Source: Chryseobacterium gleum
GTDB lineage: Bacteria > Bacteroidota > Bacteroidia > Flavobacteriales_C > GCA-002722245
Assembly: GCA_945871895.1 (NCBI GenBank)
Contig: CAMBXP010000003.1
Span: forward strand, 1,160-65,159
Direction of reading: 5' to 3'
Length of the DNA stretch: 64,000 nucleotides
The position numbers and the translations under genes are program-made. The notes beneath the pieces are model-generated. The model saw only the letters and a program-made list of their open reading frames with translations. It was not told the origin of the DNA and searched no databases. Positions 1 through 64,000 of this stretch are shown piece by piece; positions within the stretch are counted from its first letter, which is position 1, and each line of letters opens with the position of its first letter.

Positions 1-920
1 TAGATCAAAAATCTAAACGTATGGCGCAAGAAGAGAAGAGTGAAAGCAAGCGCAAGAAAGTGTTAGAGCGCGAGTTGGAATGGGTGCGTATGGGTGTGAA
101 AGGAAGAGGAACAAAATCGAAAGCGCGTTTGGCGAACTACGATAAAATGTTGGCTGACGAAGGAAAAGAGAAAATGGAAAACTTGGAGATTTACATTCCC
201 AATGGTCCGCGTTTAGGTAACGATGTAATTGAAGCTGCTGGTGTTTCTAAGGCCTATGGCGACAGATTATTATACGAAGGTTTAAATTTCAAATTGCCTC
301 CTGCAGGTATTGTTGGTATTATCGGTCCGAATGGAGCTGGTAAAACAACTTTATTCCGTATGATTTTAGGAATGGAACAACCAACTGGTGGAGAGTTTAA
401 AGTGGGACCAACAGTTAAAATCTCTTATGTGGATCAAACCCACAAAGACATTGATCCTGAAAAAACTATTTATGATGTGCTATCGGCTGGCGCCGACAAT
501 ATCAACTTGGGTGGTAAAATGATGAATTCACGCGCTTACTGCTCACGTTTCAACTTTGGTGGAACAGATCAAAGCAAGAAGTGCGGAGTGTTATCGGGTG
601 GAGAAAGAAATCGTTTGCACTTAGCTATGGCCTTGAAAGAAGGTGGTAACGTACTGTTGTTAGATGAGCCAACGAATGATATCGACGTAAATACTTTGCG
701 TGCTTTAGAAGAAGCATTAGAAAACTTCGCAGGTTGTGCGGTAATTATTTCCCACGACCGTTGGTTCTTAGACCGTGTTTGCACGCATATCTTAGCATTC
801 GAAGGTGATTCAACTATCTATCCATTTGAAGGTTCTTTCTCTGAATACGAAGAGAACAAGAAAAAACGTTTGGGTAATGTTGAGCCGAAAAGAATGAGAT
901 TTAAGAAGTTGATGAAGTAG
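1..920 (+). CDS. ABC-F family ATPase (EttA-like), C-terminal part; the 5' end lies upstream of the window
   Basis: Second ABC domain with Walker A (GPNGAGKTT), ABC signature (LSGGERNRL) and Walker B (LLLDEP). The frame is open to the window edge. Confidence 0.8.
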   Translation, partial: DQKSKRMAQEEKSESKRKKVLERELEWVRMGVKGRGTKSKARLANYDKMLADEGKEKMENLEIYIPNGPRLGNDVIEAAGVSKAYGDRLLYEGLNFKLPPAGIVGIIGPNGAGKTTLFRMILGMEQPTGGEFKVGPTVKISYVDQTHKDIDPEKTIYDVLSAGADNINLGGKMMNSRAYCSRFNFGGTDQSKKCGVLSGGERNRLHLAMALKEGGNVLLLDEPTNDIDVNTLRALEEALENFAGCAVIISHDRWFLDRVCTHILAFEGDSTIYPFEGSFSEYEENKKKRLGNVEPKRMRFKKLMK

Positions 921-1000
921 GAGAAAAGTCAAAAGTTATAAGTGAAAAGCCAAAAAGATGGAAACATCGATTTGGCTTTTTATATTTATACCTTCCATCG

Positions 1001-1215
1001 CCTCGCTTAGGCTTCTTTTGCCTAAGCGATTTTACCACTCTCAAAGCCCCCTCTCTGCTAAGTTTAGCGCAGCGAACTTTGCTGAATCTTTTCCCGAAGC
1101 TTTCAGCTTCAATACACTCGTGATTTCAGATTTTGCGCAGCGAATCTGAAATCTTCATTTTTAGGAATTTTCAATTCCGATAATCGTGCAGAGGCGATTT
1201 CAAATCGCTACAAAA
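1001..1215. repeat. Composite palindromic intergenic repeat (family B, copy 1)
   Basis: The ~59-bp core at 1053-1111 is near-identical to the reverse complement of 62720-62778. Internal hairpins: cgcttagg/cctaagcg, gaagct-ttc-agcttc, gatttcagatt/aatctgaaatc (1122-1153) and gcgatttcaaatcgc (1194-1208). Confidence 0.7.
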
Positions 1216-1232
1216 AATACTTTCAAAGACCT

Positions 1233-1754
1233 TTATTCATTATTCCTTTTATAACCAATTCTTTTTCGCTCTTTCTGAGTAATTTCCTGTTTGTCTTTTT
1301 GCAGTAAATAGTTAATGGCTTCGTACACGTCTTTAAACTGCTTGTTGTAAAGATTTTCTAATTCTTTAATTTTTATAGTAAGTTCTTTGTGATTTAAAGC
1401 AAACTCTTTGAGAGAAATGAACGCTTCAATAATTGCAATATTCATTTTAATAGCCTTTTTACTTTTTAAAACACTGGCCAACATTGTTACTCCGTGCTCT
1501 GTAAAAGCAAATGGAGTTGTGTTAATATTTCTTTTCTTTTGAATTGATGCAGTCACAATTTGTGACCGCATCTTATTCCATTCTTTTGTTGTTAGTCTGA
1601 ACATGAATTTTTCGGGAAAGCGCTCTTCGTTGCGTTTAACTGCTTGATTTAGCACTTTTGTTTCTACTTCATACAATTCCGCCAAATCAAAATCAAGCAT
1701 GATTTTAAGTCCGCGTACTTCATAAATTTTGTGTTGAATTACTTGTAGTTCCAT
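1233..1754 (-). CDS. ORF6N (KilA-N-like, antirepressor-type) domain protein
   Basis: 173 aa. N-terminal ORF6N-like DNA-binding region (YEVRGLKIMLDFDLAELYEVETKVLNQAVKRNEERFPEKFMFRLT) and a charged, coiled-coil-like C-terminus. This family is common on Bacteroidota mobile DNA. Confidence 0.65.
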   Translation of the reverse strand: MELQVIQHKIYEVRGLKIMLDFDLAELYEVETKVLNQAVKRNEERFPEKFMFRLTTKEWNKMRSQIVTASIQKKRNINTTPFAFTEHGVTMLASVLKSKKAIKMNIAIIEAFISLKEFALNHKELTIKIKELENLYNKQFKDVYEAINYLLQKDKQEITQKERKRIGYKRNNE

Positions 1755-1991
1755 CGCAGTTAGGTTTAATAAAAAAATACTGAGGAAGCCCTCTTTTGTT
1801 TAGTGGTGCTAAAATAAAATGAGCTGATGAATTAGAAATAATACGTTTTCATTTCTTTTGAATAAGGATGAGAAGATTTACAGTTTTTAGGAAGCAAATG
1901 CTTGTTTGTTGGCTACCAGAAGGAATTTGGTGCAAGTTAAGAACGGCACTACAACAAAAAACCGTATTTTTGCCCCATTCAAGAATATAAT

Positions 1992-3344
1992 ATGAGCAAA
2001 CCATCTATTCCCAAAGGAACCCGCGATTTTTTACCAGCGCAAATGGTAAAAAGAAATTACTTGTTTGATACACTTAGAAGCATTTTTAAGAAATATGGTT
2101 ATTTGCCTATTGAGACGCCCGCAGTGGAGAATTTATCTACTTTGATGGGGAAATATGGGGAAGAAGGAGATAGATTGATTTTTAAAATTTTGAATTCGGG
2201 TGATTATTTAGGTGGAGTAGAAAACATCACACAACACACTTCAGGTTCTTTAACCAAACATATTTCAGAGAAAGCTTTACGCTACGATTTAACCGTTCCC
2301 TTCGCACGTTTCGTAGTGCAAAATCAAAACGAATTGTCTTTTCCATTTAAGCGATTTCAAATACAACCAGTATGGCGTGCCGATCGTCCGCAAAAAGGTA
2401 GATACCGCGAATTTTTTCAATGCGATGTTGATGTTGTAGGAAGTGATTCGTTAGTGTATGAAATTGAATTCATTCAAATATTTTCTGAGGCATTAACTGC
2501 TTTAAAAGTACCCGGATTCCAAATCAAAATCAACAACAGAAAAATCTTGTCGGGAATTGCCGAAGTAGTTGGTGCTGCCGATAAAATAGTTGATATTACT
2601 GTGGCTATCGATAAGTTAGATAAAATTGGTTTAGAGAAAGTAAACGAAGAAATGCTAGAGAAAGGAGTGAGCAAAGAGGCGGTTGAAAAATTACAACCTA
2701 TCATTCAAATGAGTGGAAGTGCTGCAGAGAAATTTGTTACACTACGATCTGTTCTTTCTTCTTCTGAAATTGGTTTAAAAGGTATTGAAGAATTGGAGTT
2801 TATTTTCAAAAACAGTGAACTATTATCTGTACACTCTAATCTCTATTTAGATATTACTCTAGCTCGCGGATTAAACTATTACACCGGAGCGATTTTCGAA
2901 GTGAGTGCCCAAAACTTTAAAGGCAGTATTTGTGGTGGCGGAAGATACGACGATTTAACAGGAATTTTCGGCTTGAAAGGAATGAGTGGTGTTGGAATTT
3001 CTTTTGGTGCCGACCGTATTTTTGATGTGTTGGAAGAGAACAATTTATTTCCCGAAAACTTAGCACAAACTACCGATGTGTTGTTTGTGAATTTTGGCGA
3101 CGACGAAGCAATGTATTCTATGAAAGTAATGCAGCAATTGCGAGCCTCAGGAGTTAGTTGCGAGTTGTACCCATCGAACGCAAAGATGGGCAAACAAATG
3201 ACCTACGCTGATAACAAAGCTGTTCGTTTTGTGGCCATGATTGGTACCAATGAAATGAATGAAAATAAAGTGTCGTTGAAAAACATGACTACTGGAGAGC
3301 AGTCAATGCTAGCCATTGAAAACTTAATTTCCGTTCTCAAATAA
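1992..3344 (+). CDS. hisS: histidine--tRNA ligase
   Basis: Class II aaRS motif 2 ([32 protein letters not shown]), HisA-type motifs, and a C-terminal anticodon-binding domain. Confidence 0.95.
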
Positions 3345-3391
3345 TCAAGGTCCTAAATGTCATCACCGTCCCCAACGTCCTCTCAATAACT

Positions 3392-4255
3392 ATGAAAGTC
3401 TCAGGTTTCACAATAATTCGCAACGCCATCAAATACGACTTCCCAGCAGTGGAAGCCATCTCATCGGCTTTGCCCTTGTGTGATGAATTTGTAGTAGCTG
3501 TGGGCGATTGTAACGATGGAACTTTAGAGTTAATTCAATCCATAAATTCTCCCAAAATTAAGATTGTACGCACTGTTTGGGAAGAAGAGAAATACCGTTC
3601 AAAAAATTTAGAAATTTTAGCAGTAGAAACCAACAAAGCTTTCAAAGAGATTTCAAAAGATAGCGATTGGGCTTTTTATATTCAAAGCGATGAGGCCTTG
3701 CACGAACAGTATTTGGATAATACTTACAAAGCCATGCAACAGTGGAAAGACAACGAGAGGGTGGAAGGCTTGCTTTTCAACTACAAACATTTTTACGGAA
3801 GCTACGATTACGTTGGTGCTTCACCCCGTTGGTACCGCAAAGAAATTCGCATCATTCGCAATCGAGCCGATATTTTTTCTTACAAAGACGCACAGGGGTT
3901 TCGCAAGCTGCCCAACGATAAGTTGAGCGTTAAACAAATTGACGCTACAATGTATCATTATGGTTATGTGCGCGACCCAAAGAAGTTGGCAGAGAAGATG
4001 AATTTCAATCAGGCGATGCACAGCGACGACCCAAACAAGATGATGCCTTTTTTCAATTATGACGAAGTAGATGCGCTATTTAAATTCGATGGAACACATC
4101 CTAAAGTGATGCAAGAACGCATTGATAAAATGGGGTGGAAATTCGATTTCGATCCTTCTTTTAATAAACTTCGATTGAAAGATAAATTCAAATTGTTTAC
4201 CGAGAAGCTTACAGGGAAAAGATTTGGGGAATACAAAAACTACAAGGAGATCTAG
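3392..4255 (+). CDS. glycosyltransferase family 2-like protein
   Basis: N-terminal GT-A fold signature (FTIIRN...VVAVGDCNDGTLELI, DxD-like) and a DEA motif (IQSDEAL). Confidence 0.5.
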   Translation: MKVSGFTIIRNAIKYDFPAVEAISSALPLCDEFVVAVGDCNDGTLELIQSINSPKIKIVRTVWEEEKYRSKNLEILAVETNKAFKEISKDSDWAFYIQSDEALHEQYLDNTYKAMQQWKDNERVEGLLFNYKHFYGSYDYVGASPRWYRKEIRIIRNRADIFSYKDAQGFRKLPNDKLSVKQIDATMYHYGYVRDPKKLAEKMNFNQAMHSDDPNKMMPFFNYDEVDALFKFDGTHPKVMQERIDKMGWKFDFDPSFNKLRLKDKFKLFTEKLTGKRFGEYKNYKEI

Positions 4256-4258
4256 TTT

Positions 4259-6745
4259 CTAAAGTTGATTCTCCCACTTGTTTTCACGTTGTAATTTCAT
4301 TTCTTTCAGTAAATTGGCTTTAGGTTGAAGCAGGAAGGTCCAGCTTTTGCGTTCGCCAAAAGGAACCCAGTTAAAAGATAAATTCCAGCAATGTAAATCG
4401 CGGTTGATGGCGAAGCTCGTAATGCTTAATTCCTTACTCTGAATATCATAACCAGTTGTGTATGTGAAACTCCATTTTGGCGTAAGGGTAATCGATCCGC
4501 TAATATCTACAGTTTGTGTTATGGTGCTGGTGAGTCCGGGTTTGTTATAAGTGAGGATATAATTAAGGTTGATGTTTGTGGGGATTTTAATAAACACTGC
4601 TTTTGTTTTTGCTTTGCTTGATGCCAACCTCAGAGTAGCAGAAGTATACGCATAGGTTAAGCGTCCCCAATCACCACCACCATTATGGTTCCAAGTATTT
4701 TGCAATATTCCTTTGTTATCAATAGCATAAGGAGAAACTGTTGCGCGGCAATTTATATTAAGTAAATTACTAAACATATCTGTAGTAGCTTGTGTCGAAA
4801 AATCACTCCAGTTAAATTTCGGAGCGGCCATATTGTATCCACTGCTAATGTTGAAAGATTTAATCAATCGAATTTTCTCGGTGGTGTCTTTACCATTTAC
4901 TTTTCTTTTGATTTTCATGTCCACAGAGTTGTCGATGCTAAAACTCAGCTGAGAAACATTGGTAGAACTTGGTCCGCTATATAAATTTCGTTCAAATGCA
5001 TTGTATGCAATTCTGTTGTTGTTGGCATCGGTGTAGTATTTGGTTACTCTATCGGCATTGATAATGTCTTCTACCACTTTTAAGTTTTGTGTTAAGTTGA
5101 TTCCCGATTTAATGGTGTGTTTGATGTATTTAATACGCGTTTTATTTTTGAGTGCACTAATCGGTCGGTAGGTTAAAAACAATTGGTTGTTGAAGCCAAA
5201 TCCTCCAATTTGTAAACTAGTAGCATTGGTCATTTGATTTACCTTGCTTACCTCAAGCTTTCCGTTTTCGTAATTTTTCACAATGTAATCTAGGTAAGTA
5301 TAGTTGGTAGCTGATAGGGAAGGCAAAGAAATATTTAAGAATTTAAATGGTTTAATACTTCCCGAGTAAGAAATAGAACCAGTGTTTTTCAATCCGTTTT
5401 TCATGGTGATTGAATCTAAGCTTTCAAAAAGATTGGTGTCTTTAGCTGCAATGGTGTTGGCTAAATCGGCTCCCCATTGTAAATTGATGTTTTTAAATAT
5501 TCCTTTTTTTACGGTATAAGGCGACATTCTTAGGGTGAAGGTAGGTGCCGAAATATTGACATCGCGACTAATCATATTTTGTGAATGAGATGCTGTGGTA
5601 TTTAAAGTTAATCGCTTACTTAATTTTTGAGAATAGTTGATAGATGAGGTGTAGGTGTTGTTGGTAATGCTATTAATGTCGTTGTTGGCTACCAGCGAGT
5701 TTTGAAAGGCGCTACTTGTACCAAAGTTAACATTGGCACTAAAAGATGAACCCGGTCTTGCCGATGCATCTTGCTGATGAGTCCATGAAAACCTAAAATC
5801 TTTGGTTTTTCTAAAGTTGTACAAATCACGATCGCCACTAACGGTGTTGGTATAATTGAAATTTAGTGAACCTGAATATTTGTAGCGTCTTTTATAGTTA
5901 ATATTGTTTTTGATGGCCCAGCTTCCTTGTGTGAATATATCTGAGTAGATGGTGTAATTGATGTTGTCGCTCATGGCCCAGTGAAATCCTAAACCAGTTA
6001 AATACAAGCCTTGCGATTTGTTTTCGCCGTAAGCGGGAATAATAATACCGCTGGCTCTTTTGGGGTTGTTAGGGAAAATTCCAAAAGGCAGAATCAGTGG
6101 AGTAGGCACATCATTTACAACAAGATTTACAGCGCCAGTTACAATCTTATCATTTTGAATCATTTTGATTTTTCGTGTGCTGAAGTGGAAGTGTGGATGC
6201 TCGGCATTGCAAGTAGTATATTTTGCACCCCCAACGTAAATGACATTGTTTGGCAATCGTTTAATGGTTTCGCCATGTATGTAGCTTTCTCCTTCTTGGG
6301 TTATTACTTCAACCACTCTTCCTTTTTGTGTTTTAAAATTGTAGCTTATTTCGCTTGAATTGAATTTTTGGTCTTTGTCGGTAAACGTTGCTTTATCATA
6401 GCAATAACCGTTCGTGTCTTTTCTTCCAAAGGCATGAAGTTCATTTTTCTCCATGTCAATCCATATGTAATCGGCCTGAAGTTTTATGGTGCCATATTCC
6501 ACTTCTGCTTTTCCATAGAGGTGAACGATTTTAGTTTCATTATCTACATCTAGCGAGTCTTCGGCAGAATATTTGATTTCTTGGTTGAGTCCCGACTTTG
6601 ATTTTTTCAAATCATCATTGTTAATAGCGAGGGTGTCGCCATTGATTGAATCCTTTGCTGTGATTGGTGTTGTAGCGCTTAAATCATTGTTAGTGACAGT
6701 GCATAGGGCCAAAGTAATTAATATGTATAAAAGAGTGTTTCGCAA
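4259..6745 (-). CDS. lptD: LptD-like outer-membrane LPS-assembly protein (OstA N-terminal domain plus large beta-barrel region)
   Basis: Signal peptide. OstA-like N-domain (YGKAEVEYGTIKLQADYIWIDMEKNELHAFG), then an ~650-aa beta-rich region with alternating aromatic residues. Confidence 0.6.
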   Translation of the reverse strand: MRNTLLYILITLALCTVTNNDLSATTPITAKDSINGDTLAINNDDLKKSKSGLNQEIKYSAEDSLDVDNETKIVHLYGKAEVEYGTIKLQADYIWIDMEKNELHAFGRKDTNGYCYDKATFTDKDQKFNSSEISYNFKTQKGRVVEVITQEGESYIHGETIKRLPNNVIYVGGAKYTTCNAEHPHFHFSTRKIKMIQNDKIVTGAVNLVVNDVPTPLILPFGIFPNNPKRASGIIIPAYGENKSQGLYLTGLGFHWAMSDNINYTIYSDIFTQGSWAIKNNINYKRRYKYSGSLNFNYTNTVSGDRDLYNFRKTKDFRFSWTHQQDASARPGSSFSANVNFGTSSAFQNSLVANNDINSITNNTYTSSINYSQKLSKRLTLNTTASHSQNMISRDVNISAPTFTLRMSPYTVKKGIFKNINLQWGADLANTIAAKDTNLFESLDSITMKNGLKNTGSISYSGSIKPFKFLNISLPSLSATNYTYLDYIVKNYENGKLEVSKVNQMTNATSLQIGGFGFNNQLFLTYRPISALKNKTRIKYIKHTIKSGINLTQNLKVVEDIINADRVTKYYTDANNNRIAYNAFERNLYSGPSSTNVSQLSFSIDNSVDMKIKRKVNGKDTTEKIRLIKSFNISSGYNMAAPKFNWSDFSTQATTDMFSNLLNINCRATVSPYAIDNKGILQNTWNHNGGGDWGRLTYAYTSATLRLASSKAKTKAVFIKIPTNINLNYILTYNKPGLTSTITQTVDISGSITLTPKWSFTYTTGYDIQSKELSITSFAINRDLHCWNLSFNWVPFGERKSWTFLLQPKANLLKEMKLQRENKWENQL

Positions 6746-6806
6746 GCTTACAATACTATTTTTGCTCCAAACGTTAAATTATTAAAGCGCTCAAAGCTAA
6801 GGAAAA

Positions 6807-8081
6807 ATGAAGTTTTTACGGAAATATAGACGGTCTATTTTCCTTGGGTGGCTTTCACTCATTGTCGTTTTTGTTTTTTTAACAAGCGGTAAAAAAACGC
6901 ATTTGCGCCAAGGCACTGGTTATAAGCTTAAAGTTGTGGTGATTGATGCTGGGCATGGCGGTACTGACCCAGGTTGTTTGGGGGAAGTGATTAATGAGAA
7001 AGCAGTTGCCTTGGGTATCGCCATGAAGTTGGGTAAATACATCAATGAGAATTTTCCAGATGTAAAAGTGGTGTACACGAGAAATACCGACGTTTTTATT
7101 CCTTTAACCGATAGAGCGCGAATTGCCAACGAGGCCAAAGCCGATTTGTTTATCAGTGTGCACGCCAATGCCAATCCGAAACGCGAACCTTACGGTACCG
7201 AGACCTATGTAATGGGGGTTGGCACCGATATGGATAGAAATACAGATATCGTTAAGACCCGAGAGAATTCGGTAATTTTCTTAGAGAAAGATTACAAAAA
7301 GAATTACGATGGTATGGATCCCAACGACCCGGCATCGGAAATTATAGCCAACATGATTCAAAAGGAAAAACTCGACCAAAGTTTGTATTTGGCGAGTCGC
7401 GTTCAAACACAATTTGAAACCAGAATGAAGTTGTTAAACAGAGGAGTTAAACAGCGAGTGCTTTATGTGATGTACCGCACGGTGATGCCGTCTATTTTGG
7501 TGGAAACCGGATTTTTAACCAACAAAGAAGATGAGAAATATTTGTCTTCCGAAAAGGGACAAGCCTATGTTGCGTCATGTATTTTCAGGGCATTTAGAAT
7601 GTACAAAATGCAAGCAGAAGGAAGAACATCGGCCGAAATTAAGGCAGCTGAAGAAGCCGATTTCGCTAAGCAAAGTGCCGAGATTGGTAAAATGCCAGAG
7701 ACCTTAAGTGTTTTAATTGGAAAGAAAACAAGCGAAAAAGATAGTGCCAAAACTCCAGTAGATGTTGTTGAAACGCTAAAAGAAGTGAAGAAAATTCCCG
7801 AAGACACTTCCGATTTGATTTTTAAGGTACAACTCACTTCCTCAAGTAAGAAAATTGAATTAACTTCACCCAAGTTTAAAGGCCTAGATAATGTGCAGGT
7901 GTATGAGGGCGACGGCAGCTTTAAATATACTGCTGGAAAATGTAAATCGATGGCAGAGGCTATTAAATTGCAGAAAAAGGCTATGGAGATAGGGTTTAAA
8001 GATGCGTTTGTTGTAGCGTTTTATCGCGGACAACGCGTATCGATGAAGAGGGTGAATGAGATAATGGCCGAGAAAAAATAG
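6807..8081 (+). CDS. N-acetylmuramoyl-L-alanine amidase (AmiC family) with a C-terminal SPOR-like domain
   Basis: Amidase_3 motifs (VVIDAGHGGTDPG, SVHANA, ETGFLTN) and a C-terminal repeat region typical of septal-binding SPOR domains. Confidence 0.85.
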   Translation: MKFLRKYRRSIFLGWLSLIVVFVFLTSGKKTHLRQGTGYKLKVVVIDAGHGGTDPGCLGEVINEKAVALGIAMKLGKYINENFPDVKVVYTRNTDVFIPLTDRARIANEAKADLFISVHANANPKREPYGTETYVMGVGTDMDRNTDIVKTRENSVIFLEKDYKKNYDGMDPNDPASEIIANMIQKEKLDQSLYLASRVQTQFETRMKLLNRGVKQRVLYVMYRTVMPSILVETGFLTNKEDEKYLSSEKGQAYVASCIFRAFRMYKMQAEGRTSAEIKAAEEADFAKQSAEIGKMPETLSVLIGKKTSEKDSAKTPVDVVETLKEVKKIPEDTSDLIFKVQLTSSSKKIELTSPKFKGLDNVQVYEGDGSFKYTAGKCKSMAEAIKLQKKAMEIGFKDAFVVAFYRGQRVSMKRVNEIMAEKK

Positions 8082-8108
8082 TATATTGTTGATGTAAAAA
8101 AATAAGAA

Positions 8109-9158
8109 GTGGGTAAACAATTAAAAATTTGGACTTTAGTAATTCTTGCGGTGGGCTTAGCTCTTTGGGGTGCAAGATTTCTAAAAGGTTATAATTTCTT
8201 TGCCGATGAGGTGGTGTATCATGCACGATATGATAATGTGCAAGGTTTAACCGAGTCGAATCCAATTTATTTTCAAGGTTTGAAAGTGGGACAAGTTAGC
8301 GAGGTGGTAATAGTGTTCGATAGTTTGTTGCAAAGAAATGTTATTGATGTGTCATTGTTGGTTACCAATAAGTCGGTTTCTATGAGCGACAGCACCATTG
8401 CGCGAATTGGTGGCGATGGTTTGTTGGGGTCTAGATGTATTAGATTGGAGAAAGTAGGTAAGGGTAAGTTGCTTCCTGCAGGAGGATTCTTGATGTCGGA
8501 AATTGAAAAAGACCTTCAAGCGCAAATCAATGAGACCTTACTTCCTTTGAAAAAAAGTACCGAAAAATTAATTGAAAGTGCCGAGCAACTCATTACTTCC
8601 TTTAAAGTGGTGATGAACGATGAAACCAAAGAGAATTTGATGGAGGCTTTTAGAACTATTCCTCAAACGATTAAAAATTTAGAACACGCTACCTTTACCA
8701 TAGATACTACTGTTCAAGTGTCTGGAGAAAAAATGAAAGCCATCTTTGCACACGTGGAATCTATTACCAAAAACCTACAGCAAAACAATGGTAAAATTAC
8801 TTCTATCATGAGTAATTTAGATGAAATTACAGATTCATTGGCCAAATCGAATTTTCAAGAAACCATTTTAACGGTAACCAGCACTCTAAAAAAGACAGAT
8901 ACTATTTTGGGTAAAATCAATAGAGGTGAAGGTACCATGGGCCAATTGATCAATAATGATAGATTGTACAACGAGCTTACTTTGGCTTCGGTACGTTTAA
9001 ATATGTTGATTAACGACTTGCAAGAAAATCCACAAAAATACATTAACTTATCTTTGGTGGATTTTAGAGGTCACCATAAACAGGCTGAAAATGATAGCGT
9101 TTTTGTGATTGAGCAAATGAGAAGAGATTCGGTTATCATTAAAAAGTACGGTAAATAA
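8109..9158 (+). CDS. mlaD: MlaD/MCE-family protein
   Basis: GTG start. N-terminal transmembrane helix, MCE domain (YHARYDNVQGLTESNPIYFQGLKVGQV) and a coiled-coil C-terminus. Confidence 0.7.
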   Translation: MGKQLKIWTLVILAVGLALWGARFLKGYNFFADEVVYHARYDNVQGLTESNPIYFQGLKVGQVSEVVIVFDSLLQRNVIDVSLLVTNKSVSMSDSTIARIGGDGLLGSRCIRLEKVGKGKLLPAGGFLMSEIEKDLQAQINETLLPLKKSTEKLIESAEQLITSFKVVMNDETKENLMEAFRTIPQTIKNLEHATFTIDTTVQVSGEKMKAIFAHVESITKNLQQNNGKITSIMSNLDEITDSLAKSNFQETILTVTSTLKKTDTILGKINRGEGTMGQLINNDRLYNELTLASVRLNMLINDLQENPQKYINLSLVDFRGHHKQAENDSVFVIEQMRRDSVIIKKYGK

Positions 9159-9182
9159 TTGTCTCACTAAAACAATTAAAGC

Positions 9183-10514
9183 ATGCAATATATTCCAAAC
9201 ATTGTATTCGCATTATTACTCATAGTTACTTCGCTTTTCTTCGCAAAACAAGTAGGTAAAATCAGAAGAAATATTTTGTTGGGGCGCGAAGAAGATAGAA
9301 GCGATAATTCTGCTCTGCGCTGGAAAACAATGTTTTTGGTGGCTATTGGCCAATCGAAAATGATGGCTAATCCTCTCGTTTCTTTTTTGCATATTTTGGT
9401 TTATGTTGGTTTCATTATCATCAACATTGAAGTGATTGAAATCGTTGTTGATGGGTTGTTTGGCACGCATCGCTTTCTGTCTTTTATGGGGGCTTTCTAC
9501 GATTTCTTAATAGGTTCTTTTGAGTACTTGGCTTTAGGAGTTATTGCTGCATGTGTTGTGTTTTTAGTGCGCAGAAATGTACTCAAAGTGAAACGTTTTT
9601 GGAGCAAAGAAATGACTTCTTGGCCGCGCAGCGATGCCAATATTATATTAATTGCCGAGATATTATTGATGAGTGCTTTCTTGATTATGAATGCTAGCGA
9701 TAGCATTTTACAAGATATGAAGTATGAGCATTTTGATACGAAATTGGGTTCGTTTCCTATATCCTCACTGTTAACTCCTTTACTTGATGGATTTACGCCA
9801 AAAGCTTTGTTTATGATTGAACGTTTTTGCTGGTGGTTTCACATCACTGGTATTTTCGCTTTCATATGCTATTTGCCACTTTCTAAACATTTTCACATCA
9901 TCTTGGCTTTTCCAAATGTGTACTATTCTAATCTTAAACCAAAGGGACAATTCACCAATATTACAGAGGTTACCAATGAGGTTCGTTTAATGATGGATCC
10001 ATCGGCTACTCCTCCCCCCCCGTCAGCTGACGGGCCTAAAACTTTTGGCGCAAAAGACATTCATGATTTAAGTTGGAAGAGCATTATGGATGGTTACACC
10101 TGCACCGAATGCGGAAGATGTTCTACTGCTTGTCCGGCCAACCAAACAGGTAAACTGCTTTCTCCTCGCAAAATCATGATGGATGTTCGCGACAGAGCAG
10201 AGGAGGTGGGAAAAAATATTGATGCCAAAGGTGCCGATTTTAACGATGGCAAATCATTGGTTTACGATTATGTTACGCCAGAAGAATTGTGGGCTTGTAC
10301 CTCTTGTAATGCTTGTACAGAGGCTTGTCCGGTGAACAACGATCCACTTGCAGTAATTATGGAGTTGCGTAGGTTCTTAGTGATGGAGAAATCAGAAGCG
10401 CCACAGGAGTTGAACAACGTGTTTACCAACATAGAGAACAATGGAGCTCCATGGCAATTCGCTATGGCCGATAGAATGAAATGGGCAGCAGAAACAGATA
10501 CTAGAAACGTTTAG
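9183..10514 (+). CDS. membrane-anchored (Fe-S)-binding oxidoreductase subunit (heme-b-like transmembrane domain plus 2x[4Fe-4S] ferredoxin)
   Basis: About 6 transmembrane helices with conserved His (FHITGIFAFICYLPLSKHFHII) and two CxxCxxCxxxCP motifs (CTECGRCSTACP, CTSCNACTEACP). It resembles the N-terminal half of HdrD/GlcF/DsrK fused to a DsrM/HdrE-like anchor. Confidence 0.7.
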   Translation: MQYIPNIVFALLLIVTSLFFAKQVGKIRRNILLGREEDRSDNSALRWKTMFLVAIGQSKMMANPLVSFLHILVYVGFIIINIEVIEIVVDGLFGTHRFLSFMGAFYDFLIGSFEYLALGVIAACVVFLVRRNVLKVKRFWSKEMTSWPRSDANIILIAEILLMSAFLIMNASDSILQDMKYEHFDTKLGSFPISSLLTPLLDGFTPKALFMIERFCWWFHITGIFAFICYLPLSKHFHIILAFPNVYYSNLKPKGQFTNITEVTNEVRLMMDPSATPPPPSADGPKTFGAKDIHDLSWKSIMDGYTCTECGRCSTACPANQTGKLLSPRKIMMDVRDRAEEVGKNIDAKGADFNDGKSLVYDYVTPEELWACTSCNACTEACPVNNDPLAVIMELRRFLVMEKSEAPQELNNVFTNIENNGAPWQFAMADRMKWAAETDTRNV

Positions 10515-10517
10515 ATT

Positions 10518-11306
10518 ATGGCTGAATTAGTAATACCGTCGATGGCCGAAATGGCTGCAAAAGGCGAAACGCCCGATGTATTGTTTTGGGTTGGTTGTGC
10601 AGGTAGTTTCGATGACAGAGCGAAAAAAATTACGCGTTCCATGGCGAAATTGTTGAACAAAGCCAACATAAAATTTGCTGTTTTAGGTACTGAAGAATCG
10701 TGTACTGGCGATCCTGCTAAGCGCGCTGGAAACGAGTTTTTGTTTCAAATGCAGGCTTTCAACAACATTCAAGTGTTGAATGCTTATCACGTAAAAAAGA
10801 TTGTTACTACTTGTCCGCATTGCTTTAACACCCTTAAAAATGAATATCCCGAATTGGGCGGAAACTATGAATTAATGCACCATACACAATTGTTGCAAGA
10901 GTTGTTGAACGATGGTAAATTAACAATTGAGGGCGGTAAGTTCAAAGGCAAAAGAATTACTTTTCACGACCCTTGTTACTTGGGAAGAGCAAACGATATT
11001 TATGAAGCACCAAGAGATTTAATTGAAAAATTAGATTCTGAATTTGTGGAGATGAAACGTTCGAAAGCAAAAGGTTTGTGCTGTGGAGCAGGGGGTGCGC
11101 AAATGTTTAAAGAATCCGAGAAAGGAAATAAAGATGTGAATATTGAGAGAACCGAAGATGCTTTAGAAACCTCACCCGATATTATCGCTACGGGCTGTCC
11201 GTTTTGCAACACCATGCTTACCGACGGTGTGAAAAATAAAGAAAAAGAAGGTAGCATTAAAGTTTTCGATTTAGCCGAATTGATAGCGCAAGCGAGTGAT
11301 TTATAA
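10518..11306 (+). CDS. (Fe-S)-binding protein with two cysteine-rich CCG domains (C-terminal half of HdrD/GlcF/LutA-like)
   Basis: CCG motifs (CPHCFNTL, CYLGR, CCGAGG, GCPFCNTM). It starts 3 bp after the in-frame TAG of the previous gene. Confidence 0.7.
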   Translation: MAELVIPSMAEMAAKGETPDVLFWVGCAGSFDDRAKKITRSMAKLLNKANIKFAVLGTEESCTGDPAKRAGNEFLFQMQAFNNIQVLNAYHVKKIVTTCPHCFNTLKNEYPELGGNYELMHHTQLLQELLNDGKLTIEGGKFKGKRITFHDPCYLGRANDIYEAPRDLIEKLDSEFVEMKRSKAKGLCCGAGGAQMFKESEKGNKDVNIERTEDALETSPDIIATGCPFCNTMLTDGVKNKEKEGSIKVFDLAELIAQASDL

Positions 11307-11336
11307 ATTAGTTCAAGGTTCAATGTTTAAAGTTCA

Positions 11337-11834
11337 ATGTTAGCAATGGTTCAAACAATACTTCATAATAATCTTCCAGCCACATCAAGAGTTTGGATAT
11401 ACCAAGCCAACAGAATTCTTACTGATGCTGAAGTGAGTAAAGCGAACGATTTTATTCAAGCTTTTTTGCCACAGTGGAAATCGCATGGCAAAGATTTAGC
11501 AGCATCGATTGAAGTGCTTCACCATCTTTTTATCGTTGTTACAGCCGATGAAGGCGTAGAAGCTCCATCGGGCTGTTCTATAGATTCATCTGTGAAGTTG
11601 GTTAAAGAAATCGCCGCAGCTTTAAATGTTGATTTTTTCGATCGATTGGTGATTCCATATCTTCAAGACAACAAGATCTATTTAACCAAGATGTTTCAAT
11701 TTCAAGACAAGTTGAAAGCAGGCGAATTAACTCAGGATACTATCGTTTTCAATAATTTGGTGGATAGTAAAGCGAAACTAGAAAGCACTTGGATTGTTCC
11801 TGTTAAAGAGAGCTGGCATAAGCAATTGTTGTAA
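11337..11834 (+). CDS. conserved hypothetical protein (Bacteroidota-specific, ~165 aa)
   Basis: ORF with no recognisable catalytic motif. It is tightly linked downstream of the Fe-S pair. Confidence 0.4.
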   Translation: MLAMVQTILHNNLPATSRVWIYQANRILTDAEVSKANDFIQAFLPQWKSHGKDLAASIEVLHHLFIVVTADEGVEAPSGCSIDSSVKLVKEIAAALNVDFFDRLVIPYLQDNKIYLTKMFQFQDKLKAGELTQDTIVFNNLVDSKAKLESTWIVPVKESWHKQLL

Positions 11835-11844
11835 AATCTATGTC

Positions 11845-11940
11845 TTCGCAGAGTCAGCTAGAATCTGACTTAAAAAGATTAGGTTCCTTTAAAGAATCTG
11901 ATTGTTCTTCTGTTTTAAGACAGATTCTATCTGTCTCTAC
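11845..11940. repeat. Hairpin repeat (family A, degenerate copy) at a convergent gene junction; likely bidirectional terminator
   Basis: Arms cagagtcagctagaatctgactt ... aagacagattctatctgtctctac. It shares the core AGAATCTGACTT / CAGATTCTATCTG with 57853-57950. Confidence 0.6.
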
Positions 11941-11952
11941 CCGAAGATAAAA

Positions 11953-14175
11953 TCACTTTTTCTTTTTCCCTCCACCCAACTGTAAAAAGTTGTAATACAA
12001 GTTTGATTTCAATCTATCGGGAGTGTCTTTCCCCTTAATTTGGTAAGACTTGTTAAAAATAACTTTCCCCTTTTCAATATCGGCTACCATCATGTAATGG
12101 TAAGTGTAATAATCGGGTGTTGCAGCATCGTAAAAGAAGTAAGGCGCAAGCACTGGCAAGTACACACAATACATTATTAAATTCACTGGGTCGGCCATGG
12201 CATCGGGTTCGGTAAGTGCAAATACGCTGTTCCATCCCAGGTATTTTGTTTTGTGTTTCTCAAGCAGCATGTCAACCAATTGATAATCTGCAGAAAGAAC
12301 ACTGTCTAAATCCTTATGCTTATAGAGTTCGTCGATAAAGTTGTTGAGTCGGGCAATGTCGTTGAACAAACTAACCTGCTTAGTGTTTAGGAATTTAGAA
12401 TCGAGTAAGTCTACATCTAATTTTGCTTTTTTAGCGATTTCTTTAATTGATTTACTATATTCTTTTCTTGCGTTTTCCGACTCCAATGCATTGAATTTTT
12501 CTGTAAAAAAAGTGTTGTTTATTTTGAAATAGGAAGGGTCAACCATTACTATTTTATTTAGATACATTGGCTTAATGCTGGGTGGGTTGTAGGCGTATAA
12601 ATCCTGAGAAATATAAACTGTAGATGGAATATTGCTAGGTAATTCTTTATTTGATTGGGCAGTGTTAAATGCCGATTTGAATTCTTCTTTTTTAAATAGT
12701 TCACTGAAAGCATAGCGCAGTTCTATTTTGCTGGTGTCGGCCGGTCGCTTGCCATAACCGTAGTAATGATTTACTTTCATTTTACCAATTGTGGCAGGTT
12801 TCACAACATTTAAAGTACTTGTATCTCTAACTGGTGATATCTCGCTAAAGGAATTGGAAACTGGATAGATTTTCATCATTTCATTCATTAGCTCAATTGC
12901 CTTTTTCTTTAAGTCTTTTCTGCTTGGGAAAGCAAAATAAGTATTCCATAAATATTGAATAGCCAGCACATCTAATTCTTCTTTTTTTAGCACAGAAAAA
13001 AGCAAATGCAATTGTTGCGATTCCCCTTCAATGTTTTCGTGATGCGCATTCACATACTGCAATGCATTTTTGTTGCTGTACTTAGCTAAAAAATACAGGC
13101 TATTGGCAATATTGCTTAGTAGGAATTCATTGTTTGGATATTTTTGCAAAAGCAGATAACTATTGTAAATAGCTGCTGCATATTGTCTGTCGTATAGATA
13201 CAACGAGCTCAACTCAAAGCGCGCAATATCTCTGCAGTAATGAAATTGATTTTTTGGAAGTATGAAACTATCTATTTCGCCATTCATGATTTTATTGATG
13301 GCATTGTTTCTTAAAATAACATTGGGTTGCGTATAATTTTCATCAGCTTCAGTAATCGGATTTACCTCCGTAAAGAAGTAAGTATCGGGAATCTTAAAAT
13401 TGGTTGAATTAAAAAAGCGAATATCAAATGCTTCTTGAGCTACTGGATGATTGCCGGAATTAAAAATTTTTAAAACTCCATTGATGGCATTGCTTGAATA
13501 GTTGGTGCTAAACAATACAGTCGCCAAAGAATCGGCTTGTTCCTCTTGCGCGTCGCTAAAATTACTCGATTTTAAAAGATTGTCTTCAATGAGTTTTAGG
13601 TTGTAAGCGCCATTGTTGCTAATGTCGTTATCGAGGTATAGTTTGGCTTGGTGTTTTAATTTGTAATGTGCTATTTCACGCGCCAGAATAAATGCTAGCT
13701 GTGCCTCATTATTGATGCGTGCCAGTAATCCACTACTAATTAACACAACACCTTCTTGATTGCTAAGTGTGCTTACAAAAGCCGACTTAACCACAAAGAA
13801 ATTTAATTTTGCGAATGTTTCTTCTTCGTTTTTAAGTAATTGCTTGGCCACTAATTTTATGTATCCGCTAAGTGTATCGTTAAACACAACATTGCCGCTT
13901 AGCAGCAACTCCGACGTAACAAAACTACTTTCTATTATCGAACGTTGTTTTGCCTTTTTTTCAAGCCAATTATCGTTTTTAGAAATATTTTTCTTTTCGG
14001 CTTCTTGAATTCTTTTCTCGATAGTTTTGGTAATTACTTTGGGTATTACACCCGTGCTGTAAATACCTTGGTAATTTGCTAAATCAATATGTTGGGCGAA
14101 AAGAGTAGGCGATAAAAATAGGAATGCTATTAGAAAGGAAATTATTTTTGCTGATATTTTAGGCGTATTTTGCAT
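11953..14175 (-). CDS. BepA-like M48 metallopeptidase-domain protein with TPR-like C-terminal extension (zinc motif reads RExxH)
   Basis: INNEAQLAFILAREIAHYKLKH aligns with the BepA/YfgC motif INNEAELASVMAHEISHVTQRH. The signal peptide begins at MQNTPK..., so the likely start is 14175, not 14232. The long C-terminus is helical. Confidence 0.55.
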   Translation of the reverse strand: MQNTPKISAKIISFLIAFLFLSPTLFAQHIDLANYQGIYSTGVIPKVITKTIEKRIQEAEKKNISKNDNWLEKKAKQRSIIESSFVTSELLLSGNVVFNDTLSGYIKLVAKQLLKNEEETFAKLNFFVVKSAFVSTLSNQEGVVLISSGLLARINNEAQLAFILAREIAHYKLKHQAKLYLDNDISNNGAYNLKLIEDNLLKSSNFSDAQEEQADSLATVLFSTNYSSNAINGVLKIFNSGNHPVAQEAFDIRFFNSTNFKIPDTYFFTEVNPITEADENYTQPNVILRNNAINKIMNGEIDSFILPKNQFHYCRDIARFELSSLYLYDRQYAAAIYNSYLLLQKYPNNEFLLSNIANSLYFLAKYSNKNALQYVNAHHENIEGESQQLHLLFSVLKKEELDVLAIQYLWNTYFAFPSRKDLKKKAIELMNEMMKIYPVSNSFSEISPVRDTSTLNVVKPATIGKMKVNHYYGYGKRPADTSKIELRYAFSELFKKEEFKSAFNTAQSNKELPSNIPSTVYISQDLYAYNPPSIKPMYLNKIVMVDPSYFKINNTFFTEKFNALESENARKEYSKSIKEIAKKAKLDVDLLDSKFLNTKQVSLFNDIARLNNFIDELYKHKDLDSVLSADYQLVDMLLEKHKTKYLGWNSVFALTEPDAMADPVNLIMYCVYLPVLAPYFFYDAATPDYYTYHYMMVADIEKGKVIFNKSYQIKGKDTPDRLKSNLYYNFLQLGGGKKKK

Positions 14176-14207
14176 TACTTTTACCAAGTTAACCAAAAGA
14201 ACTAAAA

Positions 14208-14894
14208 GTGCAATACAAAAGAAAAATACCAATTGGGTTTATTATCTTGTTTTTATGTTTCGCCATTTCTAATGCTGGGGCACAAAGAATTGTGCCTGGT
14301 TACCTAGGTAAAAAAAATATTGTTTTTGGAAGTGGCAAAATTCATTTACTAACGGCCTACAATTATGTATTGGGTGCTGATGTCGTTCAGCCTGCCCTCT
14401 GCAAGAGGTCTTTGACATGGGATGTAGGTGTGCAGCGAGTGATTGGTCGCTCGGGAATGATGGGCGCTTCTTTCTCGTATTTTACTAATGATGTTTTTAG
14501 CGCAGTAAGCGATATTTATGAGGCGTCACATTACTCGGGCTATGATTTAGGCGTTCAGTTTCGCTCCTATTATTACCGTTCAAAAGGAAGTATCGCTCCT
14601 GTTGGAAGACATTTCAGATACAATCTTCTGTTGAATGCTTACACATTGAATACCGATGCTAATAATGCGCTAATTGGCAAAACTACAGAATTAGGATTTG
14701 GTTTGGGAGCCGGAAATTCGAGGGTTTTGTATGATAAGTTATGGGTGGATTACGGTTGGGAGTTTAATGTCCTTATCAATGTTTACGATCAGCAAGATGT
14801 GGTAAGAGGTTTTGACTATACTGCCCAGGCGCGTGCAAACATACGAAGAATGGCGCTTATTACATTTAAGATGAATTTTGGTTATTTGTATTGA
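14208..14894 (+). CDS. hypothetical secreted or outer-membrane protein
   Basis: Signal peptide (FIILFLCFAISNAGAQ), beta-rich sequence and a C-terminal aromatic residue. Confidence 0.4.
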   Translation: MQYKRKIPIGFIILFLCFAISNAGAQRIVPGYLGKKNIVFGSGKIHLLTAYNYVLGADVVQPALCKRSLTWDVGVQRVIGRSGMMGASFSYFTNDVFSAVSDIYEASHYSGYDLGVQFRSYYYRSKGSIAPVGRHFRYNLLLNAYTLNTDANNALIGKTTELGFGLGAGNSRVLYDKLWVDYGWEFNVLINVYDQQDVVRGFDYTAQARANIRRMALITFKMNFGYLY

Positions 14895-14895
14895 T

Positions 14896-15714
14896 TTACA
14901 AAATAGACTGACGCACACGCACCAATTTTTCCAATAAACCTTCCAATAAATCCAGTTGCAACATATTTGCTCCATCTGATTTCGCTTCACTAGGTTTAGG
15001 ATGCGTTTCAATGAAGAGTCCGTCTACACCAACCGCTATACCTGCTTTAGCAATGGTTTCAATTAATTGGGGTTTGCCTCCAGTTACGCCACTGTTTTGA
15101 TTGGGTTGTTGCAAGGAATGTGTTATATCAAGCACTACAGGGTGACCGAATTCTTGCATTTCGGGAATATTACGATAGTCAACTATCAAATCTTGATAGC
15201 CAAAAGAATTTCCTCTTTCTGTAAACCACACATGTGGATTTCCGCTATCAACAACCTTTTGGGCAGCAAATTTCATAGCGCCCGAGTTAACGAACTGACC
15301 TTTTTTAATGTTCACCACCTTGCCAGTGTTAGCAGCAGCAATCAATAAATCGGTTTGTCGGCAAAGAAAGGCTGGTATTTGCAATACATCAACATATTCA
15401 GCGGCAATAGCAGCATCATGAGATTCGTGAATATCGGTGACGGTAGGAACGCCAAACGTCTCAGATACTTTTTTCAATATTTTAAGTGCTTTTTCGTCAC
15501 CAATGCCTGTAAAAGAATCAACTCGAGAGCGGTTTGCTTTTTTAAATGAACCTTTGAAGATAAAGGGTATTTCTAGTTTGTTTGTAATTTTTACAATACG
15601 TTCAGCTATTTGTAAAGCAATGTCTTCTCCTTCAATGGCGCAGGGACCTGCAATTAAAAAGAAGTTGCCAGATGAAGTGTGTTTTATTTTGGGTAGGTAG
15701 CTGATGTTGACCAT
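14896..15714 (-). CDS. kdsA: 3-deoxy-8-phosphooctulonate synthase (KDO8P synthase)
   Basis: FFLIAGPCAIEGE, KGSFKKANRSRVDSFTGIG and KVVNIKKGQF motifs. Starting at the internal Met (MVNISY...) removes the 34-bp overlap with the downstream GT4 gene; the track ORF extends to 15768. Confidence 0.9.
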   Translation of the reverse strand: MVNISYLPKIKHTSSGNFFLIAGPCAIEGEDIALQIAERIVKITNKLEIPFIFKGSFKKANRSRVDSFTGIGDEKALKILKKVSETFGVPTVTDIHESHDAAIAAEYVDVLQIPAFLCRQTDLLIAAANTGKVVNIKKGQFVNSGAMKFAAQKVVDSGNPHVWFTERGNSFGYQDLIVDYRNIPEMQEFGHPVVLDITHSLQQPNQNSGVTGGKPQLIETIAKAGIAVGVDGLFIETHPKPSEAKSDGANMLQLDLLEGLLEKLVRVRQSIL

Positions 15715-15734
15715 GGTGTTGATAAATGTGTTTT

Positions 15735-16877
15735 TTACTTTTTTTCTTGTAGAACAATTTTGTAGCATTTTTCAGTCTCTTCTACATTTTTTTTCCAACT
15801 AAAGTATTGCAATCTTTTTTGTCCTTCAGATATTTTGTTGGCGATGAATTCTTTGTTTTCTAGCTTGGATAGGGCTTCAATAAAAGAATCTTTGTTTTTG
15901 TTTTCAAAGTATATTCCAGCTTCTCCAGCAATTTCGGGGAAACAAGAACATTGGGTGAGAATGATGGGACAATTGTTTTTTAGCGCCTCAACAATTGGAA
16001 GTCCGAAACCTTCATATTCAGATGGGAAAAGTAATGCTTTTGCCTCTGCATATAATATTGCTAATTCTTCATCGCTAACAAATTTTCGCTGCACAAAATC
16101 AATGATGCCTGCCTTTTTCATTTTTTCCATTTCCTTGGGCGTGTATGGAGATCCGCTGGTGTATAATAGAAGGTCTTTATTTAAAACAGCAGATAATGCA
16201 TCAATCAAAAAATCGAAGTTTTTGTATCCTTCTCTACTTCCAACATATAAAAGATAATTGGTTTTATTTGTTTGGTTGTTAATTTCTTGATGTTCGATAT
16301 CACAGCCTAAATATATGCGGGTTACAATTTTTTCATTTATTTCTGGAAAAAAGTGCAACAAATCCTTCTTGGTATTTGAAGAAACGGTGATGATGTGATG
16401 GGCTTTTCGAATAAGAGCTGCCTTGTTTTTAGCCATTTCTTTGTATCCGCGTTGATTAGGATACAATTCTGGAATCATATCATGTATAGTAATTACCAAT
16501 TTTGTAGAACCCAAATGATCAAGATAGGCAGGGTTGTAAAATGAGGGATGGAATATGTTGTATTTTCCTGATTTTAGCTCGTGAATAACTCTTTTTTCGT
16601 TGCTCCTACGTAGGCTATTTTTTATTCTTCCAAAACTTGATAAATTAAGCGAATTAACAAGGTTATTGGTTTTAGGAAAGTTAAATAAAGCTTGAATTTC
16701 TTTGTTTTTAATGAAATTAGAACCTAGATGTGCTGAAAATTCGTTGTTTTTATTTACGCCTTTTAATACCTCCGTATAGTAACGTGGTATACCGCCAAAA
16801 GCAATTATGTCGAAGATTTCTGTGTCGTATAGAATTTTTGCTTTCGTCATTTTACTCAAAGAGGGATTAAAATACAA
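15735..16877 (-). CDS. glycosyltransferase family 4 (GT-B, GT1-like)
   Basis: EX7E-type C-terminal motif (PSEYEGFGLPIVEALKNNCPIILT). Confidence 0.85.
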   Translation of the reverse strand: MYFNPSLSKMTKAKILYDTEIFDIIAFGGIPRYYTEVLKGVNKNNEFSAHLGSNFIKNKEIQALFNFPKTNNLVNSLNLSSFGRIKNSLRRSNEKRVIHELKSGKYNIFHPSFYNPAYLDHLGSTKLVITIHDMIPELYPNQRGYKEMAKNKAALIRKAHHIITVSSNTKKDLLHFFPEINEKIVTRIYLGCDIEHQEINNQTNKTNYLLYVGSREGYKNFDFLIDALSAVLNKDLLLYTSGSPYTPKEMEKMKKAGIIDFVQRKFVSDEELAILYAEAKALLFPSEYEGFGLPIVEALKNNCPIILTQCSCFPEIAGEAGIYFENKNKDSFIEALSKLENKEFIANKISEGQKRLQYFSWKKNVEETEKCYKIVLQEKK

Positions 16878-16885
16878 CTTGTTTT

Positions 16886-17686
16886 TTATTTTTTTCCAAT
16901 TTCTTTTTGAATATAGGAGAAGTCCTTTTGTAGTAAGCTTTTTTTGTTTTTAAAATTTCTGCCTAAAATTTTGTCTTTATAATGGTGTATTAGAGAATGT
17001 ATTTTCACTGGGTTAAAAGTGAATTTTTTAGGAGTAAGCAAATGCAGGTTGTAGTTGTTGGTGTATAGATTGCAATTGTATTTTTTTGCTAAAAATTGCA
17101 GTGATTTTAGCGAGTACAAAGAGATGTGTTGTCCGGTTTCTGGGGCAAAGTACCACCAATCAGAAATTTTAGTGATGTTATTGTTGGGTTGTAATTCTGT
17201 TGTGAAAAGCACAGATGAAGATCGCTTAAACATTTTGTCGATCTCTGTTAATGGATTATCTAAATGTTCAAAAACTTCAAAAGTAGTAAGCAATTCAAAT
17301 TGTTTTTTTTCATCGAAAGAGGAAGTGTCGAAATAGTTGGCAAAAATATTCTGACAATACGGGTCTTCTACATAGAATTTAAAACCTTTGTCTCTCATTA
17401 TTCTCACAAATAAGCCATACCCGCCACCGTAGTCGATGAAATCACCTTTATCATTAAAACTAGATTGCACAATCGATGAAACGACTTCTGATAAAGAGAT
17501 ATTCCTTGTGACATAACCAATATCAAGTGAAGTAATTGCGTTACTGTAGGCTTCATTTAACCAATAAGGTTTTTCTGTTTGTATAAATTCACACTGAGTA
17601 CATTTGTGATATTTCACTTGGTGTTTATTCATTACTAAAGTAGTGAATAATAGCTTTGTTTCGCTGTTACAGATATTGCAATTCAT
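16886..17686 (-). CDS. class I SAM-dependent methyltransferase with N-terminal zinc ribbon
   Basis: CxxC...CxxC (MNCNICNSE...CTQCEF) and a methyltransferase motif I-like FIDYGGGYGLF. Confidence 0.65.
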   Translation of the reverse strand: MNCNICNSETKLLFTTLVMNKHQVKYHKCTQCEFIQTEKPYWLNEAYSNAITSLDIGYVTRNISLSEVVSSIVQSSFNDKGDFIDYGGGYGLFVRIMRDKGFKFYVEDPYCQNIFANYFDTSSFDEKKQFELLTTFEVFEHLDNPLTEIDKMFKRSSSVLFTTELQPNNNITKISDWWYFAPETGQHISLYSLKSLQFLAKKYNCNLYTNNYNLHLLTPKKFTFNPVKIHSLIHHYKDKILGRNFKNKKSLLQKDFSYIQKEIGKK

Positions 17687-17785
17687 AGCATCAAACTTAA
17701 GTGATTCTCCTCATTTTATCAATTTTAGCCGCAAAGTTTTATAAATTAGTATAAGTAAGTGCTATGTTTATGTTAATTTCGAAAA

Positions 17786-18757
17786 ATGCATGAATCTTTA
17801 AAAATATCTATCATAACCCCGTCGTTCAATCAAGGACATTTTATAGAGGAGACAATACAGTCTGTTGTTCAGCAGAATTATGCCAATATAGAATATATTC
17901 TAATGGATGGCGGTAGCAAAGACAATACGGTTGATGTAATTAAGAGATACGACTCTCAAATTACTTACTGGGAAAGCAAAAAAGACAAAGGTCAGTCGGA
18001 TGCCATAAATAAAGGTTTGGCGAGAGCAACTGGTGATATTGTGGCCTGGTTGAATAGTGATGATATGTACACTGAAAATGCTCTTAAAAGAGTAGCTGCT
18101 ATTTTTACAAAATATCCAGAAGTAGATGTGGTATATGGAAACGTTTGGCAATGTTATCCCGATAAAACAGAAAAACATATCAACGTTAAATTCAATCCCA
18201 AGCATTTCCTTGCAGGTGTAAATATGCATCAACCTTCTGTTTTTTGGCGAAGAAGAGTGCATGATGAAGTGGGTTTTATTGATGAAAGTTTATATTATAC
18301 TATGGACTATGATTTGTGGTTAAGGTTGTTTTACAACTATAAATCCTACAAAACAGAGACTATCTTAAGTAAGTTTCGTTGTCATGAAGACGCAAAGACA
18401 AGTAAAAATCCTAAGGGGATTTATATGGATTATAGGAAGTGTATATCAAGATTTTTTCGTTCGGCAGGTTTCGATAAACATATTTCGGTTTTGCGCGCAC
18501 TTAAAATTTACGATTCCCATGAAACCACAAGCTATACTATTAAGCAAGAATTTACAGAAACAGCAAAGCAGCAAATTATTGATGAATATATTTTTAACTG
18601 CGGAGTGCAAGAGTATTCCTTTGGAAATGTATCGTCGGCAAATAAAATATTGAATTATTGTCTTACATCTTCTTATAAAAAACAAGCCCGCCGTTTCATG
18701 CTGAAAAATAATTTAGGAGTAAGAAAAATGCTTAATTTATTTAAGAAAGAAGCTTAG
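17786..18757 (+). CDS. glycosyltransferase family 2
   Basis: ISIITPSFNQGHFIEETIQSV...ILMDGGSKDNT...WLNSDDMY (DxD). Confidence 0.85.
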   Translation: MHESLKISIITPSFNQGHFIEETIQSVVQQNYANIEYILMDGGSKDNTVDVIKRYDSQITYWESKKDKGQSDAINKGLARATGDIVAWLNSDDMYTENALKRVAAIFTKYPEVDVVYGNVWQCYPDKTEKHINVKFNPKHFLAGVNMHQPSVFWRRRVHDEVGFIDESLYYTMDYDLWLRLFYNYKSYKTETILSKFRCHEDAKTSKNPKGIYMDYRKCISRFFRSAGFDKHISVLRALKIYDSHETTSYTIKQEFTETAKQQIIDEYIFNCGVQEYSFGNVSSANKILNYCLTSSYKKQARRFMLKNNLGVRKMLNLFKKEA

Positions 18758-18786
18758 TTTACTTGCTTTTTTCGGTGAAATGTTTG

Positions 18787-20091
18787 TGTGAACTTGCAAC
18801 AAAAAATGGGACAAAAAGTTAAGCGACATTTTTAAGATTCATTAATTGTTCAAATTCTACGATTGTTAAATTACCTAAAGCCGAGTGTCGTCGGTTTCTG
18901 TTATACCAAGTTTCAATCCACTCAAAAATTGATATTGCAGCTTGTTCTCTGTCCATGTAACGATTTCTATACACCAACTCAGTTTTAATAGTTTTAAAGA
19001 AGCTTTCGGCCACAGCATTATCCCAATACCCGAAAACTTTGTTTTCTCCTCTTAATATCAAATCTTTTCTGCTCATGCTTCTTTCAACGCACTTGTAGCT
19101 TGCTAGCAACTTAGCAAAAACGTGACAAGCATACTGAACGCCTCTATCGGAATGAAAAATCAAAGCGGAGGATGGTGGCCGATTTTTCACAGCCATTCTC
19201 CAAGCCGCAATGCAGGTATTTTCCGCACGTAAATTACTGCTAAGCACCCAACCCACTGCTTTGCGATCGCACAGATCTGGGATGATAGTTAAATAAAGCC
19301 ACCCTTTACCAGTTCTTATGTAAGTAATATCTGCTACCCACACTTGTCCGCTGTTTTCGGCGCTGAAGTTTCTATCCAACTTGTTTTCTACTGCAGGATA
19401 TTTGTGTTTTGAATTGGTGGTAACCACAAACTTTTTAGAGCGAACAGCCTTGATGCCGTTCTCTTTTTCATCAATCTAGCTACCCGAGGTCTTGATACAT
19501 CAAGCCCTCGTTTTCTTAGCTCTTCAGTCATTCTCGGACTACCATAACTAGCCTTGCACTCCTGATGTATCCGTTGAATTTCGGCTACCAGCATACGGTT
19601 CTCACCATCGCGTTTTGAAGGAAGATAATTTCTCATTCTATAATATCCGCTTTTACTCACTTTTAAAACTTTACACATTTTCCCAACTGGAAATTCCCGC
19701 TGATGGTCTTTTATAAACTGGAAGATTTCCTGTCGCTCACGGAGAAGATGCTCACGGCCTTTTTTAATATGTCGCGCTCCATCTTTACATCGGCCAGCTC
19801 TCTTTTTAGTCTGGCCAATTCTTTTTGCTCCTCTGTAAGTTGTTTTTTACCATTGCCGCTAAATGCTAGCGAGGATTTAAATTTTGCTCATGTCGCCAGC
19901 GGTAGATGAATTTTAGCAATATGCCTAACTCTCGTGCAATCTCTTGAACACTGCCTCGAACTTCGCTTAATTCAACTGCTTTTTGTTTGAATTCTTTGCT
20001 GTAAATTTTTCTTTCTTTTTTCATTTTATTAAGGTATTGATTTGTTTCAATTTACCCTTAACTTAGTATCCAGTCAAATGTAGCAAGTCCA
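18787..20091 (-). mobile_element. IS3-family insertion sequence, degenerate (frameshifted orfA and orfB)
   Basis: Imperfect terminal inverted repeats: TGTGAACTTGCAACAAAAAATGGG (18787-18810) against the reverse complement of 20070-20093 (CATGGACTTGCTACATTTGACTGG). The length of about 1.3 kb fits IS3. Confidence 0.6.
18819..20024 (-). pseudogene. IS3-family transposase OrfAB, disrupted by two frameshifts beyond the programmed one
   Basis: OrfA MKKERKIYSKEFKQKAVELSE... hits a stop after EQNLNPR, then resumes in another frame ([48 protein letters not shown]). The slippery A_AAA_AAG is retained at 19758-19764. The OrfB DDE core (HSDRGVQY...) is broken by a frameshift near 19440-19470 (LMKK|ENGIKAVRSKKFVVTTNSK). 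Confidence 0.8.
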
Positions 20092-20253
20092 TGAGTTAGT
20101 TGCAGCAAAATTAGAATTTTAAATGAAGATACAAAGTATAGCAAATTGTGTGGAAATTTAAATTATCAAAATACTATTAAGAAAAAATTCAGATGTTTGC
20201 ATCTATGAAAAGTAATTTCTTACTAATCCGATAAAAGAATTCAACCCATTTAA

Positions 20254-21165
20254 TTGATGAACAATAGCCTTTTCTTTACCATTGTAATTCCAACTTATAA
20301 TAGAGGTAAGTTAATTATTGATACTCTTGAAACAGTTCTAAATCAAAGTTATCGCAATTTTGAAATAATCATTGTCGACAATTATTCTACTGATAATACC
20401 GATGAAATTCTTAAACCCTATGTAGATAACGGTTTAATTCGCTATATTAAGCACGATAAGAATTACGAGAGAGCAAAATCGCGCAATACGGGTATGCAAA
20501 ACGCAAAAGGTGATTTTCTAACCTTGCTCGATTCAGATGATTTTATGTACGTTGATTGTTTGAAAGATGCTGCAGCATATGCTTTAAGTAATCCTGATAT
20601 AAAAGTTTTTCAAAACAAATACGAGTTGGTGAATGATAAGAAGGAAAAAATTTATTCTTACGCATTTCCATCTCTCGACAATCAATTTAAGGCTTTGTGT
20701 AGCGGTAATTTTATGGCATGTATTGGTGGTTTTTTGCACAAGGAAGTATATACTAAAATTCAGTTTGATACTACTCGAGAACTTACAGGATCTGAGGATT
20801 ATGAATATTGGTTTCGCGTTTTTGCTAAGTATAAAGTGGGTAGAATCGAGAAGGTGAATTCGGGTGTTTTACAGCATGAAGGCCGATCGGTGAACAATCA
20901 AGCCTTCGACTTAATGCTGCAACATAAAGATTATATCGTAGCGGTAATTCGCCGTCATTCAGCTGTAAAAGAAAAGTTTGAAAAGTATATTCCCCGTTTT
21001 GAGGCTTCCTTTTTGATTTATGCTGCAATTAAAGCTAATCAGTTTTTTTTGTTTAAAAGGGCTCTCTCTTTATTGCTGCTGGCTACTAAGGCGGATTTTA
21101 GTGTTTTGATGAGCAAACGATTTATTAGAGTATTTCAAATTGCTCTGTTTAGATTGAAAAGATAA
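20254..21165 (+). CDS. glycosyltransferase family 2
   Basis: FTIVIPTYNRGKLIIDTLETVLNQSY...IIVDNYSTDNT...LLDSDDFM (DxD). Confidence 0.85.
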   Translation: MMNNSLFFTIVIPTYNRGKLIIDTLETVLNQSYRNFEIIIVDNYSTDNTDEILKPYVDNGLIRYIKHDKNYERAKSRNTGMQNAKGDFLTLLDSDDFMYVDCLKDAAAYALSNPDIKVFQNKYELVNDKKEKIYSYAFPSLDNQFKALCSGNFMACIGGFLHKEVYTKIQFDTTRELTGSEDYEYWFRVFAKYKVGRIEKVNSGVLQHEGRSVNNQAFDLMLQHKDYIVAVIRRHSAVKEKFEKYIPRFEASFLIYAAIKANQFFLFKRALSLLLLATKADFSVLMSKRFIRVFQIALFRLKR

Positions 21166-21237
21166 TGACTAGGAGAGTTCTATAAATTACATTGTTGATA
21201 AATACTTATACCAACTTATTGATAATCATACTAATAA

Positions 21238-22241
21238 ATGCTTATCCGCAAACATACCTAGAATTTTGAGCTAATGCAATTGTTGCTCTATCAAACAAGC
21301 GTTCTCCGAAGTTCCTTCTATTTAATTTGTAACAGAATTCGTCGAGATAAAGCTGTAGATATTTCCCTTTAATTTTATGGTATACGCCAAGCAGATTTCT
21401 TTTCACATTACTTATTGCAATATGAACCCATCGCAATGTTGTGGCAGTAGTTTCGTTGGTTGATTTTTCTGTAATATGGGTTTCTACATACTTGGCGATA
21501 TCGATATAACTCGTGCTTTTGTCGGAAAAAACAATGCTCTTTTCATCAAAACTTTTCTCTATCATTTCGTTTACGTTTTCAGATTTGTGAGTTGTCAAAA
21601 CCTTCATTTTAAAGTAGCGACATTGCTTACTGATTGTTCCTTTTTCTAAATCCTCTAAAGGTGTGGATTCAGCCATTACCGCTACGTTTTGTTGTTTTCT
21701 ACTTCCTTTGCCGCGCTTGTTTGGCGTTGATTGCGTTTTAGATGTTGCTGTCTCAATATAGGCTTCATCAAATTCAATCATACCTGTTAATGAATACCGA
21801 TCATCTCTGTTGCCCATCGATTCTCGAATTTTATGCATCACCCGCCAAACACTTTCATACCGACTGTGACCAAGCTGCGTTTGTAGATCCTTGGCTGATA
21901 TTCCTTTTTTAGTGAAGCTCATGAAGGCAATCGATAAATACCATTTGTGAAAAGGCAACTTTGAACTTTCCAATATTGTTACACTTCTTAAGGTTGTTCT
22001 AAATCCGCAATGAACACATTGCCACTGCCTTTTCTTGAGTTGCCATCTGTGTTCTTGCCTTTCACATTTCTTACAAATAACACCTTCTTGTTCTCTCGTT
22101 GTTTTGAAATCCAGTCGGCAACTTTGCTCATCTGGAAAGGTTTTTAGGAATTCTAAGATTTTCATATCGCTTTATTTTCTAACAAATAAAGCCCCTCACA
22201 CCGCAATGGATTTACGGTGAGGTATGTTTGCGGATAAGCAT
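21238..22241 (-). mobile_element. IS1595-family insertion sequence, apparently intact
   Basis: Perfect 22-bp terminal inverted repeats: ATGCTTATCCGCAAACATACCT (21238-21259) and AGGTATGTTTGCGGATAAGCAT (22220-22241). They bracket a single transposase ORF. Confidence 0.85.
21242..22165 (-). CDS. IS1595-family transposase
   Basis: N-terminal zinc ribbon (CKKCERQEHRW...WQCVHCGFRTT) and a DDE domain (FDEAYIE...). The gene lies wholly inside the IR-bounded element. Confidence 0.85.
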   Translation of the reverse strand: MKILEFLKTFPDEQSCRLDFKTTREQEGVICKKCERQEHRWQLKKRQWQCVHCGFRTTLRSVTILESSKLPFHKWYLSIAFMSFTKKGISAKDLQTQLGHSRYESVWRVMHKIRESMGNRDDRYSLTGMIEFDEAYIETATSKTQSTPNKRGKGSRKQQNVAVMAESTPLEDLEKGTISKQCRYFKMKVLTTHKSENVNEMIEKSFDEKSIVFSDKSTSYIDIAKYVETHITEKSTNETTATTLRWVHIAISNVKRNLLGVYHKIKGKYLQLYLDEFCYKLNRRNFGERLFDRATIALAQNSRYVCG

Positions 22242-22244
22242 TAA

Positions 22245-23169
22245 AAAAATGAAACTACACCGCTAAAAAACACTTTATTTGATGAACAAAATTCCATAGC
22301 GCTTCTATCAGAAATAGGCAATCCCCTGGAGATGGTAAGCAAGGCGATAGATTTTGAAATGTTTCGTACAACATTAGAAAATAAATTACTGAACACCAAT
22401 AAAAAAATAATGCAGGCGCAAAGCCTTTTGATGTAGTGTTGATGTTTAAGATTGTAATTTTAAAACGTTATTATGGGCTTGGCGATAAACAAATAGAATA
22501 GCAAGTTATTGATAGAATTAGTTTTAAGAATTTTCTTGGCTTAGAAACAGGCGATAAAATACCCGATGAAAAAACCGTGTGGGCATTCAGGGAATCATTA
22601 ACAAATGAAGGGTTTGTAGATGATTTGTTTAATCAATTTAAAAATTATTTAGAATCGAAAGAATTAATTTTTAGCGCAGGACAATTAGTAAATGCAAGTT
22701 TTACAATAGCTCCACGACAACGCAATACAAAAGAAGAAAATGAAAAAGTAAAAACGGAGAAGGTGATGATTTGTGCAACGATGAGCCACACAAAAAATGT
22801 CATAAAGATATTGATGCTCGCTGGATACAAAAAAATAAGGAAACATTTTATGGATATAAAAATCATGCAAAGGTGGATACCAAAAGCAAATTTATAAATA
22901 CTTATGTTGTTGCAGCCGCATCATCGAATTACTCGCAGGCATTGGGAGGATTATTGGATAAAAAAGATGAACAAAAAAATAGTAATGAAGAAAAATTAAA
23001 AACAAGAGCAAGAGTTGTCTGCCAGTTGGCGGATGGATTTATGGAGCAAAGCATGAATGGATTATTTATACGCTCAGTTGGAATAGTAAGAGCAACCGGA
23101 ATAATAGGACTTATCAATTTAACATACAATTTATTTAGGTATGAGCAAACTCTAAGATTAAAAATTTAA
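22245..23169 (+). pseudogene. IS5-family (DDE_Tnp_1) transposase remnant with several frameshifts and stops
   Basis: Three-frame translation gives KNTLFDEQNSIALLSEIGNPLEMVSKAIDFEMFRTTLE / AKPFDVVLMFKIVILKRYYGLGDKQIE* / VIDRISFKNFLGLETGDKIPDEKTVWAFRESL / DIDARWIQKNKETFYGYKNHAKVD. The remnant directly abuts the IS1595 right inverted repeat. Confidence 0.75.
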
Positions 23170-23340
23170 CAACCTGATAGATAGATATATAGATATATAA
23201 AATCATGCGGTGGTAAGAAAAAAATATTGTATTTTTGAAAAAAAAGATCACAAAAAATCGATTAACAGGTGCTTCGATTTTTATTCAAATCTTTAAAAAT
23301 GAATTTTTAGAACCCACCACTATTGAAAATTTAAATTAAG

Positions 23341-24267
23341 TTGAATATGCCTTTAGCTCCAATTCTACTATTTGCTTTCAAACGATATGAGCATACTAAA
23401 GCAACTTTAGATGCTTTGAGAAAGAATTATTTAGCAGATCAAAGTGAACTTGTTGTAGTGTTGGATGGCGCTCGAAACGAGTTGGAATTTAAAGAAGTGC
23501 AAAAAGTGAAGGAGCTTGTGCTGAGCGAGCATTGGTGTGGAAAAGTAGAGCTGATAGCACGAAAGGAAAATAGAGGTCTTAATGAGAATTTTTTTGATAC
23601 TATTGCTGAAGTGTTAGCAAAACACAACAAGATTATTGTTCTTGAAGATGATATTTGCGCTGCTCCTTATTTTTTGAAATACATGAATGATGCTCTGGAC
23701 CATTATGAAAATGAAAAAAAAGTGATGAATATTTCTGGTTTTGCATTCAACTGGAAAACTAAGTCCCTGCCCGAGTCCTTCTTTATTAAATGCAGCAGCA
23801 CCTGGGGATGGGCAACTTGGAAAGACAGATGGGATTTGCTGATTCGTAATCCAAAAATAATCTACGATGAAGTTCAGAGAAGCAATCTTAAGTTTGACTT
23901 CACTCAGCGCGAAACGGAAAATGATTATTTTGAGCAGCTGGAATTAGAAATTGAGGGTAAAAAGAATATTTGGGATATTAAATGGTATGGCACTTTAATG
24001 TTAAATGATGGTTTGTCACTTTACCCTAGAAAAAGTTTGGTGGAGAATATAGGTTTTGATGGCTCTGGAACTCATTATACAGCAAATGTTGTGGGGCATA
24101 AAATTGAACTTGAATCTGATAAAATAAATGACTTTCCTTCCTTAATTGAAGAAAATGTTGAGGCAAGAAAAGCAATAGGAGCTTACTTTAAGTCTCTGCA
24201 ACCTACTTTTTTTGATAAGGCCAAATACAAGCTAAATCTATTGAAAGCTAAGTATTTCGGAAAATAA
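23341..24267 (+). CDS. GT-A fold glycosyltransferase, GnT-I (GT13)-like
   Basis: APILLFAFKRYEHT...IIVLEDDICAAPYFLKYM resembles the EDD motif region of GnT-I-like transferases. Confidence 0.45.
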   Translation: MNMPLAPILLFAFKRYEHTKATLDALRKNYLADQSELVVVLDGARNELEFKEVQKVKELVLSEHWCGKVELIARKENRGLNENFFDTIAEVLAKHNKIIVLEDDICAAPYFLKYMNDALDHYENEKKVMNISGFAFNWKTKSLPESFFIKCSSTWGWATWKDRWDLLIRNPKIIYDEVQRSNLKFDFTQRETENDYFEQLELEIEGKKNIWDIKWYGTLMLNDGLSLYPRKSLVENIGFDGSGTHYTANVVGHKIELESDKINDFPSLIEENVEARKAIGAYFKSLQPTFFDKAKYKLNLLKAKYFGK

Positions 24268-24424
24268 AATTATCGCATTTTCCCTATTTTCTTTTATATT
24301 CGCATCGCTTTAATCGTAAAATTTTGTCGATGCAAACAGTATTAATCATAGATGCTACGGGGCTTTGGACTAAAAAAATTGTTCGCCCAATAAACAGCAT
24401 TTCTAATTCTTCTTTCGCATCAAT

Positions 24425-25096
24425 ATGATTATTCAACATGCGCTCATAATGGCTGCGGGAAGAGGTATGCGAATGATGCCTTTTACCGAAAATATGCCCA
24501 AAGCAATGGCTCCTTTAGCAGGGACTACGCTTATTGCCAATGGTATCGACAAGCTTAAAAAACGCATTCCCAATATTCATATCACTGTAGGGTATAAGGG
24601 CTCTATGTTGGCTTCTCATGTTATAGAACATGATGTGAGTTCTGTTCTAAACACCGAAGGAAAAGACAATTCGTGGTGGATTTACAATTCTTTGATGAAG
24701 AATTTAGATTTTCCCATTTACGTGCTCACCTGCGACAATGTAATTGAACTCGATTTCGATTTAATGGAGAAAGATTACATCGCTGCTGGTAAACCCGCAT
24801 GTATGGTGATTCCAGTGAAGCCTATTGAAGGTTTAGATGGAGATTTCATTTTTCACGAAAATCAGTGTATCACTGAACTTTCAAGAACTAAACCCTCTAA
24901 AATGTACTGTTCGGGAATTCAAATTCTCAATCCGAAAAAAATAAACGAAATCACTCAACCTGCAGATAATTTCTACAATGTATGGATGCAGTTGATTGAG
25001 TTGAAGCAATTGTATTGCTCTAATATTTATCCAAAACAATGGTACGCGGTTGATACCGTAAACCAGTTGGAAGCTATCAATAAATTACATAAATAA
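24425..25096 (+). CDS. sugar-phosphate nucleotidyltransferase (LicC/MobA-like NTP-transferase fold)
   Basis: LIMAAGRGMRMMPFTENMPKAMAPL matches the nucleotidyltransferase G-rich loop. Confidence 0.65.
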   Translation: MIIQHALIMAAGRGMRMMPFTENMPKAMAPLAGTTLIANGIDKLKKRIPNIHITVGYKGSMLASHVIEHDVSSVLNTEGKDNSWWIYNSLMKNLDFPIYVLTCDNVIELDFDLMEKDYIAAGKPACMVIPVKPIEGLDGDFIFHENQCITELSRTKPSKMYCSGIQILNPKKINEITQPADNFYNVWMQLIELKQLYCSNIYPKQWYAVDTVNQLEAINKLHK

Positions 25097-25097
25097 G

Positions 25098-26933
25098 ATG
25101 TGCGGCATTGCTGGATATTTCTCGGTAAATAAAGTTTTTTCTCCCGAGGAACTTCCTGCAATGGCTAATGCAATTGCGCACCGCGGACCAGATGCCGAAG
25201 GCGTTTATTCGCATGGTAGTGTTGGTTTGGCCCATCGCCGCTTAAGTATTGTTGATTTGAATCCGCGTTCCAATCAGCCCATGACTTCCCAAGATGGAAA
25301 TTTTGTGATTTGCTACAACGGCGAAGTATACAATTTCCCTGAACTCGCTACCAAATACAATCTCACCCTTCGCACTCACTCCGACACTGAAGTTATACTA
25401 GAATTATTCGCTAAAGTCGGTCCTTCTTGCGTGAACGAGTTTAATGGCATGTTCGCCATTGCTATCTATAATATTCAAAAAGAAACATTGCATATTTTTA
25501 GAGATAGAATAGGAATTAAACCTGTTTATTATTTTTACGACGGACAAAATTTTGCTTTTGCCTCTGATATTAAATCCTTATTTACATTGGATTTTGTGAA
25601 GAAACAAAAGGCAACCAATCTTAATGCTGTAAAAGAGTTTTTGTATCTGGGTTATATTCCACACCCAAACACGATTTACCAAAATATAAACAAATTTGAG
25701 GCGGGTTCATTTGTTAAGATCGACAAGAATGGCGCTAAATTCGAAACGTATTGGGATTTAAATAAAAAGGTGAAATCTTCAGTGAAATCGAACGAAGCTG
25801 AAGCTAAAATAGAGCTTAAGTCATTAATTGAAGCTTCCGTAAAAAGAAGAATGTTCGCCGATGTTCCTTTCGGTACTTTCTTAAGTGGAGGCACCGATTC
25901 AAGCGTTGTTACTGCTGTTGCACAAAGTCTATCTACAGAGAAAATAAATACTTTTTCCATTGGCTTCAAAGAGGCCAAATACAATGAAGCCGAGCACGCT
26001 AAAGCAGTAGCGAATCATTTAGGCACCAACCACCACGAATTCATTGTATCACAAAAAGATGCATTAGATTTATTTCCCGAAATCATTGGTACTTACGATG
26101 AGCCTTTTGCCGATTGTTCTAGCATTCCAACCATGTTGGTTTCTAAATTAGCTCGTCAGCATGTGAAAATGACTTTGTCTGGCGATGGGGGAGATGAACA
26201 GTTTTTAGGTTACGGATTTTACAACTGGGCAAATCGTTTGAATAATCCTTTAATCAAGACTTTTAGAGGAGCTATTTCACCTTCATTAAAGTTGATGGGC
26301 AATCGTTTTGAACGTGCTTCTCATTTGTTCGATTATCCTACCGATAGAAAGAAAAGTCATATTTTCTCACAAGAACAATACTATTTTTCTTTGGCCGAAA
26401 TTGATGATTTGATGCTGGGTAAGCAGTCGATCACATTGAATGAAAATTTCGATTTACAAAGAAAATTGAGTCCGGCAGAAGAACAAGCATTCTTTGATTT
26501 ACATTACTATTTACCCGATGATTTATTGGTGAAAGTTGATAAGGCATCAATGAAATACGGATTAGAAGCTCGTGTTCCATTACTAGATCATACCATTATT
26601 GAATTCTCCTTAAATCTTGATGAAAAACTCAAGGTGAAAGACGGAGTGTCTAAATATCTATTGAAAGAAGTTCTCTACGATTACGTACCAAGAGAATTAA
26701 TGAACCGTCCGAAATGGGGATTCAGTATCCCTTTAAACGATTGGCTTAAATCTGATTTGCGTGAATTGGTAGAACAATATACTTCCAAAGAAGTGATTGA
26801 AGCTGCTGGATTTGTTGATTACAAAAAAGTTCAGCAATTAAAAGCTCAATATTTTGGAGGAAAGGATTATTTGTACAATAGAGTATGGGCGATAGTGTTG
26901 TTGCATAATTGGTATTCCCTCTCGAGGAGTTAG
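25098..26933 (+). CDS. asnB: asparagine synthase (glutamine-hydrolysing)-family amidotransferase (AsnB/WbpS-like)
   Basis: N-terminal MCGIAGY nucleophile and PP-loop SGGTDSS. The gene sits in a glycan cluster, as polysaccharide-amidating AsnB homologues do. Confidence 0.85.
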   Translation: MCGIAGYFSVNKVFSPEELPAMANAIAHRGPDAEGVYSHGSVGLAHRRLSIVDLNPRSNQPMTSQDGNFVICYNGEVYNFPELATKYNLTLRTHSDTEVILELFAKVGPSCVNEFNGMFAIAIYNIQKETLHIFRDRIGIKPVYYFYDGQNFAFASDIKSLFTLDFVKKQKATNLNAVKEFLYLGYIPHPNTIYQNINKFEAGSFVKIDKNGAKFETYWDLNKKVKSSVKSNEAEAKIELKSLIEASVKRRMFADVPFGTFLSGGTDSSVVTAVAQSLSTEKINTFSIGFKEAKYNEAEHAKAVANHLGTNHHEFIVSQKDALDLFPEIIGTYDEPFADCSSIPTMLVSKLARQHVKMTLSGDGGDEQFLGYGFYNWANRLNNPLIKTFRGAISPSLKLMGNRFERASHLFDYPTDRKKSHIFSQEQYYFSLAEIDDLMLGKQSITLNENFDLQRKLSPAEEQAFFDLHYYLPDDLLVKVDKASMKYGLEARVPLLDHTIIEFSLNLDEKLKVKDGVSKYLLKEVLYDYVPRELMNRPKWGFSIPLNDWLKSDLRELVEQYTSKEVIEAAGFVDYKKVQQLKAQYFGGKDYLYNRVWAIVLLHNWYSLSRS

Positions 26934-26979
26934 GGGTGTGACATCTTTAGCAGGAATAATAATTTTAAACTATTGCCTT

Positions 26980-29900
26980 CTATCTATTCACGATAACTTT
27001 AGAAACTACAAAATTATTATCATAATTCACTTTTACAAAATACATATCATTAGCAAAAGTATTTAAATCGATTTCTGTGTTGTAAGAAATATTTTTTTTC
27101 TCCATTAATAGCTTTCCAGTTTTATCATAAACCAAAATAAAATTAGGAATTTCCCTTTCGCTAATCAGCGTGAAAACCCCATTGCTTGGATTAGGAAAAA
27201 TACTTATTCTTGGAGAGATGTTATCATTTATAGAGCTTGGACTGCAAGGCAATTGATTTTGGTTAGTGTAAATTGTATTGAATACAGAGTTAGTTATTAT
27301 TGCGGGGTTAAAGTCGAAATATATTTCTGCTTTATTTCTAATTTGATTTCCCGTGTTTAAATTTTGTTTTGGTAGGATCTCATAAACCACATAGCCATGG
27401 CTCATTGGTTCATTATGAGTACTATCGATTAACATAATATTATCGAATGCAAATTTAATCACATTGCCTGCAAGAACTTGTGTATACATAGTATCGCTGC
27501 TTGAGAGAACATGAAGTGAGTTTAGGTCCAAGTTAGCATCAATCGAATCGAGCACTGAAATGTTAATGGCTTCTGCATTACCTGTATTTTGGAAATGAAC
27601 AGCATAGGTTAACTTTTGATCGGGTTTGATATATCCCTCTTCACATAAGCCGGAAGGATCTACCGAAATGTAATTTGGGTCGTAACCATTAATCACTGTG
27701 AAGATGTATTGGTGGAAATTATTTGTAGGATCAGTATCGCCAATATTTGGATCAATGAGGGTTCTAATTATAACGCTGTCTCCTATTTTAGCTAAATTAG
27801 ATGTGTGTACATCAATAACGGCGTTAAATGCCTTACCTTCAAATTGTAATTGAGAAAAATTCCAAATTAAAGTATCTCCAATAATATTATTAGGCGCAGG
27901 GAATGCTGTTTGATAATTCAACCACTTGGAAAGAATTAATTTAATTTTTCCGTCTTGAAGCACACAGCCTTCATTAATACCAGTAAGGAATATTTTGGCA
28001 GAAAATCCTTTTCTAAATGAACTTGCGATTAAAGCCGAGTTTAAATCGAAGTTATTCATTTCTTTTGGTTCATTAATTAATAGATAGCTAGTGTCAACAC
28101 AGCCTTTGCTGTCAGTTACTCTGGCGCCGTATATTCCTTTTACAGTGAAAGTTTTTGTTGAATCGCCAACATTACTGTTAAACCAAGTATAGTTGTATGG
28201 AGAATGACCTTGGTAAGCTTTAAGTTTTGCTTTACCCGACACTTGGCAATGAACATCGTCCACTTCCTTAAAAGTTAATGTTAAATTATTGCACGCAGAA
28301 GAGTTGGGATAGCCATTGATACGAGCAATTCGATTGCAACTCTTTCCATTGTAGGAGGTAAATTCTCCGGTGGTCATTAAATTTCCATCTTTCAAAACAA
28401 GCAATGAATTTACTACACTTAATCCAGAATAATGTAACATAAACCCCTCCTTGCTTTGGAAAGAGGTGTCAATTAATCCCTGACTATCTATACACACCAG
28501 TTTGCGTTTATGAATATTGTTAACTGTGGAAAAACTGCCTGCAAGATAAATTCTTCCATCGTCGTTTACATGTATTTGGGTTACGTTACTATCTATTGTT
28601 ACACTAAAAGTAGAGTCAGTAAGTCCACTCGGCATTAATCTAACCACATCATTTTTTGTTGAACTAATTAATATTCTATTTTGTTTGTCTATTTGTATAG
28701 CACCGATGGGTAAGTTTAATAAATTATTGTATTTAAAAGTGCTGTCAATGGTACCATCTTGATTTAACCGGAGTAAATACGAAACATTGTCTTGATTGAA
28801 TTTGGTGAAATCACCACCAACTAATAATTTGCCGTCTTTCTGCAGCTTTATACTTCTCACTACGCCGGAGGCTGCTGAACCAATTAAATAATTATTGTCA
28901 ATAGAGCCATTTGTATTTAAACGAGCTATTTTTCCATCAAAATTACCTTTGACAATGATTTTACCGTCAGTTTGAACTTCTAACCCATAAACACTTGCGA
29001 ATGCACCCGACATGCTTATTTTGTTCTCAAAGGTGCTGTCAGTGGTTCCATCGGGATTAAGTTTAGCTATATATTTTTGATTGGCTGATGAATTCACAGA
29101 AGTAAAAGCCCCACCTATAAGTATTTTATTGTCGGGTAATACTTTAACACAGGAAACTCCAATAACTTGAACATTGAAAGTGTGATCTAAATTTCCGTTC
29201 TTCAACAATCGAATACATGAAGGTATAGTGAGCTGGTTATAAAATCCGTAAGTTGTACTAACCAATACTTTTCCATCATTATGTTCTGCAATATCTGAAA
29301 TGGCCGAAGCTTTGTTAAAGCCGACAAAAATAAATGTAGTATCTGTGCTGCCATCTATATTCAATCTCGACAATCCCTGTATGTTTAAATTATTATATGT
29401 AAATCTATCTCCGCCAATATAAATTTTATTTAAGTGTTCCTGAACAACAAGTATTCTGGAAACATTTTTTGTATTAGTATCGAGCTTAAAAGTAGTATCT
29501 AGTTCTCCAAATTCATTTACACGAACTAATCCATTACAACTAATACCATTGTACTTTTTAAAAAGTCCACAGATATAAAAGTTTTTTCCATCGTTACTTC
29601 TCACATTATCCACATTGTTGTCAGTAACACCGACTTTAAATGAAGAAATAATATTGCCGCTGGTGTCGTACTTCGCAACAGAAGATGGATTTCCTACCAT
29701 GATTTCTCCATTTTGCAACAATAAAAAGTCAGATGGGATGTAACTAATCATTTCAATAGAATGAAATGTATTATCTATACTTCCATTAGGATTCAGCCTT
29801 ACTATTGTTGATCCTTGTCTTACCAATATTTTATCATCTTTTTGGATTTTAATATTAAAAATAGCATCCACTGGAATAAAAGGTATAAAAGAAGTATCAA

Positions 29901-30450
29901 TTGATCCATCTTGATTAAGCCTGCCAAAATATGGTGTATAAGTTTGGGAATCTTCGCCGCCTATTATGATTTTTCCATCTTTTTGTACCTCAGAAGACCA
30001 AATTTCCTTTTGTCCGGTTAAGCCGCTTTTAAATGTAGTGTCAAGTGAGCCATCAATATTAACTTTCGCAACATAGTAAGCATCTTGATTTCTGTATTGA
30101 GTAAATTTACCAACTATCAATATTTTCCCATCATTACACACAATTGTATTGTGGACCCAATCAGAAGCCATTCCATATAGTTTATTGAATTCCTTATCAA
30201 GAGTGCCATCTGCATTCAATTTTGCAATGTAGGGAATTCTAATATCGCTATATTCAGTAAAGGCTCCTGAAACAATAATTTCGCCGTTCGGTAGTGTATC
30301 TATATCATTAACTATATTATTCGCACCCCCGCCGAAACCTCGTTCTCTACTATTAGGATTAAATGTAGTATCCAAAGTACCAGGTTGTGCTAAACTAAAA
30401 GAGGAGAAAATGACAAATAGCGCGGCGAATAGATTTTTCAGAATTTGCAT
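26980..30450 (-). CDS. T9SS cargo protein: large secreted repeat protein with C-terminal Por secretion sorting domain
   Basis: Signal peptide. About 13 degenerate G(S/T)xDxxF beta-propeller-type repeats (GTLDTTF, GSLDTTF, GSIDTSF ...). C-terminal T9SS type-A sorting domain (...DMYFVKVNYDNNFVVSKVIVNR). Confidence 0.8.
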   Translation of the reverse strand: MQILKNLFAALFVIFSSFSLAQPGTLDTTFNPNSRERGFGGGANNIVNDIDTLPNGEIIVSGAFTEYSDIRIPYIAKLNADGTLDKEFNKLYGMASDWVHNTIVCNDGKILIVGKFTQYRNQDAYYVAKVNIDGSLDTTFKSGLTGQKEIWSSEVQKDGKIIIGGEDSQTYTPYFGRLNQDGSIDTSFIPFIPVDAIFNIKIQKDDKILVRQGSTIVRLNPNGSIDNTFHSIEMISYIPSDFLLLQNGEIMVGNPSSVAKYDTSGNIISSFKVGVTDNNVDNVRSNDGKNFYICGLFKKYNGISCNGLVRVNEFGELDTTFKLDTNTKNVSRILVVQEHLNKIYIGGDRFTYNNLNIQGLSRLNIDGSTDTTFIFVGFNKASAISDIAEHNDGKVLVSTTYGFYNQLTIPSCIRLLKNGNLDHTFNVQVIGVSCVKVLPDNKILIGGAFTSVNSSANQKYIAKLNPDGTTDSTFENKISMSGAFASVYGLEVQTDGKIIVKGNFDGKIARLNTNGSIDNNYLIGSAASGVVRSIKLQKDGKLLVGGDFTKFNQDNVSYLLRLNQDGTIDSTFKYNNLLNLPIGAIQIDKQNRILISSTKNDVVRLMPSGLTDSTFSVTIDSNVTQIHVNDDGRIYLAGSFSTVNNIHKRKLVCIDSQGLIDTSFQSKEGFMLHYSGLSVVNSLLVLKDGNLMTTGEFTSYNGKSCNRIARINGYPNSSACNNLTLTFKEVDDVHCQVSGKAKLKAYQGHSPYNYTWFNSNVGDSTKTFTVKGIYGARVTDSKGCVDTSYLLINEPKEMNNFDLNSALIASSFRKGFSAKIFLTGINEGCVLQDGKIKLILSKWLNYQTAFPAPNNIIGDTLIWNFSQLQFEGKAFNAVIDVHTSNLAKIGDSVIIRTLIDPNIGDTDPTNNFHQYIFTVINGYDPNYISVDPSGLCEEGYIKPDQKLTYAVHFQNTGNAEAINISVLDSIDANLDLNSLHVLSSSDTMYTQVLAGNVIKFAFDNIMLIDSTHNEPMSHGYVVYEILPKQNLNTGNQIRNKAEIYFDFNPAIITNSVFNTIYTNQNQLPCSPSSINDNISPRISIFPNPSNGVFTLISEREIPNFILVYDKTGKLLMEKKNISYNTEIDLNTFANDMYFVKVNYDNNFVVSKVIVNR

Positions 30451-30563
30451 GTTTCAGTTATTTTGAGAGAGTTTCGAAGATATGGAATTTTTCTATGTAG
30501 AGAAAACTGTTTACTTTTTGTAAATTGCACAAGTGGTATTAAAAAAATAGAGACCAATACTTT

Positions 30564-31019
30564 ATGCAATCCAAAGCATCAACAGTAGAAGAATATTTAA
30601 AGCTCTTACCCGAAGACAGAATTGAGATTATCACTTCTCTCCGAAAAATCATCCTAAAGAATTTACCTAAAGGTTTTGAAGAATGTATGAATTACGGCAT
30701 GATTGGTTATGTCGTTCCTTTGTCTTCTTATCCCGCTGGATATCATTGCGATCCCAAGCAGCCGCTTCCTTTTATGAATTTGGCTTCGCAAAAAAATCAT
30801 ATTGCCATTTATCACATGGATTTGTATGCCAATCAGGACTTGATGACGTGGTTTCAGCAAGAGTGGAGTAAGCATTCAAAGAAGAAGTTAGATATAGGGA
30901 AAAGCTGCATCCGATTTAAAAAGGCAGAAGATATTCCTTTGGCATTAATCGCTGAATTGTGCTCTAAGGTGAGTCCGAAAGAATGGATCAGTCAATACGA
31001 ATCGGATTTTAAGAAGTAG
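30564..31019 (+). CDS. DUF1801 domain protein
   Basis: Matches the YdhG/DUF1801-like family (EEYLKLLPEDRIEIITSLRKIILKNLP). Confidence 0.55.
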   Translation: MQSKASTVEEYLKLLPEDRIEIITSLRKIILKNLPKGFEECMNYGMIGYVVPLSSYPAGYHCDPKQPLPFMNLASQKNHIAIYHMDLYANQDLMTWFQQEWSKHSKKKLDIGKSCIRFKKAEDIPLALIAELCSKVSPKEWISQYESDFKK

Positions 31020-31022
31020 ACT

Positions 31023-31289
31023 TTATTTCTTGAATTGAGCATGTAGTGAGTTGAAATACTCGTCGCTAACATTCAATTCAATTTTTTTAAACTGACTCGT
31101 CAACCCTTTTTCAATCACAATATCGCTTTTTCTCACTTTCAATTCTTTTGAAAGAAATTTAATCAAGTACTCATTTGCTGCTCCATCAATAGGTTTTTCA
31201 CGAATCTTAATAATCCATTGATTGTTTTCATCAATGCTTATTTCATCTTTAAATGAACCGGGCTTAACTTTTACTTGGATGATTGGCAT
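31023..31289 (-). CDS. DUF167 (YggU) family protein
   Basis: IDGAANEYLIKFLSKELKVRKSDIVIEKGLTSQFKKIEL aligns with the YggU consensus ([39 protein letters not shown]). Confidence 0.7.
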   Translation of the reverse strand: MPIIQVKVKPGSFKDEISIDENNQWIIKIREKPIDGAANEYLIKFLSKELKVRKSDIVIEKGLTSQFKKIELNVSDEYFNSLHAQFKK

Positions 31290-31345
31290 GGGTTAAAAAT
31301 AACCATTTCTTTTTTCGTAGATTTAACCTGCTTTAATTATTCATC

Positions 31346-31912
31346 ATGAATTTGACTCATCCCAAACTGGTTAAACTATTGCAAAAGGCATATTCTGCTG
31401 AAAAAGCAGCTGCTTTTGCCTACATAGGTCATGCTGGTTCGGTGAAAGATAAAACACAAAAAGCACTCATCAAGCAAATTGAAATTGATGAATGGAATCA
31501 TCGAAGTGAAGTGCTTAAAATTATTAATCAGTATGGTATTCCTGTTTCAAGAGCTTACGAAATTCGATTTCATATTATTGGTAAAGTAATTTCTGCAAGT
31601 TGTTATGTGATTGGTTGGTTTATGCCTTATTATTTTGCCGGACGATTAGAAAGTGGTAACGTTTGCGAATATTTTATCATGATGCATTATTTCCATGAAA
31701 TTGGCATTAAAGATCACGACGAAGTGCTATATGAAATGGGAATGAAGGAAAAAGAACATGAAGTGTACTTTTTAGAGCAAATCAAAAACGATAAACTCTT
31801 GCCCTTTTTCGAGAAAATATTTTTCTGGGGGAAAAGAAAATCACTGAATGACGTTGATTTTGAAAACAAGTATTCTGTAGAGAAGTCAGAAATGTATTGT
31901 AAAAAGAAATAA
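31346..31912 (+). CDS. ferritin-like diiron-carboxylate protein (uncharacterised)
   Basis: Two E...ExxH motif pairs (EKAAAFAY...EIDEWNH; ESGNVCEY...EKEHEVYF). Reading this as a diiron site is an inference. Confidence 0.45.
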   Translation: MNLTHPKLVKLLQKAYSAEKAAAFAYIGHAGSVKDKTQKALIKQIEIDEWNHRSEVLKIINQYGIPVSRAYEIRFHIIGKVISASCYVIGWFMPYYFAGRLESGNVCEYFIMMHYFHEIGIKDHDEVLYEMGMKEKEHEVYFLEQIKNDKLLPFFEKIFFWGKRKSLNDVDFENKYSVEKSEMYCKKK

Positions 31913-31914
31913 CT

Positions 31915-32586
31915 ATGGAATTATCGTTATACGTTTATTTGGTTTTTATTGCAGCGACCTTAGCTACAGTGCTTTTTTTGTACAAAGCATCGGGTAAGTC
32001 GAAAGTTGTTTTAGGCGTTTCCCTAGCTTGGCTTTTGGTACAGGGAATTGTTTCTTATACAGGTTTTTATGAGAAAATAGATGGTTTTCCCCCGAGATTT
32101 TCTTTGTTGCTATTACCTCCCTTGGCATTGATTGCGTGGTTGTTTAATGCAGACAAAGGCAGGGTATTCATCTCAAAATTCGATAGCACTTGGCTAACCT
32201 ATCTTCATATAGTTCGAATTCCCGCTGAGATGGTTTTGTTTTGGCTTTTTGCAGCTGGCTATGTTCCAGAGCTAATGACTTTTGACGGAATTAATTTCGA
32301 TATACTTTCGGGCATCACTGCGCCTTTGGTTGCCTATTTCGGCATTAGAAAAAGTAAAATGAAAAAGAAGTACTTAATGCTGTGGAATTTCATTTGTTTG
32401 GGCTTACTGTTCAATATTGTTATCAATGCTATTCTTTCTGCACCTTCTATTTTTCAAGCGCAAGCCTATGATCAGCCCAACGTTGGAGTTTTCTATTTTC
32501 CTTTTGTTTGGCTGCCTTGTTTTATTGTGCCAGCGGTTTTATTTTCGCATTTGGTGTGTCTTAAAAAATTAAAAAGTACTTTTTGA
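31915..32586 (+). CDS. hypothetical integral membrane protein
   Basis: About 6 predicted hydrophobic helices. It starts 3 bp after the previous gene and overlaps the carbamoyltransferase start by 4 bp. Confidence 0.4.
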   Translation: MELSLYVYLVFIAATLATVLFLYKASGKSKVVLGVSLAWLLVQGIVSYTGFYEKIDGFPPRFSLLLLPPLALIAWLFNADKGRVFISKFDSTWLTYLHIVRIPAEMVLFWLFAAGYVPELMTFDGINFDILSGITAPLVAYFGIRKSKMKKKYLMLWNFICLGLLFNIVINAILSAPSIFQAQAYDQPNVGVFYFPFVWLPCFIVPAVLFSHLVCLKKLKSTF

Positions 32587-34448
32587 AAATACTTGGTATA
32601 TCTGCTTTTTATCATGATTCTGCTGCTGCTATAATATGCGATGGAGAAATTATAGCTGCTGCGCAAGAAGAGAGATTTACCAGAAAAAAACACGATGAAT
32701 CATTTCCCATAAATGCAGTGCAGTATTGCTTAAAAGAAGCTGGAATTACCATTGATGAACTTGAAGCCATTGTTTTTTACGATAAGCCTTTGCTCAAATT
32801 CGAGCGTTTGTTAGAGACTTATTATGGCTTTGCTCCAAAAGGTGTTTTGTCTTTCGTAACGTCTATCCCTGTTTGGATTAAAGACAAACTCTTTCTGAAG
32901 AAACTCATTAAAGATGAGCTCAAAAAAGTGGCTGATTATGACGCCAAAAAATTAAAAATTCTTTTTCCCGAGCATCATTTGTCGCATGCTGCCAGTGCTT
33001 TTTACCCTTCTTCTTTTGAAGAGGCCGCAATTCTTACGATTGATGGAGTAGGCGAATGGGCGACAGCTTCAATTTGTAAAGGAAGTGGCAAAAATATTAC
33101 AGTGCTAAAAGAATTGCATTTTCCTCATTCAATCGGTTTACTGTATTCTGCGTTCACTTATTTCTTAGGGTTTAAAGTGAATTCGGGCGAGTATAAGTTA
33201 ATGGGTTTAGCTCCTTACGGAAATACAAATTCTAAAGATATTCAGCGTTATGTCGATATTATAAAATCTCAATTAATTGATATTAAAGAAGATGGTTCGC
33301 TGTGGCTCAACCAAAAATATTTTTCCTACGCTACGGCGCTGCGTATGGTGCCCGATAGGAAATGGGAAAAGCTTTTTGGTTTCCCTAGAAGAAAAGCCGA
33401 ATCTCCTTTAGAGCAGCACCATTGCGATTTAGGTTTGGCGATACAATTGGTGACCGAAGAGTTAGTGATTAAAATGGCACAAGAAGCGAAGAAATTAACA
33501 GGTTGCGAAAATTTGTGCTTGGCGGGCGGTGTAGCTTTAAATTGTGTGGCCAATGGTAGATTACAGAAAGAAAATATTTTTAAAAATATATTTATTCAGC
33601 CTGCGGCTGGTGATGCTGGAGGCGCTATTGGTGCCGCTTTAGCAGCATACTATATTTATTACCAGCACGAAAGAAAAGTGAATGTTGCTTTGATGGATGG
33701 AATGAAAGGTTCTTATCTCGGACCATCATACAGCGACCAAGATGTAGAATTGATGGCAGATCAATATCAAGCCAAATTTCAGCGTTTTGAATCCTTTAAT
33801 GAATTAACAAAAGTAGTAGCAAATCATTTAGCCAACGCCAATGTGATTGGCTGGCATCAAGGAAGAATGGAATTCGGACCGCGTGCCCTAGGAAATCGCA
33901 GTATCATCGCCGACGCTCGCAATTCTGAGATGCAGAAAAAGCTGAATTTAAAAATAAAATATCGAGAAAGTTTTCGACCATTTGCGCCTTCTGTTTTAGC
34001 AGAAGATGTTTCTCAATACTTTGATTTTAAAGGTATTTCTCCCTACATGTTGTTGGTGCATCCTGTGAAAGAAAATCGTTTGAAACTTTTGCCTTTTAAT
34101 TATGCGGCTTTGCCTTTAAAGGATAAATTGTATCATTTGCGTTCTGATATTCCGGCGGTAACTCACATCGATTTTTCTGCGCGAATTCAAACTGTGCACA
34201 AGGAAACCAATCCGAAATATCATGCATTGATTTCAGCGTTTAAAGAAAAAACTGGTGATGGATTGCTAGTGAATACAAGCTTCAATGTTCGAGGAGAACC
34301 CATTGTTTGTACTCCTGAAGATGCTTATAAATGCTTGATGAGAACAGAAATGGATTACTTAGTTGTTGGGAATTATCTTTTCCCGAAACAAGAGCAACCT
34401 GAATGGAAAGAGAAAGACAATTGGAAAGATGAATATGTTTTAGATTAA
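32583..34448 (+). CDS. carbamoyltransferase (NodU/CmcH/SxtI family)
   Basis: MKILGISAFYHDSAAAIICDGEIIAAAQEERFTRKKHD, HHLSHAASAF and a C-terminal YrdC-like domain. Confidence 0.9.
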   Translation: MKILGISAFYHDSAAAIICDGEIIAAAQEERFTRKKHDESFPINAVQYCLKEAGITIDELEAIVFYDKPLLKFERLLETYYGFAPKGVLSFVTSIPVWIKDKLFLKKLIKDELKKVADYDAKKLKILFPEHHLSHAASAFYPSSFEEAAILTIDGVGEWATASICKGSGKNITVLKELHFPHSIGLLYSAFTYFLGFKVNSGEYKLMGLAPYGNTNSKDIQRYVDIIKSQLIDIKEDGSLWLNQKYFSYATALRMVPDRKWEKLFGFPRRKAESPLEQHHCDLGLAIQLVTEELVIKMAQEAKKLTGCENLCLAGGVALNCVANGRLQKENIFKNIFIQPAAGDAGGAIGAALAAYYIYYQHERKVNVALMDGMKGSYLGPSYSDQDVELMADQYQAKFQRFESFNELTKVVANHLANANVIGWHQGRMEFGPRALGNRSIIADARNSEMQKKLNLKIKYRESFRPFAPSVLAEDVSQYFDFKGISPYMLLVHPVKENRLKLLPFNYAALPLKDKLYHLRSDIPAVTHIDFSARIQTVHKETNPKYHALISAFKEKTGDGLLVNTSFNVRGEPIVCTPEDAYKCLMRTEMDYLVVGNYLFPKQEQPEWKEKDNWKDEYVLD

Positions 34449-34457
34449 ATTAGTCCC

Positions 34458-34607
34458 GTGGAATTTTTAAAAGACATTTGGAATTTTATTAAAGAGCGTA
34501 AGAAGTTTTGGTTGATGCCAGTAATTATTGTGATTGTGTTACTTGGTGTTTTGCTCGTTTTTGCTGCTTCTTCAGCTATCGGACCATTTATTTACCCTTT
34601 ATTTTAA
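34458..34607 (+). CDS. DUF5989 (SxtK-like) small membrane protein, GTG start
   Basis: VEFLKDIWNFIKERKKFWLMPVIIVIVLLGVLLVFAASSAIGPFIYPLF, 49 aa with a single transmembrane helix. It is below the ORF-track size cut-off, and its stop abuts the ATG at 34608. Confidence 0.6.
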   Translation: MEFLKDIWNFIKERKKFWLMPVIIVIVLLGVLLVFAASSAIGPFIYPLF

Positions 34608-34988
34608 ATGAAGCTAGGTTCTCATAAAATAACCCAAACTTTATTGGTGCTGGCCTTGGCTTCCATGGTTACTCATTTATTTGTATTGCGCGATATTAAT
34701 AGTTCTTTTTTCCGCTATGTCGCCATTATCCTCATTGTACTAGCTTTGTTTCCTCAATTCTTTCTCAGTGGATTTATTGCTAAGGCTTGGCTAAAATTCG
34801 GCGAAGCTATGAGCTGGGTGATGTCGAAAATTATTTTGACTTTGCTGTTTTATCTTTTTGTTTTCCCTATATCTTCACTCTATCGCTTATTCAGTAAGGA
34901 TTTGATGATGATAAAAAAGCGCAAAGACACTTATTTTAAAGAGCGAAATCATTTGTTTGAGAAAAAAGATATTGAAAACCCTTGGTAA
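34608..34988 (+). CDS. SxtJ-like membrane protein
   Basis: About 126 aa with 3 transmembrane helices. It occupies the conserved carbamoyltransferase-DUF5989-SxtJ position. Confidence 0.55.
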   Translation: MKLGSHKITQTLLVLALASMVTHLFVLRDINSSFFRYVAIILIVLALFPQFFLSGFIAKAWLKFGEAMSWVMSKIILTLLFYLFVFPISSLYRLFSKDLMMIKKRKDTYFKERNHLFEKKDIENPW

Positions 34989-34998
34989 AAATTAAGTT

Positions 34999-35436
34999 AT
35001 GAGAAATTTAGGAGTTAATTTATCACGCATAGGAGTAGGGATTGTACTCTTTTTCATTGGAATGTATAAGTTTACTAATGAGGGAGCTGAAGGCATCTTT
35101 GTGGATGTTGCTAATAGTCCGATTTTATCTTGGCTATATAAGCTAGGTTCTCATGCATTTGTTTCTGGATTGATTGGAAGTATGGAAATACTAATTGCTA
35201 TACTTATCTTCTTCAGTTTCAAAAATCAAAAGGCGGCCTTAATGGGCGGTATTCTGGGAAGCATCACTTTTTTAATTACACTAAGTTTTTACTTCACAAC
35301 ACCATCTGCCGATGGATTAATGGGACTGGCTCATTTTAGAATGGTAGCCGACTGGTGTCTCGCTCCCAACCATTTTATCTTGAAAGACATTGTGTTTTTA
35401 GGAGTTTGTCTTCAGTTGGCGGTAGAATATTGGTAA
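34999..35436 (+). CDS. DUF417 (YkgB-like) membrane protein
   Basis: About 4 transmembrane helices. The family assignment rests on length and hydrophobic pattern. Confidence 0.45.
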   Translation: MRNLGVNLSRIGVGIVLFFIGMYKFTNEGAEGIFVDVANSPILSWLYKLGSHAFVSGLIGSMEILIAILIFFSFKNQKAALMGGILGSITFLITLSFYFTTPSADGLMGLAHFRMVADWCLAPNHFILKDIVFLGVCLQLAVEYW

Positions 35437-35483
35437 AATAAAACTTTTCTCTTGGTATTTTTTGCTTCTATTAAATGAATTCA

Positions 35484-35491
35484 TATATTTG
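35484..35491 (+). promoter_or_regulatory. candidate Bacteroidota sigma-A -7 element (TAnnTTTG) upstream of rpsU
   Basis: TATATTTG lies ~24 nt before the rpsU ATG. Confidence 0.3.
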
Positions 35492-35514
35492 CTCCCCATT
35501 AGAAAATAAAAGAT

Positions 35515-35712
35515 ATGTTAGTAGTTCAAGTAAAAGAAGGCGACAACATCGAAAGAGCGTTGAAGAAATACAAAAGAAAGTTCGAAAAAACTAAGGTTTT
35601 GAAAGACTTAAGAAACAGACAAGCTTTTGAAAAACCATCTGTAACAAACAGAGAGGCTAATAAAAAAGCTGTTTACGTAGAGCAATTGAAAAGAAACTTG
35701 TCTGAAATTTAA
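35515..35712 (+). CDS. rpsU: 30S ribosomal protein S21
   Basis: MLVVQVKEGDNIERALKKYKRKFEKTKVLKDLRNRQAFEKPS. Confidence 0.9.
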   Translation: MLVVQVKEGDNIERALKKYKRKFEKTKVLKDLRNRQAFEKPSVTNREANKKAVYVEQLKRNLSEI

Positions 35713-35813
35713 TTTCAGCATTTACCTATAAATTTTAGTAGGAAGAGTTTTTTAAGGTATTTTAATCCTCAGTGATTCAAGTATTTTAAAAAATTCTTCC
35801 TATTTTTATTTAT

Positions 35814-36689
35814 ATGCCATTACAAGACTTTCTCCAATATCTAACTATTGAAAAGCGGTACTCTCCTCATACCGTTTTAGCTTATCAACATGACATAGAG
35901 ACTTATCTCGCCTATCTCAAAGATTCTTATGAGATAGAAGATTCTACCCAAGCCAATTCATTAATGGTGAGGGCATGGATAGTAGAGATGGTAGAAAAAG
36001 GCTTGCAGTCTAAATCGGTGCACCGAAAAATATCTTCTATAAAATCATTTTATAAGTTTTTAATGAAGCTGGGACAGCTAAAAGTGTCTCCTGCGCATGG
36101 CGTAGTGCTACCTAAATTGAAAAAACTGTTGCCAACTTTCGTGGAAGAAAGTAAAATGGATATTCTTTTAGATCAGGTAGATTTTGAAACTTCTGACTTT
36201 CATGGGAAGCGTGATAAATTAATTATAGAAATGCTTTATTTAACAGGAATGAGGCTTTCAGAGATTATCAATCTTAAAATATCTGATGTTGACTTGAGTG
36301 ATAATTCCATAAAAGTTTTAGGAAAAGGAAATAAAGAAAGAATAATTCCAATTAATTTTTCCACAGCAGCAACAATTAAAGATTACCTGGCGTATAGAGT
36401 AGCTAGTGAGGATGACTACTTGTTATTGACAGACAAAGGAGAGCAGTTGTACGAAAAGTTTGTGTATAGAACAGTGAATAAATTTCTTAGCATGGTTAGT
36501 ACACATCAAAAAAGGAGTCCGCACGTTTTGCGACACAGTTTTGCCACGCACATGCTGAATAATGGAGCTGATTTAAATGCGATAAAAGAATTACTCGGAC
36601 ACGCTAATCTTGCTGCAACCCAAGTGTATACTCATAATTCAATAGAGAAATTAAAAAAAGTGTATAACCAAGCTCATCCTAGAGCTTAA
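35814..36689 (+). CDS. tyrosine recombinase XerC/XerD-like (conserved rpsU-xer-hpf context)
   Basis: N-terminal SAM-like domain and catalytic R...HxxR...Y (LRHSFATHML...GHANLAATQVYTH). Confidence 0.85.
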   Translation: MPLQDFLQYLTIEKRYSPHTVLAYQHDIETYLAYLKDSYEIEDSTQANSLMVRAWIVEMVEKGLQSKSVHRKISSIKSFYKFLMKLGQLKVSPAHGVVLPKLKKLLPTFVEESKMDILLDQVDFETSDFHGKRDKLIIEMLYLTGMRLSEIINLKISDVDLSDNSIKVLGKGNKERIIPINFSTAATIKDYLAYRVASEDDYLLLTDKGEQLYEKFVYRTVNKFLSMVSTHQKRSPHVLRHSFATHMLNNGADLNAIKELLGHANLAATQVYTHNSIEKLKKVYNQAHPRA

Positions 36690-36701
36690 AATCCCAACAG
36701 T

Positions 36702-37019
36702 ATGAAAATCAAATTAAACTCAGTGCACTTTAGTGCCGACAAAAAATTGTTAGACTTCGTGCAATTAAAGGTAGGTAAACTCGAAACTTTTTATGATAAG
36801 ATCATAGATGGGGAGGTGTTTTTAAGGTTGGATAAATCAGAAGATGCAGCAAATAAAATTGCTGAGATTAAGATTAATATCCCAGGAAAAGAGCTTTTTG
36901 CTAAGAAACAATGCAAAACTTTTGAGGAAGCTGTCGATACTGCTGTTGAGGCTTTGAGAACACAATTAACCAAACAAAAAACCAAAGAAAAATCAACGAA
37001 ACACGCTGAAATAGAATAA
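36702..37019 (+). CDS. hpf: ribosome hibernation promoting factor (HPF/RaiA)
   Basis: Short HPF: KLLDFVQLKVGKLETFYDKIIDGEVFL...INIPGKELFA. Confidence 0.85.
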   Translation: MKIKLNSVHFSADKKLLDFVQLKVGKLETFYDKIIDGEVFLRLDKSEDAANKIAEIKINIPGKELFAKKQCKTFEEAVDTAVEALRTQLTKQKTKEKSTKHAEIE

Positions 37020-37063
37020 GTTTCTATTTTGATTAAAATATGTAAAGCTGTAATGCTTTGTGG

Positions 37064-37101
37064 GGTACGGACTTGAAAATTTTCAAGTCCGTATTTTTTT
37101 T
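37064..37101 (+). terminator. rho-independent terminator after hpf
   Basis: GTACGGACTTGAAA-ATTT-TCAAGTCCGTA followed by T9. Confidence 0.8.
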
Positions 37102-37195
37102 ACAAAAACTTTATATTAATGTTATTGTGAATTAAAAAACTTTACCTACATTTGCCATCCTTAAAATCGAAGTAGTTCTTTTTTTAAGTGAAAAT

Positions 37196-37269
37196 GCCGG
37201 TGTAGCTCAGTTGGCCAGAGCAGCTGATTTGTAATCAGCTGGTCGGGGGTTCGAATCCCTCCACCGGCT
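37196..37269 (+). tRNA. tRNA-Thr (anticodon TGT)
   Basis: Manual cloverleaf: acceptor GCCGGTG/CACCGGC, anticodon loop TTTGTAA, T-loop TTCGAAT. No encoded CCA. Confidence 0.88.
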
Positions 37270-37380
37270 CGCAGAGACGGGGAGGGAAAGACAAAGTCAA
37301 TCCCTCCACCGGCTCTTTAAAGCAGTTGGTGGGAGTGAGATTGGAGAGTTTGAAAGGTTCTTTAAAATATTTAGAAAGTT

Positions 37381-37463
37381 GGGGAGATACTCAAGTGGTT
37401 AACGAGGACAGACTGTAAATCTGTTGGTGTACGCCTTCACAGGTTCGAATCCTGTTCTCCCCA
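37381..37463 (+). tRNA. tRNA-Tyr (anticodon GTA)
   Basis: Acceptor GGGGAGA/TCTCCCC, anticodon loop CTGTAAA, long variable arm, 83 nt. Confidence 0.88.
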
Positions 37464-37537
37464 CAAAACATTAGTTTGAGTATCTTATTGATAGCATTTT
37501 TACCAAAAGCTGTTAATCTCAAACAAAAGATAAAAAA

Positions 37538-37610
37538 GCGGGAGTAGCTCAGTTGGTAGAGCATCAGCCTTCCAAGCTGAGGGTCGCGAGTCCGAGTCTC
37601 GTCTCCCGCT
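37538..37610 (+). tRNA. tRNA-Gly (anticodon TCC)
   Basis: Acceptor GCGGGAG/CTCCCGC, anticodon loop CTTCCAA. The T-arm is gcgag-tccgagt-ctcgt, with an unusual C at position 54. Confidence 0.8.
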
Positions 37611-37636
37611 CTTTTTTATTTAAGGCTTATTTATAA

Positions 37637-37708
<72 letters not shown>

Positions 37709-37780
37709 CTACATATTGCGCATTTAAGAAGTTTTTTATTGTAGGTTTAATATATTAATTAATTAAAATTTAAGAAAGTC

Positions 37781-38968
37781 ATGGCTAAAGAAAGTTTCAA
37801 CCGATCAAAGCCACACGTTAACATCGGAACAATTGGTCACGTTGACCACGGCAAAACAACATTAACTGCCGCTATTACAAAAGTGCTATCAGACTTAGGT
37901 CTTTGCGCAGCGAGAAATTTTGACTCTATTGATAACGCTCCAGAAGAAAAGGAGAGAGGTATCACTATCAATACTTCTCACGTTGAGTATGAAACTGCAA
38001 CCAGACACTACGCACACGTAGATTGTCCTGGTCACGCGGATTACGTTAAAAACATGGTTACTGGTGCCGCTCAAATGGACGGTGCTATCTTGGTAGTTGC
38101 TGCTACTGACGGACCAATGCCACAAACTCGTGAGCACATCTTATTAGCTCGTCAAGTAGGTGTACCTAAAATCGTTGTATTCATGAACAAAGTGGATATG
38201 GTTGATGATCCTGAGTTATTAGAGTTAGTAGAGATCGAAATCAGAGAATTATTGTCATTCTATAGCTTCGAAGGTGATACTATTTCAGTTATTCAAGGTT
38301 CTGCGCTTGGTGCATTGAACGGTGAGCCGAAATGGGTTGATACTGTTAAAGCTTTGATGGATGCTGTAGATAAAGATATACCAGTTCCTCCGCGTGAAGT
38401 TGACAAACCATTTTTGATGCCAGTTGAAGACGTGTTCTCAATTACTGGTCGTGGTACTGTTGCTACTGGTAGAATTGAAACAGGTGTTATCAATGTTGGT
38501 GACGAGGTTGAAATCACAGGTTTAACTGAGACTAAACAGATGTCAATCATTACAGGTGTTGAGATGTTCAGAAAATTATTGGACAGAGGTCAAGCTGGTG
38601 ATAACGTTGGTTTACTTTTAAGAGGTATCGATAAAGAAGGAATCAAAAGAGGAATGGTAATGGCTAAGCCAGGATCAATCAAACCTCATAAAAAATTCAA
38701 AGCTGAGGTTTACGTATTGAAGAAAGAAGAAGGTGGTCGTCACACTCCTTTCCACAATAAATACAGACCACAGTTCTACTTAAGAACTACCGACATGACA
38801 GGTGAAATCACTTTACCTGAAGGTCGTGAAATGGTTATGCCTGGTGACAACGTTACTATCACTGTAGATTTGATTATGCCAGTTGCCTTGAACAAAGGTT
38901 TACGTTTCGCAATCAGAGAGGGTGGAAGAACTGTTGGTGCTGGTCAAGTACTAGAGATCTTAGACTAA
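37781..38968 (+). CDS. tuf: elongation factor Tu
   Basis: [22 protein letters not shown] and the canonical length of 395 aa. Confidence 0.98.
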
Positions 38969-38995
38969 TTTAATTGACCTTACTCAAGGTACTGA

Positions 38996-39024
38996 AGCTA
39001 TCCCGATTTTCGGGATAGCTTTTA
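38996..39024 (+). terminator. hairpin terminator after tuf
   Basis: AGCTATCCCGA-TTTT-CGGGATAGCT followed by TTTTAG. Confidence 0.65.
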
Positions 39025-39048
39025 GTGTCCTTACAAAGTTGGGCCTTT

Positions 39049-39121
39049 ACGGGAGTAGCTCAATTGGCAGAGCGTAGGTCTCCAAAACCTGAGGTTGTGA
39101 GTTCGATTCTCCCCTCCCGTG
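39049..39121 (+). tRNA. tRNA-Trp (anticodon CCA)
   Basis: Acceptor ACGGGAG/CTCCCGT, anticodon loop CTCCAAA, T-loop TTCGATT. Conserved tuf-tRNA-Trp-secE position. Confidence 0.85.
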
Positions 39122-39132
39122 CTTAAAATAAA

Positions 39133-39312
39133 ATGAAGATGAAAGCTTATTTGGCAGACATATATAACGAACTGGTTTACAAAGTTTCTTGGCCTACTTG
39201 GAAAGAAATTCAAAGCACTGCTTTATTGGTGTTGGCTGGAGTTGCAATCTTTTCATTGTTAATCTTTGGAATGGATTTCATCTTGAACTTTTTATCAGGA
39301 TTAGTTTATTAA
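39133..39312 (+). CDS. secE: preprotein translocase subunit SecE
   Basis: 59 aa, MKMKAYLADIYNELVYKVSWPTWKEIQSTALLVLAGVAIFSLLIFGMDFILNFLSGLVY, single transmembrane helix. It is below the ORF-track cut-off and sits in the conserved position before nusG. Confidence 0.8.
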   Translation: MKMKAYLADIYNELVYKVSWPTWKEIQSTALLVLAGVAIFSLLIFGMDFILNFLSGLVY

Positions 39313-39322
39313 TTATTGAAGT

Positions 39323-39886
39323 ATGGCAGAAGCAAAAACAAATAACGAATTGGTGCTGAAGTGGTATGTGGTGCGCTCAATAAGCGGAAAAGAAAACAAG
39401 GTTCGTGAGTATATCGAAAATGAAATTCGTGCTCTCGGATTAAGTGACTATGTTAAGCAAATATTAATTCCTACTGAGAAGGTTTACCAAATCAGAAAAG
39501 GAAAAAAGATAAGTAAAGAAAGAAACTTCTTTCCCGGCTATATTTTGATTGAGGCTGCTCTTACAGGAGAAGTTCCTCACGCTATCAAAAATGTAACTGG
39601 TGTTATTGGTTTCTTAGGCGATAAAAATGGGTCTCCAGTGCCCCTTAGATTATCTGAGGTGAACAGAATTCTAGGAAAAGTGGATGAGTTGGCTGAGTCC
39701 AATGAAGAAATTAATATTCCTTTCATCGTGGGAGAAACCGTTAAGGTAATTGATGGTCCGTTCAACAGCTTCTCGGGCGTTATCGAAGAAATCAACGAAG
39801 AAAAGAAAAAATTGAAAGTAATGGTGAAGATTTTCGGAAGAAAAACTCCATTAGAATTATCTTTCATGCAAGTAGAAAAAGAGTAA
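39323..39886 (+). CDS. nusG: transcription termination/antitermination factor NusG
   Basis: NGN domain and C-terminal KOW (GETVKVIDGPFNSFSGVIEEI). Confidence 0.95.
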   Translation: MAEAKTNNELVLKWYVVRSISGKENKVREYIENEIRALGLSDYVKQILIPTEKVYQIRKGKKISKERNFFPGYILIEAALTGEVPHAIKNVTGVIGFLGDKNGSPVPLRLSEVNRILGKVDELAESNEEINIPFIVGETVKVIDGPFNSFSGVIEEINEEKKKLKVMVKIFGRKTPLELSFMQVEKE

Positions 39887-39908
39887 TTGACAATTTAAAA
39901 AGAATAAA

Positions 39909-40352
39909 ATGGCAAAGGAAATTACAGCGATAGTTAAATTGCAAGTAAGAGGTGGAGCGGCTAATCCAGCACCTCCAATTGGTCCGGCTTTAGGTGCTAA
40001 GGGTGTTAACATTATGGAGTTCTGTAAGCAGTTCAACGCTAGAACTCAAGATAGACCGGGAAAATTGCTTCCAGCAGTGATTACTGTTTATTCAGATCGT
40101 TCATTCGATTTCATCATTAAACAACCTCCAGTTTCTGCGCAGTTGAAAGATCTATCTAAAGTTAAAGATGGTTCAGCTCAACCTAACAGAATCAAAGTTG
40201 GTAAAGTAACTTGGGCTCAAGTTGAAGAAATCGCGAAAGATAAAATTGTAGATATGAACTGTTTCTCTCTGGATTCAGCTATGTCTATGGTTGCTGGTAC
40301 TGCAAGAAGCATGGGTATCACGGTTGAAGGAGAATCTCCTTTAAAAAAGTAA
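39909..40352 (+). CDS. rplK: 50S ribosomal protein L11
   Basis: [22 protein letters not shown]. Confidence 0.97.
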
Positions 40353-40384
40353 TTAAGTAGTATTATTAATAATTAGTTTGTTTT

Positions 40385-41080
40385 ATGGCAAAGTTGACGA
40401 AGAATCAGAAGATGGCGCAGGCCAAATTTGACAACACTAAATCATACAGTTTAGCAGAAGCTGCTAAGATTGTAAAGGAAATCACTTACACTAAGTTTGA
40501 TGCTTCAGTGGATTTGAATATCCGTTTAGGAGTTGACCCTCGTAAAGCAAATCAGATGGTTAGAGGTATTGTTACTCTTCCTCACGGTACAGGTAAAGTA
40601 GTTAGAGCTTTGGTTCTATGTACACCTGATAAAGTGAAAGAAGCGTTAGATGCTGGTGCTGACTTTGCTGGTTTGGACGAGTATATTGAAAAAATTAAAG
40701 GTGGTTGGACTGATATCGATGTGATTATCACCATGCCATCTGTAATGGGTAAAGTAGGTGCTTTAGGTAAAGTTCTTGGACCACGTGGTTTAATGCCTAA
40801 CCCTAAAGCTGGAACAGTAACCATGGAAATTGGTAAAGCTGTTACTGAAATTAAGGCTGGTAAAATTGACTTTAAAGTTGACAAAACTGGTATCATTCAC
40901 GCTTCAGTTGGAAAAGTTTCTTTTGATGCAGCTCAAATTGCTGAGAATGCTCAAGAGTTAATTTCAACTATCGTAAAATTGAAACCTTCTGCTGCGAAAG
41001 GAATCTACTTGAAAAGCATCACGCTTTCAAGCACTATGAGTCCTGGAATTGCTTTAGAAGCTAACTCTTTTATGAATTAA
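40385..41080 (+). CDS. rplA: 50S ribosomal protein L1
   Basis: [25 protein letters not shown]. Confidence 0.97.
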
Positions 41081-41119
41081 CAAACGTCTGTTACGCGCCT
41101 TTATATAAATTAAAAACTC

Positions 41120-41641
41120 ATGACAAGAGAAGAGAAAAATCAGGTAATCCTAAATCTGAAAGGTCAGTTAGAAGCAAATCCTAACTTCTACCTTACAGAT
41201 ATGTCTTCGATGACTGTTGAAGCTACCAATAGCTTACGCCGTCTTTTTCATGAACAAGGTATTAGAATTCACGTTGTAAAAAACTCTTTGCTTAAAAAAG
41301 CAATGGAGAGAGCTGAGGGAAGAGATTTCCAAGAGCTAATTCCAACGTTGAAAGGTTCTACTGCTATTTTGTACACTGAATCTGGAAGTATGCCAGCTAA
41401 AGTGATCAAATCGTTCAGAAAGAAAAATCCTAAGCCGCTTGTAAAAGCAGCTTTTGTAGAGGAATGTGCTTACATCGGCGATCAATTAGATGCACTTGCT
41501 TCCATCAAGTCTAAAAATGATCTCATCGCTGATCTTATCGCATTGCTTCAATCACCTGCTAAAAATGTGGTTGGCGCTCTACAATCGGGAGGCAATAAGC
41601 TTTCAGGTATAGTTAAAACGTTATCAGAAAGACCAGAGTAA
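41120..41641 (+). CDS. rplJ: 50S ribosomal protein L10
   Basis: Conserved operon order and L10 N-terminal motifs. Confidence 0.93.
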   Translation: MTREEKNQVILNLKGQLEANPNFYLTDMSSMTVEATNSLRRLFHEQGIRIHVVKNSLLKKAMERAEGRDFQELIPTLKGSTAILYTESGSMPAKVIKSFRKKNPKPLVKAAFVEECAYIGDQLDALASIKSKNDLIADLIALLQSPAKNVVGALQSGGNKLSGIVKTLSERPE

Positions 41642-41686
41642 TTAAAAATTAATTAACTAAGTATTTAAATTTAAATTCAAATAATC

Positions 41687-42055
41687 ATGGCAGATTTAAA
41701 AGCGTTTGCTGAGCAATTAGTAAACTTGACAGTAAAAGAAGTAAATGAATTAGCGCAAATCTTGAAAGATGAGTACGGTATCGAACCTGCAGCTGCTGCT
41801 GTAGCTGTAGCTGCTGCTGCTCCTGCAGAAGCTGCTGCTGAGAAATCAACTTTCGATGTAATCTTGAAATCAGGTGGTGCGGCTAAATTAGGTGTAGTGA
41901 AAATCGTTAAAGAAATCACTGGACTTGGTTTGAAAGAAGCTAAAGATCTAGTTGATCAAGCTCCGAAACCAGTAAAAGAAGGTATTAGCAAAGCTGATGC
42001 TGAAGCGTTAAAGGCTCAGTTAACTGAAGCTGGTGCTGAAGTTGAGTTGAAGTAA
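41687..42055 (+). CDS. rplL: 50S ribosomal protein L7/L12
   Basis: Ala-rich hinge ([18 protein letters not shown]) and C-terminal [12 protein letters not shown]. Confidence 0.97.
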
Positions 42056-42080
42056 TTCAATTCTCTTTAAAACTTAAAGG

Positions 42081-42114
42081 TTTAGTCTGTCCGTCAACTG
42101 ACGGATCAGACTAA
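42081..42114 (+). terminator. rplL-rpoB intergenic attenuator hairpin
   Basis: TAGTCTGTCCGTCA-AC-TGACGGATCAGACTA, a 14-bp stem with one G.T mismatch, no strong U-tract. It sits at the classical partial-terminator position. Confidence 0.6.
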
Positions 42115-42121
42115 GCCCTTT

Positions 42122-45100
42122 GTGCTATGTGAACGTTCTCTTAGTATTAACTCTATAAATTCAAGATCCTTGGCAACAAAAGCAATTACAGAAAGACATA
42201 GTTTTGCCTCTGGCAAACGTCCGGAATATCCCGATTTCCTAGATATACAAATAGAGTCCTTTAGAAACTTTTTCCAGTTGGAAACAACTCCTGAGAGCAG
42301 AGAAGACGAAGGTTTATTCAAAGTGTTCAGCGAGAATTTCCCAATCAGTGATTCAAGAAATCAATTTGTATTGGAATTTTTGGATTATTTTATCGACCCT
42401 CCTAGATATACTATTGAAGAATGTATTGAAAGAGGTTTAACTTACAGTTTACCGCTTAAAGCTAAATTGAAGTTATACTGTACAGATGAAGAGCATGAAG
42501 ATTTTGAAACTATAGTTCAAGACGTGTATTTGGGTACTATCCCTTATATGACGCCAAAAGGAACGTTCATTATTAATGGTGCAGAGCGCGTAGTTGTTTC
42601 TCAATTACATCGTTCTCCGGGGGTTTTCTTCGGACAAAGCCGCCATGCGAATGGTACTAAGCTTTATTCTGCTAGAATTATTCCTTTCAAAGGTTCTTGG
42701 ATTGAGTTCGCTACTGACATTAATAATGTTATGTATGCTTATATTGATCGTAAGAAAAAATTACCAGTTACTACTTTATTAAGAGCTATCGGATACGAAG
42801 GAGATAAAGATATCTTAGCGATTTTCGGTTTGGCTGATGAGATTAAAGTAAGTAAAGTAAATCTTAAGAAAGTTGTTGGTCGTAAATTGGCTGCAAGAAT
42901 TTTAAGAAGTTGGGTTGAAGATTTCGTGGATGAGGATACTGGCGAGGTCGTATCTATTGAAAGAAACGAAGTTATTATCGATCGTGAAACTATCTTAGAA
43001 GATGATCATATTGACCAAATCGTTGATTCTGGTTCAAAAAGTATTTTGTTGCACAAACAAGATACGTCAGTAGTTGATTTTGAAATCATTTACAACACAT
43101 TACAAAAAGATACTTCTAACTCAGAGAAAGAAGCAGTAGAGCAAATCTACCGTGTTTTAAGAAACGCTGAACCGCCAGATTTAGAAACTGCGCGTGGTGT
43201 TATCGACAAATTATTCTTCTCTGATACAAGATATGATTTGGGCGAAGTAGGTCGCTACAGAATCAATAAAAAATTAGGGTTAAATATTCCTAATGATACG
43301 AAGGTGTTGACAAAAGAAGATATCATCGCAATCATTAAGTATTTAATTCAGTTGATCAATGCTAAAACTGATATTGATGATATTGACCACTTGTCAAATC
43401 GTCGTGTTAGAACAGTAGGTGAGCAGTTGTATGCTCAGTTTGGTGTAGGTTTAGCAAGAATGGCTAGAACAATTCGTGAGCGTATGAACGTGCGTGACAA
43501 CGAGGTGTTTACAGCTACCGACTTGATCAACGCAAAAACACTGTCATCTGTTATCAATTCATTCTTTGGAACAAATCAGTTGTCTCAATTTATGGATCAA
43601 ACCAACCCATTGTCGGAGATTACGCACAAGCGTCGTCTATCAGCACTCGGGCCAGGTGGTTTATCAAGAGAGAGAGCAGGTTTCGAGGTTCGTGACGTTC
43701 ACTTTACGCACTACGGTCGTTTGTGTACAATCGAAACGCCAGAGGGTCCGAATATTGGTTTGATTTCTTCATTATGCGTTTACGCTAAAATCAACCGTTT
43801 AGGATTTATCGAAACTCCTTATAGAGTTGTAGAAAAAGGTAAAGCTAACTTCGATGAATTTAAATATTACAGCGCTGAAGAAGAGGAAGGTAAATTGATT
43901 GCTCAAGCTACTGAAGCTGTGAACGATAAAGGTGCCTTCACTAACAAGCTTGTAAAAGCGCGTTTTGATGCAGATTATCCGGTGATTGCTCCTGAACAGG
44001 TTCAGTTGATGGATATTGCTCCAAATCAAATTGCGTCTATCGCGGCTTCATTAATTCCTTTCTTGGAGCATGATGATGCCAACCGTGCCTTGATGGGATC
44101 GAATATGATGCGTCAAGCTGTGCCTTTATTGTCGCCACAAGCACCAATCGTAGGTACTGGTTTAGAGAAAGAAGTTGCTAAAGATTCTCGCGTATTAATT
44201 AATGCTGAAGGTTCAGGAACTGTTGAGTATGTTGATGCTGAGGAAATCAGAATCCGTTACAACAGAACCGATGAAGATAGATTGGTAAGTTTCGAAGATG
44301 ATTTGAAATCTTACAAATTAACTAAGTTCAAAAAAACCAACCAGAGCACTTGTATGAACCTTAAACCTATCGTTAAGAAAGGTGATAAAGTTTCAAAAGG
44401 TCAAGTATTGTGCGAAGGTTATGCTACTGAAGGTGGTGAGTTAGCTTTAGGTATCAACCTTAAAGTTGCCTTCATGCCTTGGAAAGGGTATAACTTCGAG
44501 GATGCAATTGTTATCTCTGAGAGAGTTGCAAGAGAAGATTTATATACATCTGTTCACATTGAAGAGTTTGTAATGCAAGTTCGTGATACGAAAAGAGGTA
44601 TGGAAGAATTGACTTCTGATATCCCTAACGTTTCTGAAGAGGCTACAAAAGACTTGGATGAGAATGGTATGATTAGAATTGGTGCACACATCAAGGAAGG
44701 TGATATCTTAATTGGTAAAATCACTCCTAAAGGTGAAACAGATCCAACTCCTGAAGAGAAACTCTTGAGAGCTATCTTCGGCGATAAAGCTGGTGATGTT
44801 AAAGATGCATCGTTGAAAGTTCCACCTTCTATGACAGGTGTAGTAATCGACAAAAAATTATTTTCTCGTGCTGTTAAAGACAGAAAAGCTAGAACTGAAG
44901 AAAAGGCAGTTCTTACTAAAGTGGATGAAGAGCACAGAAAAAAATTGTTGGAATTAAGAGCTGTTTTCTTTGAGAAATTGATGACATTGATCGATGGTAA
45001 AGCATCTGGAGGTGTATTCAACAACTACAAAGAAGAAATTGTTCCTAAAGGAAGTAAATTCACTAAAAAGGTAATTGCCGATATCGATTATGATGTTGTT

Positions 45101-45973
45101 AATCCTTTGAACTGGACTGCTGATAAGAAAACCAATGATTCGGTAAAAAGATTAATTCACAACTTTAATATCCAATCAAGCGATTTATTGGGATACTACA
45201 AACGTAAGAAGTTTACTATCACTGTTGGTGACGAACTTCCTGCAGGTATCTTGCAATTGGCTAAAGTTTATATCGCACAGAAACGTAAGTTGAAAGTGGG
45301 TGATAAAATGGCTGGTCGTCACGGTAACAAAGGTATCGTTGCTAGAATCGTTAGAGATGAAGATATGCCGTTCCTAGAAGACGGAACTCCAGTAGATATT
45401 GTATTAAATCCATTAGGGGTGCCTTCAAGGATGAACTTGGGACAGATTTACGAGACTGTATTGGCTTGGGCTGGACAAAAACTCGGAATGAAGTTCGCAA
45501 CGCCAATTTTTGATGGAGCTTCTACTGACTTAATCACTGAATACACTAAAAAAGCAGGTATTCCAATCAATGGAGAAACTTACTTACATGACGGTGGAAC
45601 AGGAGAGCGTTTTGATAAACCGGCTACTGTTGGTATTATCTACATGCTTAAATTAGGTCACATGGTAGACGATAAGATGCATGCGAGATCAATCGGTCCA
45701 TACTCATTGATTACACAACAACCATTGGGTGGTAAAGCTCAATTTGGTGGTCAAAGATTTGGTGAGATGGAGGTTTGGGCACTTGAAGCATTTGGTGCTG
45801 CTAATATCCTTCAGGAAATATTGACTGTTAAGTCGGATGACGTAGTAGGTAGAGCAAAAGCTTACGAAGCTATTGTTAAAGGTGAGCCAATGCCAGAACC
45901 AGGAATCCCTGAATCATTCAACGTATTGTTGCATGAGTTGAGAGGTCTAGGTTTGAACATTACTCTTGATTAA
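42122..45973 (+). CDS. rpoB: DNA-directed RNA polymerase subunit beta
   Basis: Full-length RpoB. The track ORF starts at GTG 42122; a more plausible start is TTG 42170 ([27 protein letters not shown], matching the conserved N-terminus). No in-frame ATG lies near. Confidence 0.97.
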
Positions 45974-46019
45974 TCCGATTTAAGAAACAGATTGTTGAAT
46001 TTTATAATTAATAAAATAC

Positions 46020-49000
46020 ATGGCATTTAGAAAAAACAACAAGGTCGCTCCAAAATTTGACAAGATTACAATTAGTCTTGCGTCACCAGAAATGATCCTT
46101 GAAAGATCAAGTGGTGAAGTTTTAAAGCCTGAGACCATTAACTACCGTACTTACAAGCCTGAAAGAGATGGTTTGTTCTGCGAGAGAATTTTTGGTCCGG
46201 TTAAAGACTGGGAGTGCCATTGCGGTAAATACAAAAGAATCCGTTACAAAGGAATCGTTTGTGACCGTTGTGGTGTTGAAGTAACAGAGAAAAAAGTACG
46301 TAGAGAGAGAATGGGGCACATCCAATTGGTGGTTCCTGTTGCTCACATCTGGTACTTCCGTTCTCTTCCAAACAAAATTGGTTACCTTTTGGGCTTACCA
46401 ACTAAAAAACTCGACATGGTTATATACTATGAGAGATATGTAGTTGTTAATGCAGGTGGGGCTGCTAAAAAAGGTGGTGAAGAATTGTCTGTAATGGATT
46501 TCTTAACAGAAGAAGAATATCTAGATATCTTGGATACTCTTCCTAAAGAAAATCAATACTTAGACAATACAGATCCAAATAAATTTGTAGCCTTAATGGG
46601 TGCTGATGCATTGTATGAATTGTTGAAGAGAGCTGATTTAGATGCTATGTCGTATGATTTACGTCACCGCGCTAATACAGAGACTTCTCAAAAAAGAAAA
46701 AACGACGCATTAAAAAGATTACAAGTAGTTGAAGCATTCCGTGCTTCTGCTAAAAATATCGAAAATCGTCCAGAATGGATGATTGTTAAAGTTGTTCCGG
46801 TTATTCCACCTGAATTACGTCCTCTTGTACCTCTTGATGGCGGCCGTTTCGCTACTTCAGATTTAAATGACTTATACAGACGTGTTATTATCCGTAACAA
46901 CCGTTTGAAACGATTGATAGAGATTAAATCTCCAGAAGTAATCTTACGTAACGAAAAACGTATGTTGCAAGAGGCAGTTGACTCTTTATTCGATAACTCT
47001 AGAAAAGCAAATGCAGTGAAGACAGAAGCAAACAGAGCTTTGAAATCTTTATCTGATAGCTTAAAAGGTAAATCGGGTCGTTTCCGTCAAAACTTATTGG
47101 GTAAAAGGGTTGACTACTCTGCGCGTTCGGTTATCATAGTTGGTCCAACAATGAAATTGCACGAGTGTGGTCTTCCAAAAGATATGGCAGCTGAGCTTTA
47201 CAAACCGTTCATCATCCGTAAGATGATTGAAAGAGGTATTGTGAAAACTGTTAAATCTGCTAAGAAAATTGTAGACAGAAAAGATGCTGTTGTTTGGGAT
47301 ATTTTAGAAAACGTGTTAAAAGGACATCCAGTTCTTTTAAATCGTGCCCCAACATTGCACAGAATGGGTATCCAGGCCTTCCAACCTAAGTTGATTGAAG
47401 GTAAAGCTATCCAATTGCATCCATTAGTTTGTTCTGCATTCAACGCCGATTTCGACGGTGACCAGATGGCGGTGTATTTACCTCTTGGTAATGCAGCGAT
47501 TTTGGAAGCGCAAATGTTGATGTTGGCATCACACAATATCTTGAACCCTGCGAATGGTGAGCCTATCACGGTGCCATCTCAGGATATGGTTCTTGGTCTT
47601 TATTATATCTCAAAAGGCAGAAAATCGACCGGTAAAAAAGATGTTGTTAAAGGTGAAGGTTTAACATTCTACAGTGCTGAAGAAGTAATTATTGCTTACA
47701 ATGAAGGTAAAGCTGATTTGCACGCATGGATTAAAGTAAAAGCTACTGTTAGAAAAGATGAAGAGCTGGTTACTGAGTTGGTAGAAACTACTGTTGGTAG
47801 AGTTTTATTTAATGAGGTTGTACCTGCCGAAGTTGGTTTCATCAACAAATTATTGACTAAAAAAGATTTAAGAAATATTATCTCTCACGTTTTGAAAATT
47901 ACAGGAATGGCTAAAACAGCTGAGTTCTTGGACAATATCAAAAACTTAGGATTCTATCACGCCTTTAAAGGAGGTTTATCTTTCCGTTTGAGTGACGTTA
48001 TTATTCCTGACGAGAAAGATTTGTTAGTGAAAAAAGCTGCTGAACAAGTAGAAGAAATTCAGAACAACTACAACATGGGTTTCATCACCAATAACGAACG
48101 TTATAATCAGGTGATTGATATTTGGGGTAGAGCAAATACAAGATTGACAAGCCATTTGATGGATCAGTTGAAAAACGACCAACATGGATTCAACTCTGTA
48201 TTTATGATGTTCGACTCTGGAGCAAGGGGTTCTAAAGAGCAGATTCGTCAGTTGTCAGGTATGAGAGGTTTGATGGCTAAACCGCAAAAATCGGGAGCTA
48301 CATCACAATCAATTATCGAGAATCCGATCTTATCGAACTTTAAGGAAGGTCTTTCGATTTTAGAGTACTTTATTTCTACCCACGGTGCGCGTAAAGGTTT
48401 GGCCGATACGGCTCTTAAAACTGCCGATGCGGGTTATTTAACAAGAAGATTAGTTGACGTTGCGCAAGACGTAATCATCAACGAAGAAGATTGCGGTACT
48501 TTGAGAGGTTTAGAAATGTCGGCATTGAGAAAAGATGACGAGGTTGTTGAATCTTTAAGAGGAAGAATTTTAGGAAGAACTTCAGTTCATGATGTGTTCC
48601 ATCCTCAAACAGGTGATTTAATTGTTTCTTCAGGAGACGAAATCAATGAGAGCGCAGCTGATATTATTGAAGCTTCTCCAATTGAAATGGTTGAAATCCG
48701 TTCTGTATTAACTTGCGAAAGCGAGCGTGGTGCATGTGCTAAATGCTACGGAAGAAACCTTGCAAAAGGAAGAAGAGTTCAAACAGGAGAGGCAGTTGGT
48801 GTAATTGCAGCACAGTCGATTGGTGAGCCAGGTACTCAGTTAACATTGAGAACCTTCCACGTTGGGGGTACTGCATCAACCATTACTACCGATTCTAAAA
48901 ACATCGTTAAATACGATGGTATCCTTGAAGTAGATGAATTGAGAACTGTTAAGAGCAAAAACGACGCAGGTGAAGAAGTAGAGATGGTGATTGGTCGTTC

Positions 49001-50324
49001 AGCTGAGATGAGAGTGGTAGATGAAAAAACTAAAATTGTTTTAACTACTAACTTGATTCCTTACGGAGCTAAATTGTTTATCACTCCAGGTAAAAAAGTG
49101 AAGAAAGGTGACGTAGTAGCTGAATGGGATCCATACAATGCTATTATTCTTTCTGAATTTGAAGGTAAAATTCAATTTGAACATATCGAAGAAGGTATTA
49201 CTTACCGCGTAGAAGCAGATGAACAAACAGGTTTCGAAGAGAAAGTAATTGTGGAAAGTCGTGATAAGAAAAAGTCTCCAACTATTCATGTATTGAAAGG
49301 AAAAGACATTATCAAAACTTACAACTTGCCAGTAGGTGCTCACATCAACGTTGAAGAAGGTGCGAAAATTAAACCAGGTGATATCTTGGCGAAAATTCCT
49401 CGTGCTGCCGGAAAAGGTGGTGATATCACGGGAGGTTTACCAAGAATTACTGAGCTTTTCGAAGCACGTAACCCATCTAACCCTGCTGTTGTGGCTGAGG
49501 TTGACGGTATCGTTTCTTTCGGTAAAATCAAAAGAGGTAACAGAGAAATCGTGGTTGAAGCTAAATCTGGTGAAATCAGAAAGTATTTAGTTCCACTTTC
49601 TAAACACATCTTAGTTCAAGAAAATGACTATATCAAAGCGGGTATGCCTCTTTCTGAGGGTGCAATCACGCCAATCGATATCTTAAGAATTAAAGGACCT
49701 ACTCAAGTTCAAGAGTATTTGGTAAATGAGATTCAAGAGGTTTACCGTATGCAAGGTGTACCTATTAATGATAAACACTTTGAAGTAATCGTTCGTCAGA
49801 TGATGAGAAAAGTAGATATCGTTGACCCAGGCGATACAAGATTCTTAGAGAAAGAAATTGTTAATAAACTTGATTTCAATAAAGAGAACGACTGGATTTT
49901 TGGTAAAATGATTGTTACTGATGGTGGTGATTCTGAAAACTTGATGGCTGGACAAATCATTTCTGTAAGAAAATTACGTGATGAGAACTCTAAGCTGAAA
50001 AGAATGGATAAGAAACTCGCTACAGCGCGTGAAGCTATTGCAGCTACTTCTAACACTATCCTGCAAGGTATTACAAGAGCATCTCTTCAAACTAAATCTT
50101 TCATCTCTGCAGCATCTTTCCAAGAGACAACTAAAGTATTAAACGAAGCTGCTGTTAGCGGTAAAATTGACTACTTAGAAGGTTTGAAAGAGAATGTAAT
50201 TGTTGGACATAAAATTCCAGCAGGAACAGGTATGAGAGAATACAATACTATCATTGTTGGCGCTCAAGCTGATTATGATGATATCGTAGATTCAAAATCT
50301 AAAAAAGAGTTAGAGCAAGCTTAA
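46020..50324 (+). CDS. rpoC: DNA-directed RNA polymerase subunit beta'
   Basis: Zinc finger [20 protein letters not shown], catalytic NADFDGDQM, 1434 aa. Confidence 0.98.
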
Positions 50325-50334
50325 TCAATTAAGT

Positions 50335-50646
50335 ATGTCTGAAGATCAACAAAATAACCAATTGAATATCGAACTCAGCGAGCAAATCGCTGAGGGCGAA
50401 TATTCAAATTTGGCTATCATTACGCATTCTACTTCTGAATTTGTGATTGATTTCATTCGCGTTATGCCGAGTGTTCCAAAAGCAAGAGTGAAAAGTAGAG
50501 TAATCATGACTCCTCAGCATGCTAAAAGATTAATGAAAGCTTTGGCCGATAATATTTCAAAGTTTGAGTCTCAAAACGGTGCTATAAAAGATATCGAAGC
50601 AGTTAACATTCCAATGAATTTTGGCGGTCCGATTGCGCAGGCTTAA
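50335..50646 (+). CDS. DUF3467 domain protein (conserved downstream of rpoC in Bacteroidota)
   Basis: 103 aa, YSNLAIITHSTSEFVIDFIRVMP. Confidence 0.7.
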   Translation: MSEDQQNNQLNIELSEQIAEGEYSNLAIITHSTSEFVIDFIRVMPSVPKARVKSRVIMTPQHAKRLMKALADNISKFESQNGAIKDIEAVNIPMNFGGPIAQA

Positions 50647-50668
50647 ATAAAGAAAGACAGAAAAATAT

Positions 50669-50711
50669 AATCCCCGACTGACGAAAATCAGTTGGGGATT
50701 TTTCTTTTTCT
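50669..50711 (+). terminator. rho-independent terminator ending the rpoBC operon
   Basis: AATCCCCGACTG-acgaaaat-CAGTTGGGGATT followed by TTTTTCTTTTTCT. Confidence 0.8.
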
Positions 50712-50788
50712 CGATTTTTATTGCATACAAGTTCAGTTTAACTTAACTTTATTTTTCGCTAAAATTTGAGTGAATAAAAGAACTAACG

Positions 50789-51931
50789 ATGAAGACTTTA
50801 ATTAAGAATTGCCAATACTTTGGTGAGGCGAAGAAATTTGTGAAAGGCCATGTTTTATTGGATGATAAACAAGTTTTAGAGGTGTTTAACACTGATGCAC
50901 CTGTGGTGGCTGATGATGTTAAAGTAATTGATGCGCAAGGGCAATATCTAATTCCTGGCTATGTAGATTTGCAAGTCAACGGTGGTAAAAATTCATTTTT
51001 TAATAGCGATGTGTCTGTAGATTGCGCCGAAAGAATTTATTGGTCGCACCAGAAATACGGCACGCAGTACATGTTTCCAACATTGATTACTGCTCCACAC
51101 GATAAAATTATTAAATCAATTGGTGTTATTCGCAAGGAAATGGCCAACAATCCTGGTGTTTTAGGAATGCACTTGGAAGGTCCGTTTTTAAATCCAGATA
51201 GAAAAGGCGGACACGATTTATCTCTAATTCGCAAACCTAAAGATTACGAATTGGATGAGATTATCGATTTAGGAAAAGGTGTAATTAAAAAAATTACCAT
51301 CGCTCCAGAACGTTTCAAACGAGAGCAAGTAGAGAAGTTACTGAAGAACGGATTTATCGTTGCAGCAGGGCATAGCGATGCTACTTACGAGCAAGCTAAA
51401 GAATTTTTCTCGTGGGGTGTTCAAGCTGCAACTCACTTGTATAATGCGATGTCGCAATACAGAAAAGAAGCAGCGGGATTGGTAGGCGCTCTGCTAGATA
51501 CCGATGGAATTTATGTAGGTGTTATTAACGATGGTGTTCACTCTAATTATAATTCTGTAAAGGTAGCATACAAATGCATGAAAGGCAGATTGTACTTCGT
51601 TTCTGATGCAAGTTTTATCGATCAGGCGATTGAAGAGTTTTACTTTGAAGGGAATAAAATTGTAACGAAAAACGGACAAGCTTACACTGAAGCAGGAGCT
51701 CTCGCAGGTTCTGTTATTACCATGCAAGATTCGTTGAAAAACGCAGTAGAAAAAGTGGGTATTCCTTTGGAAGATGCTGTGCTGATGACGTCTTATATTC
51801 CTGCTGAAATGCTTGGTTTACAAGATACATTAGGGGTGATTAAGAAAGGTTCTTCTTCTAAATTGAATATGTTGGATAAAGATTTGAATTATATAGCTGT
51901 TACTAAAGGAGAAGAGTTAATTCAAGCTTAA
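50789..51931 (+). CDS. nagA: N-acetylglucosamine-6-phosphate deacetylase
   Basis: Amidohydrolase fold: PGYVDLQVNGG, HLEGPFLNP, AAGHSDATYEQA. Confidence 0.85.
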   Translation: MKTLIKNCQYFGEAKKFVKGHVLLDDKQVLEVFNTDAPVVADDVKVIDAQGQYLIPGYVDLQVNGGKNSFFNSDVSVDCAERIYWSHQKYGTQYMFPTLITAPHDKIIKSIGVIRKEMANNPGVLGMHLEGPFLNPDRKGGHDLSLIRKPKDYELDEIIDLGKGVIKKITIAPERFKREQVEKLLKNGFIVAAGHSDATYEQAKEFFSWGVQAATHLYNAMSQYRKEAAGLVGALLDTDGIYVGVINDGVHSNYNSVKVAYKCMKGRLYFVSDASFIDQAIEEFYFEGNKIVTKNGQAYTEAGALAGSVITMQDSLKNAVEKVGIPLEDAVLMTSYIPAEMLGLQDTLGVIKKGSSSKLNMLDKDLNYIAVTKGEELIQA

Positions 51932-53898
51932 TCTTCTTGTTTTTTACAAAAGGCTTGGTGCTTTTCAATGCCTTGTTTTAGCTTTCGTATTTTGTCTTTG
52001 TAATAGGCAGAACGGTTCAATTCTCTCGTGCAAAATTCGTAGTAAAACCCTTTGCATTTTTTCACGCGTAATCCTTCTGTTTTTCTTTCTTTTTTAATCC
52101 ATTCATCAGTTTTTTCAAGGTTCTTAAGAATGTTTTCAAAGCTTCTTATTTCATCGTTCAATAACTTTTCTTTAGAAGCGATTTCAGTCATTCTTTCGTT
52201 GTTTAAAGTGCCGACTTTATTTTTTAATTCCTGAAATTTCTCATTGTAGTTGTTTGCGTTAACCACAGAATCGGTGATGCTTTCGTAAAGTTTCTTGTAT
52301 AGGTCGAAAGTCGAATTGTTGTTCTTTTTAAGCGATGAATTAAAATTCAATAGATTTTTGTTTCTGCTGTTTGCCGCAGTGTAGTTTTTGTTGATGATTT
52401 GAATTAACGAGTCGCAGCTTGTAGAAAGGCTATTCTCTTTCTTTTGCAAAGAATCTAAATAATATTTTAAATGCCAATTGAAGAAGTTGCGGTACATCAC
52501 TTTCTGAAAAATAGTGCTGGCCAAAAGCGTCGATGTATTGATAGCCGCCGCGCTGGTTTTTTTTGATTCGTTAGCATTGTCGGTACTTTTTTCTGCGCTT
52601 ATTTTCTCACTTAAAAAAATGTTATTATCATTGAGAGCACTCATTTTCTTGAGAATACCACTCATTTTCTTTTCTTGAAATTTTTTGCCAGTTTCTGGTG
52701 TTTTCTTCTTGCTAATACTTACCAATTCCAGTTTTAAATTGTTTTCTTCTTGCTCTAGTTTAATCAATTCACTCTTAATGCTGCTTAGTTGAGTGCCTAT
52801 CATTTTCTTTCTTTTCTCATTGGTTTTAGAAAGGTTATCCATCAATTTTAAGCTCTCCGCAGAGTACTTTTCATTCTTCTTAATACGAACATCTCTTTCC
52901 TTAACGGTGATTTTATCATAGCTGTCTAAATCGCTAATACAAGCTTGAATTTCAATTAAACAGGAGTCGTAAATCACTATTTTTTTTGAATTGGGAATCA
53001 TTCTAACATAAGTGATTCTAAACACATCTACAGCGTGTTGCAATTTGCCTTGTGCGGGAGTTTGAAAATTTTTGGGATTGAATTGATGCGCTTTTTTCGA
53101 TTTTTCGAGCACACGCATAGGTTCATCCATTTCCTCATAATTCGCTATATCTTTATCGAAAGAGGATAGCGGGCCTTTGCCTTCTTGAATGTATTTCTTT
53201 ATTTCAGCAGAATCTTTTTCAAATATTTGAACGGGCACGGTGTGTTGCATCAATTGCCACCAATCGTTCACAGGTAAATGATCAACTATCAAGAAAGAAG
53301 GTTCTGCAAAGAGGTATTTATAGTTGGGTTTCCTTACGTATTTTCGTTTTTCTTTGAATGGAAACCCCAGATAAATAGATAGGTAACGTCTAAACATTCT
53401 TGGTTTTAATTCAATGTCTCCTGCGGCCCATGTTAAATCAACCAGATACCATTTCCCTTTTATTTGAACAGCGTTCCAAGCATGATCTTCGCGCACTAAA
53501 ATATCTCCGGGCTCGAAATTGCCCGCTTTGCTGTATCCTGTTACAACATAAGCTCGAACACCTACTTGTTCGCACATATCTTTAAAAAGATTGCTGTAGC
53601 CTTCGCAAATGCCTTTTCTTTTTTTTAGGACTTCATTTGATTTTTGTTTTTTGAAATTTCCTTTCTCGTACATTTTAACATCATAGTCGATGTTTTTGAT
53701 GATCCATAAGGCAATAGCTTTCGCTTTTTCTTCTTCGCCTTTAAGACTGTCGCAAAGCTTACGGGCTAAAACCTTGTAAGATGATTTATAGGTTTTAGGA
53801 ATAGTATCAACAACAGCAGATACTTTGATGAAAGTGGAATCTTGGCTGAATCCTTTTAGTGTAAGAAATAATAAAAATATCAGCCAAAATCCCCTCAT
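51928..53898 (-). CDS. transglutaminase-like cysteine-protease domain protein with long coiled-coil C-terminus
   Basis: Signal peptide and Cys/His/Asp core (KGICEGYSNLF...DHAWNAV...D). About 350 aa of heptad-rich, Lys/Glu-rich C-terminus. Confidence 0.7.
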   Translation of the reverse strand: MRGFWLIFLLFLTLKGFSQDSTFIKVSAVVDTIPKTYKSSYKVLARKLCDSLKGEEEKAKAIALWIIKNIDYDVKMYEKGNFKKQKSNEVLKKRKGICEGYSNLFKDMCEQVGVRAYVVTGYSKAGNFEPGDILVREDHAWNAVQIKGKWYLVDLTWAAGDIELKPRMFRRYLSIYLGFPFKEKRKYVRKPNYKYLFAEPSFLIVDHLPVNDWWQLMQHTVPVQIFEKDSAEIKKYIQEGKGPLSSFDKDIANYEEMDEPMRVLEKSKKAHQFNPKNFQTPAQGKLQHAVDVFRITYVRMIPNSKKIVIYDSCLIEIQACISDLDSYDKITVKERDVRIKKNEKYSAESLKLMDNLSKTNEKRKKMIGTQLSSIKSELIKLEQEENNLKLELVSISKKKTPETGKKFQEKKMSGILKKMSALNDNNIFLSEKISAEKSTDNANESKKTSAAAINTSTLLASTIFQKVMYRNFFNWHLKYYLDSLQKKENSLSTSCDSLIQIINKNYTAANSRNKNLLNFNSSLKKNNNSTFDLYKKLYESITDSVVNANNYNEKFQELKNKVGTLNNERMTEIASKEKLLNDEIRSFENILKNLEKTDEWIKKERKTEGLRVKKCKGFYYEFCTRELNRSAYYKDKIRKLKQGIEKHQAFCKKQED

Positions 53899-53900
53899 TC

Positions 53901-55262
53901 TTATTTCGCCAAAGCCTCAATAATATCATGCTTAGTAATCATTCGATAATCGTTATTTCTAACTTTCACCAACATGGCACTTGCCGATTTACCAATGGTT
54001 TTAAGAATAGCGTCCAATTCTGTAGAAGCCTCAATAATTTGAAAAGGTTCTTTCATCAATTCGCTTACTTTTTTCGCTTGCGTTGTGGCGTCTTTAATTA
54101 CTTCGCTAAAGATATCTGATTCGCTGATTGAACCCACGAAATCACCTTTATCATTGATAACAGGAACTTGGGAGATATTGTGTTGCGTTATTTTTTTGAT
54201 GGCATCGGTTACTTTGTCACTTTCTTTAACGGTGATTAAAGATGCTTTGTGATTTTTCACTAAATCGGCTGCAGTTACTTTTTCTTTGTCTAAGAAGCCA
54301 CGTTCGCGCATCCAATCGTCGTTGAAAATTTTACCAATATATCTGCTTCCGTGATCGTGCATAACCAATACCACTAAATCGGTAGGTTTTAGAGAATCCT
54401 TCATTTGTATTAATCCTTGCACCACTGAACCAGCAGAATTTCCTAAGAACATTCCTTCTTCACGAGCAATGCGACGGCACATTAACATACCATCTTTATC
54501 GGTTACTTTTTCAAAACGATCGATGATTTTAAAGTCAACATTGGCAGGCAAAATATCTTCACCAAAACCTTCAGTTAAGTAAGAATATATCTCGTTTTCG
54601 TCGAAGATGCCTGTTTCGTGGTATTTCTTAAAAACAGAACCGTAAGTATCGATGCCCCAAATTTTTACATTCGGATTTTGCTCTTTCAAATATTTCGCTG
54701 TTCCTGATATAGTTCCGCCTGTTCCTACACAAACCACCAAATGAGTGATTTTACCTTCTGTTTGCTCCCAAATTTCCGGTCCGGTTGAAAGGTAATGCGC
54801 TTTCGAATTCGATGGATTATCGTATTGATTAGGATAGAAACTATTCGGTATCTCCTCACTCAATTTTTTTGCTACAGAGTAGTAAGAACGAGGGTCTTCT
54901 GGTGTTACGTTGGTCGGCGTAACAATTACTTCAGCCCCCATGGCACGCAGAGTATCCATTTTTTCTTTTGATTGTTTGTCGGCCATAGTACAAATCAACT
55001 TGTAGCCTTTAACCGCCGCTGCAATGGCCAAGCCCATTCCTGTGTTTCCACTGGTACATTCAATAATGGTCCCGCCTGGTTTTAATCTTCCATCTTTCTC
55101 GGCATCTTCCACCATTTGTAGGGCCATTCTGTCTTTCACCGAGTTACCCGGATTGAAAGTTTCTACTTTAGCCAATATGGTTCCTGGCACGCCAGCCACC
55201 ACTTTATTTAATTTAACCATTGGTGTATTACCAATAGTTTCTAGTATATTATTGTTCCACAT
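53901..55262 (-). CDS. PLP-dependent cystathionine beta-synthase-like enzyme (cysteine synthase fold plus tandem CBS domains)
   Basis: PLP-lysine motif (NPGNSVKDRMAL), GTGGTISG and C-terminal CBS pairs. Confidence 0.8.
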   Translation of the reverse strand: MWNNNILETIGNTPMVKLNKVVAGVPGTILAKVETFNPGNSVKDRMALQMVEDAEKDGRLKPGGTIIECTSGNTGMGLAIAAAVKGYKLICTMADKQSKEKMDTLRAMGAEVIVTPTNVTPEDPRSYYSVAKKLSEEIPNSFYPNQYDNPSNSKAHYLSTGPEIWEQTEGKITHLVVCVGTGGTISGTAKYLKEQNPNVKIWGIDTYGSVFKKYHETGIFDENEIYSYLTEGFGEDILPANVDFKIIDRFEKVTDKDGMLMCRRIAREEGMFLGNSAGSVVQGLIQMKDSLKPTDLVVLVMHDHGSRYIGKIFNDDWMRERGFLDKEKVTAADLVKNHKASLITVKESDKVTDAIKKITQHNISQVPVINDKGDFVGSISESDIFSEVIKDATTQAKKVSELMKEPFQIIEASTELDAILKTIGKSASAMLVKVRNNDYRMITKHDIIEALAK

Positions 55263-55296
55263 AGGAGATAGTTTGAGGTAAAGATAAAAGATTTGC

Positions 55297-56619
55297 TTAA
55301 TTAAACCTGATTGCTTTCACCGGATCAATCTTCGCCACAAAAAATGAAGGAATAATTAGCATTACAATGCAAGTAATTATAGTAACAATGTTAATGGCGA
55401 GAACATGAAAAAGATTAAGGTTTACGGGCATTGCATCAATGTAGTAAGCTGTTTTGTCGAGGGGGATGATGCCCGTGTACATTTGTAGAAGGCACAACCC
55501 TATACCGAAAAAATTACCGTAAAATAATCCTCGACCAATCAAGAACATACTTTGGTACATAAACACTTTTCTAATTTTAGAATTCACCATACCGAAGCCT
55601 TTCAGCAAACCAATCATTTGTGTTTTTTCTAAGATGAGAATAAGCAAAGAAGACGACATGTTGATGATAGAAATAATTAAAATGATGATGATGATAATAA
55701 CGATGTAAGTGTTTAAATAATCGAGCCAATTCATCATTGAAGGAAAACGAACATGCAGACTTTCCACTTTGAGGTCGGCATCTACAAAGAAATAATCATC
55801 GTAAATTTTATCGGCTTTTTGCTGCATTAAATCGGCATCGTGTGTAAGCAGGTTTTGTGTTTTGTTTTGCAAATTTTCATCGCTTACAAAAACTTCAAAT
55901 CCGCCAACTTTATCTTGTGCCCAGCCATTGATTTTTTGAATATGGCGAAGGTCGATTAACACAAATTTATCGTCAACTTCGGCCATCATGCCCGTTTCGT
56001 AAATGCCTTTAACAAAGAAGGGATAGCGTTTGTGTTTGTATTGCATGAAATCTTCTTCCATACTCTCTTCTTCTTTTGCTTTCGTGACAAAGTGTACAAT
56101 GAATTTACTGCCAATTTTTAAATGTAAGTTTTGCGCTATTTTTTTAGAGATGATGGCATCTTTGCAGGTATCGCAAATGCGCAACACGTCGCCTTCAATC
56201 ATGTTGCTTTTAAAATTGTTCCAATCGTAATCGCTGCCTACACCTTTAAGCACCACACCTTGCATGTTGTCTTTGGTTTTAATAATGCCGGGTTTGGTAG
56301 CGAAGGCCTGAATATGTTTAAATTCTGGGTCGGTATTTAAATTTGGGTAGAATTTTTGCTTGTTGGAAATGGGAGTGCTTTCGTAAGAAAAATCTCCTTG
56401 GTCGGAAGATATAACGATATCTGAGCTAAAAGCAGATATTTTGTTTTTCACTTCTTTTTGAAAACCTGTAGTAACGGCAAAAGTTAAAATCATTACCGCA
56501 ACACCAATGGATATGCCGATAATGGCTATATTCGCTATCGATTTGGTGAGCGATGACTGATGCTTTTTGCCCAGTATTATTCGTTTTGCTATGAAAAATT
56601 CGAGATTCACTATCAACAA
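55297..56619 (-). CDS. FtsX/LolE-like ABC transporter permease
   Basis: N-terminal transmembrane helix, large periplasmic loop and C-terminal FtsX 3-transmembrane bundle. Confidence 0.75.
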   Translation of the reverse strand: MLIVNLEFFIAKRIILGKKHQSSLTKSIANIAIIGISIGVAVMILTFAVTTGFQKEVKNKISAFSSDIVISSDQGDFSYESTPISNKQKFYPNLNTDPEFKHIQAFATKPGIIKTKDNMQGVVLKGVGSDYDWNNFKSNMIEGDVLRICDTCKDAIISKKIAQNLHLKIGSKFIVHFVTKAKEEESMEEDFMQYKHKRYPFFVKGIYETGMMAEVDDKFVLIDLRHIQKINGWAQDKVGGFEVFVSDENLQNKTQNLLTHDADLMQQKADKIYDDYFFVDADLKVESLHVRFPSMMNWLDYLNTYIVIIIIIILIISIINMSSSLLILILEKTQMIGLLKGFGMVNSKIRKVFMYQSMFLIGRGLFYGNFFGIGLCLLQMYTGIIPLDKTAYYIDAMPVNLNLFHVLAINIVTIITCIVMLIIPSFFVAKIDPVKAIRFN

Positions 56620-56631
56620 ATGTAAGAATTC

Positions 56632-57846
56632 ATGTTTAGGAAATTAGCTCTTTTCGTTTTAAGTTGTTTGATGATGAATGCTTGTTCATCACAAGTGCCT
56701 TCGATCACGCCATCTGTTAGCGATCAATATAAGCAAGAAGTAATCATTCCTGTTTTTCAATTAGGCATTGAACGAACTCAAGAATATTTGCCTTTCTTGC
56801 AAGGAAAGAGGGTTGGTGTGGTAACCAATCAAACAGGAGAAATAAGAGGAAAACATTTGCTCGACACTCTGTTAAGTATGAAAGTAAATGTAGTTTGCGT
56901 TTTGGCGCCCGAACATGGCTTTCGTGGTAATGCAGATGCAGGGGCGCATGTAAACGACAGCGTAGATGGCAAAACGGGCGTGAGGATTTTATCCATTTAT
57001 GGTAAAAAGAAGAAGCCATCTAAAGAAATAATGCGAACTATTGACGTGGTGATTTTCGATATGCAAGATGTTGGTGCTCGTTTTTATACGTACATATCTA
57101 CTTTGCATTATGTGATGCAGGCTTGCGCAGAAAATGGCAAGAAATTAATTGTATTGGATAGGCCAAATCCAAACGGAAATTATGTAGACGGACCAATGAA
57201 CGACACCACGTCATTTATAGGTATGCATCCAATCCCGGTAGTGCATGGAATGACGATAGGCGAGTATGCTCAAATGGTTAACGGTGAAGGTTGGTTGGGC
57301 AACAATTTAAAATGCGATTTAAAAGTAATTGAAATGCAGATGTACAATCACCAAATGAAATACGATTTACCTGTGCATCCTTCACCTAATTTGGCGACGA
57401 TGAAATCCATTTATTTGTATCCATCTATTTGCTTTTTTGAAGGCACGGTGATGAGTGTGGGTAGAGGAACTGATTTCGCTTTTGAAGTCTATGGAAATCC
57501 TAATTATTCCGATACTTCATTTTCTTTTACGCCGCGAAGCATCAAAGGAAAAAGCATGGATCCACCCTTAAAAGGAGAGAAATGTTATGGTAAAGATTTG
57601 CGTTTATTGAATGAAGATAGCATTCGCGCTCAAGGCTTAGATTTATCGTATTTGATAGATGCTTATCACAACACTAAAACACAGAATTTCTTCAGCTTAA
57701 AAACACATTTCGATTTGTGTGCTGGTTCTTCTCTATTGAGAAAACAAATTATGGCTGGTATGACTGAAGCTGAGATTAAAGCAACATGGCAACCAGGTTT
57801 GAAGAAGTTTAAAGAAATGAGAGCGACGTATTTGATTTACAATTAA
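56632..57846 (+). CDS. namZ: DUF1343 protein (exo-beta-N-acetylmuramidase NamZ family)
   Basis: Lipoprotein signal (LSCLMMNACSS) and GVVTNQTGEIRGKHLLDTL...VLAPEHGFRG. Confidence 0.8.
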   Translation: MFRKLALFVLSCLMMNACSSQVPSITPSVSDQYKQEVIIPVFQLGIERTQEYLPFLQGKRVGVVTNQTGEIRGKHLLDTLLSMKVNVVCVLAPEHGFRGNADAGAHVNDSVDGKTGVRILSIYGKKKKPSKEIMRTIDVVIFDMQDVGARFYTYISTLHYVMQACAENGKKLIVLDRPNPNGNYVDGPMNDTTSFIGMHPIPVVHGMTIGEYAQMVNGEGWLGNNLKCDLKVIEMQMYNHQMKYDLPVHPSPNLATMKSIYLYPSICFFEGTVMSVGRGTDFAFEVYGNPNYSDTSFSFTPRSIKGKSMDPPLKGEKCYGKDLRLLNEDSIRAQGLDLSYLIDAYHNTKTQNFFSLKTHFDLCAGSSLLRKQIMAGMTEAEIKATWQPGLKKFKEMRATYLIYN

Positions 57847-57852
57847 TGCCTT

Positions 57853-57950
57853 CGTAGAGGCAGATAGAATCTGACTTAAAAAAGACTAATTTCCGCTAAA
57901 AAAATAATGGAATATTTTCTGTTTAAAGTCAGATTCTATCTGCCTCTACG
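57853..57950. repeat. Hairpin repeat (family A) at a convergent junction: 25-bp perfect stem, bidirectional terminator candidate
   Basis: CGTAGAGGCAGATAGAATCTGACTT ... AAGTCAGATTCTATCTGCCTCTACG with a 46-nt A-rich loop. Confidence 0.75.
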
Positions 57951-57957
57951 AAGACAA

Positions 57958-58425
57958 TTACGGGTAATTTATTGTTTCTAGATTTTCGAACTTGGCAACA
58001 ATAAGTTTCTTTTTTTTGCCATTCACATTATAAATAATTAATGCCTCACCAGTAAATGTTCTACTAGGTTTTTCCACCAATTTTTCTTCAGAAGGGTTTG
58101 CTCCAAAATCGGGAATTGTACATGGATAAAAACTCTCCTTAAAGAAAAGTGTAATTACTTTTTTTTTCTTTAGTGAAGCAGTATACCAATTGGGTTGATT
58201 TATTTCTTTGCTCGACTGAATAACTGCGTATCCAGATCCATTAAGGTACAAGCTATCTATCGTAATGGAATCTTTAGCCTTTGCTTTAAATTCTGCATTG
58301 TAATAATTTCCATGATAACCTTGCATACCGCCAGCCCAAGGCTGCTTAGTGGCTTTAATTAATTTTAATTGAGCCCAAAGTGTGGCATTAAGCAACAAGA
58401 AGAATACAAAAATTAACTTTTTCAT
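57958..58425 (-). CDS. hypothetical secreted protein
   Basis: Signal peptide (FVFFLLLNATLWAQ). No recognisable domain. Confidence 0.35.
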   Translation of the reverse strand: MKKLIFVFFLLLNATLWAQLKLIKATKQPWAGGMQGYHGNYYNAEFKAKAKDSITIDSLYLNGSGYAVIQSSKEINQPNWYTASLKKKKVITLFFKESFYPCTIPDFGANPSEEKLVEKPSRTFTGEALIIYNVNGKKKKLIVAKFENLETINYP

Positions 58426-58474
58426 TTTGCTGAAGTTATGAGTTTTTTCTTACTTTACTACCATACTTTTTTAT

Positions 58475-59620
58475 ATGAGTGATAAAAGCAACAGAAGAAG
58501 TTTTTTACGCCGTTTAGCCGTAGTGTCGGGTACGGCCGCAGCAGCTCCCTTTCTTGGTTTTGCCAATATGTTCAAAGAAGATACCAATTCAACCTTAAGC
58601 GATATGAATCCAATAAAAAATATTAAACCTTTAGGCTTTCAATGGGAAACAGCCGACCCCTTTTTATTTTGTGTGCATCATGAAGATGCTTTCCCAAAAG
58701 GAAATGAAATGATGGGTCCGAGTAATGAGCATTTTAAAGGCCGACACATGGGCGATGATTTCATTATTAAAGATGGTTTTAGAATGTATCACGGTAAAAC
58801 GGTTCCTGGCTTTCCTGGGCATCCGCATCGCGGATTTGAAACCATCACTGTCGTAAGAAAAGGAATTGTAGATCATGCCGATTCATTAGGCGCAGCAGGT
58901 AGATATGGAGATGGAGATGTGCAGTGGATGACAGCAGGTAAAGGTGTTCAGCATTCTGAAATGTTTCCTTTGATTAAAACAGCAGAAGAAAATCCGATGG
59001 AGCTTTTTCAAATTTGGCTCAACTTACCAAAGGCTAAAAAGATGGTAGAGCCTCATTTTAAAATGTTGTGGAGAGATGTTATTCCCAATCATCAGCATGT
59101 AGATATCAATAATAAAAAGACCAATGTGGAAGTAATTGCAGGTACTTTATTCGAAAAAAAGGCAGCAACTCCTCCGCCAAATTCATGGGCTGCCGATGAT
59201 AAAAATGAAGTGGCGGTATGGAATATCAAAATGGAAGCAGGCGCTACTTTTGCATTGCCTAAAGCCTCTGAGGGGGTGAACAGGAATCTTTATTTTTATG
59301 AAGGAAGTACCTTGAAATTGGCTTCACAAGATATTACTAAATACAGTGCTGTAGATCTTGTTGCGCATATAGATGTTGTTTTACAAGCTGGTGCCGAAGA
59401 AGTAAGTATATTGGTTTTACAAGGTAAACCTATTGGTGAACCTGTTATTCAATACGGTCCGTTTGTGATGAACACCAAGCAAGAAATTCAACAAGCTTTT
59501 GAAGATTATCATGCTACGCAGTTCGGTGGCTGGCCTTGGCCTCGCTACGATCAAGTGCACGATAGAAATAAAACGCGCTTTGCGAAGCACGCCGATGGAG
59601 TAGTGGAGGAGAGAAGCTAA
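58475..59620 (+). CDS. pirin-family (cupin) protein with twin-arginine (Tat) signal peptide
   Basis: RRSFLRRLAVVSGTAAAAPFLGFA Tat motif. Pirin N-domain metal site HPHRGFETIT...E. Confidence 0.8.
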   Translation: MSDKSNRRSFLRRLAVVSGTAAAAPFLGFANMFKEDTNSTLSDMNPIKNIKPLGFQWETADPFLFCVHHEDAFPKGNEMMGPSNEHFKGRHMGDDFIIKDGFRMYHGKTVPGFPGHPHRGFETITVVRKGIVDHADSLGAAGRYGDGDVQWMTAGKGVQHSEMFPLIKTAEENPMELFQIWLNLPKAKKMVEPHFKMLWRDVIPNHQHVDINNKKTNVEVIAGTLFEKKAATPPPNSWAADDKNEVAVWNIKMEAGATFALPKASEGVNRNLYFYEGSTLKLASQDITKYSAVDLVAHIDVVLQAGAEEVSILVLQGKPIGEPVIQYGPFVMNTKQEIQQAFEDYHATQFGGWPWPRYDQVHDRNKTRFAKHADGVVEERS

Positions 59621-59645
59621 GGACTATTTCGGCATATGCCCCGCA

Positions 59646-59719
59646 CGTCATTGCGAGGTACCCCGAAGCAAACTTATTTCGCTCTTGCTAAGGTTGCTTC
59701 GGGGTACCTCGCAATGACG
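59646..59719. repeat. 26-bp perfect inverted repeat (hairpin) between convergent genes
   Basis: CGTCATTGCGAGGTACCCCGAAGCAA (59646-59671) and TTGCTTCGGGGTACCTCGCAATGACG (59694-59719), 22-nt loop, no flanking U-tract. Confidence 0.8.
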
Positions 59720-59728
59720 AACTGAGCG

Positions 59729-60664
59729 TTATTCTGCACTCACCATCTTCGATTTCAGCATTTGCTCTAGTTCTTTAAGCAAAGTGATAGATGCTTCAAT
59801 CTCTTCTTTTTTAATGGCTACACTTTCAATATTGAATCCGAAAGGAATGTTTTTTTCGATGCAATAATTCGATAAAATATCGGCTATTTCAAAGCAAAGA
59901 TCGATGGAGTCTTCTAGAATATTTGCAGAATTAAGCAATCGTGCTTTGTGCTCTTCTTTGATGTGAATGCCCAGCCATTCTAAGAATCCCAATATTTTTG
60001 TTGAACCGCAAGTGCTTAAGGTGAAAATTACGGTTGGTGCTTGCTGGTCGTTTTTTTTGCAGCTCTCTGCTAAAGCCTCTAGCATTTGCATGCTATAATC
60101 TTCGTTGAAAACACATTGTGTTACAAAGTATGAAACGCCACTTTTTATTTTATCAAGCATACGTTGGTCTTCGTCTCCTAGAACGATATGTCGTTCAGGA
60201 ATAGATATAGCGCCAACTACAGATGTTTCTTTATATTTCCACCACAACTCGTATGCTTTTGTTAAAGTGCTTTGAGGCACATAATCAGGTGAAGGAATTC
60301 CTACTAAAACTGGATGCGCCTTTTGCTCCTGTAAATTTTTAAACCATTCACTTAATTCAGCTTCGCTGTATATTCCAGCCGGACGGTAAATAATTTTTTC
60401 AACAACCAATTCATTCAAATGCTCATTTACAAAAGCCAAAGGATCAATAGAAGCTTGAAAAGGGAAGGGACGTTCTTCTTTAGTTCTTGTAGATTCGTCT
60501 TGCACATCATAAACTATCAAGGCATCAATCGGAAGAGATTTCACTCTTTCAATGGTTCTTTTAGCCGATTCTACTACTTTATCTGAAGGAGTTATTTTCT
60601 TGGGCGGAGTAATTCCGTACACCAAAATTCCCGATTCTCTACTCTTTATTTTTTGTAAAAACAT
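59729..60664 (-). CDS. hypothetical protein; weak resemblance to the methylenetetrahydrofolate reductase (MetF-like TIM-barrel) family
   Basis: 311 aa. N-terminal ...VYGITPPKK... is reminiscent of the FEFFPPKT of MetF, with a beta/alpha alternation pattern. There is no strong motif. Confidence 0.3.
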   Translation of the reverse strand: MFLQKIKSRESGILVYGITPPKKITPSDKVVESAKRTIERVKSLPIDALIVYDVQDESTRTKEERPFPFQASIDPLAFVNEHLNELVVEKIIYRPAGIYSEAELSEWFKNLQEQKAHPVLVGIPSPDYVPQSTLTKAYELWWKYKETSVVGAISIPERHIVLGDEDQRMLDKIKSGVSYFVTQCVFNEDYSMQMLEALAESCKKNDQQAPTVIFTLSTCGSTKILGFLEWLGIHIKEEHKARLLNSANILEDSIDLCFEIADILSNYCIEKNIPFGFNIESVAIKKEEIEASITLLKELEQMLKSKMVSAE

Positions 60665-60686
60665 TTTTTGCCAGCGCTTTTTAATT

Positions 60687-61310
60687 TTACTGAATGTTCA
60701 CTAATTGAACTTTAAAAATAAGTGTTGCAAATGGAGGAATACTTCCGCCAGCGCCTCTTTCTCCGTAAGCTAAATTATATGGAATGTACAATTCAATTTC
60801 TCCACCCTCGTTGATGTATTGCAAACCTTCTGTCCAGCCTTTAATCACTTGATTTAAACCAAATGTAGCTGTTTGTCCGCGCTGAAAACTACTGTCGAAA
60901 ATTTCTCCATTGATTAATTTCCCTTCGTAATGAACAGTAACAATATCAATGTCTTTAGGGAAAGATCCTTTTCCTTCTTTAGTTACTTTATATTGCAATC
61001 CTGATGGAGCAGTTTTTACGCCTTCTTTGTTTTTGTTTGCTTCAAGAAATGCAAGTCCTTCAGAAGCGTGAACTTCATGTTGCCCTTTTGATTCTTCCAA
61101 CTTTTTTTGTTGCATCTCTGCAATCAATTTATCTAGTAATTCTTGTAATTCGCCTTCATCAACTAAAGAAGGAGCATCGTTAAAAACATCTGCAAAAGCT
61201 TTTCCCACAAATTCGGCATCAACTTTTTCAACACCATCATTTCTTAATCCCGCAGCCACCATTCTACCTAGAGCATAGCTCGTTTTTTGTTGTTCGTTTA
61301 ATTTCGACAT
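60687..61310 (-). CDS. FKBP-type peptidyl-prolyl cis-trans isomerase (FkpA/FklB-like)
   Basis: C-terminal FKBP domain: VTVHYEGKLINGEIFDSSFQRGQTATFGLNQVIKGWTEGL...GGSIPPFATLIFKVQL. Confidence 0.9.
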   Translation of the reverse strand: MSKLNEQQKTSYALGRMVAAGLRNDGVEKVDAEFVGKAFADVFNDAPSLVDEGELQELLDKLIAEMQQKKLEESKGQHEVHASEGLAFLEANKNKEGVKTAPSGLQYKVTKEGKGSFPKDIDIVTVHYEGKLINGEIFDSSFQRGQTATFGLNQVIKGWTEGLQYINEGGEIELYIPYNLAYGERGAGGSIPPFATLIFKVQLVNIQ

Positions 61311-61402
61311 CTTTGAATTTTTTTATGGGGCGCAAGGTAGTGATTTTAATAGTTATTTTTTTGATTTTTTAAATATTCCGAGGTCTATCTAATCCTTATC
61401 TT

Positions 61403-62632
61403 GTGCGCATGAAAAGAATCACCAATTATATCAAAAGCAAACATGGTAATTTTTGTTTGCGTCGCGAACCTGTTGAATTTCCTATGTCATTTCACGATTC
61501 TATTTTTCAGGTTTCCGAGGAGCATTGGACTCAAGTTCAAAAAGTAAACAACAATCTTTATTTGAGTTACGACTACTTAAAGGCCTTAGAAGTATCTCAG
61601 CAAAACATTGATTTTAGATATATTCTTTTTTATAAAAACAACAAGCCTGTTGCCATTGCCTATATTCAGGTATTGCAAGTGAAGTTGGCCGATAGCATTA
61701 AAGATGCGATGTGTTCTCCCATGAATTTTGGTAAGAATTTATTAGGCGGAAAAGAATCGAAATTTTTCGTTTGCGGCAATGTTTTTTCTTCAGGTGAAAA
61801 CGGCTTCGCATACACATTAGATTTATCACAGGAAGATGCATACAAAGCATTGATGAACGGCATTTATCGTTTGCGCCGCGCCGAGAAAGTTTTAGGGGAG
61901 GTTACTTCAGTGATTTTAAAAGAGTTTTGGGAGAAGAATTACGACACTCTTTCTGTGATTAAAAAGTACGATTATCGTGATTTTGAAATAGAGCCGAACT
62001 TAGTGATGAAAATCAATTCGGAGTGGAATACTCTTGATGACTATATCGACGATATCACCAAAAAATACAGAAAGAAATACAAGGAAGTGATGAAGAAATC
62101 GGAAGCTATTGTGAGCAAAGATTTGCATGCAGCCGATATTCTTTTTCATTCAGAAAAGATTAAAGAGTTGTTTGATGCGGTGCACGAAAAAGCCGATTTT
62201 AAATTCGGCCATTTTGATGCTTCGGGCTTTCACGACATGAAAAAAAGTTTGGGAGAACAATTTATTTTCAAAGCTTATTTCTTGAATGATGAAATGCTTG
62301 GATTTGCTGCGCTTTTCAATAACTCAGGAGTGTTAGATGCCAATTATGTTGGCTTGAATTACGAGCTAAATACAACGCACTGCATTTACCATAGAATGCT
62401 CTTCGATTTTGTGCAAGTAGCCATGGATAAAAAATGTTCAGAATTGCATTACGGAAGAACCGCGAGCGAAATAAAATCATCGATTGGCGCAGTGCCAGTG
62501 AACATGAAAATATTTATCCGACATAGAAATACCTTGAGTAATAAGCTAATAAAACCTTTATTGAAATTGATACAGCCAAGTCCGTTTGAACAGCGAAATC
62601 CTTTTAAGGAAACTGCTGTTGCGACTATTTAG
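61403..62632 (+). CDS. hypothetical protein (possible GNAT/FemAB-like acyltransferase fold)
   Basis: 409 aa with no clear motif. The start may be the internal Met at ~61484 (MSFHDS...). Confidence 0.35.
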   Translation: MRMKRITNYIKSKHGNFCLRREPVEFPMSFHDSIFQVSEEHWTQVQKVNNNLYLSYDYLKALEVSQQNIDFRYILFYKNNKPVAIAYIQVLQVKLADSIKDAMCSPMNFGKNLLGGKESKFFVCGNVFSSGENGFAYTLDLSQEDAYKALMNGIYRLRRAEKVLGEVTSVILKEFWEKNYDTLSVIKKYDYRDFEIEPNLVMKINSEWNTLDDYIDDITKKYRKKYKEVMKKSEAIVSKDLHAADILFHSEKIKELFDAVHEKADFKFGHFDASGFHDMKKSLGEQFIFKAYFLNDEMLGFAALFNNSGVLDANYVGLNYELNTTHCIYHRMLFDFVQVAMDKKCSELHYGRTASEIKSSIGAVPVNMKIFIRHRNTLSNKLIKPLLKLIQPSPFEQRNPFKETAVATI

Positions 62633-62640
62633 TAATTGAG

Positions 62641-62830
62641 GTATCGCTTAGCACACCCTGCTCCGTTAAGCTTTCAGCTTAGCGGAATTTTTCTTCAAGA
62701 TTTCATCTTGCTTTGTTCATGAAGCTGCAAGCTTCGGGAAAAGATTCAGCAAAGTTCGCTTCGCTAAACTTGGCAGAGGAGGAGATTTTTTTATTTTTCG
62801 AGGTAAGCGGAACTTTGTCATGGTTAAAGG
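62641..62830. repeat. Composite palindromic intergenic repeat (family B, copy 2, inverted relative to copy 1)
   Basis: The reverse complement of 62720-62778 matches 1053-1111 (CTCTGC[C/T]AAGTTTAGCG[A/C]AGCGAACTTTGCTGAATCTTTTCCCGAAGCTT[G/T]CAGCTTCA). Internal hairpins include ccgttaagc/gcttagcgg. Confidence 0.7.
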
Positions 62831-62834
62831 TGTT

Positions 62835-63149
62835 TTAAATTCCTTGAAGTTTCACATTAAAAGTAATTTGCGTATTCAAAGCTTTAAATACTTTTAGTAT
62901 GGTTTCCAATCGGGCATCATTCAAGCTGTTTTCAATCTTCGATATTTGCGCCTTTTGTACACCTACTAGTTTACCCAATTCTTCTTGTGTTAAGTTTCTC
63001 TCTAATCTTGCCTTTTTTACCGCTTCACCCAATAAATCCAAACGAAGTTCATTTTCAAATGCTTCTCTTTTCGGAGTTCCCTTTTTGCCGATGTGTTTGT
63101 CGGTAATTTCATGGAGGGTGTAGGTTTTCATGATTTTTTTCTTTTCCAT
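62835..63149 (-). CDS. higA: HigA-like antitoxin (XRE-family HTH)
   Basis: HTH_XRE: RLERNLTQEELGKLVGVQKAQISKIENS. It starts 5 bp downstream of the toxin gene. Confidence 0.7.
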   Translation of the reverse strand: MEKKKIMKTYTLHEITDKHIGKKGTPKREAFENELRLDLLGEAVKKARLERNLTQEELGKLVGVQKAQISKIENSLNDARLETILKVFKALNTQITFNVKLQGI

Positions 63150-63153
63150 TTGC

Positions 63154-63507
63154 TTATTTTTTTGAATTAAAATATTGTTTTCGCAAACTTTCAGCTTTTT
63201 CTAATTCACCTGATGGTGTTTTTCCTGTCTTTTTAATGAGTCCGTGTGTAGCAATAATTATAGTTTTTTCTTTGCCTGTTTTATCCCAAAAAGCGAAAAG
63301 TCGGTAATGTGTTTTCTTAAATAGAGTTCTAAATTCCCAAATGTCATCATTTAGCTTTTTAAATAATTCTTTATTGTTTGTTGCCCTTGCTTTGTGGATG
63401 TTGTAGATTATCTTTTCTCTTGCCTTTTCATTTAAGCTGTCAAGAAATTCTACAGCATCTTCTAAAAATTCAACGTTGAATTTTGTAGCTGTTTTTTCAA
63501 TATTCAT
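63154..63507 (-). CDS. higB: HigB-like toxin (Gp49-like / RelE-ParE superfamily)
   Basis: FRTLFKKTHYRLFAFWDKTGKEKTIIIATHGLIKKTGKTPSGELEKAESLRKQYF matches the phage Gp49-like (DUF891) toxin signature. Toxin-first gene order. Confidence 0.7.
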   Translation of the reverse strand: MNIEKTATKFNVEFLEDAVEFLDSLNEKAREKIIYNIHKARATNNKELFKKLNDDIWEFRTLFKKTHYRLFAFWDKTGKEKTIIIATHGLIKKTGKTPSGELEKAESLRKQYFNSKK

Positions 63508-63785
63508 GTAAAAATAAAAGTTTCTTATTTAGGAAACAAGTGTTTTCTTGAAAAAACTAAAAAAATGACTTTTGGTTTTTATATAAGAATGTCTTGTTTT
63601 CTATGTTTAGTTAGTTAATGCGAATACAGTAGGAGTTCCATATTGTTAGACAATAAAACTAGTGAACATAGTTTTTATAACTAAATAGTTTTTCAGCGTT
63701 TTTTAACAAGACTCTTGTGTTTTGCATTTATTTTGATTTAGTGAAAGAGGAAAAATAGTAGAGTAGTGCTTTTACTGAGAATCAT

Positions 63786-64000
63786 GTAGTTTCAAATTTG
63801 CAATTTGAAACGAGGTTGTTGCGATTTTTAATCACTTTTTATATTACGCAACGCGATTAAAAATCGCTGAAAAGAAGATTTCAAATTACGCAAGCTAAAT
63901 TTGAAATTACTGGGTAGTTTCAAATTTGCAATTTGAAACTTTGTTATTGCGATTTTCAATCGCTTTTTAAATTACGCAGCGCGGTTAAAAATCGCTGTAC
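63786..64000. repeat. Tandem ~83-bp palindrome-rich repeat (two units plus spacer), truncated by the window end
   Basis: Unit GTAGTTTCAAATTTGCAATTTGAAAC + ...TTGCGATTTT(T/C)AATC...TTACGCA(A/G)CGCG(A/G)TTAAAAATCGCTG at 63786-63869 and 63915-63998. The 45-bp spacer carries a third ATTTCAAAT...ATTTGAAAT palindrome. Confidence 0.75.

Follow-up and report, generated by a model that had tools for sequence, protein, structure and literature searches.

A probable REP family of a REP/RAYT system: 60-nt two-hairpin repeats in uncultured low-GC Flavobacteriales

Genes and repeats at the two loci

The window (the whole 64-kb stretch of DNA that was analyzed) contains only two full copies of a repeat, family B, which lie in opposite orientations (Table 1). 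The genes on either side of each copy converge. Copy 1 has an ettA-like ABC-F gene and an ORF6N gene as its neighbors, copy 2 a gene for a 409-aa protein and a HigA/HigB-like pair. An inverted-repeat search of the window returns the arms 1043-1111 and 62720-62788 (69 nt, 90% complementary), and 1053-1111 matches 62778-62720 at 56 of 59 positions (blastn-short, E ~1e-21). The inverted core of about 59 bp described by the first-pass annotation is therefore real, and every short hairpin listed with it is present. The two neighbors it had named, an ORF6N gene beside copy 1 and a toxin-antitoxin pair beside copy 2, are borne out by Pfam, and folding of the 312-nt spacer around copy 1 (921-1232), which had been proposed as a check, gives an RNA far more stable than its shuffles (z = -6.4, + strand). 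A scan of the whole window against Rfam 15 returned only tRNAs above the gathering threshold, and permissive scans of 900-1260 and 62600-64000 gave only chance-level matches.

Table 1. Coordinates of the repeat units, hairpins and neighboring genes (window positions unless a locus is named)
Feature	Position	Strand	Basis or remark
ettA-like ABC-F gene	21-920	+	convergent with the ORF6N gene, copy 1 between
A-tract, 10-bp hairpin (AAAAGCCAAA...TTTGGCTTTT), T-run	945..990	+	hairpin listing, MFE fold
Hairpin module TCGCTTAGGC-TTCTTTT-GCCTAAGCGA with tail ttttaccactctcaaagcc (CGCTTAGGC hairpin)	1003..1046	+	10-bp perfect hairpin
Family-B unit, copy 1	1051..1110	+	R1 90.2 bits, E 1e-21
Hairpin gaagctttcagcttc	1096-1110		first-pass annotation, present
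Diverged tandem unit B'	1119..1178	+	R1 31.9 bits, E 1.5e-6, full model length
Hairpin gatttcagatt/aatctgaaatc	1122-1153		first-pass annotation, present
Partial module: GTGCAGAGG, then palindrome GCGATTTCAAATCGC	1186..1208	+	sequence
Hairpin gcgatttcaaatcgc	1194-1208		first-pass annotation, present
ORF6N gene	1233-1754	-	PF10543, E 1.9e-34
409-aa gene	61403-62632	+	no Pfam match; convergent with the HigA/HigB-like pair (62835-63507), copy 2 between
Inverted partner (iREP-like) of copy 2	62659..62710	+	R1 37.9 bits, E 4e-8
Family-B unit, copy 2	62721..62780	-	R1 84.9 bits
Strain-variable 756-bp insert, HigA-like + HigB/Gp49-like	62783..63538	-	strain comparison, Pfam
HTH_3/HigA-like gene	62835-63149	-	Pfam
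Gp49/HigB-like gene	63154-63507	-	Pfam
Tandem array of hairpin units, 128-nt period	63786..64000	.	repeat search; continues past window end
RAYT ORF	L026:2758-3303; L019:8659-9204		between inverted units

The ORF at 958-1149 had been considered spurious and entirely inside the repeat. It is indeed spurious, but it is not contained in the repeat: its start lies upstream, in a terminator-like hairpin, and it overlaps the block. A coding role for the repeat ORFs is rejected, since this ORF lies on one strand of the repeat and the ORF at 62713-62838 on the other, Pfam recognizes neither, and single-base indels (+1 and -1 nt) distinguish copies of the unit, because of which the repeat itself is not coding. 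ORFs called within such blocks are spurious.

Architecture and folding of the unit

The boundaries of the family-B unit were defined by an information profile over 44 distinct copies, in which information content rises at position -2 (CT, two bases before CTGC) and falls directly after AGCTTC. The unit has sharp ends and a length of 60-62 nt. It opens with CT-CTGC, and two hairpins, H1 and H2, follow, separated by a T-rich linker (TGAATCTTTTC). The stem of H1 is AT-rich, measures 8 bp and includes a conserved T.T mismatch; at its apex is a GC-G(N)NA-GC mini-hairpin. H2 is a 6-bp hairpin, GAAGCT-TTC-AGCTTC, and the whole gives the consensus CT-CTGC(T)AAGTT-TAGCG(N)AGCG(T)A-AACTTTGC-TGAATCTTTTCYYG-AAGCT-TTC-AGCTT-C. 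The conserved foot is CT-CTGC(T) (CTCTGC/GCTA), and GT[AG]G, the tag that canonical REPs carry, is absent. Neither of the two ends (CTCTGCT... and ...CAGCTTC) is an inverted copy of the other, and the flank profiles of the copies contain no direct repeat or target-site duplication.

An alignment of 27 distinct units, from which the covariance model R1 was built, agrees with the two-hairpin structure in 94.6% of cells, as opposed to 22-54% when the pairing partners are slid. Compensatory changes occur at three pairs; the base of H2, for instance, changes from G..C to C..G, and the apex of H1 from GC/GC to CC/GG. The mismatch (columns 9/32) is found in 17 of the 27 sequences. Another fold of H1, possible in RNA only and seen in the MFE structure of copy 2, has an 11 bp stem that includes three G.U pairs. 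It was rejected: the palindromic stem with its mini-hairpin is preferred because the 11 bp stem is lost in copies with loop insertions.

Copy number and dispersal

True copies of a 20-mer of the core occur in two MAGs, Flavobacteriales nzgw151 and one labelled Chryseobacterium, with only two exact matches in each. Four of the eight 20-mer matches (L003, L004, L005, L007) lie inside unrelated Firmicutes or Alphaproteobacteria genes and are due to chance; viral contigs gave no exact match to this 20-mer. A gapped pattern in which the H1 loop is left free finds 58 instances at 41 metagenome loci with unrelated flanks, at least 17 of them on contigs of one metagenome. These instances are frequently placed at contig ends, where multi-copy repeats, which break assemblies, would be expected. 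In related contigs from metagenomes and MAGs, which total 329 kb, model R1 detects 87 units (47 loci from several genomes), arranged as singletons, as tandem pairs (in the window, L012, L038, L054 and L056) or as tail-to-tail inverted doublets, of which there are about 14 distinct ones with spacers of ~10 nt.

Family B is thus a dispersed multi-copy family and not a two-locus duplication. The first-pass annotation had named the absence of further copies, or a segmental duplication, as the outcome that would refute a repeat family. The presence of only two full copies in 64 kb is what a chance match or a duplication limited to these loci would predict, but this explanation is refuted by the E-value of the match (~1e-21) and by the 58 pattern instances and 87 model hits found elsewhere between unrelated flanks; its probability is practically nil. 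Near-identical units at unrelated loci, with sharp ends and no target-site duplication, give the family the signature of a replicating element. In these Flavobacteriales, the family also accounts for intergenic blocks rich in hairpins and for assemblies that are fragmented.

Composition of the window clusters

The cluster around copy 1 is composite. The hairpin at 945-990, with its A-tract and T-run, is probably the intrinsic terminator of the ettA-like gene and lies outside the repeat family; a simple terminator scan missed it because its loop exceeds 8 nt. The module at 1003-1046 is, to judge from its sequence, a separate REP-type subfamily adjoining unit B. Its layout (hairpin, then ...accactc(c/t)caaagcc) recurs directly upstream of a 59%-identical relative (L062) of the RAYT described below, and GCTTAGGC/GCCTAAGCG hairpins come after units in L021, L039, L046 and L051.

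In copy 1, H1 is formed by GCTAAGTT / AACTTTGC with the T.T mismatch and an apical GC-GCA-GC, followed by the linker TGAATCTTTTCCC and by H2 (GAAGCT TTC AGCTTC). Window positions 1050-1110 are identical (61/61) to the L054 unit that lies directly against the stop codon of the RAYT gene. The tandem unit B' keeps this plan with another sequence: H1' is GATTTCAGATT-TTGCGCAGCGA-ATCTGAAATC, the linker is TTCATTTTTA, and H2' is GGAATT TTC AATTCC. Compared with unit B, both stems are swapped (H1 GATTTCAGATT/AATCTGAAATC, H2 GGAATT/AATTCC), whereas the apical TTGCGCAGCGA and the H2 loop TTC are retained. In the MFE fold, GCAGAG (~1188-1193), in the partial module downstream of B', pairs with CTCTGC at 1053-1058, and this pairing could close the whole cluster.

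At the second locus, the partner of copy 2 begins 27 nt past the stop codon of the 409-aa gene and consists of CTCCGTTAAGCT-TTC-AGCTTAGCGG, linker AATTTTTCTT and an H2 of CAAGAT TTC ATCTTG, without the apical mini-hairpin; it is flagged as terminator-like (11-bp stem + ATTTTTCTTC). The partner and copy 2 point their 3' ends at each other over a 10-nt spacer, between the convergent genes, and copy 2 is therefore part of a heterodimeric tail-to-tail doublet. In REP terminology, the REP units of the block at 1001-1215 make up a BIME-like cluster, and the doublet at copy 2 is REPIN-like. The array at the window's far end is built of units of the same superfamily as family B; TTACGCAACGC is one of its loops and GCGATTTTTAATC one of its stems. 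R1 finds weak matches in this array at 63853-63911 (- strand, 19.5 bits, E 0.0025) and 63917-63963 (+ strand, 11.3 bits).

The RAYT gene and its flanking units

At 13 related loci, inverted family-B units bracket a 181-aa gene. Five of these loci were reached through the repeat (L016, L019, L022, L026, L044), with partial gene copies at contig ends in L016, L022 and L044; the other eight (L052-L059) were retrieved through identity of the protein, with no use of the repeat, and in each of them units lie within ~110 nt of the gene. On the 635-nt contig of L059 only unit fragments are left, one at each end; the L056 locus is from ERZ27280192. A typical locus has one or two co-oriented units upstream of the gene and one or two inverted units downstream, the latter starting 1 nt past the stop codon. 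The 64-kb window itself has no RAYT gene detectable by tblastn. Indirect hints of a RAYT in the genome it comes from are the L054 unit identical to copy 1 and the source sample of L056, which has a similar accession number.

The ORFs of L019 and L026 score 103-105 bits on the NCBIfam model NF047646 REP_Tyr_transpos (cut-off 80) and pass Pfam Y1_Tnp, and they stay below the cut-off of the IS200 model (23-25 bits vs 55). Homologs number 622 at E <= 1e-10 and are distributed across Bacteroidota; those to which a source gives a name are called RayT or REP-associated tyrosine transposase. Ten homologs share the invariant motifs MSNHxH, QFW and Y-I-(H/Q)-x-N-P (in a fuller form, MSNHVH, QFWQ and EYI(Q/H)QNP), and the catalytic motifs of the RAYT are intact. 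RAYTs of subclass 2.6 (Bertels group 5) are characterized by a length of ~179 aa, the motifs NH[LIV]H, WQ and YIH[QN]NP, and an occurrence in Bacteroidetes (Quentin et al. 2018, PMC6006769, Table 1). By its model scores and motifs, the 181-aa protein is classified as an HUH/Y1 RAYT / TnpA_REP of subclass 2.6; a phmmer search of the PDB with the RAYT gave nothing at E <= 1, so the classification rests on NCBIfam, Pfam and the sequence motifs. The RAYT gene together with its bracketing inverted units is a REPtron.

The association extends to more distant proteins. Next to a 64%-identical RAYT (L060, L061), the flanking units keep AAGTT-TTAGCGAAGCGTA-AACTT and have a second hairpin with a co-varied stem, AAGGC-TGT-GCCTT. 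Among the 13 loci, L053 (GCA_026390935.1) is syntenic with the window (hisS 77%, ettA 85% identity): its hisS-ettA interval is occupied by a RAYT gene and inverted units, and the window has the ORF6N gene and the REP cluster there.

This arrangement could also be read as an autonomous insertion sequence, the RAYT-like gene with its flanks being the element and the solo units its debris, or the units could be MITEs or the ends of classical or IS200/IS605 elements. Long-form elements do resemble ~150-nt structures with inverted ends, RAYT loci vary between genomes, as in L053 with its gene between hisS and ettA, and an identical 181-aa protein is found in two contexts, purL-RAYT-coaX (L054, L056, L057) and pho-region-RAYT (L055). 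The second context is less telling, as the L055 contig ends at the RAYT gene and may be an assembly chimera through the repeat. The 60-nt units have no terminal inverted repeats, target-site duplications are missing at every copy, and the protein passes the RAYT equivalog and fails the IS200 model. Moreover, the flanking units have the inverted orientation of REPtrons, whereas the left and right ends of IS200/IS605 are co-oriented, and units far outnumber RAYT genes, all of which makes an insertion sequence or MITE origin highly improbable. (The 409-aa gene of L054 is unrelated to the 409-aa gene of the window, whose product has no database record.)

The first-pass description of the block as a REP/MITE-like mosaic is thus sustained on its REP side, as the units are dispersed, extragenic and hairpin-forming, occur in tandem and inverted clusters and flank RAYT genes in related genomes; the MITE side falls with the missing terminal inverted repeats and target-site duplications of single units. 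Family B is very probably a lineage-specific REP family of a REP/RAYT system (subclass 2.6) in an uncultured low-GC group of Flavobacteriales.

Strain variation, persistence and accessory genes

Strains that are otherwise near-identical differ most at REP clusters, where whole units are gained and lost. Three structural alleles occur at the copy 1 locus between flanks that are 97-100% identical: B + B' in the window (and in L009, which is the same contig), an extra 67-bp module at B' in L010, and a 112-bp tandem duplication including unit B in L012. A JGI contig encoding an identical ORF6N protein has a spacer of only 182 nt. The end-of-window array measures 131 nt in the window vs 394 nt in L034, and a palindrome region at 59610-59735 is replaced in L036. 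Such differences may be due to transposition, or to recombination or slippage between units. Flank comparison at all loci gave no orthologous site empty of a family-B unit, each compared locus having been chosen because it carries one.

Units can nevertheless persist for a long time, because the copy 2 doublet, including the partner, is kept at the orthologous site in MAG nzgw151 (L006) across a DNA divergence of ~25%. The adjacent gene is 73-75% identical at the DNA level, the other neighbor is different, and conservation of the doublet exceeds that of the coding sequence beside it.

Accessory genes may change at REP clusters. In L036 and L043 (92-95% identical), window position 62782 joins 63539 directly, whereas L034 (98.5%) has the HigBA insert. 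The joint is ~5 nt outside the 5' edge of copy 2, and no target-site duplication is visible at the junction. The HigBA insert and the slot that holds ORF6N in one genome and RAYT in another are suggestive of cassette turnover at REP clusters in two cases. The first-pass annotation had stated that the copies flank accessory genes, which is true of both window copies. It is not a property of the family, because the other neighbors (IlvC, enolase, PurL, CoaX, HisIE, carboxyltransferase) are mostly housekeeping genes.

Position, orientation and terminator-like signals

All 87 units are intergenic, none lying inside a credible gene, and most are at gene 3' ends, where they often begin 0-12 nt past the stop codon. 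Units occur between convergent genes at 11 or more distinct loci vs 1-4 between divergent genes. In doublets, the 5' ends face outward, and each convergent gene reads one unit in the sense direction. H1 with the T-rich linker is flagged as terminator-like in 3 of the 4 window units, compared with 0.1-0.3 expected in shuffles. Units near stop codons may, judging from position and predicted folds, attenuate or end transcription or shield 3' ends, and so may doublets that lie between convergent genes.

A bias of orientation toward the upstream gene was considered and is not significant once convergent settings, which are uninformative on orientation, are set aside: between co-directional genes, 10 units are sense and 5 antisense, and singletons alone are 6 and 3. 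The first-pass annotation had also put forward a role as insulators, which may apply in so far as H1 with its linker resembles a terminator, but no significant orientation bias accompanies it.

These data bear on the proposal that the units are mainly functional RNA or transcription signals (intrinsic or bidirectional terminators, 3'-UTR stabilizers) selected at gene ends, the link to RAYT being incidental. The terminator-like flags, the placement close to stop codons, the outward-facing doublets and the conservation of the L006 doublet above that of the adjacent coding sequence are all what such signals would be expected to show. On the other hand, the orientation counts are not significant, copy 1 is downstream of a separate terminator-like hairpin (945-990), the stems are AT-rich and weak, and Rfam gives no match. 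Near-identity at dozens of unrelated loci and bracketing of a transposase are, moreover, unlike independently evolved terminators. As a primary explanation this proposal is improbable, but a terminator role is compatible with a REP/RAYT system as a secondary, exapted function.

Proposed mechanism

By analogy with E. coli TnpA_REP and the IS200/IS605 transposases, the RAYT would bind folded, single-stranded H1, with the mismatch and the apical loop providing recognition and strand choice. It may then nick at the edge of the unit, where a conserved CT forms the 5' boundary, as E. coli TnpA_REP, which cleaves at CT (PMC8266576, PMC3333891), and IS200/IS605 enzymes suggest. On the same analogy, the RAYT would copy or move units, probably as doublets, on single-stranded DNA.

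Three extensions of this scheme can be envisaged. What the RAYT reads may be, for the most part, the GC mini-hairpin at the apex with its G(N)NA cap, together with the mismatch, and not the sequence of the stem; such stem-independent recognition would allow one enzyme to serve B, B', the 63.8-kb array and the units of the 64%-identical RAYT. Nicks at unit edges might favor clusters as joints for gene-cassette exchange, an idea that arises because HigBA is ~5 nt from a unit edge and ORF6N sits in the RAYT slot of the syntenic MAG. Finally, the outward-facing hairpins and U-tracts of doublets would act as bidirectional terminators. If all of this were true, family B would consist of domesticated REPs that punctuate transcription and seed accessory-gene turnover. 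Taken jointly, however, apex and mismatch recognition with stem swapping, cassette joints at unit edges and doublets as bidirectional terminators make up a tentative and rather unlikely proposal.

Comparison with known systems

REP/RAYT systems are well studied in Proteobacteria. The type of system is thus already known, and it is the family itself that is new. In the E. coli REP/BIME (group 2) and Pseudomonas REPIN (group 3) systems, as in family B, extragenic palindromes with stem irregularity form inverted pairs and tandem clusters, vary in unit number between strains and bracket a single transposase-like gene. The CT at the family-B unit edge corresponds to the site at which TnpA_REP cleaves E. 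coli REP (PMC8266576, PMC3333891). In contrast to these REPs, family-B units lack the GTAG tag, are longer, have two hairpins and have AT-rich rather than GC-rich stems, and the RAYT belongs to a different subclass.

The closest counterparts are the REPs of subclass 2.6. Genes of this subclass, mostly from Bacteroidetes, are bordered by secondary structures described as "atypical" that have no GT[AG]G and weaker stems and that have copies elsewhere in the genome (PMC6006769). Family B agrees with this description in both components: the RAYT has 181 aa, the motifs NHVH, WQ and YI(H/Q)xNP and a Bacteroidota host, and the hairpins, which occur elsewhere in the genome too, are AT-rich and weak in their stems and contain no GT[AG]G. 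Among the available Table S1 entries of that study, some 2.6 REPs share the stem, internal loop and GC-GAA/GCA-GC apex, or a TTAGCATAGCG apex with a TGCT/CTGT foot (P. brasiliensis and P. saltans entries), and none of these entries matches the sequence of family B. Unlike the REPs of PMC6006769, which are single short hairpins found by eye, family B is a defined 60-nt two-hairpin module with heterodimeric tail-to-tail doublets and stem-swapped subfamilies.

For this Bacteroidetes-specific RAYT subclass, the cited literature notes only the atypical structures, and the cited REP/RAYT literature yielded no biochemistry of subclass 2.6 RAYTs. Family B offers a well-delimited candidate substrate, with a 60-nt two-hairpin unit, heterodimeric doublets, and stem-swapped subfamilies that have a common apical loop. 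The natural alleles and the REPtrons could guide biochemical work on DNA recognition by RAYTs.

With the ends of IS200/IS605 elements and with MITEs (Correia, RUP, Nezha), family B shares small, structured, non-coding, multi-copy and intergenic units, and its enzyme is related to an HUH Y1 transposase. It differs from them in having no target-site duplications or terminal inverted repeats, an enzyme that scores as RAYT, and inverted flanking units. The GTAG- and CGTC-tagged REP superfamilies (PMC3733652) are likewise small dispersed palindromes that form dimers, and CGTC-type repeats have been reported in Bacteroidetes (Di Nocera et al. 2013, PMC3733652). Family B, however, carries neither tag and, unlike the CGTC repeats, has a dedicated transposase. 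The window also holds a CGTC-started palindrome (59646-59719) and GTAGAG-started doublets (57847-57956).

Insertions and Replacements within Family-B Units

The family-B unit, a REP element of about 60 nt, comprises hairpin H1, a T-rich linker and hairpin H2. A precise filled/empty pair occurs in the partner unit, the inverted unit that forms a tail-to-tail doublet with a family-B unit: at L024 its H2 hairpin contains the 20-nt palindromic insert CCTGCCTACCGGCAGGCAGG, whereas the orthologous partner unit at L046 does not. The same insert is present in L023, and no target-site duplication was seen when L024 was compared with L046. Several units lack the 5′ arm of H2 (AAGCT) and have an entire 15-nt hairpin, TCCCGATTCTCGGGA, in its place. 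In the window, a 12-bp hairpin immediately upstream of the tRNA at 39049 has a near-copy of this hairpin, TCCCGATTTTCGGGA, as its apex. The window also carries five clustered tRNA genes (Rfam tRNA, 61-73 bits), which have no relation to the family-B repeats.

Many hairpins with unrelated outer stems share one cap, the palindrome (T)CCGTCAGCTGACGG(A). It sits within family-B units in places (L026, L030) and is enclosed by CGTCATTGCGAG palindromes in L035 and L047. One palindrome thus seems to be nested inside another.

Positions of repeats and associated features (window or related contig loci, each in its own numbering)
Feature	Window	Related loci
Partner unit, filled		L024 4430-4502
Partner unit, empty		L046 4044-4096
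TCCCGATTCTCGGGA replacing H2 5′ arm		L017, L020, L029, L044, L016
12-bp hairpin with TCCCGATTTTCGGGA	38995-39021
tRNA cluster	37196-39121
(T)CCGTCAGCTGACGG(A)	42082-42114	L030, L032, L033, L035, L041, L047, others
GTAG-tagged doublets	57809-57956; 11803-11940	L002 6597-6704
Hairpin with 48-nt arms	57847-57956
CGTC-tagged inverted repeat	59646-59719
128-nt tandem array	63786-64000	L034 1950-2343
hisS-ettA interval	922-1956	L053 2851-4164
purL-RAYT-coaX		L054, L056, L057
pho regulon-127 aa-RAYT		L055
(GTAA)n		L060 964-1018; L061 910-963
Adapter fusion		L014 1-70

Other Repeat Families

A second family is made up of inverted doublets, each arm beginning with GTAGAG (GTAGAGGCAGATAGAATCTGAC...); one hairpin with 48-nt arms is built from these GTAG-tagged REP-like units. 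The doublets resemble the "double foot" GTAGAG... REPs entered for Bacteroidetes subclass 2.4 RAYTs in Table S1 of PMC6006769. A perfect 26-bp inverted repeat (first bases CGTCATTGCGAGG) is of the CGTC-tagged type, reported from Bacteroidetes (Di Nocera 2013, PMC3733652). Around it, strain L036 has 173 nt in place of 126 nt, and copies of ...CGCAATGACG adjoin family-B units in L008, L033, L035 and L047.

Variable Intervals and RAYT Contexts

The hisS-ettA interval is a variable slot. In the window it contains ORF6N and the REP cluster; in the syntenic MAG L053 it contains the RAYT (REP-associated tyrosine transposase) with its inverted units, together with a 129-aa gene that matches no Pfam family. 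At the window end, and continuing past it, hairpin units form a tandem array with periods 89% identical; in the 98.5%-identical strain L034 this array is about 260 nt longer.

One identical 181-aa RAYT protein occurs in two assembled contexts. Either the REPtron (the RAYT gene bracketed by inverted family-B units) moved recently, or an assembly chimera arose via the flanking repeat, which is conceivable for L055 because this contig ends at the RAYT gene. At another contig end, in L014, a Nextera adapter (CTGTCTCTTATACACATCT...) is joined to a truncated unit; here the public record contains an artefact of assembly or of the adapter. In L060 and L061, REP units downstream of a RAYT with 64% identity have a (GTAA)n microsatellite between them.

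Follow-up and report, generated by a model that had tools for sequence, protein, structure and literature searches.

A BepA-like M48 protein with RExxH in place of HExxH, a probable pseudo-protease of a small Flavobacteriales clade

The window (by which we mean the whole 64-kb stretch of DNA analysed here) contains the gene of a secreted M48-like protein in which arginine occupies the place of the first zinc-ligand histidine of the HExxH motif. The same replacement is found in every member of the clade to which the protein belongs, and in all but the basal member a second histidine of the metal site, that of the HPx4R 'active-site plug' motif, is missing as well. We regard the protein as probably a lineage-specific pseudo-protease which has lost zinc-dependent cleavage and has been kept for non-proteolytic binding, holding or scaffolding. 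The features concerned are collected in Table 1; residue numbering throughout refers to the 740-aa product beginning MQNT.

Table 1. Features of the M48-like gene and its surroundings, in window coordinates
Feature	Position	Strand	Remarks
740-aa secreted M48-like protein gene	11953-14175	minus	ATG 14173-14175, TGA 11953-11955
Predicted signal peptide	14095-14175	minus	residues 1-27 (MQNTPKISAKIISFLIAFLFLSPTLFA); without lipobox Cys
M48 peptidase-like domain	13276-13932	minus	~residues 82-300
REIAH replacing HExxH	13666-13680	minus	residues 166-170; codons CGT GAA ATA GCA CAT
EEQAD (ExxAD motif)	13531-13545	minus	residues 211-215; E211 opposite BepA E201, the third zinc ligand
QPNVILR replacing HPx4R	13309-13329	minus	residues 283-289
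TPR-like helical repeat domain	12856-13263	minus	~residues 305-440; helical repeats 308-436 in the AlphaFold2 model
C-terminal alpha/beta domain	11971-12573	minus	~residues 535-735
165-aa ORF	11337-11834	plus	no Pfam or NCBIfam match; abuts the 3' end of the M48-like gene
228-aa secreted protein, predicted 8-stranded outer-membrane beta-barrel	14208-14894	plus	divergent from the M48-like gene
KdsA-type KDO-8-P synthase	14896-15768	minus	
LptD_2-family gene	4259-6745	minus	
Five-tRNA gene cluster	37196-39121	plus	Rfam RF00005, 61-73 bits

Arginine at the first zinc-ligand position

R166 (CGT, 13678-13680) stands at the position of the first zinc ligand, H136 of BepA, while the catalytic glutamate (E167) and the second zinc ligand (H170) are retained. 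Reverse-complementing 13666-13680 confirmed both the change from HExxH to RExxH and the CGT codon that the preliminary description had read there. By sequence and fold the protein is homologous to peptidase family M48 (PF01435), from which it departs in its HExxH motif. The Pfam PF01435 match has an E-value of 4.8e-8 and lies above the gathering score, the PDB chains of BepA match at E ~4e-4 with HEISH aligned opposite REIAH, and comparison of a family profile with E. coli BepA by hhalign gives a probability of 98.2% (E 4.4e-14). These matches contradict the possibility that the region is not homologous to the M48 active-site helix. The earlier alignment with the active-site helix of BepA is correct, but the BepA string quoted for it differs from the exact E. 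coli sequence.

A search of 5.8 billion proteins gave, among the matches listed, at least 120 full-length homologues of ~700-800 aa. The eight closest clusters carry RExxH without exception (8/8, P0001-P0008, from 100% down to 55% identity) and the other homologues among the matches listed carry HExxH (112/112). Arginine is conserved across the clade, and the orthologues are therefore not uniformly His at this position. Searched with a profile, a set of 1.84 billion representatives yielded 2146 proteins at E<=1e-30, and 136 extra sequences were taken, so that the family set examined comprises 256 proteins (120 plus the 136 extra representatives). Outside the clade, HExxH and HPx4R were both intact in 248/248 of the family proteins examined; inside it, RExxH was present in 8/8 and an intact HPx4R in 0/8. 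Neighbour-joining groups the eight RExxH clusters in a single clade whose basal branch is P0008, and a second protein search seeded with P0008 brought up no additional RExxH clade members.

Since a single base separates CGT from CAT, it had been suggested that the site might carry a point error, in which case the true codon would be CAT and the product an ordinary active M48 peptidase. The distribution of the arginine refutes this explanation. The window and locus L002 have the codon CGT, L001 and L004 have CGC, and L003 has AGA, which is two steps away from a His codon (CAY); the nearest HExxH loci have CAT or CAC. Because these three codons differ among orthologues, arginine at the first-ligand position has been kept through synonymous change. 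Each of ten full-length copies from the window's own 90% cluster (10/10, 97.8-100% identity; from NCBI, JGI, ENA and Logan) reads REIAH and TQP, and the exact window protein occurs on two other contigs, where the arginine is again encoded by CGT although two other bases of the gene are not those of the window. With arginine in eight clusters, recurrence in independent assemblies, and a second invariant histidine gone from the same clade, a base-call or assembly error at the codon is for all practical purposes excluded.

Loss of the plug histidine and constraint on the domains

Positions invariant in the HExxH proteins (n=112) were checked column by column against the RExxH clade. Full conservation of His (100% of the 112 HExxH sequences) was seen in two columns, namely the first His of HExxH and the His of the downstream S/T-H-P-x4-R motif. 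The HPx4R plug motif is described as common to the whole of PF01435 (PMC7950410), and in the family profile alignment STHPnikkRr lies opposite STHPLTSERI of PDB 3C37, whose H208 corresponds to BepA H246, the fourth zinc ligand and an autoinhibitory switch (bioRxiv 10.1101/2020.07.07.192476). In the window protein this position is occupied by Q283 (CAA, 13327-13329). Within the clade the plug His is replaced by Gln in six clusters (that of the window and five others) and by Leu in P0007; it is kept in the basal P0008, where the Pro that follows it is replaced by Phe. Because P0008 has RExxH yet keeps the plug His, the H-to-R replacement came first and the plug His was lost afterwards. With QPNVILR the window protein thus departs from the M48 family at HPx4R too, while the third-ligand Glu is present as E211 (Asp in clade member P0007).

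Other M48 positions of strong conservation have changed across the clade as well, Gln153 to Arg and Arg290 to Asn or Lys. The near-invariant Gly after ExxAD has become Ala throughout the clade, and residue 213, which is usually acidic, has changed from Glu to Gln or Ala (Gln in the window). Glu167, His170, Glu211 (with the exception of P0007), Asp215 and Arg289 are kept. We looked in the M48 core of the clade for a compensating metal ligand and found no newly conserved His, Cys, Asp or Glu there. The clade has gained R153 and R166, and the acidic residues at 213 and 247 are gone; the net charge of the segment from HExxH to ExxAD is about -0.9 in the RExxH clade versus -4.6 in the sister clade, a difference that falls inside the range covered by the family at large.

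All members of the RExxH clade have an unbroken full-length ORF. Between close members the dN/dS ratio is 0.04-0.10 overall, 0.044-0.095 for the M48 domain and 0.041-0.057 for the C-terminal part, values which are informative for the three closest pairs only, dS being saturated in deeper pairs. The M48-like gene is under purifying selection and is not a pseudogene. Rates were further compared by the mean identity of the RExxH clade and of the HExxH sister clade to 85 outgroup sequences. For the M48 core this identity is 0.308 in the RExxH clade versus 0.395 in the sister clade, with each RExxH member lying below each sister member, whereas the corresponding values are 0.327 versus 0.306 for the TPR-like domain and 0.239 versus 0.227 for the C-terminal domain. 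It is the M48 core alone that has been partly freed from constraint, or reshaped, and not the rest of the protein.

Architecture, relatives and gene neighbourhood

The mechanical ORF of the M48-like gene starts from TTG and covers 11953-14232. The ATG start given in Table 1 matches the homologues, an identical database protein and the gene calls on independent contigs; the TTG would add 19 extra codons (14176-14232) and overlap the GTG start (14208) of the barrel gene. Given the ATG start, the two divergent genes lie only ~32 bp apart, which leaves no room for promoters free of overlap with coding sequence or with one another. The signal peptide, the cleavage site of which we infer, is the sole strongly hydrophobic stretch in the protein, and it is followed by N-terminal helices, the M48 domain, the TPR-like helices, a low-confidence linker and the C-terminal alpha/beta domain (AlphaFold2 model with pLDDT 85 and pTM 0.87). 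The fold of the C-terminal domain is that of the periplasmic/outer-membrane lipoproteins HpaA, PelC, PqiC and CsgG. The gene belongs to a large Bacteroidota family that combines M48, TPR-like and PelC-like domains. The G+C content of the window is 36.6%.

The likeness to E. coli BepA (YfgC; PDB 6AIT, 6SAR) lies in the fold and in the domain order, an M48 domain followed by TPR-like helices, to which the window protein adds its C-terminal domain. In Foldseek the model matches best to full-length E. coli BepA, over ~405-445 columns (E 1.4e-6), and to the M48 peptidase 3C37. On the other hand, BepA has 487 aa against 740 aa in the window protein, with an identity of 12-17%; it is without the extra N-terminal helical segment, the long insertion ahead of the plug motif and the PelC/HpaA-like domain, and it has HExxH and HPx4R where the window protein has RExxH and QPx4R. 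The NCBIfam equivalog for BepA (NF052400) is matched with 35.4 bits against a cut-off of 570, and the match is confined to residues 95-179 (114-198 of the 759-aa ORF translation). Because of this score, its length and the extra domain, the window protein is not a BepA orthologue; the designation 'BepA-like' given in the preliminary description holds for fold and domain order and does not extend to orthology. Another M48 protein, Geobacter sulfurreducens Q74D82 (PDB 3C37), consists of a single domain and has all four metal ligands intact. The HExxH sister orthologues (P0009-P0013; loci L005-L008) have the same length, domain order and neighbourhood at 48-51% identity, but retain both HExxH and HPx4R as well as the acidic residue 213 and the Gly that follows ExxAD, and their M48 core is nearer to the rest of the family than that of the RExxH clade.

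Related loci were found with a 12-sequence alignment. The gene order KdsA, 228-aa gene, M48-like gene, 165-aa gene, CCG-domain gene, Fe-S gene, MlaD and amidase is identical in the RExxH loci L001-L004 and the nearest HExxH loci L005-L008. Because of this common order the RExxH genes are positional orthologues of the HExxH genes and not spare paralogues; no second M48 gene was found within the window. The 165-aa ORF is syntenic in all related loci covering that side (L002-L008), with 61-93% identity. Envelope biogenesis is the theme of the region 4259-19427 of the window (LptD_2, Amidase_3, MlaD, an Fe-S/CCG oxidoreductase pair, KdsA, a GT4 glycosyltransferase and a methyltransferase), and the core of this neighbourhood is common to RExxH and HExxH Flavobacteriales loci. 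It had been pointed out that LptD is encoded nearby, and an LptD_2-family gene is indeed present, a neighbourhood hint of BepA-like action on LptD or BamA at the BAM complex; the functional link to LptD is not supported. The LptD/KdsA/MlaD neighbourhood was absent around three distant family members, which rules it out as a family-wide feature. Since the HExxH sister loci share the neighbourhood and these distant members are without it, it is uninformative about the Arg variant specifically and tells us little of the family.

The divergent 228-aa gene accompanies the M48-like gene more consistently than LptD_2 does, and adjoins it in 7/7 of the related loci covering that side (L001, L003-L008). 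The 228-aa protein gave no match in Pfam or NCBIfam. A PGYxGKK/R motif is found at its N-terminus, and its C-terminus is aromatic; its AlphaFold2 model contains 8 long strands (pLDDT 70), and the Foldseek matches are OmpA-TM, Ail, OmpX and OprF-N, with a probability of 1.0. In the distant locus L013 a homologue of the protein (9298-10155) is encoded directly downstream of the M48 gene, and in L014 (9188-10015) and L010 (6146-6967) the links to it are just weak or motif-level. The barrel may be a conserved partner of the M48 family, and we consider it a candidate for such a role.

Inactivation, retention and alternative readings

Inactive metallopeptidase homologues are already known as a kind. 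Replacement of a zinc-ligand His by Arg likewise occurs in carbonic-anhydrase-related protein VIII. The plant FtsHi pseudo-metallopeptidases, although different in family and organisms, are without a metal ligand and yet conserved as binders or scaffolds (PMC8197885). A review of pseudopeptidases (PMC11266112) makes no mention of M48, BepA, Ste24 or Oma1, and no precedent for an M48 or BepA-type pseudo-protease was found in the literature searched. The window protein has the attributes of a pseudo-peptidase, being a peptidase homologue without essential residues (H166R, H283Q) and under purifying selection.

BepA(H136R) is the standard protease-dead allele in E. coli (bioRxiv 10.1101/2020.07.07.192476). 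No degradation is seen when H136R is combined with H246A or with deletion of the plug, while the H136R protein still shows chaperone-like activity on LptD, described as 'reduced but significant' (bioRxiv 10.1101/2020.07.07.192476); in BepA without H246, protease activity rises (bioRxiv 10.1101/2020.07.07.192476; PMC7950410). It is from the H136R mutant that we infer the loss of zinc and activity in the window protein, which we consider most likely. A catalytically dead pseudo-protease, the other alternative raised in the preliminary description, fits all the findings, and the case for it is strengthened by the loss of the HPx4R histidine equivalent to BepA H246.

In the course of events that we propose, the first zinc-ligand His of HExxH would have been replaced by Arg in the ancestor of a small freshwater/groundwater Flavobacteriales clade, and after the split of the basal member the fourth-ligand His of the HPx4R plug would have been lost too (Gln in the window). 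With two of the four metal-site residues, both of them histidines, missing, the M48 domain would most likely hold no catalytic zinc and cut no peptides. The protein would have been retained for the non-proteolytic share of the ancestral job, that is binding, holding or scaffolding envelope proteins by means of the cleft remnants, the TPR-like domain and the C-terminal domain, and the adjacent small outer-membrane beta-barrel would possibly act together with it. That this share has been kept is suggested because purifying selection is strong and the TPR-like and C-terminal domains have held to the ancestral rate of evolution; by analogy with BepA, a chaperone or scaffold role for the 740-aa protein is most likely.

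Several other readings start from the same data. The loss of two invariant active-site histidines and the faster M48 core would also be expected of a decaying pseudogene whose function is gone and which is drifting toward loss. Yet the ORF remains full-length in every clade member, dN/dS is low with the M48 domain included, the TPR-like and C-terminal domains are conserved as in the HExxH relatives, and synteny is kept, which makes decay a very improbable explanation. An objection to an inactive site comes from E167, H170, E211 and R289, which would be unneeded in a pure relic and are still conserved; they leave room for altered chemistry, metal binding or a repurposed pocket. The protein could for example still be a hydrolase, either because a changed metal site functions with H170, E211 and a water or other ligand, or because the arginine has taken on a catalytic or oxyanion role. 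The conservation of these residues together with D215 would be compatible with such an enzyme, and loss of the autoinhibitory H246-equivalent could compensate by de-repressing it in its weakened state, as removal of H246 does raise the activity of BepA. However, BepA(H136R) is dead even with H246A or plug deletion, the clade's M48 core offers no conserved replacement ligand, and the presence of both histidines in 248/248 other family members shows that activity strictly depends on them. We therefore hold continued hydrolysis to be unlikely.

Alternatively, the cleft might have been repurposed as a metal-free, more basic site, one in which a peptide or some anionic envelope ligand is held and not cut. 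The gain of R153 and R166, the loss of the acidic residues 213 and 247, the resulting shift in segment charge and an M48 core that is accelerated while purifying selection persists would all agree with such a pocket; but the charge shift is modest and inside the wider family spread, and relaxed constraint by itself accounts for the acceleration, so that this reading is quite unlikely. If the protein is a pseudo-protease, as we prefer, the Arg-lined, metal-free cleft could serve permanently as a 'substrate trap' or holdase, or the protein as a structural subunit, together with the adjacent 8-stranded barrel; we put this forward tentatively, as a possible but doubtful extension.

If true, a holdase role would mean that the two halves of a BepA-type quality-control factor, chaperone and protease, have come apart naturally in a Bacteroidota family. 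BepA-type proteins unite a protease and a chaperone-like activity, and their separation has so far required engineered mutants such as H136R. Here, evolution has fixed the equivalent of H136R and afterwards removed the autoinhibitory His, and this in the only positional orthologue that represents an otherwise strictly conserved family. The RExxH clade and its HExxH sister clade, with the same synteny, form a natural comparison pair for the non-proteolytic function, which also bears on why proteolysis became dispensable. The RExxH protein would be useful as a natural separation-of-function allele, one confined to a small uncultured clade. In addition, the analysis brings to notice a large uncharacterised Bacteroidota family which may have a partner outer-membrane barrel.

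The 740-aa RExxH proteins P0257 and P0258, which belong to the window's 90% cluster, bear the JGI/IMG name 'predicted nucleic acid-binding protein', and relatives are called 'M48 family metalloprotease' at NCBI. For the RExxH clade both names are unlikely to be correct, and the metalloprotease label assigned by annotation pipelines is probably wrong for it. Lake and groundwater Flavobacteriales MAGs are the source of the related loci. In public records L001 (CAMDPJ010000147.1) is labelled Chryseobacterium gleum and L004 (CAYORT010000025.1) uncultured Chryseobacterium sp., while their closest relatives are labelled merely Flavobacteriales or Bacteroidetes MAGs (lakes, groundwater); the species-level label of the L001 and L004 MAGs looks doubtful.

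Follow-up and report, generated by a model that had tools for sequence, protein, structure and literature searches.

Why does a locus for surface-glycan biosynthesis carry three different insertion sequences (ISs) among its genes, and have they switched it, ruined it, or remodeled it? In the window, by which we mean the whole 64,000-nucleotide stretch of DNA analyzed, positions 15.7 to 25.1 kb are read here as the variable core of such a locus, belonging to a lineage of Flavobacteriales from fresh water or groundwater; we give this explanation as a whole, including recombination and four ordered events, a probability of roughly three in four. Conserved kdsA marks the left border of the core and AsnB the right. 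Gene calls were confirmed with Pfam and NCBIfam profiles, and the comparison set consisted of about 20 related contigs (L numbers), all of them metagenome contigs or metagenome-assembled genomes (MAGs). Alignment to these relatives located the junctions of the events either exactly or with a few bases of uncertainty. The features are as follows.

14896-15768, minus strand: kdsA (3-deoxy-8-phosphooctulonate synthase; TIGR01362, 384 bits, cutoff 314)
15735-16877, minus: GT4 glycosyltransferase (Pfam Glycos_transf_1 and Glyco_transf_4)
16886-17686, minus: SAM-dependent methyltransferase (Methyltransf_23, E = 4e-21)
17786-18757, plus: GT2 glycosyltransferase "GT2a" (Glycos_transf_2, E = 7e-31)
18758-18788, minus: scar, 3'-terminal ~10 codons left from a lost AlgX-like (SGNH) O-acetylation gene (alignment to L085)
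18789-20091 (1303 bp), minus: IS3-family element, full-length, inactivated (rve and HTH_21 domains)
20092-20256, plus: native GT2b upstream region, 165 bp (aligns with L086 from 16607 onward)
20254-21165 (also delimited as 20257-21165), plus: GT2 glycosyltransferase "GT2b" (Glycos_transf_2, E = 1e-33)
21238-22241, minus: IS1595-family element, intact (22-nt terminal inverted repeats, 307-aa transposase)
21242-22165, minus: IS1595 transposase (NF033547, 196 bits)
22243-23170 (about), plus: IS5-family remnant, dead (DDE_Tnp_1)
23341-24267 (also delimited as 23347-24267), plus: GnT-I-like glycosyltransferase, GT-A fold, GT13-like (weak Pfam match, AlphaFold model)
24330-24428, plus: scar left by deletion of a sugar 4,6-dehydratase gene of the Polysacc_synt_2 type (alignment to L001)
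24425-25096, plus: sugar-1-phosphate nucleotidyltransferase, NTase (NTP_transferase)
25098-26933, plus: AsnB-type glutamine amidotransferase (Asn_synthase, E = 6e-100, and GATase_7)

What the initial annotation observed is confirmed, and its interpretation is partly supported. By Pfam and NCBIfam its gene and IS calls were essentially right, except for the number of GT2 genes and the description of IS3 as a remnant. Only two genes match the GT2 Pfam model, and the announced three are reached only if the GnT-I-like gene is counted. The GnT-I-like label holds as a fold: the Pfam match is weak (E = 5.5e-4, under the gathering score), the AlphaFold model (pLDDT 92.4) finds its best PDB matches in POMGnT1 and GnT-I of family GT13 (E ~1e-10 to 1e-11), and LEDD (the E..D motif) is invariant in the family alignment. 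The methyltransferase begins with a four-cysteine zinc ribbon (CxxC...CxxC; CNIC...CTQC in the translation). Pfam, run over the window's first 36.7 kb, detected no flippase, polymerase, or initiating transferase, and the chemistry and the acceptor of the glycan are inferred.

The start of kdsA is probably at 15714, because relatives call a protein of 272 aa. The gene is 96.7% identical in nucleotides to that of L086, a near-conspecific, and is the conserved gene that flanks the variable zone on the left; homology to L086 stops at 15708, and neither L086 nor L001 has homology to the window across 15721-17800. The GT4 and methyltransferase genes form a cassette in place of which more distant relatives carry others (DegT, GT4, and an unknown gene in L001; a 146-aa protein, DegT, and GT4 in L086), and the GT4 gene is found in L095 to L097 and L101. 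At the conserved right end, AsnB is 98.3% identical in nucleotides to L086 (dS 0.06). Against L086, dS is 0.03-0.14 for M48, hyp228, kdsA, Fer4, CCG, and AsnB; it is 0.35 for GT2b, 0.62 for the NTase, 2.3 for GT2a, and 2.6 for the GnT-I-like gene, the last two being saturated (dS > 2). Such mosaic divergence is the classic picture for a recombining glycan locus, although some of the pattern could reflect strain-chimeric assembly of metagenomes. The comparison of composition with the rif region that had been proposed earlier gave no evidence of foreign origin: the island is lower in GC than the window (0.34 versus 0.366), but in GC3 its glycosyltransferase genes (~0.30) match rpoB and rpoC (0.305).

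The relatives differ both in gene content between kdsA and AsnB and in IS occupancy, so that the earlier view of a strain-variable, remodeled locus with ISs between glycosyltransferase genes is borne out, and synteny is not fixed. L001 and L084 are IS-free and have GT2a, GT2b, a GnT-I-like gene, the dehydratase, the NTase, and AsnB packed tightly. L086 is also IS-free, with flanks 97-99% identical to the window, an AlgX-like/MBOAT gene pair, and the dehydratase scar. L101, L082, L102, and L104 have the IS5 remnant only; L095, L096, L097, and L100, which are 99.0-99.7% identical to the window over 20090-26918, have IS5 and IS1595 along with the AlgX-like/MBOAT pair; and the window, L088, and L107 have IS3 as well.

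The first of the proposed events would be an internal deletion that took out the sugar 4,6-dehydratase, while the start codon and the translational coupling to the NTase gene were kept. Aligned with L001, the scar shows the 5' and 3' ends of a 319-aa gene (Polysacc_synt_2, E = 6e-56) that is intact in L084. What is left is a 32-codon mini-ORF with the original start and an ATGA overlap with the next gene, and L081, L086, and L095 to L101 show identical spacing. No IS was involved in this loss.

The best NCBIfam match of the neighboring NTase is MurU (65 bits, cutoff 250), and its best PDB match is LicC, only marginally (31 bits); no LicA, LicB, or LicD domain occurs in the locus. The choline-type decoration suggested previously is not supported. 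AsnB-family amidotransferases in O-antigen loci turn uronic acids into uronamides, as do WbpS of Pseudomonas aeruginosa O6 and WbtH of Francisella. AsnB here is likewise a two-domain protein in a glycan locus, with an N-terminal Cys nucleophile (MCG in the translation), but neither a gene for a UDP-sugar 6-dehydrogenase nor any other gene for uronic acids turned up in the locus. Its best NCBIfam match is an XrtA/PEP-CTERM amidotransferase model (514 bits, below the cutoff of 817). An amidated sugar is plausible from this homology.

In the second step, the since inactivated IS5 and a GnT-I-like allele of divergent sequence would have come between GT2b and the NTase, breaking the tight junction of GT2b with the GnT-I-like gene. 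As first described, the IS5 gene is multiply disrupted: its frame shifts twice and is stopped once in frame, and internal segments have been deleted. With 157 bits, the stitched translation clears the NF033581 cutoff of 140. Terminal repeats of IS5 were looked for and not found, and there is no target-site duplication. The remnant is common to L081, L082, and L101, and the window copy has an extra 123-bp deletion between direct repeats AAAAGATGAA. The GnT-I-like allele is 98% identical to those of the same three relatives and 45-50% identical to the same-position gene of IS-free relatives (45.7% for L001, 50% for L086). Compared with L101, identity is 98% for the GnT-I-like gene and 94% for the IS5 remnant beside it, against 87-92% for the flanking genes; identity above that of the flanks indicates that the two spread recently as a cassette.

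The third step would be insertion of IS1595 at the left end of IS5, an end that appears from the alignments to have been lost to it. IS1595 is intact with perfect inverted repeats, as originally stated: 23 nt are perfect in the window copy, but copies 85% identical at other sites end in a 22-nt repeat, ATGCTTATCCGCAAACATACCT, which sets the boundaries at 21238-22241. There is no target-site duplication. The element is absent from L082, L101, L102, and L104 (90-94% identical), which have 30 bp at the site instead.

An intact IS with perfect repeats, whose presence varies among related contigs from consecutively numbered ERZ assembly accessions, is what might be expected if insertion and excision toggled glycan genes reversibly within a clone, and the locus had been called phase-variable. 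In Neisseria meningitidis, IS1301 causes reversible capsule phase variation by entering the coding gene siaA and excising precisely. Both cases involve an IS in a surface-polysaccharide locus, but those of the window lie between genes, two of them (IS3 and IS5) are dead, target duplications are lacking, and the accompanying changes are irreversible deletions. Furthermore, the IS-free site of L082, differing by 30 bp, does not make a simple insertion/excision pair with the window; contigs without IS1595 are 6-10% divergent and not clonal variants; and the IS1595 copy of 99% identical relatives (L095 and L096) is itself frameshifted by a 1-nt deletion. We found no simple-sequence repeat or homopolymer longer than 8 nt and no evidence of an invertible promoter. 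Reversible phase variation is disfavored as very unlikely.

The ISs had also been said to change the promoter context of the glycosyltransferase genes. This applies only to the GnT-I-like, NTase, and AsnB genes, which adjoin GT2b in L001, L084, and L086 and lie 2.2 kb from it in the window; GT2b keeps its native upstream region, which corresponds to a divergent MBOAT/GT2b intergenic region in relatives. For the GnT-I-like, NTase, and AsnB genes, downstream of the ISs, the mode of transcription is inferred. With three ISs, two gene scars, and at least three genes lost relative to relatives, the whole island might be decaying to nonfunction after the break in its operon, with the remaining genes on their way to becoming pseudogenes. 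However, all eight retained genes are full-length open reading frames under purifying selection (dN/dS 0.02-0.18), and this includes divergence since the IS5 insertion: between two lineages that both already bear IS5, the GnT-I-like gene has 13 synonymous and 6 nonsynonymous differences (p = 5e-6). Its pN/pS is 0.09-0.115 (p < 1e-5), with 0.084 for GT2b against L101 and 0.05 for the NTase, and the dehydratase scar retains its start codon and ATGA overlap. General decay is therefore unlikely. The initial wording, decay by three ISs, does not fit: the losses are the AlgX-like/MBOAT pair at IS3 and the dehydratase, and the surviving enzyme genes are intact.

The most recent difference concerns IS3, which stands in place of the O-acetylation pair. 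MBOAT proteins with AlgX/AlgJ-type SGNH partners O-acetylate exported polysaccharides (AlgI/AlgJ/AlgX for alginate, PatA/PatB for peptidoglycan); the relatives' pair at the IS3 site has the same two-component architecture (MBOAT, E = 7e-32; ALGX, E = 1e-9) and is absent from the window genome. In L095, L096, and L097, 2.5 kb with ALGX and MBOAT lies exactly between window positions 18788 and 20090, and L085 is identical to the window up to 18788 and then runs on into the AlgX-like gene, the corresponding gene being called ALGX in L086 and L095 to L097. IS3 is frameshifted, as had been noted, but it is full-length rather than a remnant: both terminal repeats, TGaACTTGCaACA, are present, the programmed A_AAA_AAG slip site is intact, and orfA and orfB have one extra frameshift each. 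The stitched OrfAB scores 373 bits on NF033516.

Conceivably, IS3 entered an ancestral locus that never held the pair, which relatives gained later, since GT2a directly adjoins GT2b with no O-acetylation genes between them in L001, L004, and L084. Two retained flanking fragments speak against late gain, namely, 31 bp identical to the AlgX-like 3' end on one side of IS3 and the 165-bp MBOAT/GT2b intergenic region on the other; moreover, IS3 has no target-site duplication, and not one of the closest relatives (96-99.6% identical) lacks the pair at this site. Late gain is thus exceedingly improbable. In the preferred history, the fourth step would be fixation of a segment in which defective IS3 replaces the pair, a segment that recombination, with one crossover within GT2a, probably brought in. 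That gene appears to be an intragenic mosaic relative to close relatives, with 104 mismatches to L095 clustered in 18256-18703 and 38 to L107 in 17809-18064, tracts that adjoin IS3. IS3 is already decayed although it marks the most recent difference, which requires an extra assumption, either import from another lineage or mobilization of a defective copy in trans.

The clustering in GT2a could also arise if the contig were a chimera of co-occurring strains, and IS copies could be collapsed or misplaced repeats, given that the relatives are all metagenome assemblies and that L088 and L107 share one sample, which might be the window genome's own. However, L088 (2184 bp, 99.95% identical) covers both IS1595 junctions, the long contigs L097, L095, L096, and L100 have the same IS1595/IS5 arrangement, L107 crosses the GT2a/IS3 junction with no mismatch over 18065-19641, and each IS occurs only once in the window. 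Independent contigs thus support three of the four IS3 and IS1595 junctions, although none spans the right IS3 junction (20091/20092). An assembly artifact is quite unlikely.

The locus would have diversified as O-antigen and capsule loci do, with homologous recombination swapping divergent cassettes via conserved flanks and shared genes and with ISs and small deletions trimming the content. In the galactose-initiated O-antigen clusters of Salmonella enterica (groups B1, B2, D1, D2, and D3), forms with and without ISs occur, serial deletions leave gene remnants, an IS remnant lies at a recombination junction, and sequences inside the cluster have diverged far more than housekeeping genes (PMC3715488). 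All four traits are seen here too, but in Bacteroidota instead of Enterobacteriaceae, with different IS families (IS3, IS1595, and IS5), with wzx, wzy, and an initiating transferase missing from the locus and from its immediate surroundings, and with loss of modification or precursor genes (the O-acetylation pair and the dehydratase), not of a polymerase. In the Planktothrix mcy cluster, a transposable element is reported to mark the deletion of biosynthetic genes in some population strains (PMC2464740); both cases are IS-associated losses of biosynthetic genes, but in the window the loss amounts to only two genes (2.5 kb), and the remainder is under selection.

This is an ordinary strain-variable surface-sugar cluster from which sugar-modifying genes were removed via three ISs and two deletions. 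In its gene content, junctions, order of events, and purifying selection it is a well-documented new example of a phenomenon that is itself already known. The predicted phenotype is a glycan without O-acetyl groups and without an amino-dideoxy-sugar branch that would still be made by four glycosyltransferases, methylated, and possibly amidated.

Comparison with relatives shows that the surface-glycan locus running from kdsA at its left flank to the AsnB gene on the right (14896-26933) varies among strains, as the initial annotation had proposed: both IS occupancy and gene content differ across the roughly 20 informative contigs of related Flavobacteriales (L numbers), which were found through a KdsA scan, homologue searches, and contig look-ups. 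The locus combines several glycosyltransferases and sugar-modifying genes with high between-strain variability and conserved flanks. The contigs form a series of five stages, listed here for two GT2 genes, GT2a (17786-18757) and GT2b (20254-21165), a GnT-I-like glycosyltransferase gene (23341-24267), a sugar-phosphate nucleotidyltransferase gene (NTase; 24425-25096), a Polysacc_synt_2 sugar 4,6-dehydratase gene, and an AlgX-like/MBOAT gene pair for O-acetylation.

Stage 1 (L001 and L084): IS-free; GT2a, GT2b, the GnT-I-like gene, the dehydratase gene, NTase, and AsnB, packed so that stop and start codons overlap; in L001, DegT, GT4, and a gene of no known kind precede GT2a.
Stage 2 (L086): IS-free; 97-99% identity to the window in the flanks; a different interior, which has the AlgX-like/MBOAT pair; dehydratase already lost.
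Stage 3 (L101, L082, L102, and L104; 87-94% identical): the window gene order of GT4, methyltransferase, and GT2a, plus AlgX-like/MBOAT and GT2b; IS1595 absent; IS5 remnant longer than in the window; GnT-I-like allele of the window type.
Stage 4 (L095, L096, L097, and L100): 99.0-99.7% identical to 20090-26918 in a single alignment with 0-1 gaps; IS1595 and a shortened IS5 remnant; AlgX-like/MBOAT still present.
Stage 5 (the window): stage 4 minus the 2.5-kb AlgX-like/MBOAT segment, with IS3 in its place.

The dehydratase gene has left a scar in the window at 24330-24428, a 32-codon mini-ORF made of its first 11 and last few codons, with an ATGA overlap with the NTase start.

The IS3 element (18789-20091, minus strand) is full length at 1303 bp and carries HTH_21 and rve domains. 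Its terminal inverted repeats are of the TG...CA type (TGAACTTGCAACA from 18789 and TGTAGCAAGTCCA up to 20091, complementary at 11 of 13 positions), the A_AAA_AAG slip heptamer at the orfA/orfB overlap is intact, and the stitched OrfAB scores 373 bits against NF033516 (cutoff, 160), covering all 369 profile positions. The transposase is not intact: two unprogrammed frameshifts are present, one in orfA near nucleotide 215 and one in orfB near nucleotide 625. Thus, the earlier description of a frameshifted remnant holds for the frameshifts and fails for the remnant, as the element is complete with both ends. The window and L085 are identical up to 18788; from there, L085 runs into the AlgX-like gene at its 3' end, and the window enters the IS3 repeat. 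On the right, homology to L086 and L097 begins at 20090, a few bases from the MBOAT start codon, and spans a 165-bp divergent intergenic region into GT2b, which therefore keeps its own upstream region. The flanking homology at both junctions thus makes IS3 the marker of a deletion of the O-acetylation pair. None of the three elements, IS3, IS1595, and IS5, each present in one copy in the 64-kb window, has a target-site duplication; for IS3, 3 to 4 bp would be expected and the flanks read GTG and TGA, which fits a deletion associated with the IS and not a simple insertion. A candidate 27-bp duplication around IS3, suggested by overlapping blastn matches to L001, was rejected, as its two copies are only ~55% alike and L086 shows that the sequence on the right is native to the intergenic region.

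The IS1595 element (21238-22241, 1004 bp; antisense to GT2b and the GnT-I-like gene) has perfect 22-nt terminal repeats, extending to 23 perfect nt in the window copy. Its ends were set from copies 85% identical at other sites, and these bear out the 22-bp inverted repeats first described. The transposase scores 196 bits against NF033547 (cutoff, 75); its N terminus matches Zn_ribbon_IS1595 below the gathering score (E = 0.0056), with CKKC and CVHC motifs present. Target-site duplications in this family are typically 8 bp; neither the window copy nor five related copies have one. The empty site in L082 has 30 bp that are absent from the window and likewise shows no duplication. The copies in L095 and L096 have acquired a 1-nt deletion. 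Two of the copies with 85% nucleotide identity (L089, 1363-2369; L090, 195-1201) share a right flank, a ParE toxin gene, and differ in the left flank, where L089 has Cas2 with a HepT/MNT pair and L090 has other DNA, which suggests rearrangement at these copies too.

The IS5 remnant (22243-23170) is broken by two frameshifts and one stop and has internal deletions, and its left end in the window has been taken over by IS1595. The stitched translation scores 157 bits against NF033581 (cutoff, 140), covering only profile positions 7-193 of 285, and a search of the longer L082 copy gave no terminal repeats. A 123-bp part of the remnant is kept in L081 and L082 and missing from the window, L095-L097, and L100; the deletion is flanked by 10-bp direct repeats.

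The arrangement is also seen in independent contigs, which cover three of the four IS3/IS1595 junctions. L088 (99.95% identical) covers both IS1595 junctions, L107 covers the GT2a/IS3 junction, and the IS1595/IS5 arrangement is present in the long contigs L095-L097; the right IS3 junction is seen in the window contig alone.

Divergence is unevenly spread across the locus. Relative to L086, six flanking genes and AsnB have dS values of 0.03-0.14. The values are higher for GT2b (0.35), NTase (0.62), GT2a (2.3), and the GnT-I-like gene (2.6, at 50% amino-acid identity). Relative to L101, the GnT-I-like gene is 98% identical, the adjoining IS5 remnant 94%, and the flanking genes 87-92%. Against L095, 104 of 124 mismatches over 4.2 kb lie within 18256-18703, the 3' half of GT2a beside IS3, and against L107 mismatches are confined to the 5' part of that gene. 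These patterns indicate that lineages have exchanged tracts, subject to the fact that the comparators are all metagenome assemblies, in which chimeras can mimic short tracts. Such exchange would explain why a decayed IS3 marks the most recent difference, the IS3 segment probably having been imported from another lineage. Within GT2a, 17809-18703 shows sharp tracts of ~23% divergence from near-identical relatives, with almost no differences elsewhere; these reflect either intragenic recombination between divergent alleles or a strain-chimeric metagenome assembly.

All of the remaining locus genes are full length, with dN/dS of 0.02-0.18. Between two lineages that each already have IS5 upstream of it, the GnT-I-like gene has 13 synonymous and 6 nonsynonymous differences (pN/pS, 0.115; Fisher P = 5e-6), and it has therefore remained under selection since the IS5 insertion.

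Domain searches back nearly every gene call of the initial annotation, including kdsA, GT4, a methyltransferase carrying a four-cysteine ribbon at its N terminus, the GT2 genes at 17786 and 20254, the IS1595 transposase, the nucleotidyltransferase, and the AsnB-type amidotransferase. The count of three GT2 genes was too high, as only two match the GT2 model. The GnT-I-like label was based on a subthreshold Pfam match: the protein scores 19.3 bits against GNT-I, under the gathering score of 25.4, which does not place it in the family by sequence; many of its homologues scored PF00535 (GT2) instead, and a PDB sequence search returned chance matches only. The label is nonetheless backed by fold. 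With 51 homologues as input, AlphaFold gave a model (pLDDT, 92.4) whose top Foldseek matches in the PDB are 5ggf, 5ggi, and 1fo8 (E = 4e-11 to 1e-10; TM, ~0.5; identity, 13-14%); the best-matching proteins are human POMGnT1 and rabbit GnT-I. As modeled, the protein has a GT-A fold nearest to GnT-I/POMGnT1. The acidic metal-binding motif of GnT-I is EDD; here residues 99-102 are LEDD, with E100 and D102 invariant in the 51 homologues. The family has more than 6,500 database relatives, mostly annotated as GT2 or hypothetical.

The choline decoration proposed for the right end of the locus is not supported. LicC (1jyk) is only marginally the best of the weak PDB sequence matches of NTase (31 bits, ahead of GlmU at 28 and MurU at 25.5), and the best NCBIfam model is MurU (65 bits, below the cutoff of 250). 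LicA is a choline kinase, LicB a transporter, and LicD a phosphocholine transferase; licA, licB, and licD are absent from the Pfam matches of all genes in the locus and its flanks. AsnB begins with MCGIAG, providing an N-terminal Cys nucleophile, contains GATase_7 (E = 8e-39) and Asn_synthase (E = 6e-100) domains, and scores 468 bits against TIGR01536 (cutoff, 267), which identifies it as an AsnB-type glutamine-dependent amidotransferase. By analogy, amidation of the glycan by this homologue is plausible, and it may take the form of a WbpS/WbtH-like role on a uronic acid; a literature search on AsnB homologues in O-antigen amidation gave nothing useful.

No Wzx, Wzy, or initiating phosphoglycosyltransferase domains were found in ORFs of at least 150 aa across 1-36.7 kb or at the corresponding loci of L001, L004, L086, and L095, and no ligase was found in the locus, its surroundings, or the equivalent loci of relatives. 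A 312-aa protein of L001 has no Pfam match. The kdsA neighborhood and the periplasmic-type O-acetylation pair of relatives fit an exported, lipid-linked glycan. A more novel reading has two parts; it is unlikely, and we give the whole odds of roughly one in eight. First, the glycan made beside kdsA would be Wzx/Wzy independent, for example, a lipooligosaccharide outer core, and its O-acetyl and amino-dideoxy-sugar state may be diversified through IS-scarred cassette exchange in natural freshwater populations. Second, the intact IS1595 might now serve as a promoter source for the GnT-I-like gene, NTase, and AsnB via an outward TAtgTTTG in its terminal repeats.

The promoter part is weak, since the motif occurs at chance level and purifying selection on these three genes was already present in IS1595-free lineages. 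Seven Bacteroidetes -7 boxes were found in 13 kb of AT-rich DNA, where about 8 would be expected; one lies at 23230, 110 bp before the GnT-I-like gene begins, and there is one in each IS1595 repeat. These last are the outward-facing TATGTTTG at 22223-22230 and 21249-21256, which matches the -7 consensus TAnnTTTG and which related IS1595 copies carry as TACGTTTG. A sigma-70 promoter scan was uninformative (45 sites versus 45.1 expected), and there are no terminator-like sites on the plus strand from GT2b to the GnT-I-like gene.

We found no evidence for the phase variation that had been suggested for this locus, and no reversible switch. The longest repeat tracts in the island are homopolymers of 8 nt and one (CT)4; tract lengths do not differ from those of L097 or L100, with 0 gaps in the alignment. 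No invertible segment was found, and no inverted repeats surround the intergenic regions except for the IS ends.

The locus lies in chromosomal DNA of a Flavobacteriales member. To its left are LptD, an amidase, and MlaD together with kdsA; to its right are ORFs at positions that the initial annotation had named tuf and rpoB/rpoC, beside a tRNA cluster. In a species-level collection, the nearest genomes are Flavobacteriales MAGs from lake water and groundwater, with a top KdsA identity of 92%. GC content is 0.34 in the island versus 36.6% in the window. GC3 of the glycosyltransferase genes (~0.30) equals that of the genes so named rpoB and rpoC, and composition is therefore no argument for foreign origin. 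An Rfam scan returned tRNAs only, all outside the island; megablast of the whole island against a plasmid collection gave no match, and no identical proteins are on record for AsnB and GT2a. Beside kdsA, 14208-14894 encodes a 228-aa protein without a Pfam or NCBIfam match that is kept in all relatives examined (46-98% identity). Between hisS and an ABC ATPase gene, 1233-1754 encodes a protein with an ORF6N domain, which is associated with phage or mobile elements. A XerC/XerD-type tyrosine recombinase gene (35814-36689) lies ~500 bp upstream of a four-tRNA cluster (37196-37709) and could be either the border of an integrated element or a housekeeping Xer gene.

A second strain-variable segment (26919-31077) lies directly to the right of the island. 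In the window it encodes a 1156-aa DUF5122 beta-propeller type IX secretion cargo protein (26980-30450, with a Por_Secre_tail domain) and a DUF1801 protein; L095, L096, and L101 have six other genes there, including an M43 peptidase with Por_Secre_tail, and L081 has nothing. Its left breakpoint is 15 nt before the AsnB stop, so that AsnB has 611 aa in the window versus 616 aa in relatives. To the right of this segment, 31346-34448 is kept in all close relatives and contains conserved genes without known function (188 and 223 aa) adjoining a NodU/CmcH-type carbamoyltransferase gene (621 aa), followed in L101 by a weak SxtJ-like gene; these could form a further glycan-modification module.

Salmonella O-antigen clusters occur in forms with and without an IS, contain remnants from serial deletions, and include an IS remnant at a recombination junction (PMC3715488). 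The locus described here resembles them in its IS-occupancy forms, its gene remnants, and the IS at a recombination site. It adds a new, well-resolved case from another phylum and reveals neither a new mechanism nor a new kind of element. Overall, it offers a base-resolved view of how surface-glycan loci diversify in uncultured freshwater and groundwater Flavobacteriales, an understudied group: flanks that are 97-99% identical enclose an interior with exchanged cassettes, scars of lost genes, and three ISs that differ in age. Co-occurring strains are predicted to differ in phenotype through loss of O-acetyl groups from the glycan and of an amino-dideoxy sugar, a difference that could matter for recognition by phages and grazers.

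Follow-up and report, generated by a model that had tools for sequence, protein, structure and literature searches.

The O-carbamoyltransferases of the NodU/CmcH family act via carbamoyl-AMP (reviewed in PMC6022934). All of their biochemically or structurally characterised members related to the enzyme described here, including GdmN, NovN and TobZ, act on natural products, and these three are stand-alone, soluble antibiotic-tailoring enzymes. In the cyanobacterial saxitoxin clusters, the carbamoyltransferase SxtI, whose GPRALG stretch is regarded as the catalytic site, is encoded side by side with SxtJ and the ~50-residue SxtK, in the order I-J-K, with sxtL, a GDSL/SGNH gene, following. SxtJ and SxtK have only been 'hypothesised to work in conjunction' with SxtI. 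A precedent for a carbamoylated envelope glycan is the core heptose of Pseudomonas lipopolysaccharide (LPS), for which the NodU/CmcH family member WapO (PA5005) is the putative 7-O-carbamoyltransferase (PMC8005017). WapO, likened to the present enzyme by family and description, would act on the cytoplasmic face and is encoded in a core-oligosaccharide cluster, where the published gene table names glycosyltransferases and kinases as neighbours and no SxtJ or DUF5989 (PMC8005017). A search of the literature turned up no carbamoylated envelope component described from Bacteroidota. Two further systems are relevant. HypF, which acts with HypE in [NiFe]-hydrogenase maturation, also possesses YrdC-like and Kae1-like domains, and employs carbamoyl-AMP to modify a small partner protein at its C-terminal residue. 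The tyrosine acyl-shuttle systems comprise DltA-DltC-DltB-DltX-DltD, for teichoic acid D-alanylation, and PatA-PatB, for peptidoglycan O-acetylation. In DltX and PatA, a role has been described for an extracytoplasmic 'acyl shuttle' hexapeptide, FXYXXF (PMC12148441), and DltX of L. plantarum is a single-pass protein of 49 residues (PMC13653941).

The locus studied here lies in a 64-kb stretch of Flavobacteriales DNA (the window), in which the open reading frame (ORF) listing contains six plus-strand genes exactly where the original prediction had placed a packed run (Table 1). Their gaps are, in order, +2, -4, +9, 0 and +10 nt, the TTG start of the carbamoyltransferase (CT) overlapping the gene 2 stop by 4 nt. 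This spacing, together with a lack of terminator-like sites within the run, suggests that they are co-transcribed. Directly downstream lie rpsU-xerC-hpf-tuf, and the TATATTTG promoter match before rpsU is likely to form the downstream boundary of the run. The 56 nt 5' of gene 1 (31290-31345) contain no exact match to the same consensus, the closest being TAGATTTA at 31318-31325. Scanned with Pfam, the flanks and the ten largest ORFs elsewhere in the window yielded kdsA-like, GT4/GT2, AsnB, LptD, rpoB, rpoC, HisRS and similar genes and, as had been claimed, no polyketide, amidinotransferase or other biosynthetic-cluster genes. In contrast to the saxitoxin clusters, the window thus lacks the sxt core genes (PKS-like sxtA, the amidinotransferase gene sxtG and others).

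Table 1. Features of the six-gene run and the promoter match that follows it (window positions).
Feature	Position	Strand	Start, length or remark
Gene 1, ferritin-like diiron-carboxylate protein (fold supported by modelling)	31346..31912	+	ATG, 188 aa
Gene 2, helical membrane protein	31915..32586	+	ATG, 223 aa
Carbamoyltransferase (CT), NodU/CmcH (TobZ/GdmN) type	32583..34448	+	TTG, 621 aa; core gene 1
DUF5989 microprotein	34458..34607	+	GTG, 49 aa; core gene 2
DUF5989 C-terminal hexapeptide F44-I-Y46-P-L-F49	34587..34604	+	fits FXYXXF 'acyl shuttle' motif
SxtJ-family small polytopic membrane protein	34608..34988	+	ATG, 126 aa; core gene 3
Gene 6, DUF417 (RclC/YkgB-like) membrane protein	34999..35436	+	ATG, 145 aa
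TATATTTG, promoter -7 match	35484..35491	+	Bacteroidota consensus TAnnTTTG; 24 nt 5' of rpsU ATG

Pfam profile searches upheld the family assignments proposed for four of the genes: CT (Carbam_trans_N, 8.9e-96; Carbam_trans_C, 1.7e-73), DUF5989 (1.8e-23, covering 49/49 profile positions), SxtJ (28.7 bits against a gathering score of 24.4; E 2.4e-6) and DUF417 (3.3e-27). Gene 6 is not an RclC equivalog, since it scores 65 bits against the NCBIfam RclC cut-off of 275. Among PDB sequences, CT matches GdmN (9e-89), NovN (2e-87) and TobZ (1.5e-79), with which it shares the two-domain architecture and aligns at the HDSAA, HHxxH, GDAGG, GPRALG (the SxtI site), FRPFAP and NTSFN stretches; the carbamoyl-AMP chemistry is presumably the same. 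CT differs from these enzymes in being coupled to two membrane proteins and in belonging to a clade that is far more conserved across phyla and that, relative to GdmN, carries conserved insertions, e.g. at residues ~80-105, IPVWIKDKLFLKKLI. Against the NCBIfam HypF model it scores only 14 bits.

The comparison set consisted of 81 related loci at which a CT ORF was found. DUF5989 is present at 74 of these and SxtJ at 75, in every case with the genes on one strand and side by side or almost so, so that the middle three genes, predicted to be an SxtI/SxtK/SxtJ-type trio (SxtK being equated with DUF5989 by description), are indeed evolutionarily linked (~75/81 loci). In Bacteroidota the genes run CT-K-J; in Acidobacteriota, Desulfobacterota, Marinilabiliales and Alphaproteobacteria they run J-K-CT. 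CT identity is 62-90% in 80 genomes from several phyla, including Bacteroidota, Acidobacteriota and Desulfobacterota loci, and 56-59% in Alphaproteobacteria, among them Sinorhizobium meliloti (pSymB). These comparisons indicate an ancient, vertically inherited chromosomal module, because the trio is located 5' of rpsU(-xerC-hpf) in ~20 loci, mainly of Chitinophagaceae and relatives, its GC3 resembles that of neighbouring genes and CT retains 62% identity between phyla. The saxitoxin genes, by comparison, are not at such a conserved core-chromosome position and differ in order.

The remaining three genes do not share this history. Gene 1 belongs to no Pfam family, with only sub-threshold Ferritin_2 and COQ7 matches (E ~0.06-0.09); structure modelling nevertheless supports the predicted ferritin-like diiron-carboxylate four-helix bundle, in which a set of diiron ligands is present. 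COQ7 and MiaE are examples of hydroxylases within this class of fold. Gene 2 has no Pfam match, and none of its 1,445 homologues carries a Pfam domain; its model (pLDDT 88, pTM 0.87) resembles no solved structure, the top Foldseek PDB TM-score being <=0.31. The original prediction had treated all six genes as one functional operon, assigning genes 1, 2 and 6 to the carbamoylation system as well. Such an operon would couple diiron hydroxylation of a membrane-embedded substrate to carbamoylation of the new hydroxyl by CT, with four membrane proteins handling the substrate. The tight spacing, the overlap of gene 2 with CT and the diiron ligands of gene 1 are consistent with it, as is the recurrence of the same six-gene order at a second locus (L003) and, as far as the contig extends, at a third (L009). 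However, these two, at which CT is 87-90% identical, are the only loci where genes 1, 2 and 6 accompany the trio, and at the 78 others all three are missing from the 6-8 kb around CT. Moreover, in a sister Flavobacteriales genome, gene1-gene2-DUF417-rpsU are contiguous with the trio absent (L083), whilst in the same assembly the trio lies between thrA and lepA (L005). Elsewhere, gene 1 homologues adjoin SDR or DinB genes and those of gene 2 stand alone in unrelated contexts. The synteny of the six genes therefore fails for genes 1, 2 and 6, and a single six-gene pathway is very improbable. By this comparison, only CT, DUF5989 and SxtJ form a cross-phylum conserved module, which in this lineage sits within an unrelated three-gene run; genes 1, 2 and 6 are probably passengers, transcribed together with it but serving a function of their own, possibly related to stress or redox.

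Both small proteins of the module are predicted to reside in the membrane. SxtJ contains three hydrophobic segments, and its C-terminal tail is basic (10 K/R in residues 92-126) and ends in ENPW; its only invariant residues are W61, L77 and P87, and it contains no conserved catalytic-type residue or histidine. The predicted GTG start of DUF5989 is confirmed. The protein has a basic N-terminus (KERKK), which lines up with the family consensus, followed by a single hydrophobic span at ~residues 18-37 (maximum hydropathy 3.15, residues 19-37). From the positive-inside rule, its N-terminus is predicted to be inside and its C-terminus outside, on the opposite side of the membrane from CT.

The most frequent fourth partner of the trio is a membrane-anchored SGNH protein, found at 41 loci (34/59 of those with full flanks) and also in S. 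meliloti pSymB and on a Leisingera plasmid. It is anchored at its N-terminus, and its GxS, G, ND and DxxH blocks are conserved. In the saxitoxin clusters sxtL occupies the comparable place beside the trio, whereas the 64-kb window contains no SGNH or MBOAT gene. Glycan-type neighbours occur at 36/81 loci, a raw count to be read without a background rate for comparison. Genes of this kind near the trio include a Wzz/GNVR kinase and Bac_transf (L078), PMT_2-like proteins (L002, L066), an MBOAT ending in FIYFQF (L006, L007), DegT and AsnB (L006), YjbH/YjbF (Leisingera), GT2 and UbiA. No biosynthetic cluster was seen at the surveyed loci.

With moderate confidence, we propose that the trio O-carbamoylates an envelope glycan or lipid at the inner membrane, genes 1, 2 and 6 being passengers. 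The YrdC-like domain at the C-terminus of CT would convert carbamoyl phosphate and ATP to carbamoyl-AMP, from which the Kae1-like domain at the N-terminus would transfer the carbamoyl group to a hydroxyl; this assignment follows the family chemistry and the motifs conserved here. The two small membrane proteins may tether CT to the inner membrane; for SxtJ, the conserved basic tail on the cytoplasmic side is the probable means. We infer from the neighbourhoods and the very high cross-phylum conservation that the acceptor would be a membrane-associated envelope component rather than a secondary metabolite, with a polysaccharide, LPS or lipid-linked glycan as the likeliest candidates. The earlier suggestion of a glycan or lipid acceptor associated with the membrane thus fits the neighbourhoods found elsewhere. 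Counting against it, the one function proposed for the homologous trio concerns soluble saxitoxin, with carbamoylation by SxtI/J/K and decarbamoylation by SxtL; this, and the natural-product substrates of the characterised relatives, would suit a CT that acts on a diffusible metabolite, signal or osmolyte, with the membrane proteins serving export, self-protection or localisation and SGNH as an SxtL-like decarbamoylase. Such small-molecule tailoring is unlikely: biosynthetic clusters are missing from the window and the surveyed loci, the informative neighbours are envelope-glycan genes, and the 62-72% identity of CT across orders and phyla and its core-genome position are unlike those of natural-product tailoring enzymes and argue for one widely shared acceptor.

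The ending of DUF5989 suggests how carbamoyl groups might reach an envelope polymer. The match of its tail to FXYXXF is reported here for the first time. F[IV]Y..F ends 76/76 DUF5989 copies (the window and 75 loci) and 127/150 family representatives, compared with 4 of ~8,400 background ORFs, two of them true MBOATs; among the 433 ORFs of the window, DUF5989 alone has an ending of this type. In common with the Dlt and Pat systems, the trio has a 49-residue single-pass microprotein with a C-terminal, by prediction extracytoplasmic, FXYXXF, a cytoplasmic adenylate-forming enzyme, envelope-polymer neighbourhoods and, at many loci, a membrane-anchored extracytoplasmic SGNH partner. Where that partner is present, a Dlt- or PatAB-like relay can be envisaged, in which the carbamoyl group would be loaded, on the outer side of the membrane, onto Tyr46 of DUF5989 and passed to the serine of the periplasm-facing SGNH protein and finally to the polymer. 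We regard this carbamoyl-tyrosine relay as a tentative possibility. It would differ from the Dlt and Pat systems in moving a carbamoyl rather than an acyl group and in lacking a carrier protein, and the module contains no MBOAT or AT3 transferase. The CT active site is cytoplasmic whereas Tyr46 is predicted to be periplasmic, and the carbamoyl group would somehow have to cross the membrane. DUF5989 has no homology to DltX at the profile level, so the motif may be convergent or only a docking element. The relay is further weakened because SxtJ, small and without a conserved histidine, offers no catalytic-type residue, the window lacks SGNH and MBOAT genes, and some lineages (L002, L036, L044, L051) retain CT and SxtJ without DUF5989; no fused FXYXXF motif was found in these.

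Alternatively, CT might stably carbamoylate Tyr46, or another protein, in a regulatory or structural role with no onward transfer. HypF offers a parallel, and DUF5989 always stops exactly at the conserved hexapeptide. HypF differs, however, in its reversed domain order, additional ACP and Zn-finger domains, cysteine acceptor and soluble partner. The tail predicted to lie across the membrane from CT, the lineages without DUF5989 and the frequent SGNH partner, whose intact catalytic set points to removal of the group or its transfer onwards, make a protein end acceptor highly unlikely. The shuttle motif offers a testable function for a module so far without one, the saxitoxin SxtJ and SxtK included.

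The claim that the module is under-annotated stands in part. RefSeq now carries the names 'DUF5989 family protein' and 'SxtJ family membrane protein', which counts against it. Among the 2,997 DUF5989 representatives (50% identity clusters, E<=1e-3), however, 133 of 150 exceed 60 aa, and in most the match lies at the C-terminal end, which suggests mis-called starts.

All six open reading frames (ORFs) of the run were recovered in the ORF listing at the positions of the original prediction, each on the forward strand and with spacings between successive members of +2, -4, +9, 0 and +10 nt. Four of the six family assignments (the carbamoyltransferase (CT), DUF5989, SxtJ and DUF417) are also corroborated, as these products score above curated Pfam thresholds. 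The sixth gene matches DUF417 (3.3e-27) as a member of the wider family only; its score against the RclC equivalog is 65 bits, set against an NCBIfam cut-off of 275.

Features of the six-gene run, in window coordinates
Feature	Position	Strand	Start codon	Basis
Gene 1, diiron protein	31346-31912	+		ORF listing
Gene 2, membrane protein	31915-32586	+		ORF listing
Carbamoyltransferase (CT)	32583-34448	+	TTG	ORF listing, Pfam
DUF5989 microprotein	34458-34607	+	GTG	ORF listing, Pfam
SxtJ-family protein	34608-34988	+		ORF listing, Pfam
Gene 6, DUF417 protein	34999-35436	+		ORF listing, Pfam

Scans for regulatory elements between 30400 and 36000 were uninformative: shuffled sequence had more sigma-70 promoter-like sites, and terminator-like sites were about as frequent as expected by chance. 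The Bacteroidota -7 motif, TAnnTTTG, has no exact match upstream of gene 1; it is rarer than chance across the window, where its sole useful match precedes rpsU. An Rfam search of the whole window returned five tRNAs and neither a leader nor a riboswitch.

The six genes had been proposed to form one functional unit, an idea that did not survive comparison with related loci. Using the CT as anchor, 80 loci were gathered from species-representative genomes, with CTs 62-90% identical to the window protein. These span the Flavobacteriales, Chitinophagales, Cytophagales, Sphingobacteriales, Saprospiraceae, Marinilabiliales and Balneolales, together with Vicinamibacterales (Acidobacteriota), Geobacteraceae and Desulfovibrionaceae. 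When the six window proteins were searched against all six-frame ORFs of these loci and two more, CT was present in 81 loci, DUF5989 in 74 and SxtJ in 75, and around the CT DUF417 was found in two, gene 1 in one and gene 2 in one. The window's arrangement is common only to L003 (CT 87% identical) and L009 (90%; contig cut upstream). The decisive case is assembly GCA_046074525.1, in which contig 79 (L083) reads DUF167 (minus strand), gene 1, gene 2, DUF417, rpsU, xerC, hpf and tuf, with gene 2 and DUF417 overlapping by 4 nt and no trio between them, and contig 35 (L005) carries CT-DUF5989-SxtJ alone, flanked by thrA and lepA. Elsewhere, homologues of gene 1 adjoin SDR, transketolase or DinB-family genes and those of gene 2 are surrounded by unrelated genes. 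Taken together, the restricted arrangement, the split in this assembly and the scattered homologues indicate that the run is a conserved trio lying inside a lineage-specific gene 1-gene 2-DUF417 run, whose members are probably co-transcribed passengers. The six genes should therefore not be passed on in annotation as a single operon-level functional unit. The likeness to the saxitoxin genes SxtI/SxtK/SxtJ, by contrast with the larger unit, was upheld: the adjacent carbamoyltransferase, SxtJ-family protein and ~50-aa protein of that system are also found in the window, and the trio co-occurs in about 75 of the 81 loci.

In about 20 loci, mostly from Chitinophagaceae or close relatives, rpsU follows within a few kb of the trio, as a rule with xerC and hpf after it. 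This position, coupled with a trio GC3 matching that of the neighbouring genes, points to an old chromosomal location and not a recent import. A recent horizontal acquisition is thus unsupported. A similar A/T-rich string occurs at both trio junctions, AAAAAATTAAAAAG at the end of gene 2 (32560-32586) and AAAAATTAAG before DUF417 (34986-34998), and the single junction of the trio-less L083 reads ATCATTAAGAAATG; these strings could be the trace of an insertion or excision, or merely low-complexity sequence.

The CT itself carries an N-terminal, Kae1-like Carbam_trans_N domain (8.9e-96) followed by a YrdC-like Carbam_trans_C domain (1.7e-73), both matched over the full profile length. A sequence search of the PDB aligned it with GdmN, NovN and TobZ (E 1e-79 to 9e-89), including the active-site stretches, and the HDSAA, HxxxH, GDAGG, GPRALG, FRPFAP and NTSFN blocks are identical or conservatively replaced relative to GdmN and at least 95% conserved in 82 members. 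From its sequence, the enzyme is thus classed as a predicted O-carbamoyltransferase of the NodU/CmcH (TobZ) type. Enzymes of this family convert carbamoyl phosphate, via carbamate, into carbamoyl-AMP in the YrdC-like domain and then move the carbamoyl group onto a hydroxyl in the Kae1-like domain (PMC6022934). The clade is unusually conserved, many residues being at least 95% identical over the 82 sequences, and has conserved insertions relative to GdmN, e.g. IPVWIKDKLFLKKLI. Assignment to NodU proper was rejected, with 147.7 bits against the NCBIfam cut-off of 1000 for the equivalog NF041651; no nod genes occur in the Pfam-scanned parts of the window. At least 512 stretches of species-representative genomes were confirmed to contain a CT relative. 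There is nothing unusual about the window copy within its module, which is widespread, catalogued in databases and functionally uncharacterised. The module is common and conserved, yet has had no function demonstrated for its CT, DUF5989 or SxtJ components beyond the inferred saxitoxin step.

The DUF5989 microprotein (1.8e-23, full-length match) has one predicted membrane span, preceded by a basic flank, and belongs to a family for which 2,997 cluster representatives (50% identity) were matched at E<=1e-3. The positive-inside rule predicts an inside N-terminus and an outside C-terminus, as KERKK precedes the span and the tail is uncharged. The window protein ends in FIYPLF-COOH, and an F-[IV]-Y-x-x-F-COOH ending is present in 76/76 DUF5989 sequences in hand and in 127 of 150 database representatives, most of the others looking like read-through calls. 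In the same loci, only four of 8,476 ORFs have this ending without being DUF5989 matches, and two of the four are genuine MBOAT proteins adjoining the trio; DUF5989 is the sole example among the 433 ORFs of the window. The cluster representatives may be biased to long members: 133 of the 150 (P0255-P0404) exceed 60 aa, mostly with the match at the C-terminal end, which suggests that gene callers usually choose an upstream start.

This ending corresponds to FXYXXF, the published 'acyl shuttle' hexapeptide, whose invariant extracytoplasmic tyrosine takes an acyl group (PMC12148441). The motif is found on DltX, which in L. plantarum is a 49-residue single-pass microprotein, and MBOATs such as PatA carry it as their C-terminal end (FIYANF in NgPatA); the acyl group passes from the tyrosine to a serine of a membrane-anchored SGNH transferase (DltD, PatB) and on to an envelope polymer (PMC12148441, PMC13653941). 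DUF5989 is like DltX in size and terminal motif, in the topology predicted for it and, in loci that have the SGNH gene, in its putative type of partner; the CT is predicted to supply an adenylate-activated group, as DltA does. However, in the Dlt and PatAB systems an MBOAT or AT3 protein loads the tyrosine and the carbamoyl module has neither, MBOAT neighbours occurring in two loci only. No profile similarity links DUF5989 to DltX: a permissive Pfam scan (E up to 10) returned only DUF5989 and a chance Wzz match, and a PDB sequence search only pilin-like transmembrane helices. The resemblance is one of motif and architecture only, and homology is not claimed. No paper in the literature searched mentions DUF5989 or links the acyl-shuttle motif with carbamoyl transfer.

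A fourth gene recurs with the trio. Its product, an SGNH/GDSL protein of about 390 aa, carries a membrane anchor at the N-terminus and conserved GxS, G, ND and DxxH blocks. The gene is present in 41 loci, or 34 of the 59 with at least 3 kb on both sides, and may follow SxtJ, precede the CT or separate the CT from DUF5989. With it as fourth gene, the module mirrors the saxitoxin set sxtI-J-K-L, and GPRALG, cited as the catalytic site of SxtI, is also present in the window CT. The sxt cluster differs in other respects, as the Pfam-scanned parts of the window contain no PKS, amidinotransferase or sxt-type genes (sxtA, sxtG, sxtB), nor NRPS genes, in line with the earlier remark that PKS and amidinotransferase genes are not nearby; the 49-aa DUF5989 protein may be related to SxtK (165 bp), which it resembles in size and in its place beside SxtJ. 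A search of the 64-kb window for an SGNH partner, multi-TM neighbours, UbiA or MBOAT found none of these, but only generic GT2 genes (17786-18757 and 20254-21165).

The module is also found in Alphaproteobacteria. On pSymB of S. meliloti 1021 (about 482-486 kb) the order is SGNH (minus strand), SxtJ-like, DUF5989 and a CT 56% identical to that of the window, making the idea testable in a genetically tractable model organism; literature matches for S. meliloti concerned ornithine carbamoyltransferase only. Just upstream of this locus (L090, pSymB 477580-493409), at a place where the PLSDB record is unannotated, ORFs 2134-3960 and 3849-4601 encode a histidine kinase and a LuxR-type response regulator; in strain Ak57 an AT3-SGNH acyltransferase gene (L091, 1802-3817) stands in the equivalent place, ahead of the regulator gene. 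On a Leisingera plasmid, RefSeq names an 'SxtJ family membrane protein' and a 'DUF5989 family protein', with CT, SGNH/GDSL, a second CT-C-domain protein, YjbH and YjbF downstream. On this plasmid (L092, NZ_CP083559.1), that second protein, annotated with the carbamoyltransferase C-terminal domain only (3216-4790), follows SGNH and precedes yjbH/yjbF-like exopolysaccharide genes.

The SxtJ-family protein (28.7 bits in the window, against a gathering threshold of 24.4) has three hydrophobic segments and a basic C-terminal tail. Its only invariant residues are W61, L77 and P87, and the family alignment shows no conserved histidine and no catalytic-type residue. Pairwise BLASTP between the window SxtJ and the 143-aa S. 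meliloti protein found nothing, the latter being detected by an SxtJ profile built from 77 sequences (36 bits). Four loci have CT and SxtJ without either DUF5989 or a fused motif, and no FXYXXF was found on larger proteins in the loci lacking DUF5989 (L002, L020, L030, L036, L044, L051 and L072). Among these, Saprospiraceae loci L002 and L072 have a CT with an SGNH neighbour and L020, also from Saprospiraceae, has no SGNH; SxtJ is displaced by 3.5 kb in L002 and was not found in L020 or L072. In a separate clade (L036, L044, L051) the CT ends in KFKMD and SxtJ follows directly, leaving no room for DUF5989.

Neighbouring genes, where informative, are of the envelope-glycan type, although this is suggestive only. 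Wzz/GNVR tyrosine-kinase and Bac_transf genes lie beside the module in L078, a below-threshold Wzy_C-like protein in L075, PMT_2-like multi-TM proteins in L002 and L066, and YjbH and YjbF in Leisingera, and GT2, UbiA and epimerase genes also occur; L006 reads epimerase-SGNH-CT-K-J-391aa-MBOAT-DegT-AsnB. At least one such neighbour is present in 36 of 81 loci, a raw count that is suggestive only. Envelope-glycan carbamoylation has a precedent in this enzyme family, on the core heptose of Pseudomonas, with WapO as the putative enzyme (PMC8005017). The best-supported reading, and one that we consider somewhat more probable than its negation, is that the module performs inner-membrane O-carbamoylation of an envelope glycan or lipid. 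If the acceptor is an envelope glycan, O-carbamoylation would rank with acetylation, D-alanylation and succinylation among the general modifications of the cell surface, with consequences for how phages, antimicrobials and the immune system recognise it. Two Bacteroidota metagenome-assembled genomes have an MBOAT gene ending FIYFQF less than 2 kb from the trio (L006, 11585-13003, plus strand; L007, 11478-12911, minus strand), each adjoining an uncharacterised gene (391 aa in L006, a weak DUF1574 match in L007); in these two loci the carbamoyl module thus lies near a classical acyl-shuttle system.

Within the envelope reading, the most specific mechanism is a tyrosine relay, which we put forward tentatively and regard as rather unlikely. 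Cytoplasmic carbamoyl-AMP would load Tyr46 in the C-terminal FXYXXF hexapeptide of DUF5989, from which the periplasmic SGNH transferase would pass the carbamoyl group to an envelope polymer. That CT, SxtJ, DUF5989 and SGNH together make up a previously unrecognised trans-envelope carbamoylation machine of this kind is a similarly doubtful proposition. A weak point is the crossing of the membrane, for which the module offers neither an MBOAT or AT3 protein nor a catalytic-type residue in SxtJ. The relay is further weakened by the four loci that keep CT and SxtJ without the motif, by the missing SGNH gene in the window, by the lack of profile-level homology to DltX, and by the fact that the sole proposed function of a homologous trio concerns a soluble toxin. 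Aryl carbamates readily carbamoylate serine hydrolases, and the resulting carbamoyl-serine turns over slowly; this makes the relay chemically plausible, if not obviously efficient. The FXYXXF ending of DUF5989 offers the first concrete, falsifiable hypothesis on the roles of SxtK-type and SxtJ-type proteins. If true, the relay would be the first tyrosine shuttle without MBOAT or AT3 and the first to move a non-acyl group. SxtJ and SxtK would gain a role, a recently established shuttle mechanism would be extended beyond MBOAT/AT3, and O-carbamoyl groups would have to be a widespread but so far overlooked feature of diderm cell envelopes.

As for the passengers, gene 1 is a ferritin-like diiron-carboxylate protein, as originally suggested: a four-helix bundle with the ligand set E, ExxH, E, ExxH was found, and its Ferritin_2 and COQ7 matches in Pfam are sub-threshold only. 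Its large family of ferritin-like diiron proteins (3,872 matches) is not covered by a Pfam model. The aligned members are 71-81% identical, one of them being labelled Methylacidiphilales, and share an invariant hydrophobic stretch, SCYVIGWFMPYYFAG, invariant C86, C107 and C185 and a disordered C-terminal tail. Homologues elsewhere neighbour SDR, DinB-family, DJ-1/PfpI and glutathione peroxidase genes, which hints at a stress or redox role. Gene 2 has no Pfam match, and comparison of its confident AlphaFold model (pLDDT 88) with the folds in the PDB gave nothing meaningful (TM-score at most 0.31); it belongs to a conserved Bacteroidota membrane-protein family (1,445 matches) with many invariant Pro, Trp and Asn residues.

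The window as a whole is core chromosome of a Flavobacteriales-like, uncultured bacterium for which metagenome assemblies are the sole source. Downstream of the run lie rpsU, xerC, hpf, tRNAs and tuf (named from Pfam matches of the L083 orthologues), as well as rpoB and rpoC. Upstream are a DUF1801 gene, a divergent DUF167 gene, a large ORF and a glycan-type stretch of kdsA-like, GT4, methyltransferase, two GT2, nucleotidyltransferase and AsnB genes, interrupted by two IS elements. The latter, within the glycosyltransferase stretch (15-27 kb), are an rve-type integrase and an IS1595-family transposase (18819-19427 and 21242-22165, both minus strand), and no long ORFs occur around 19.4-20.2 kb and 22.2-23.3 kb. 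The large ORF (1,156 aa; 26980-30450, minus strand) has many DGS(I/L)D..F repeats and may encode a large, secreted T9SS cargo protein made up of repeats and ending in a C-terminal domain of the T9SS type.
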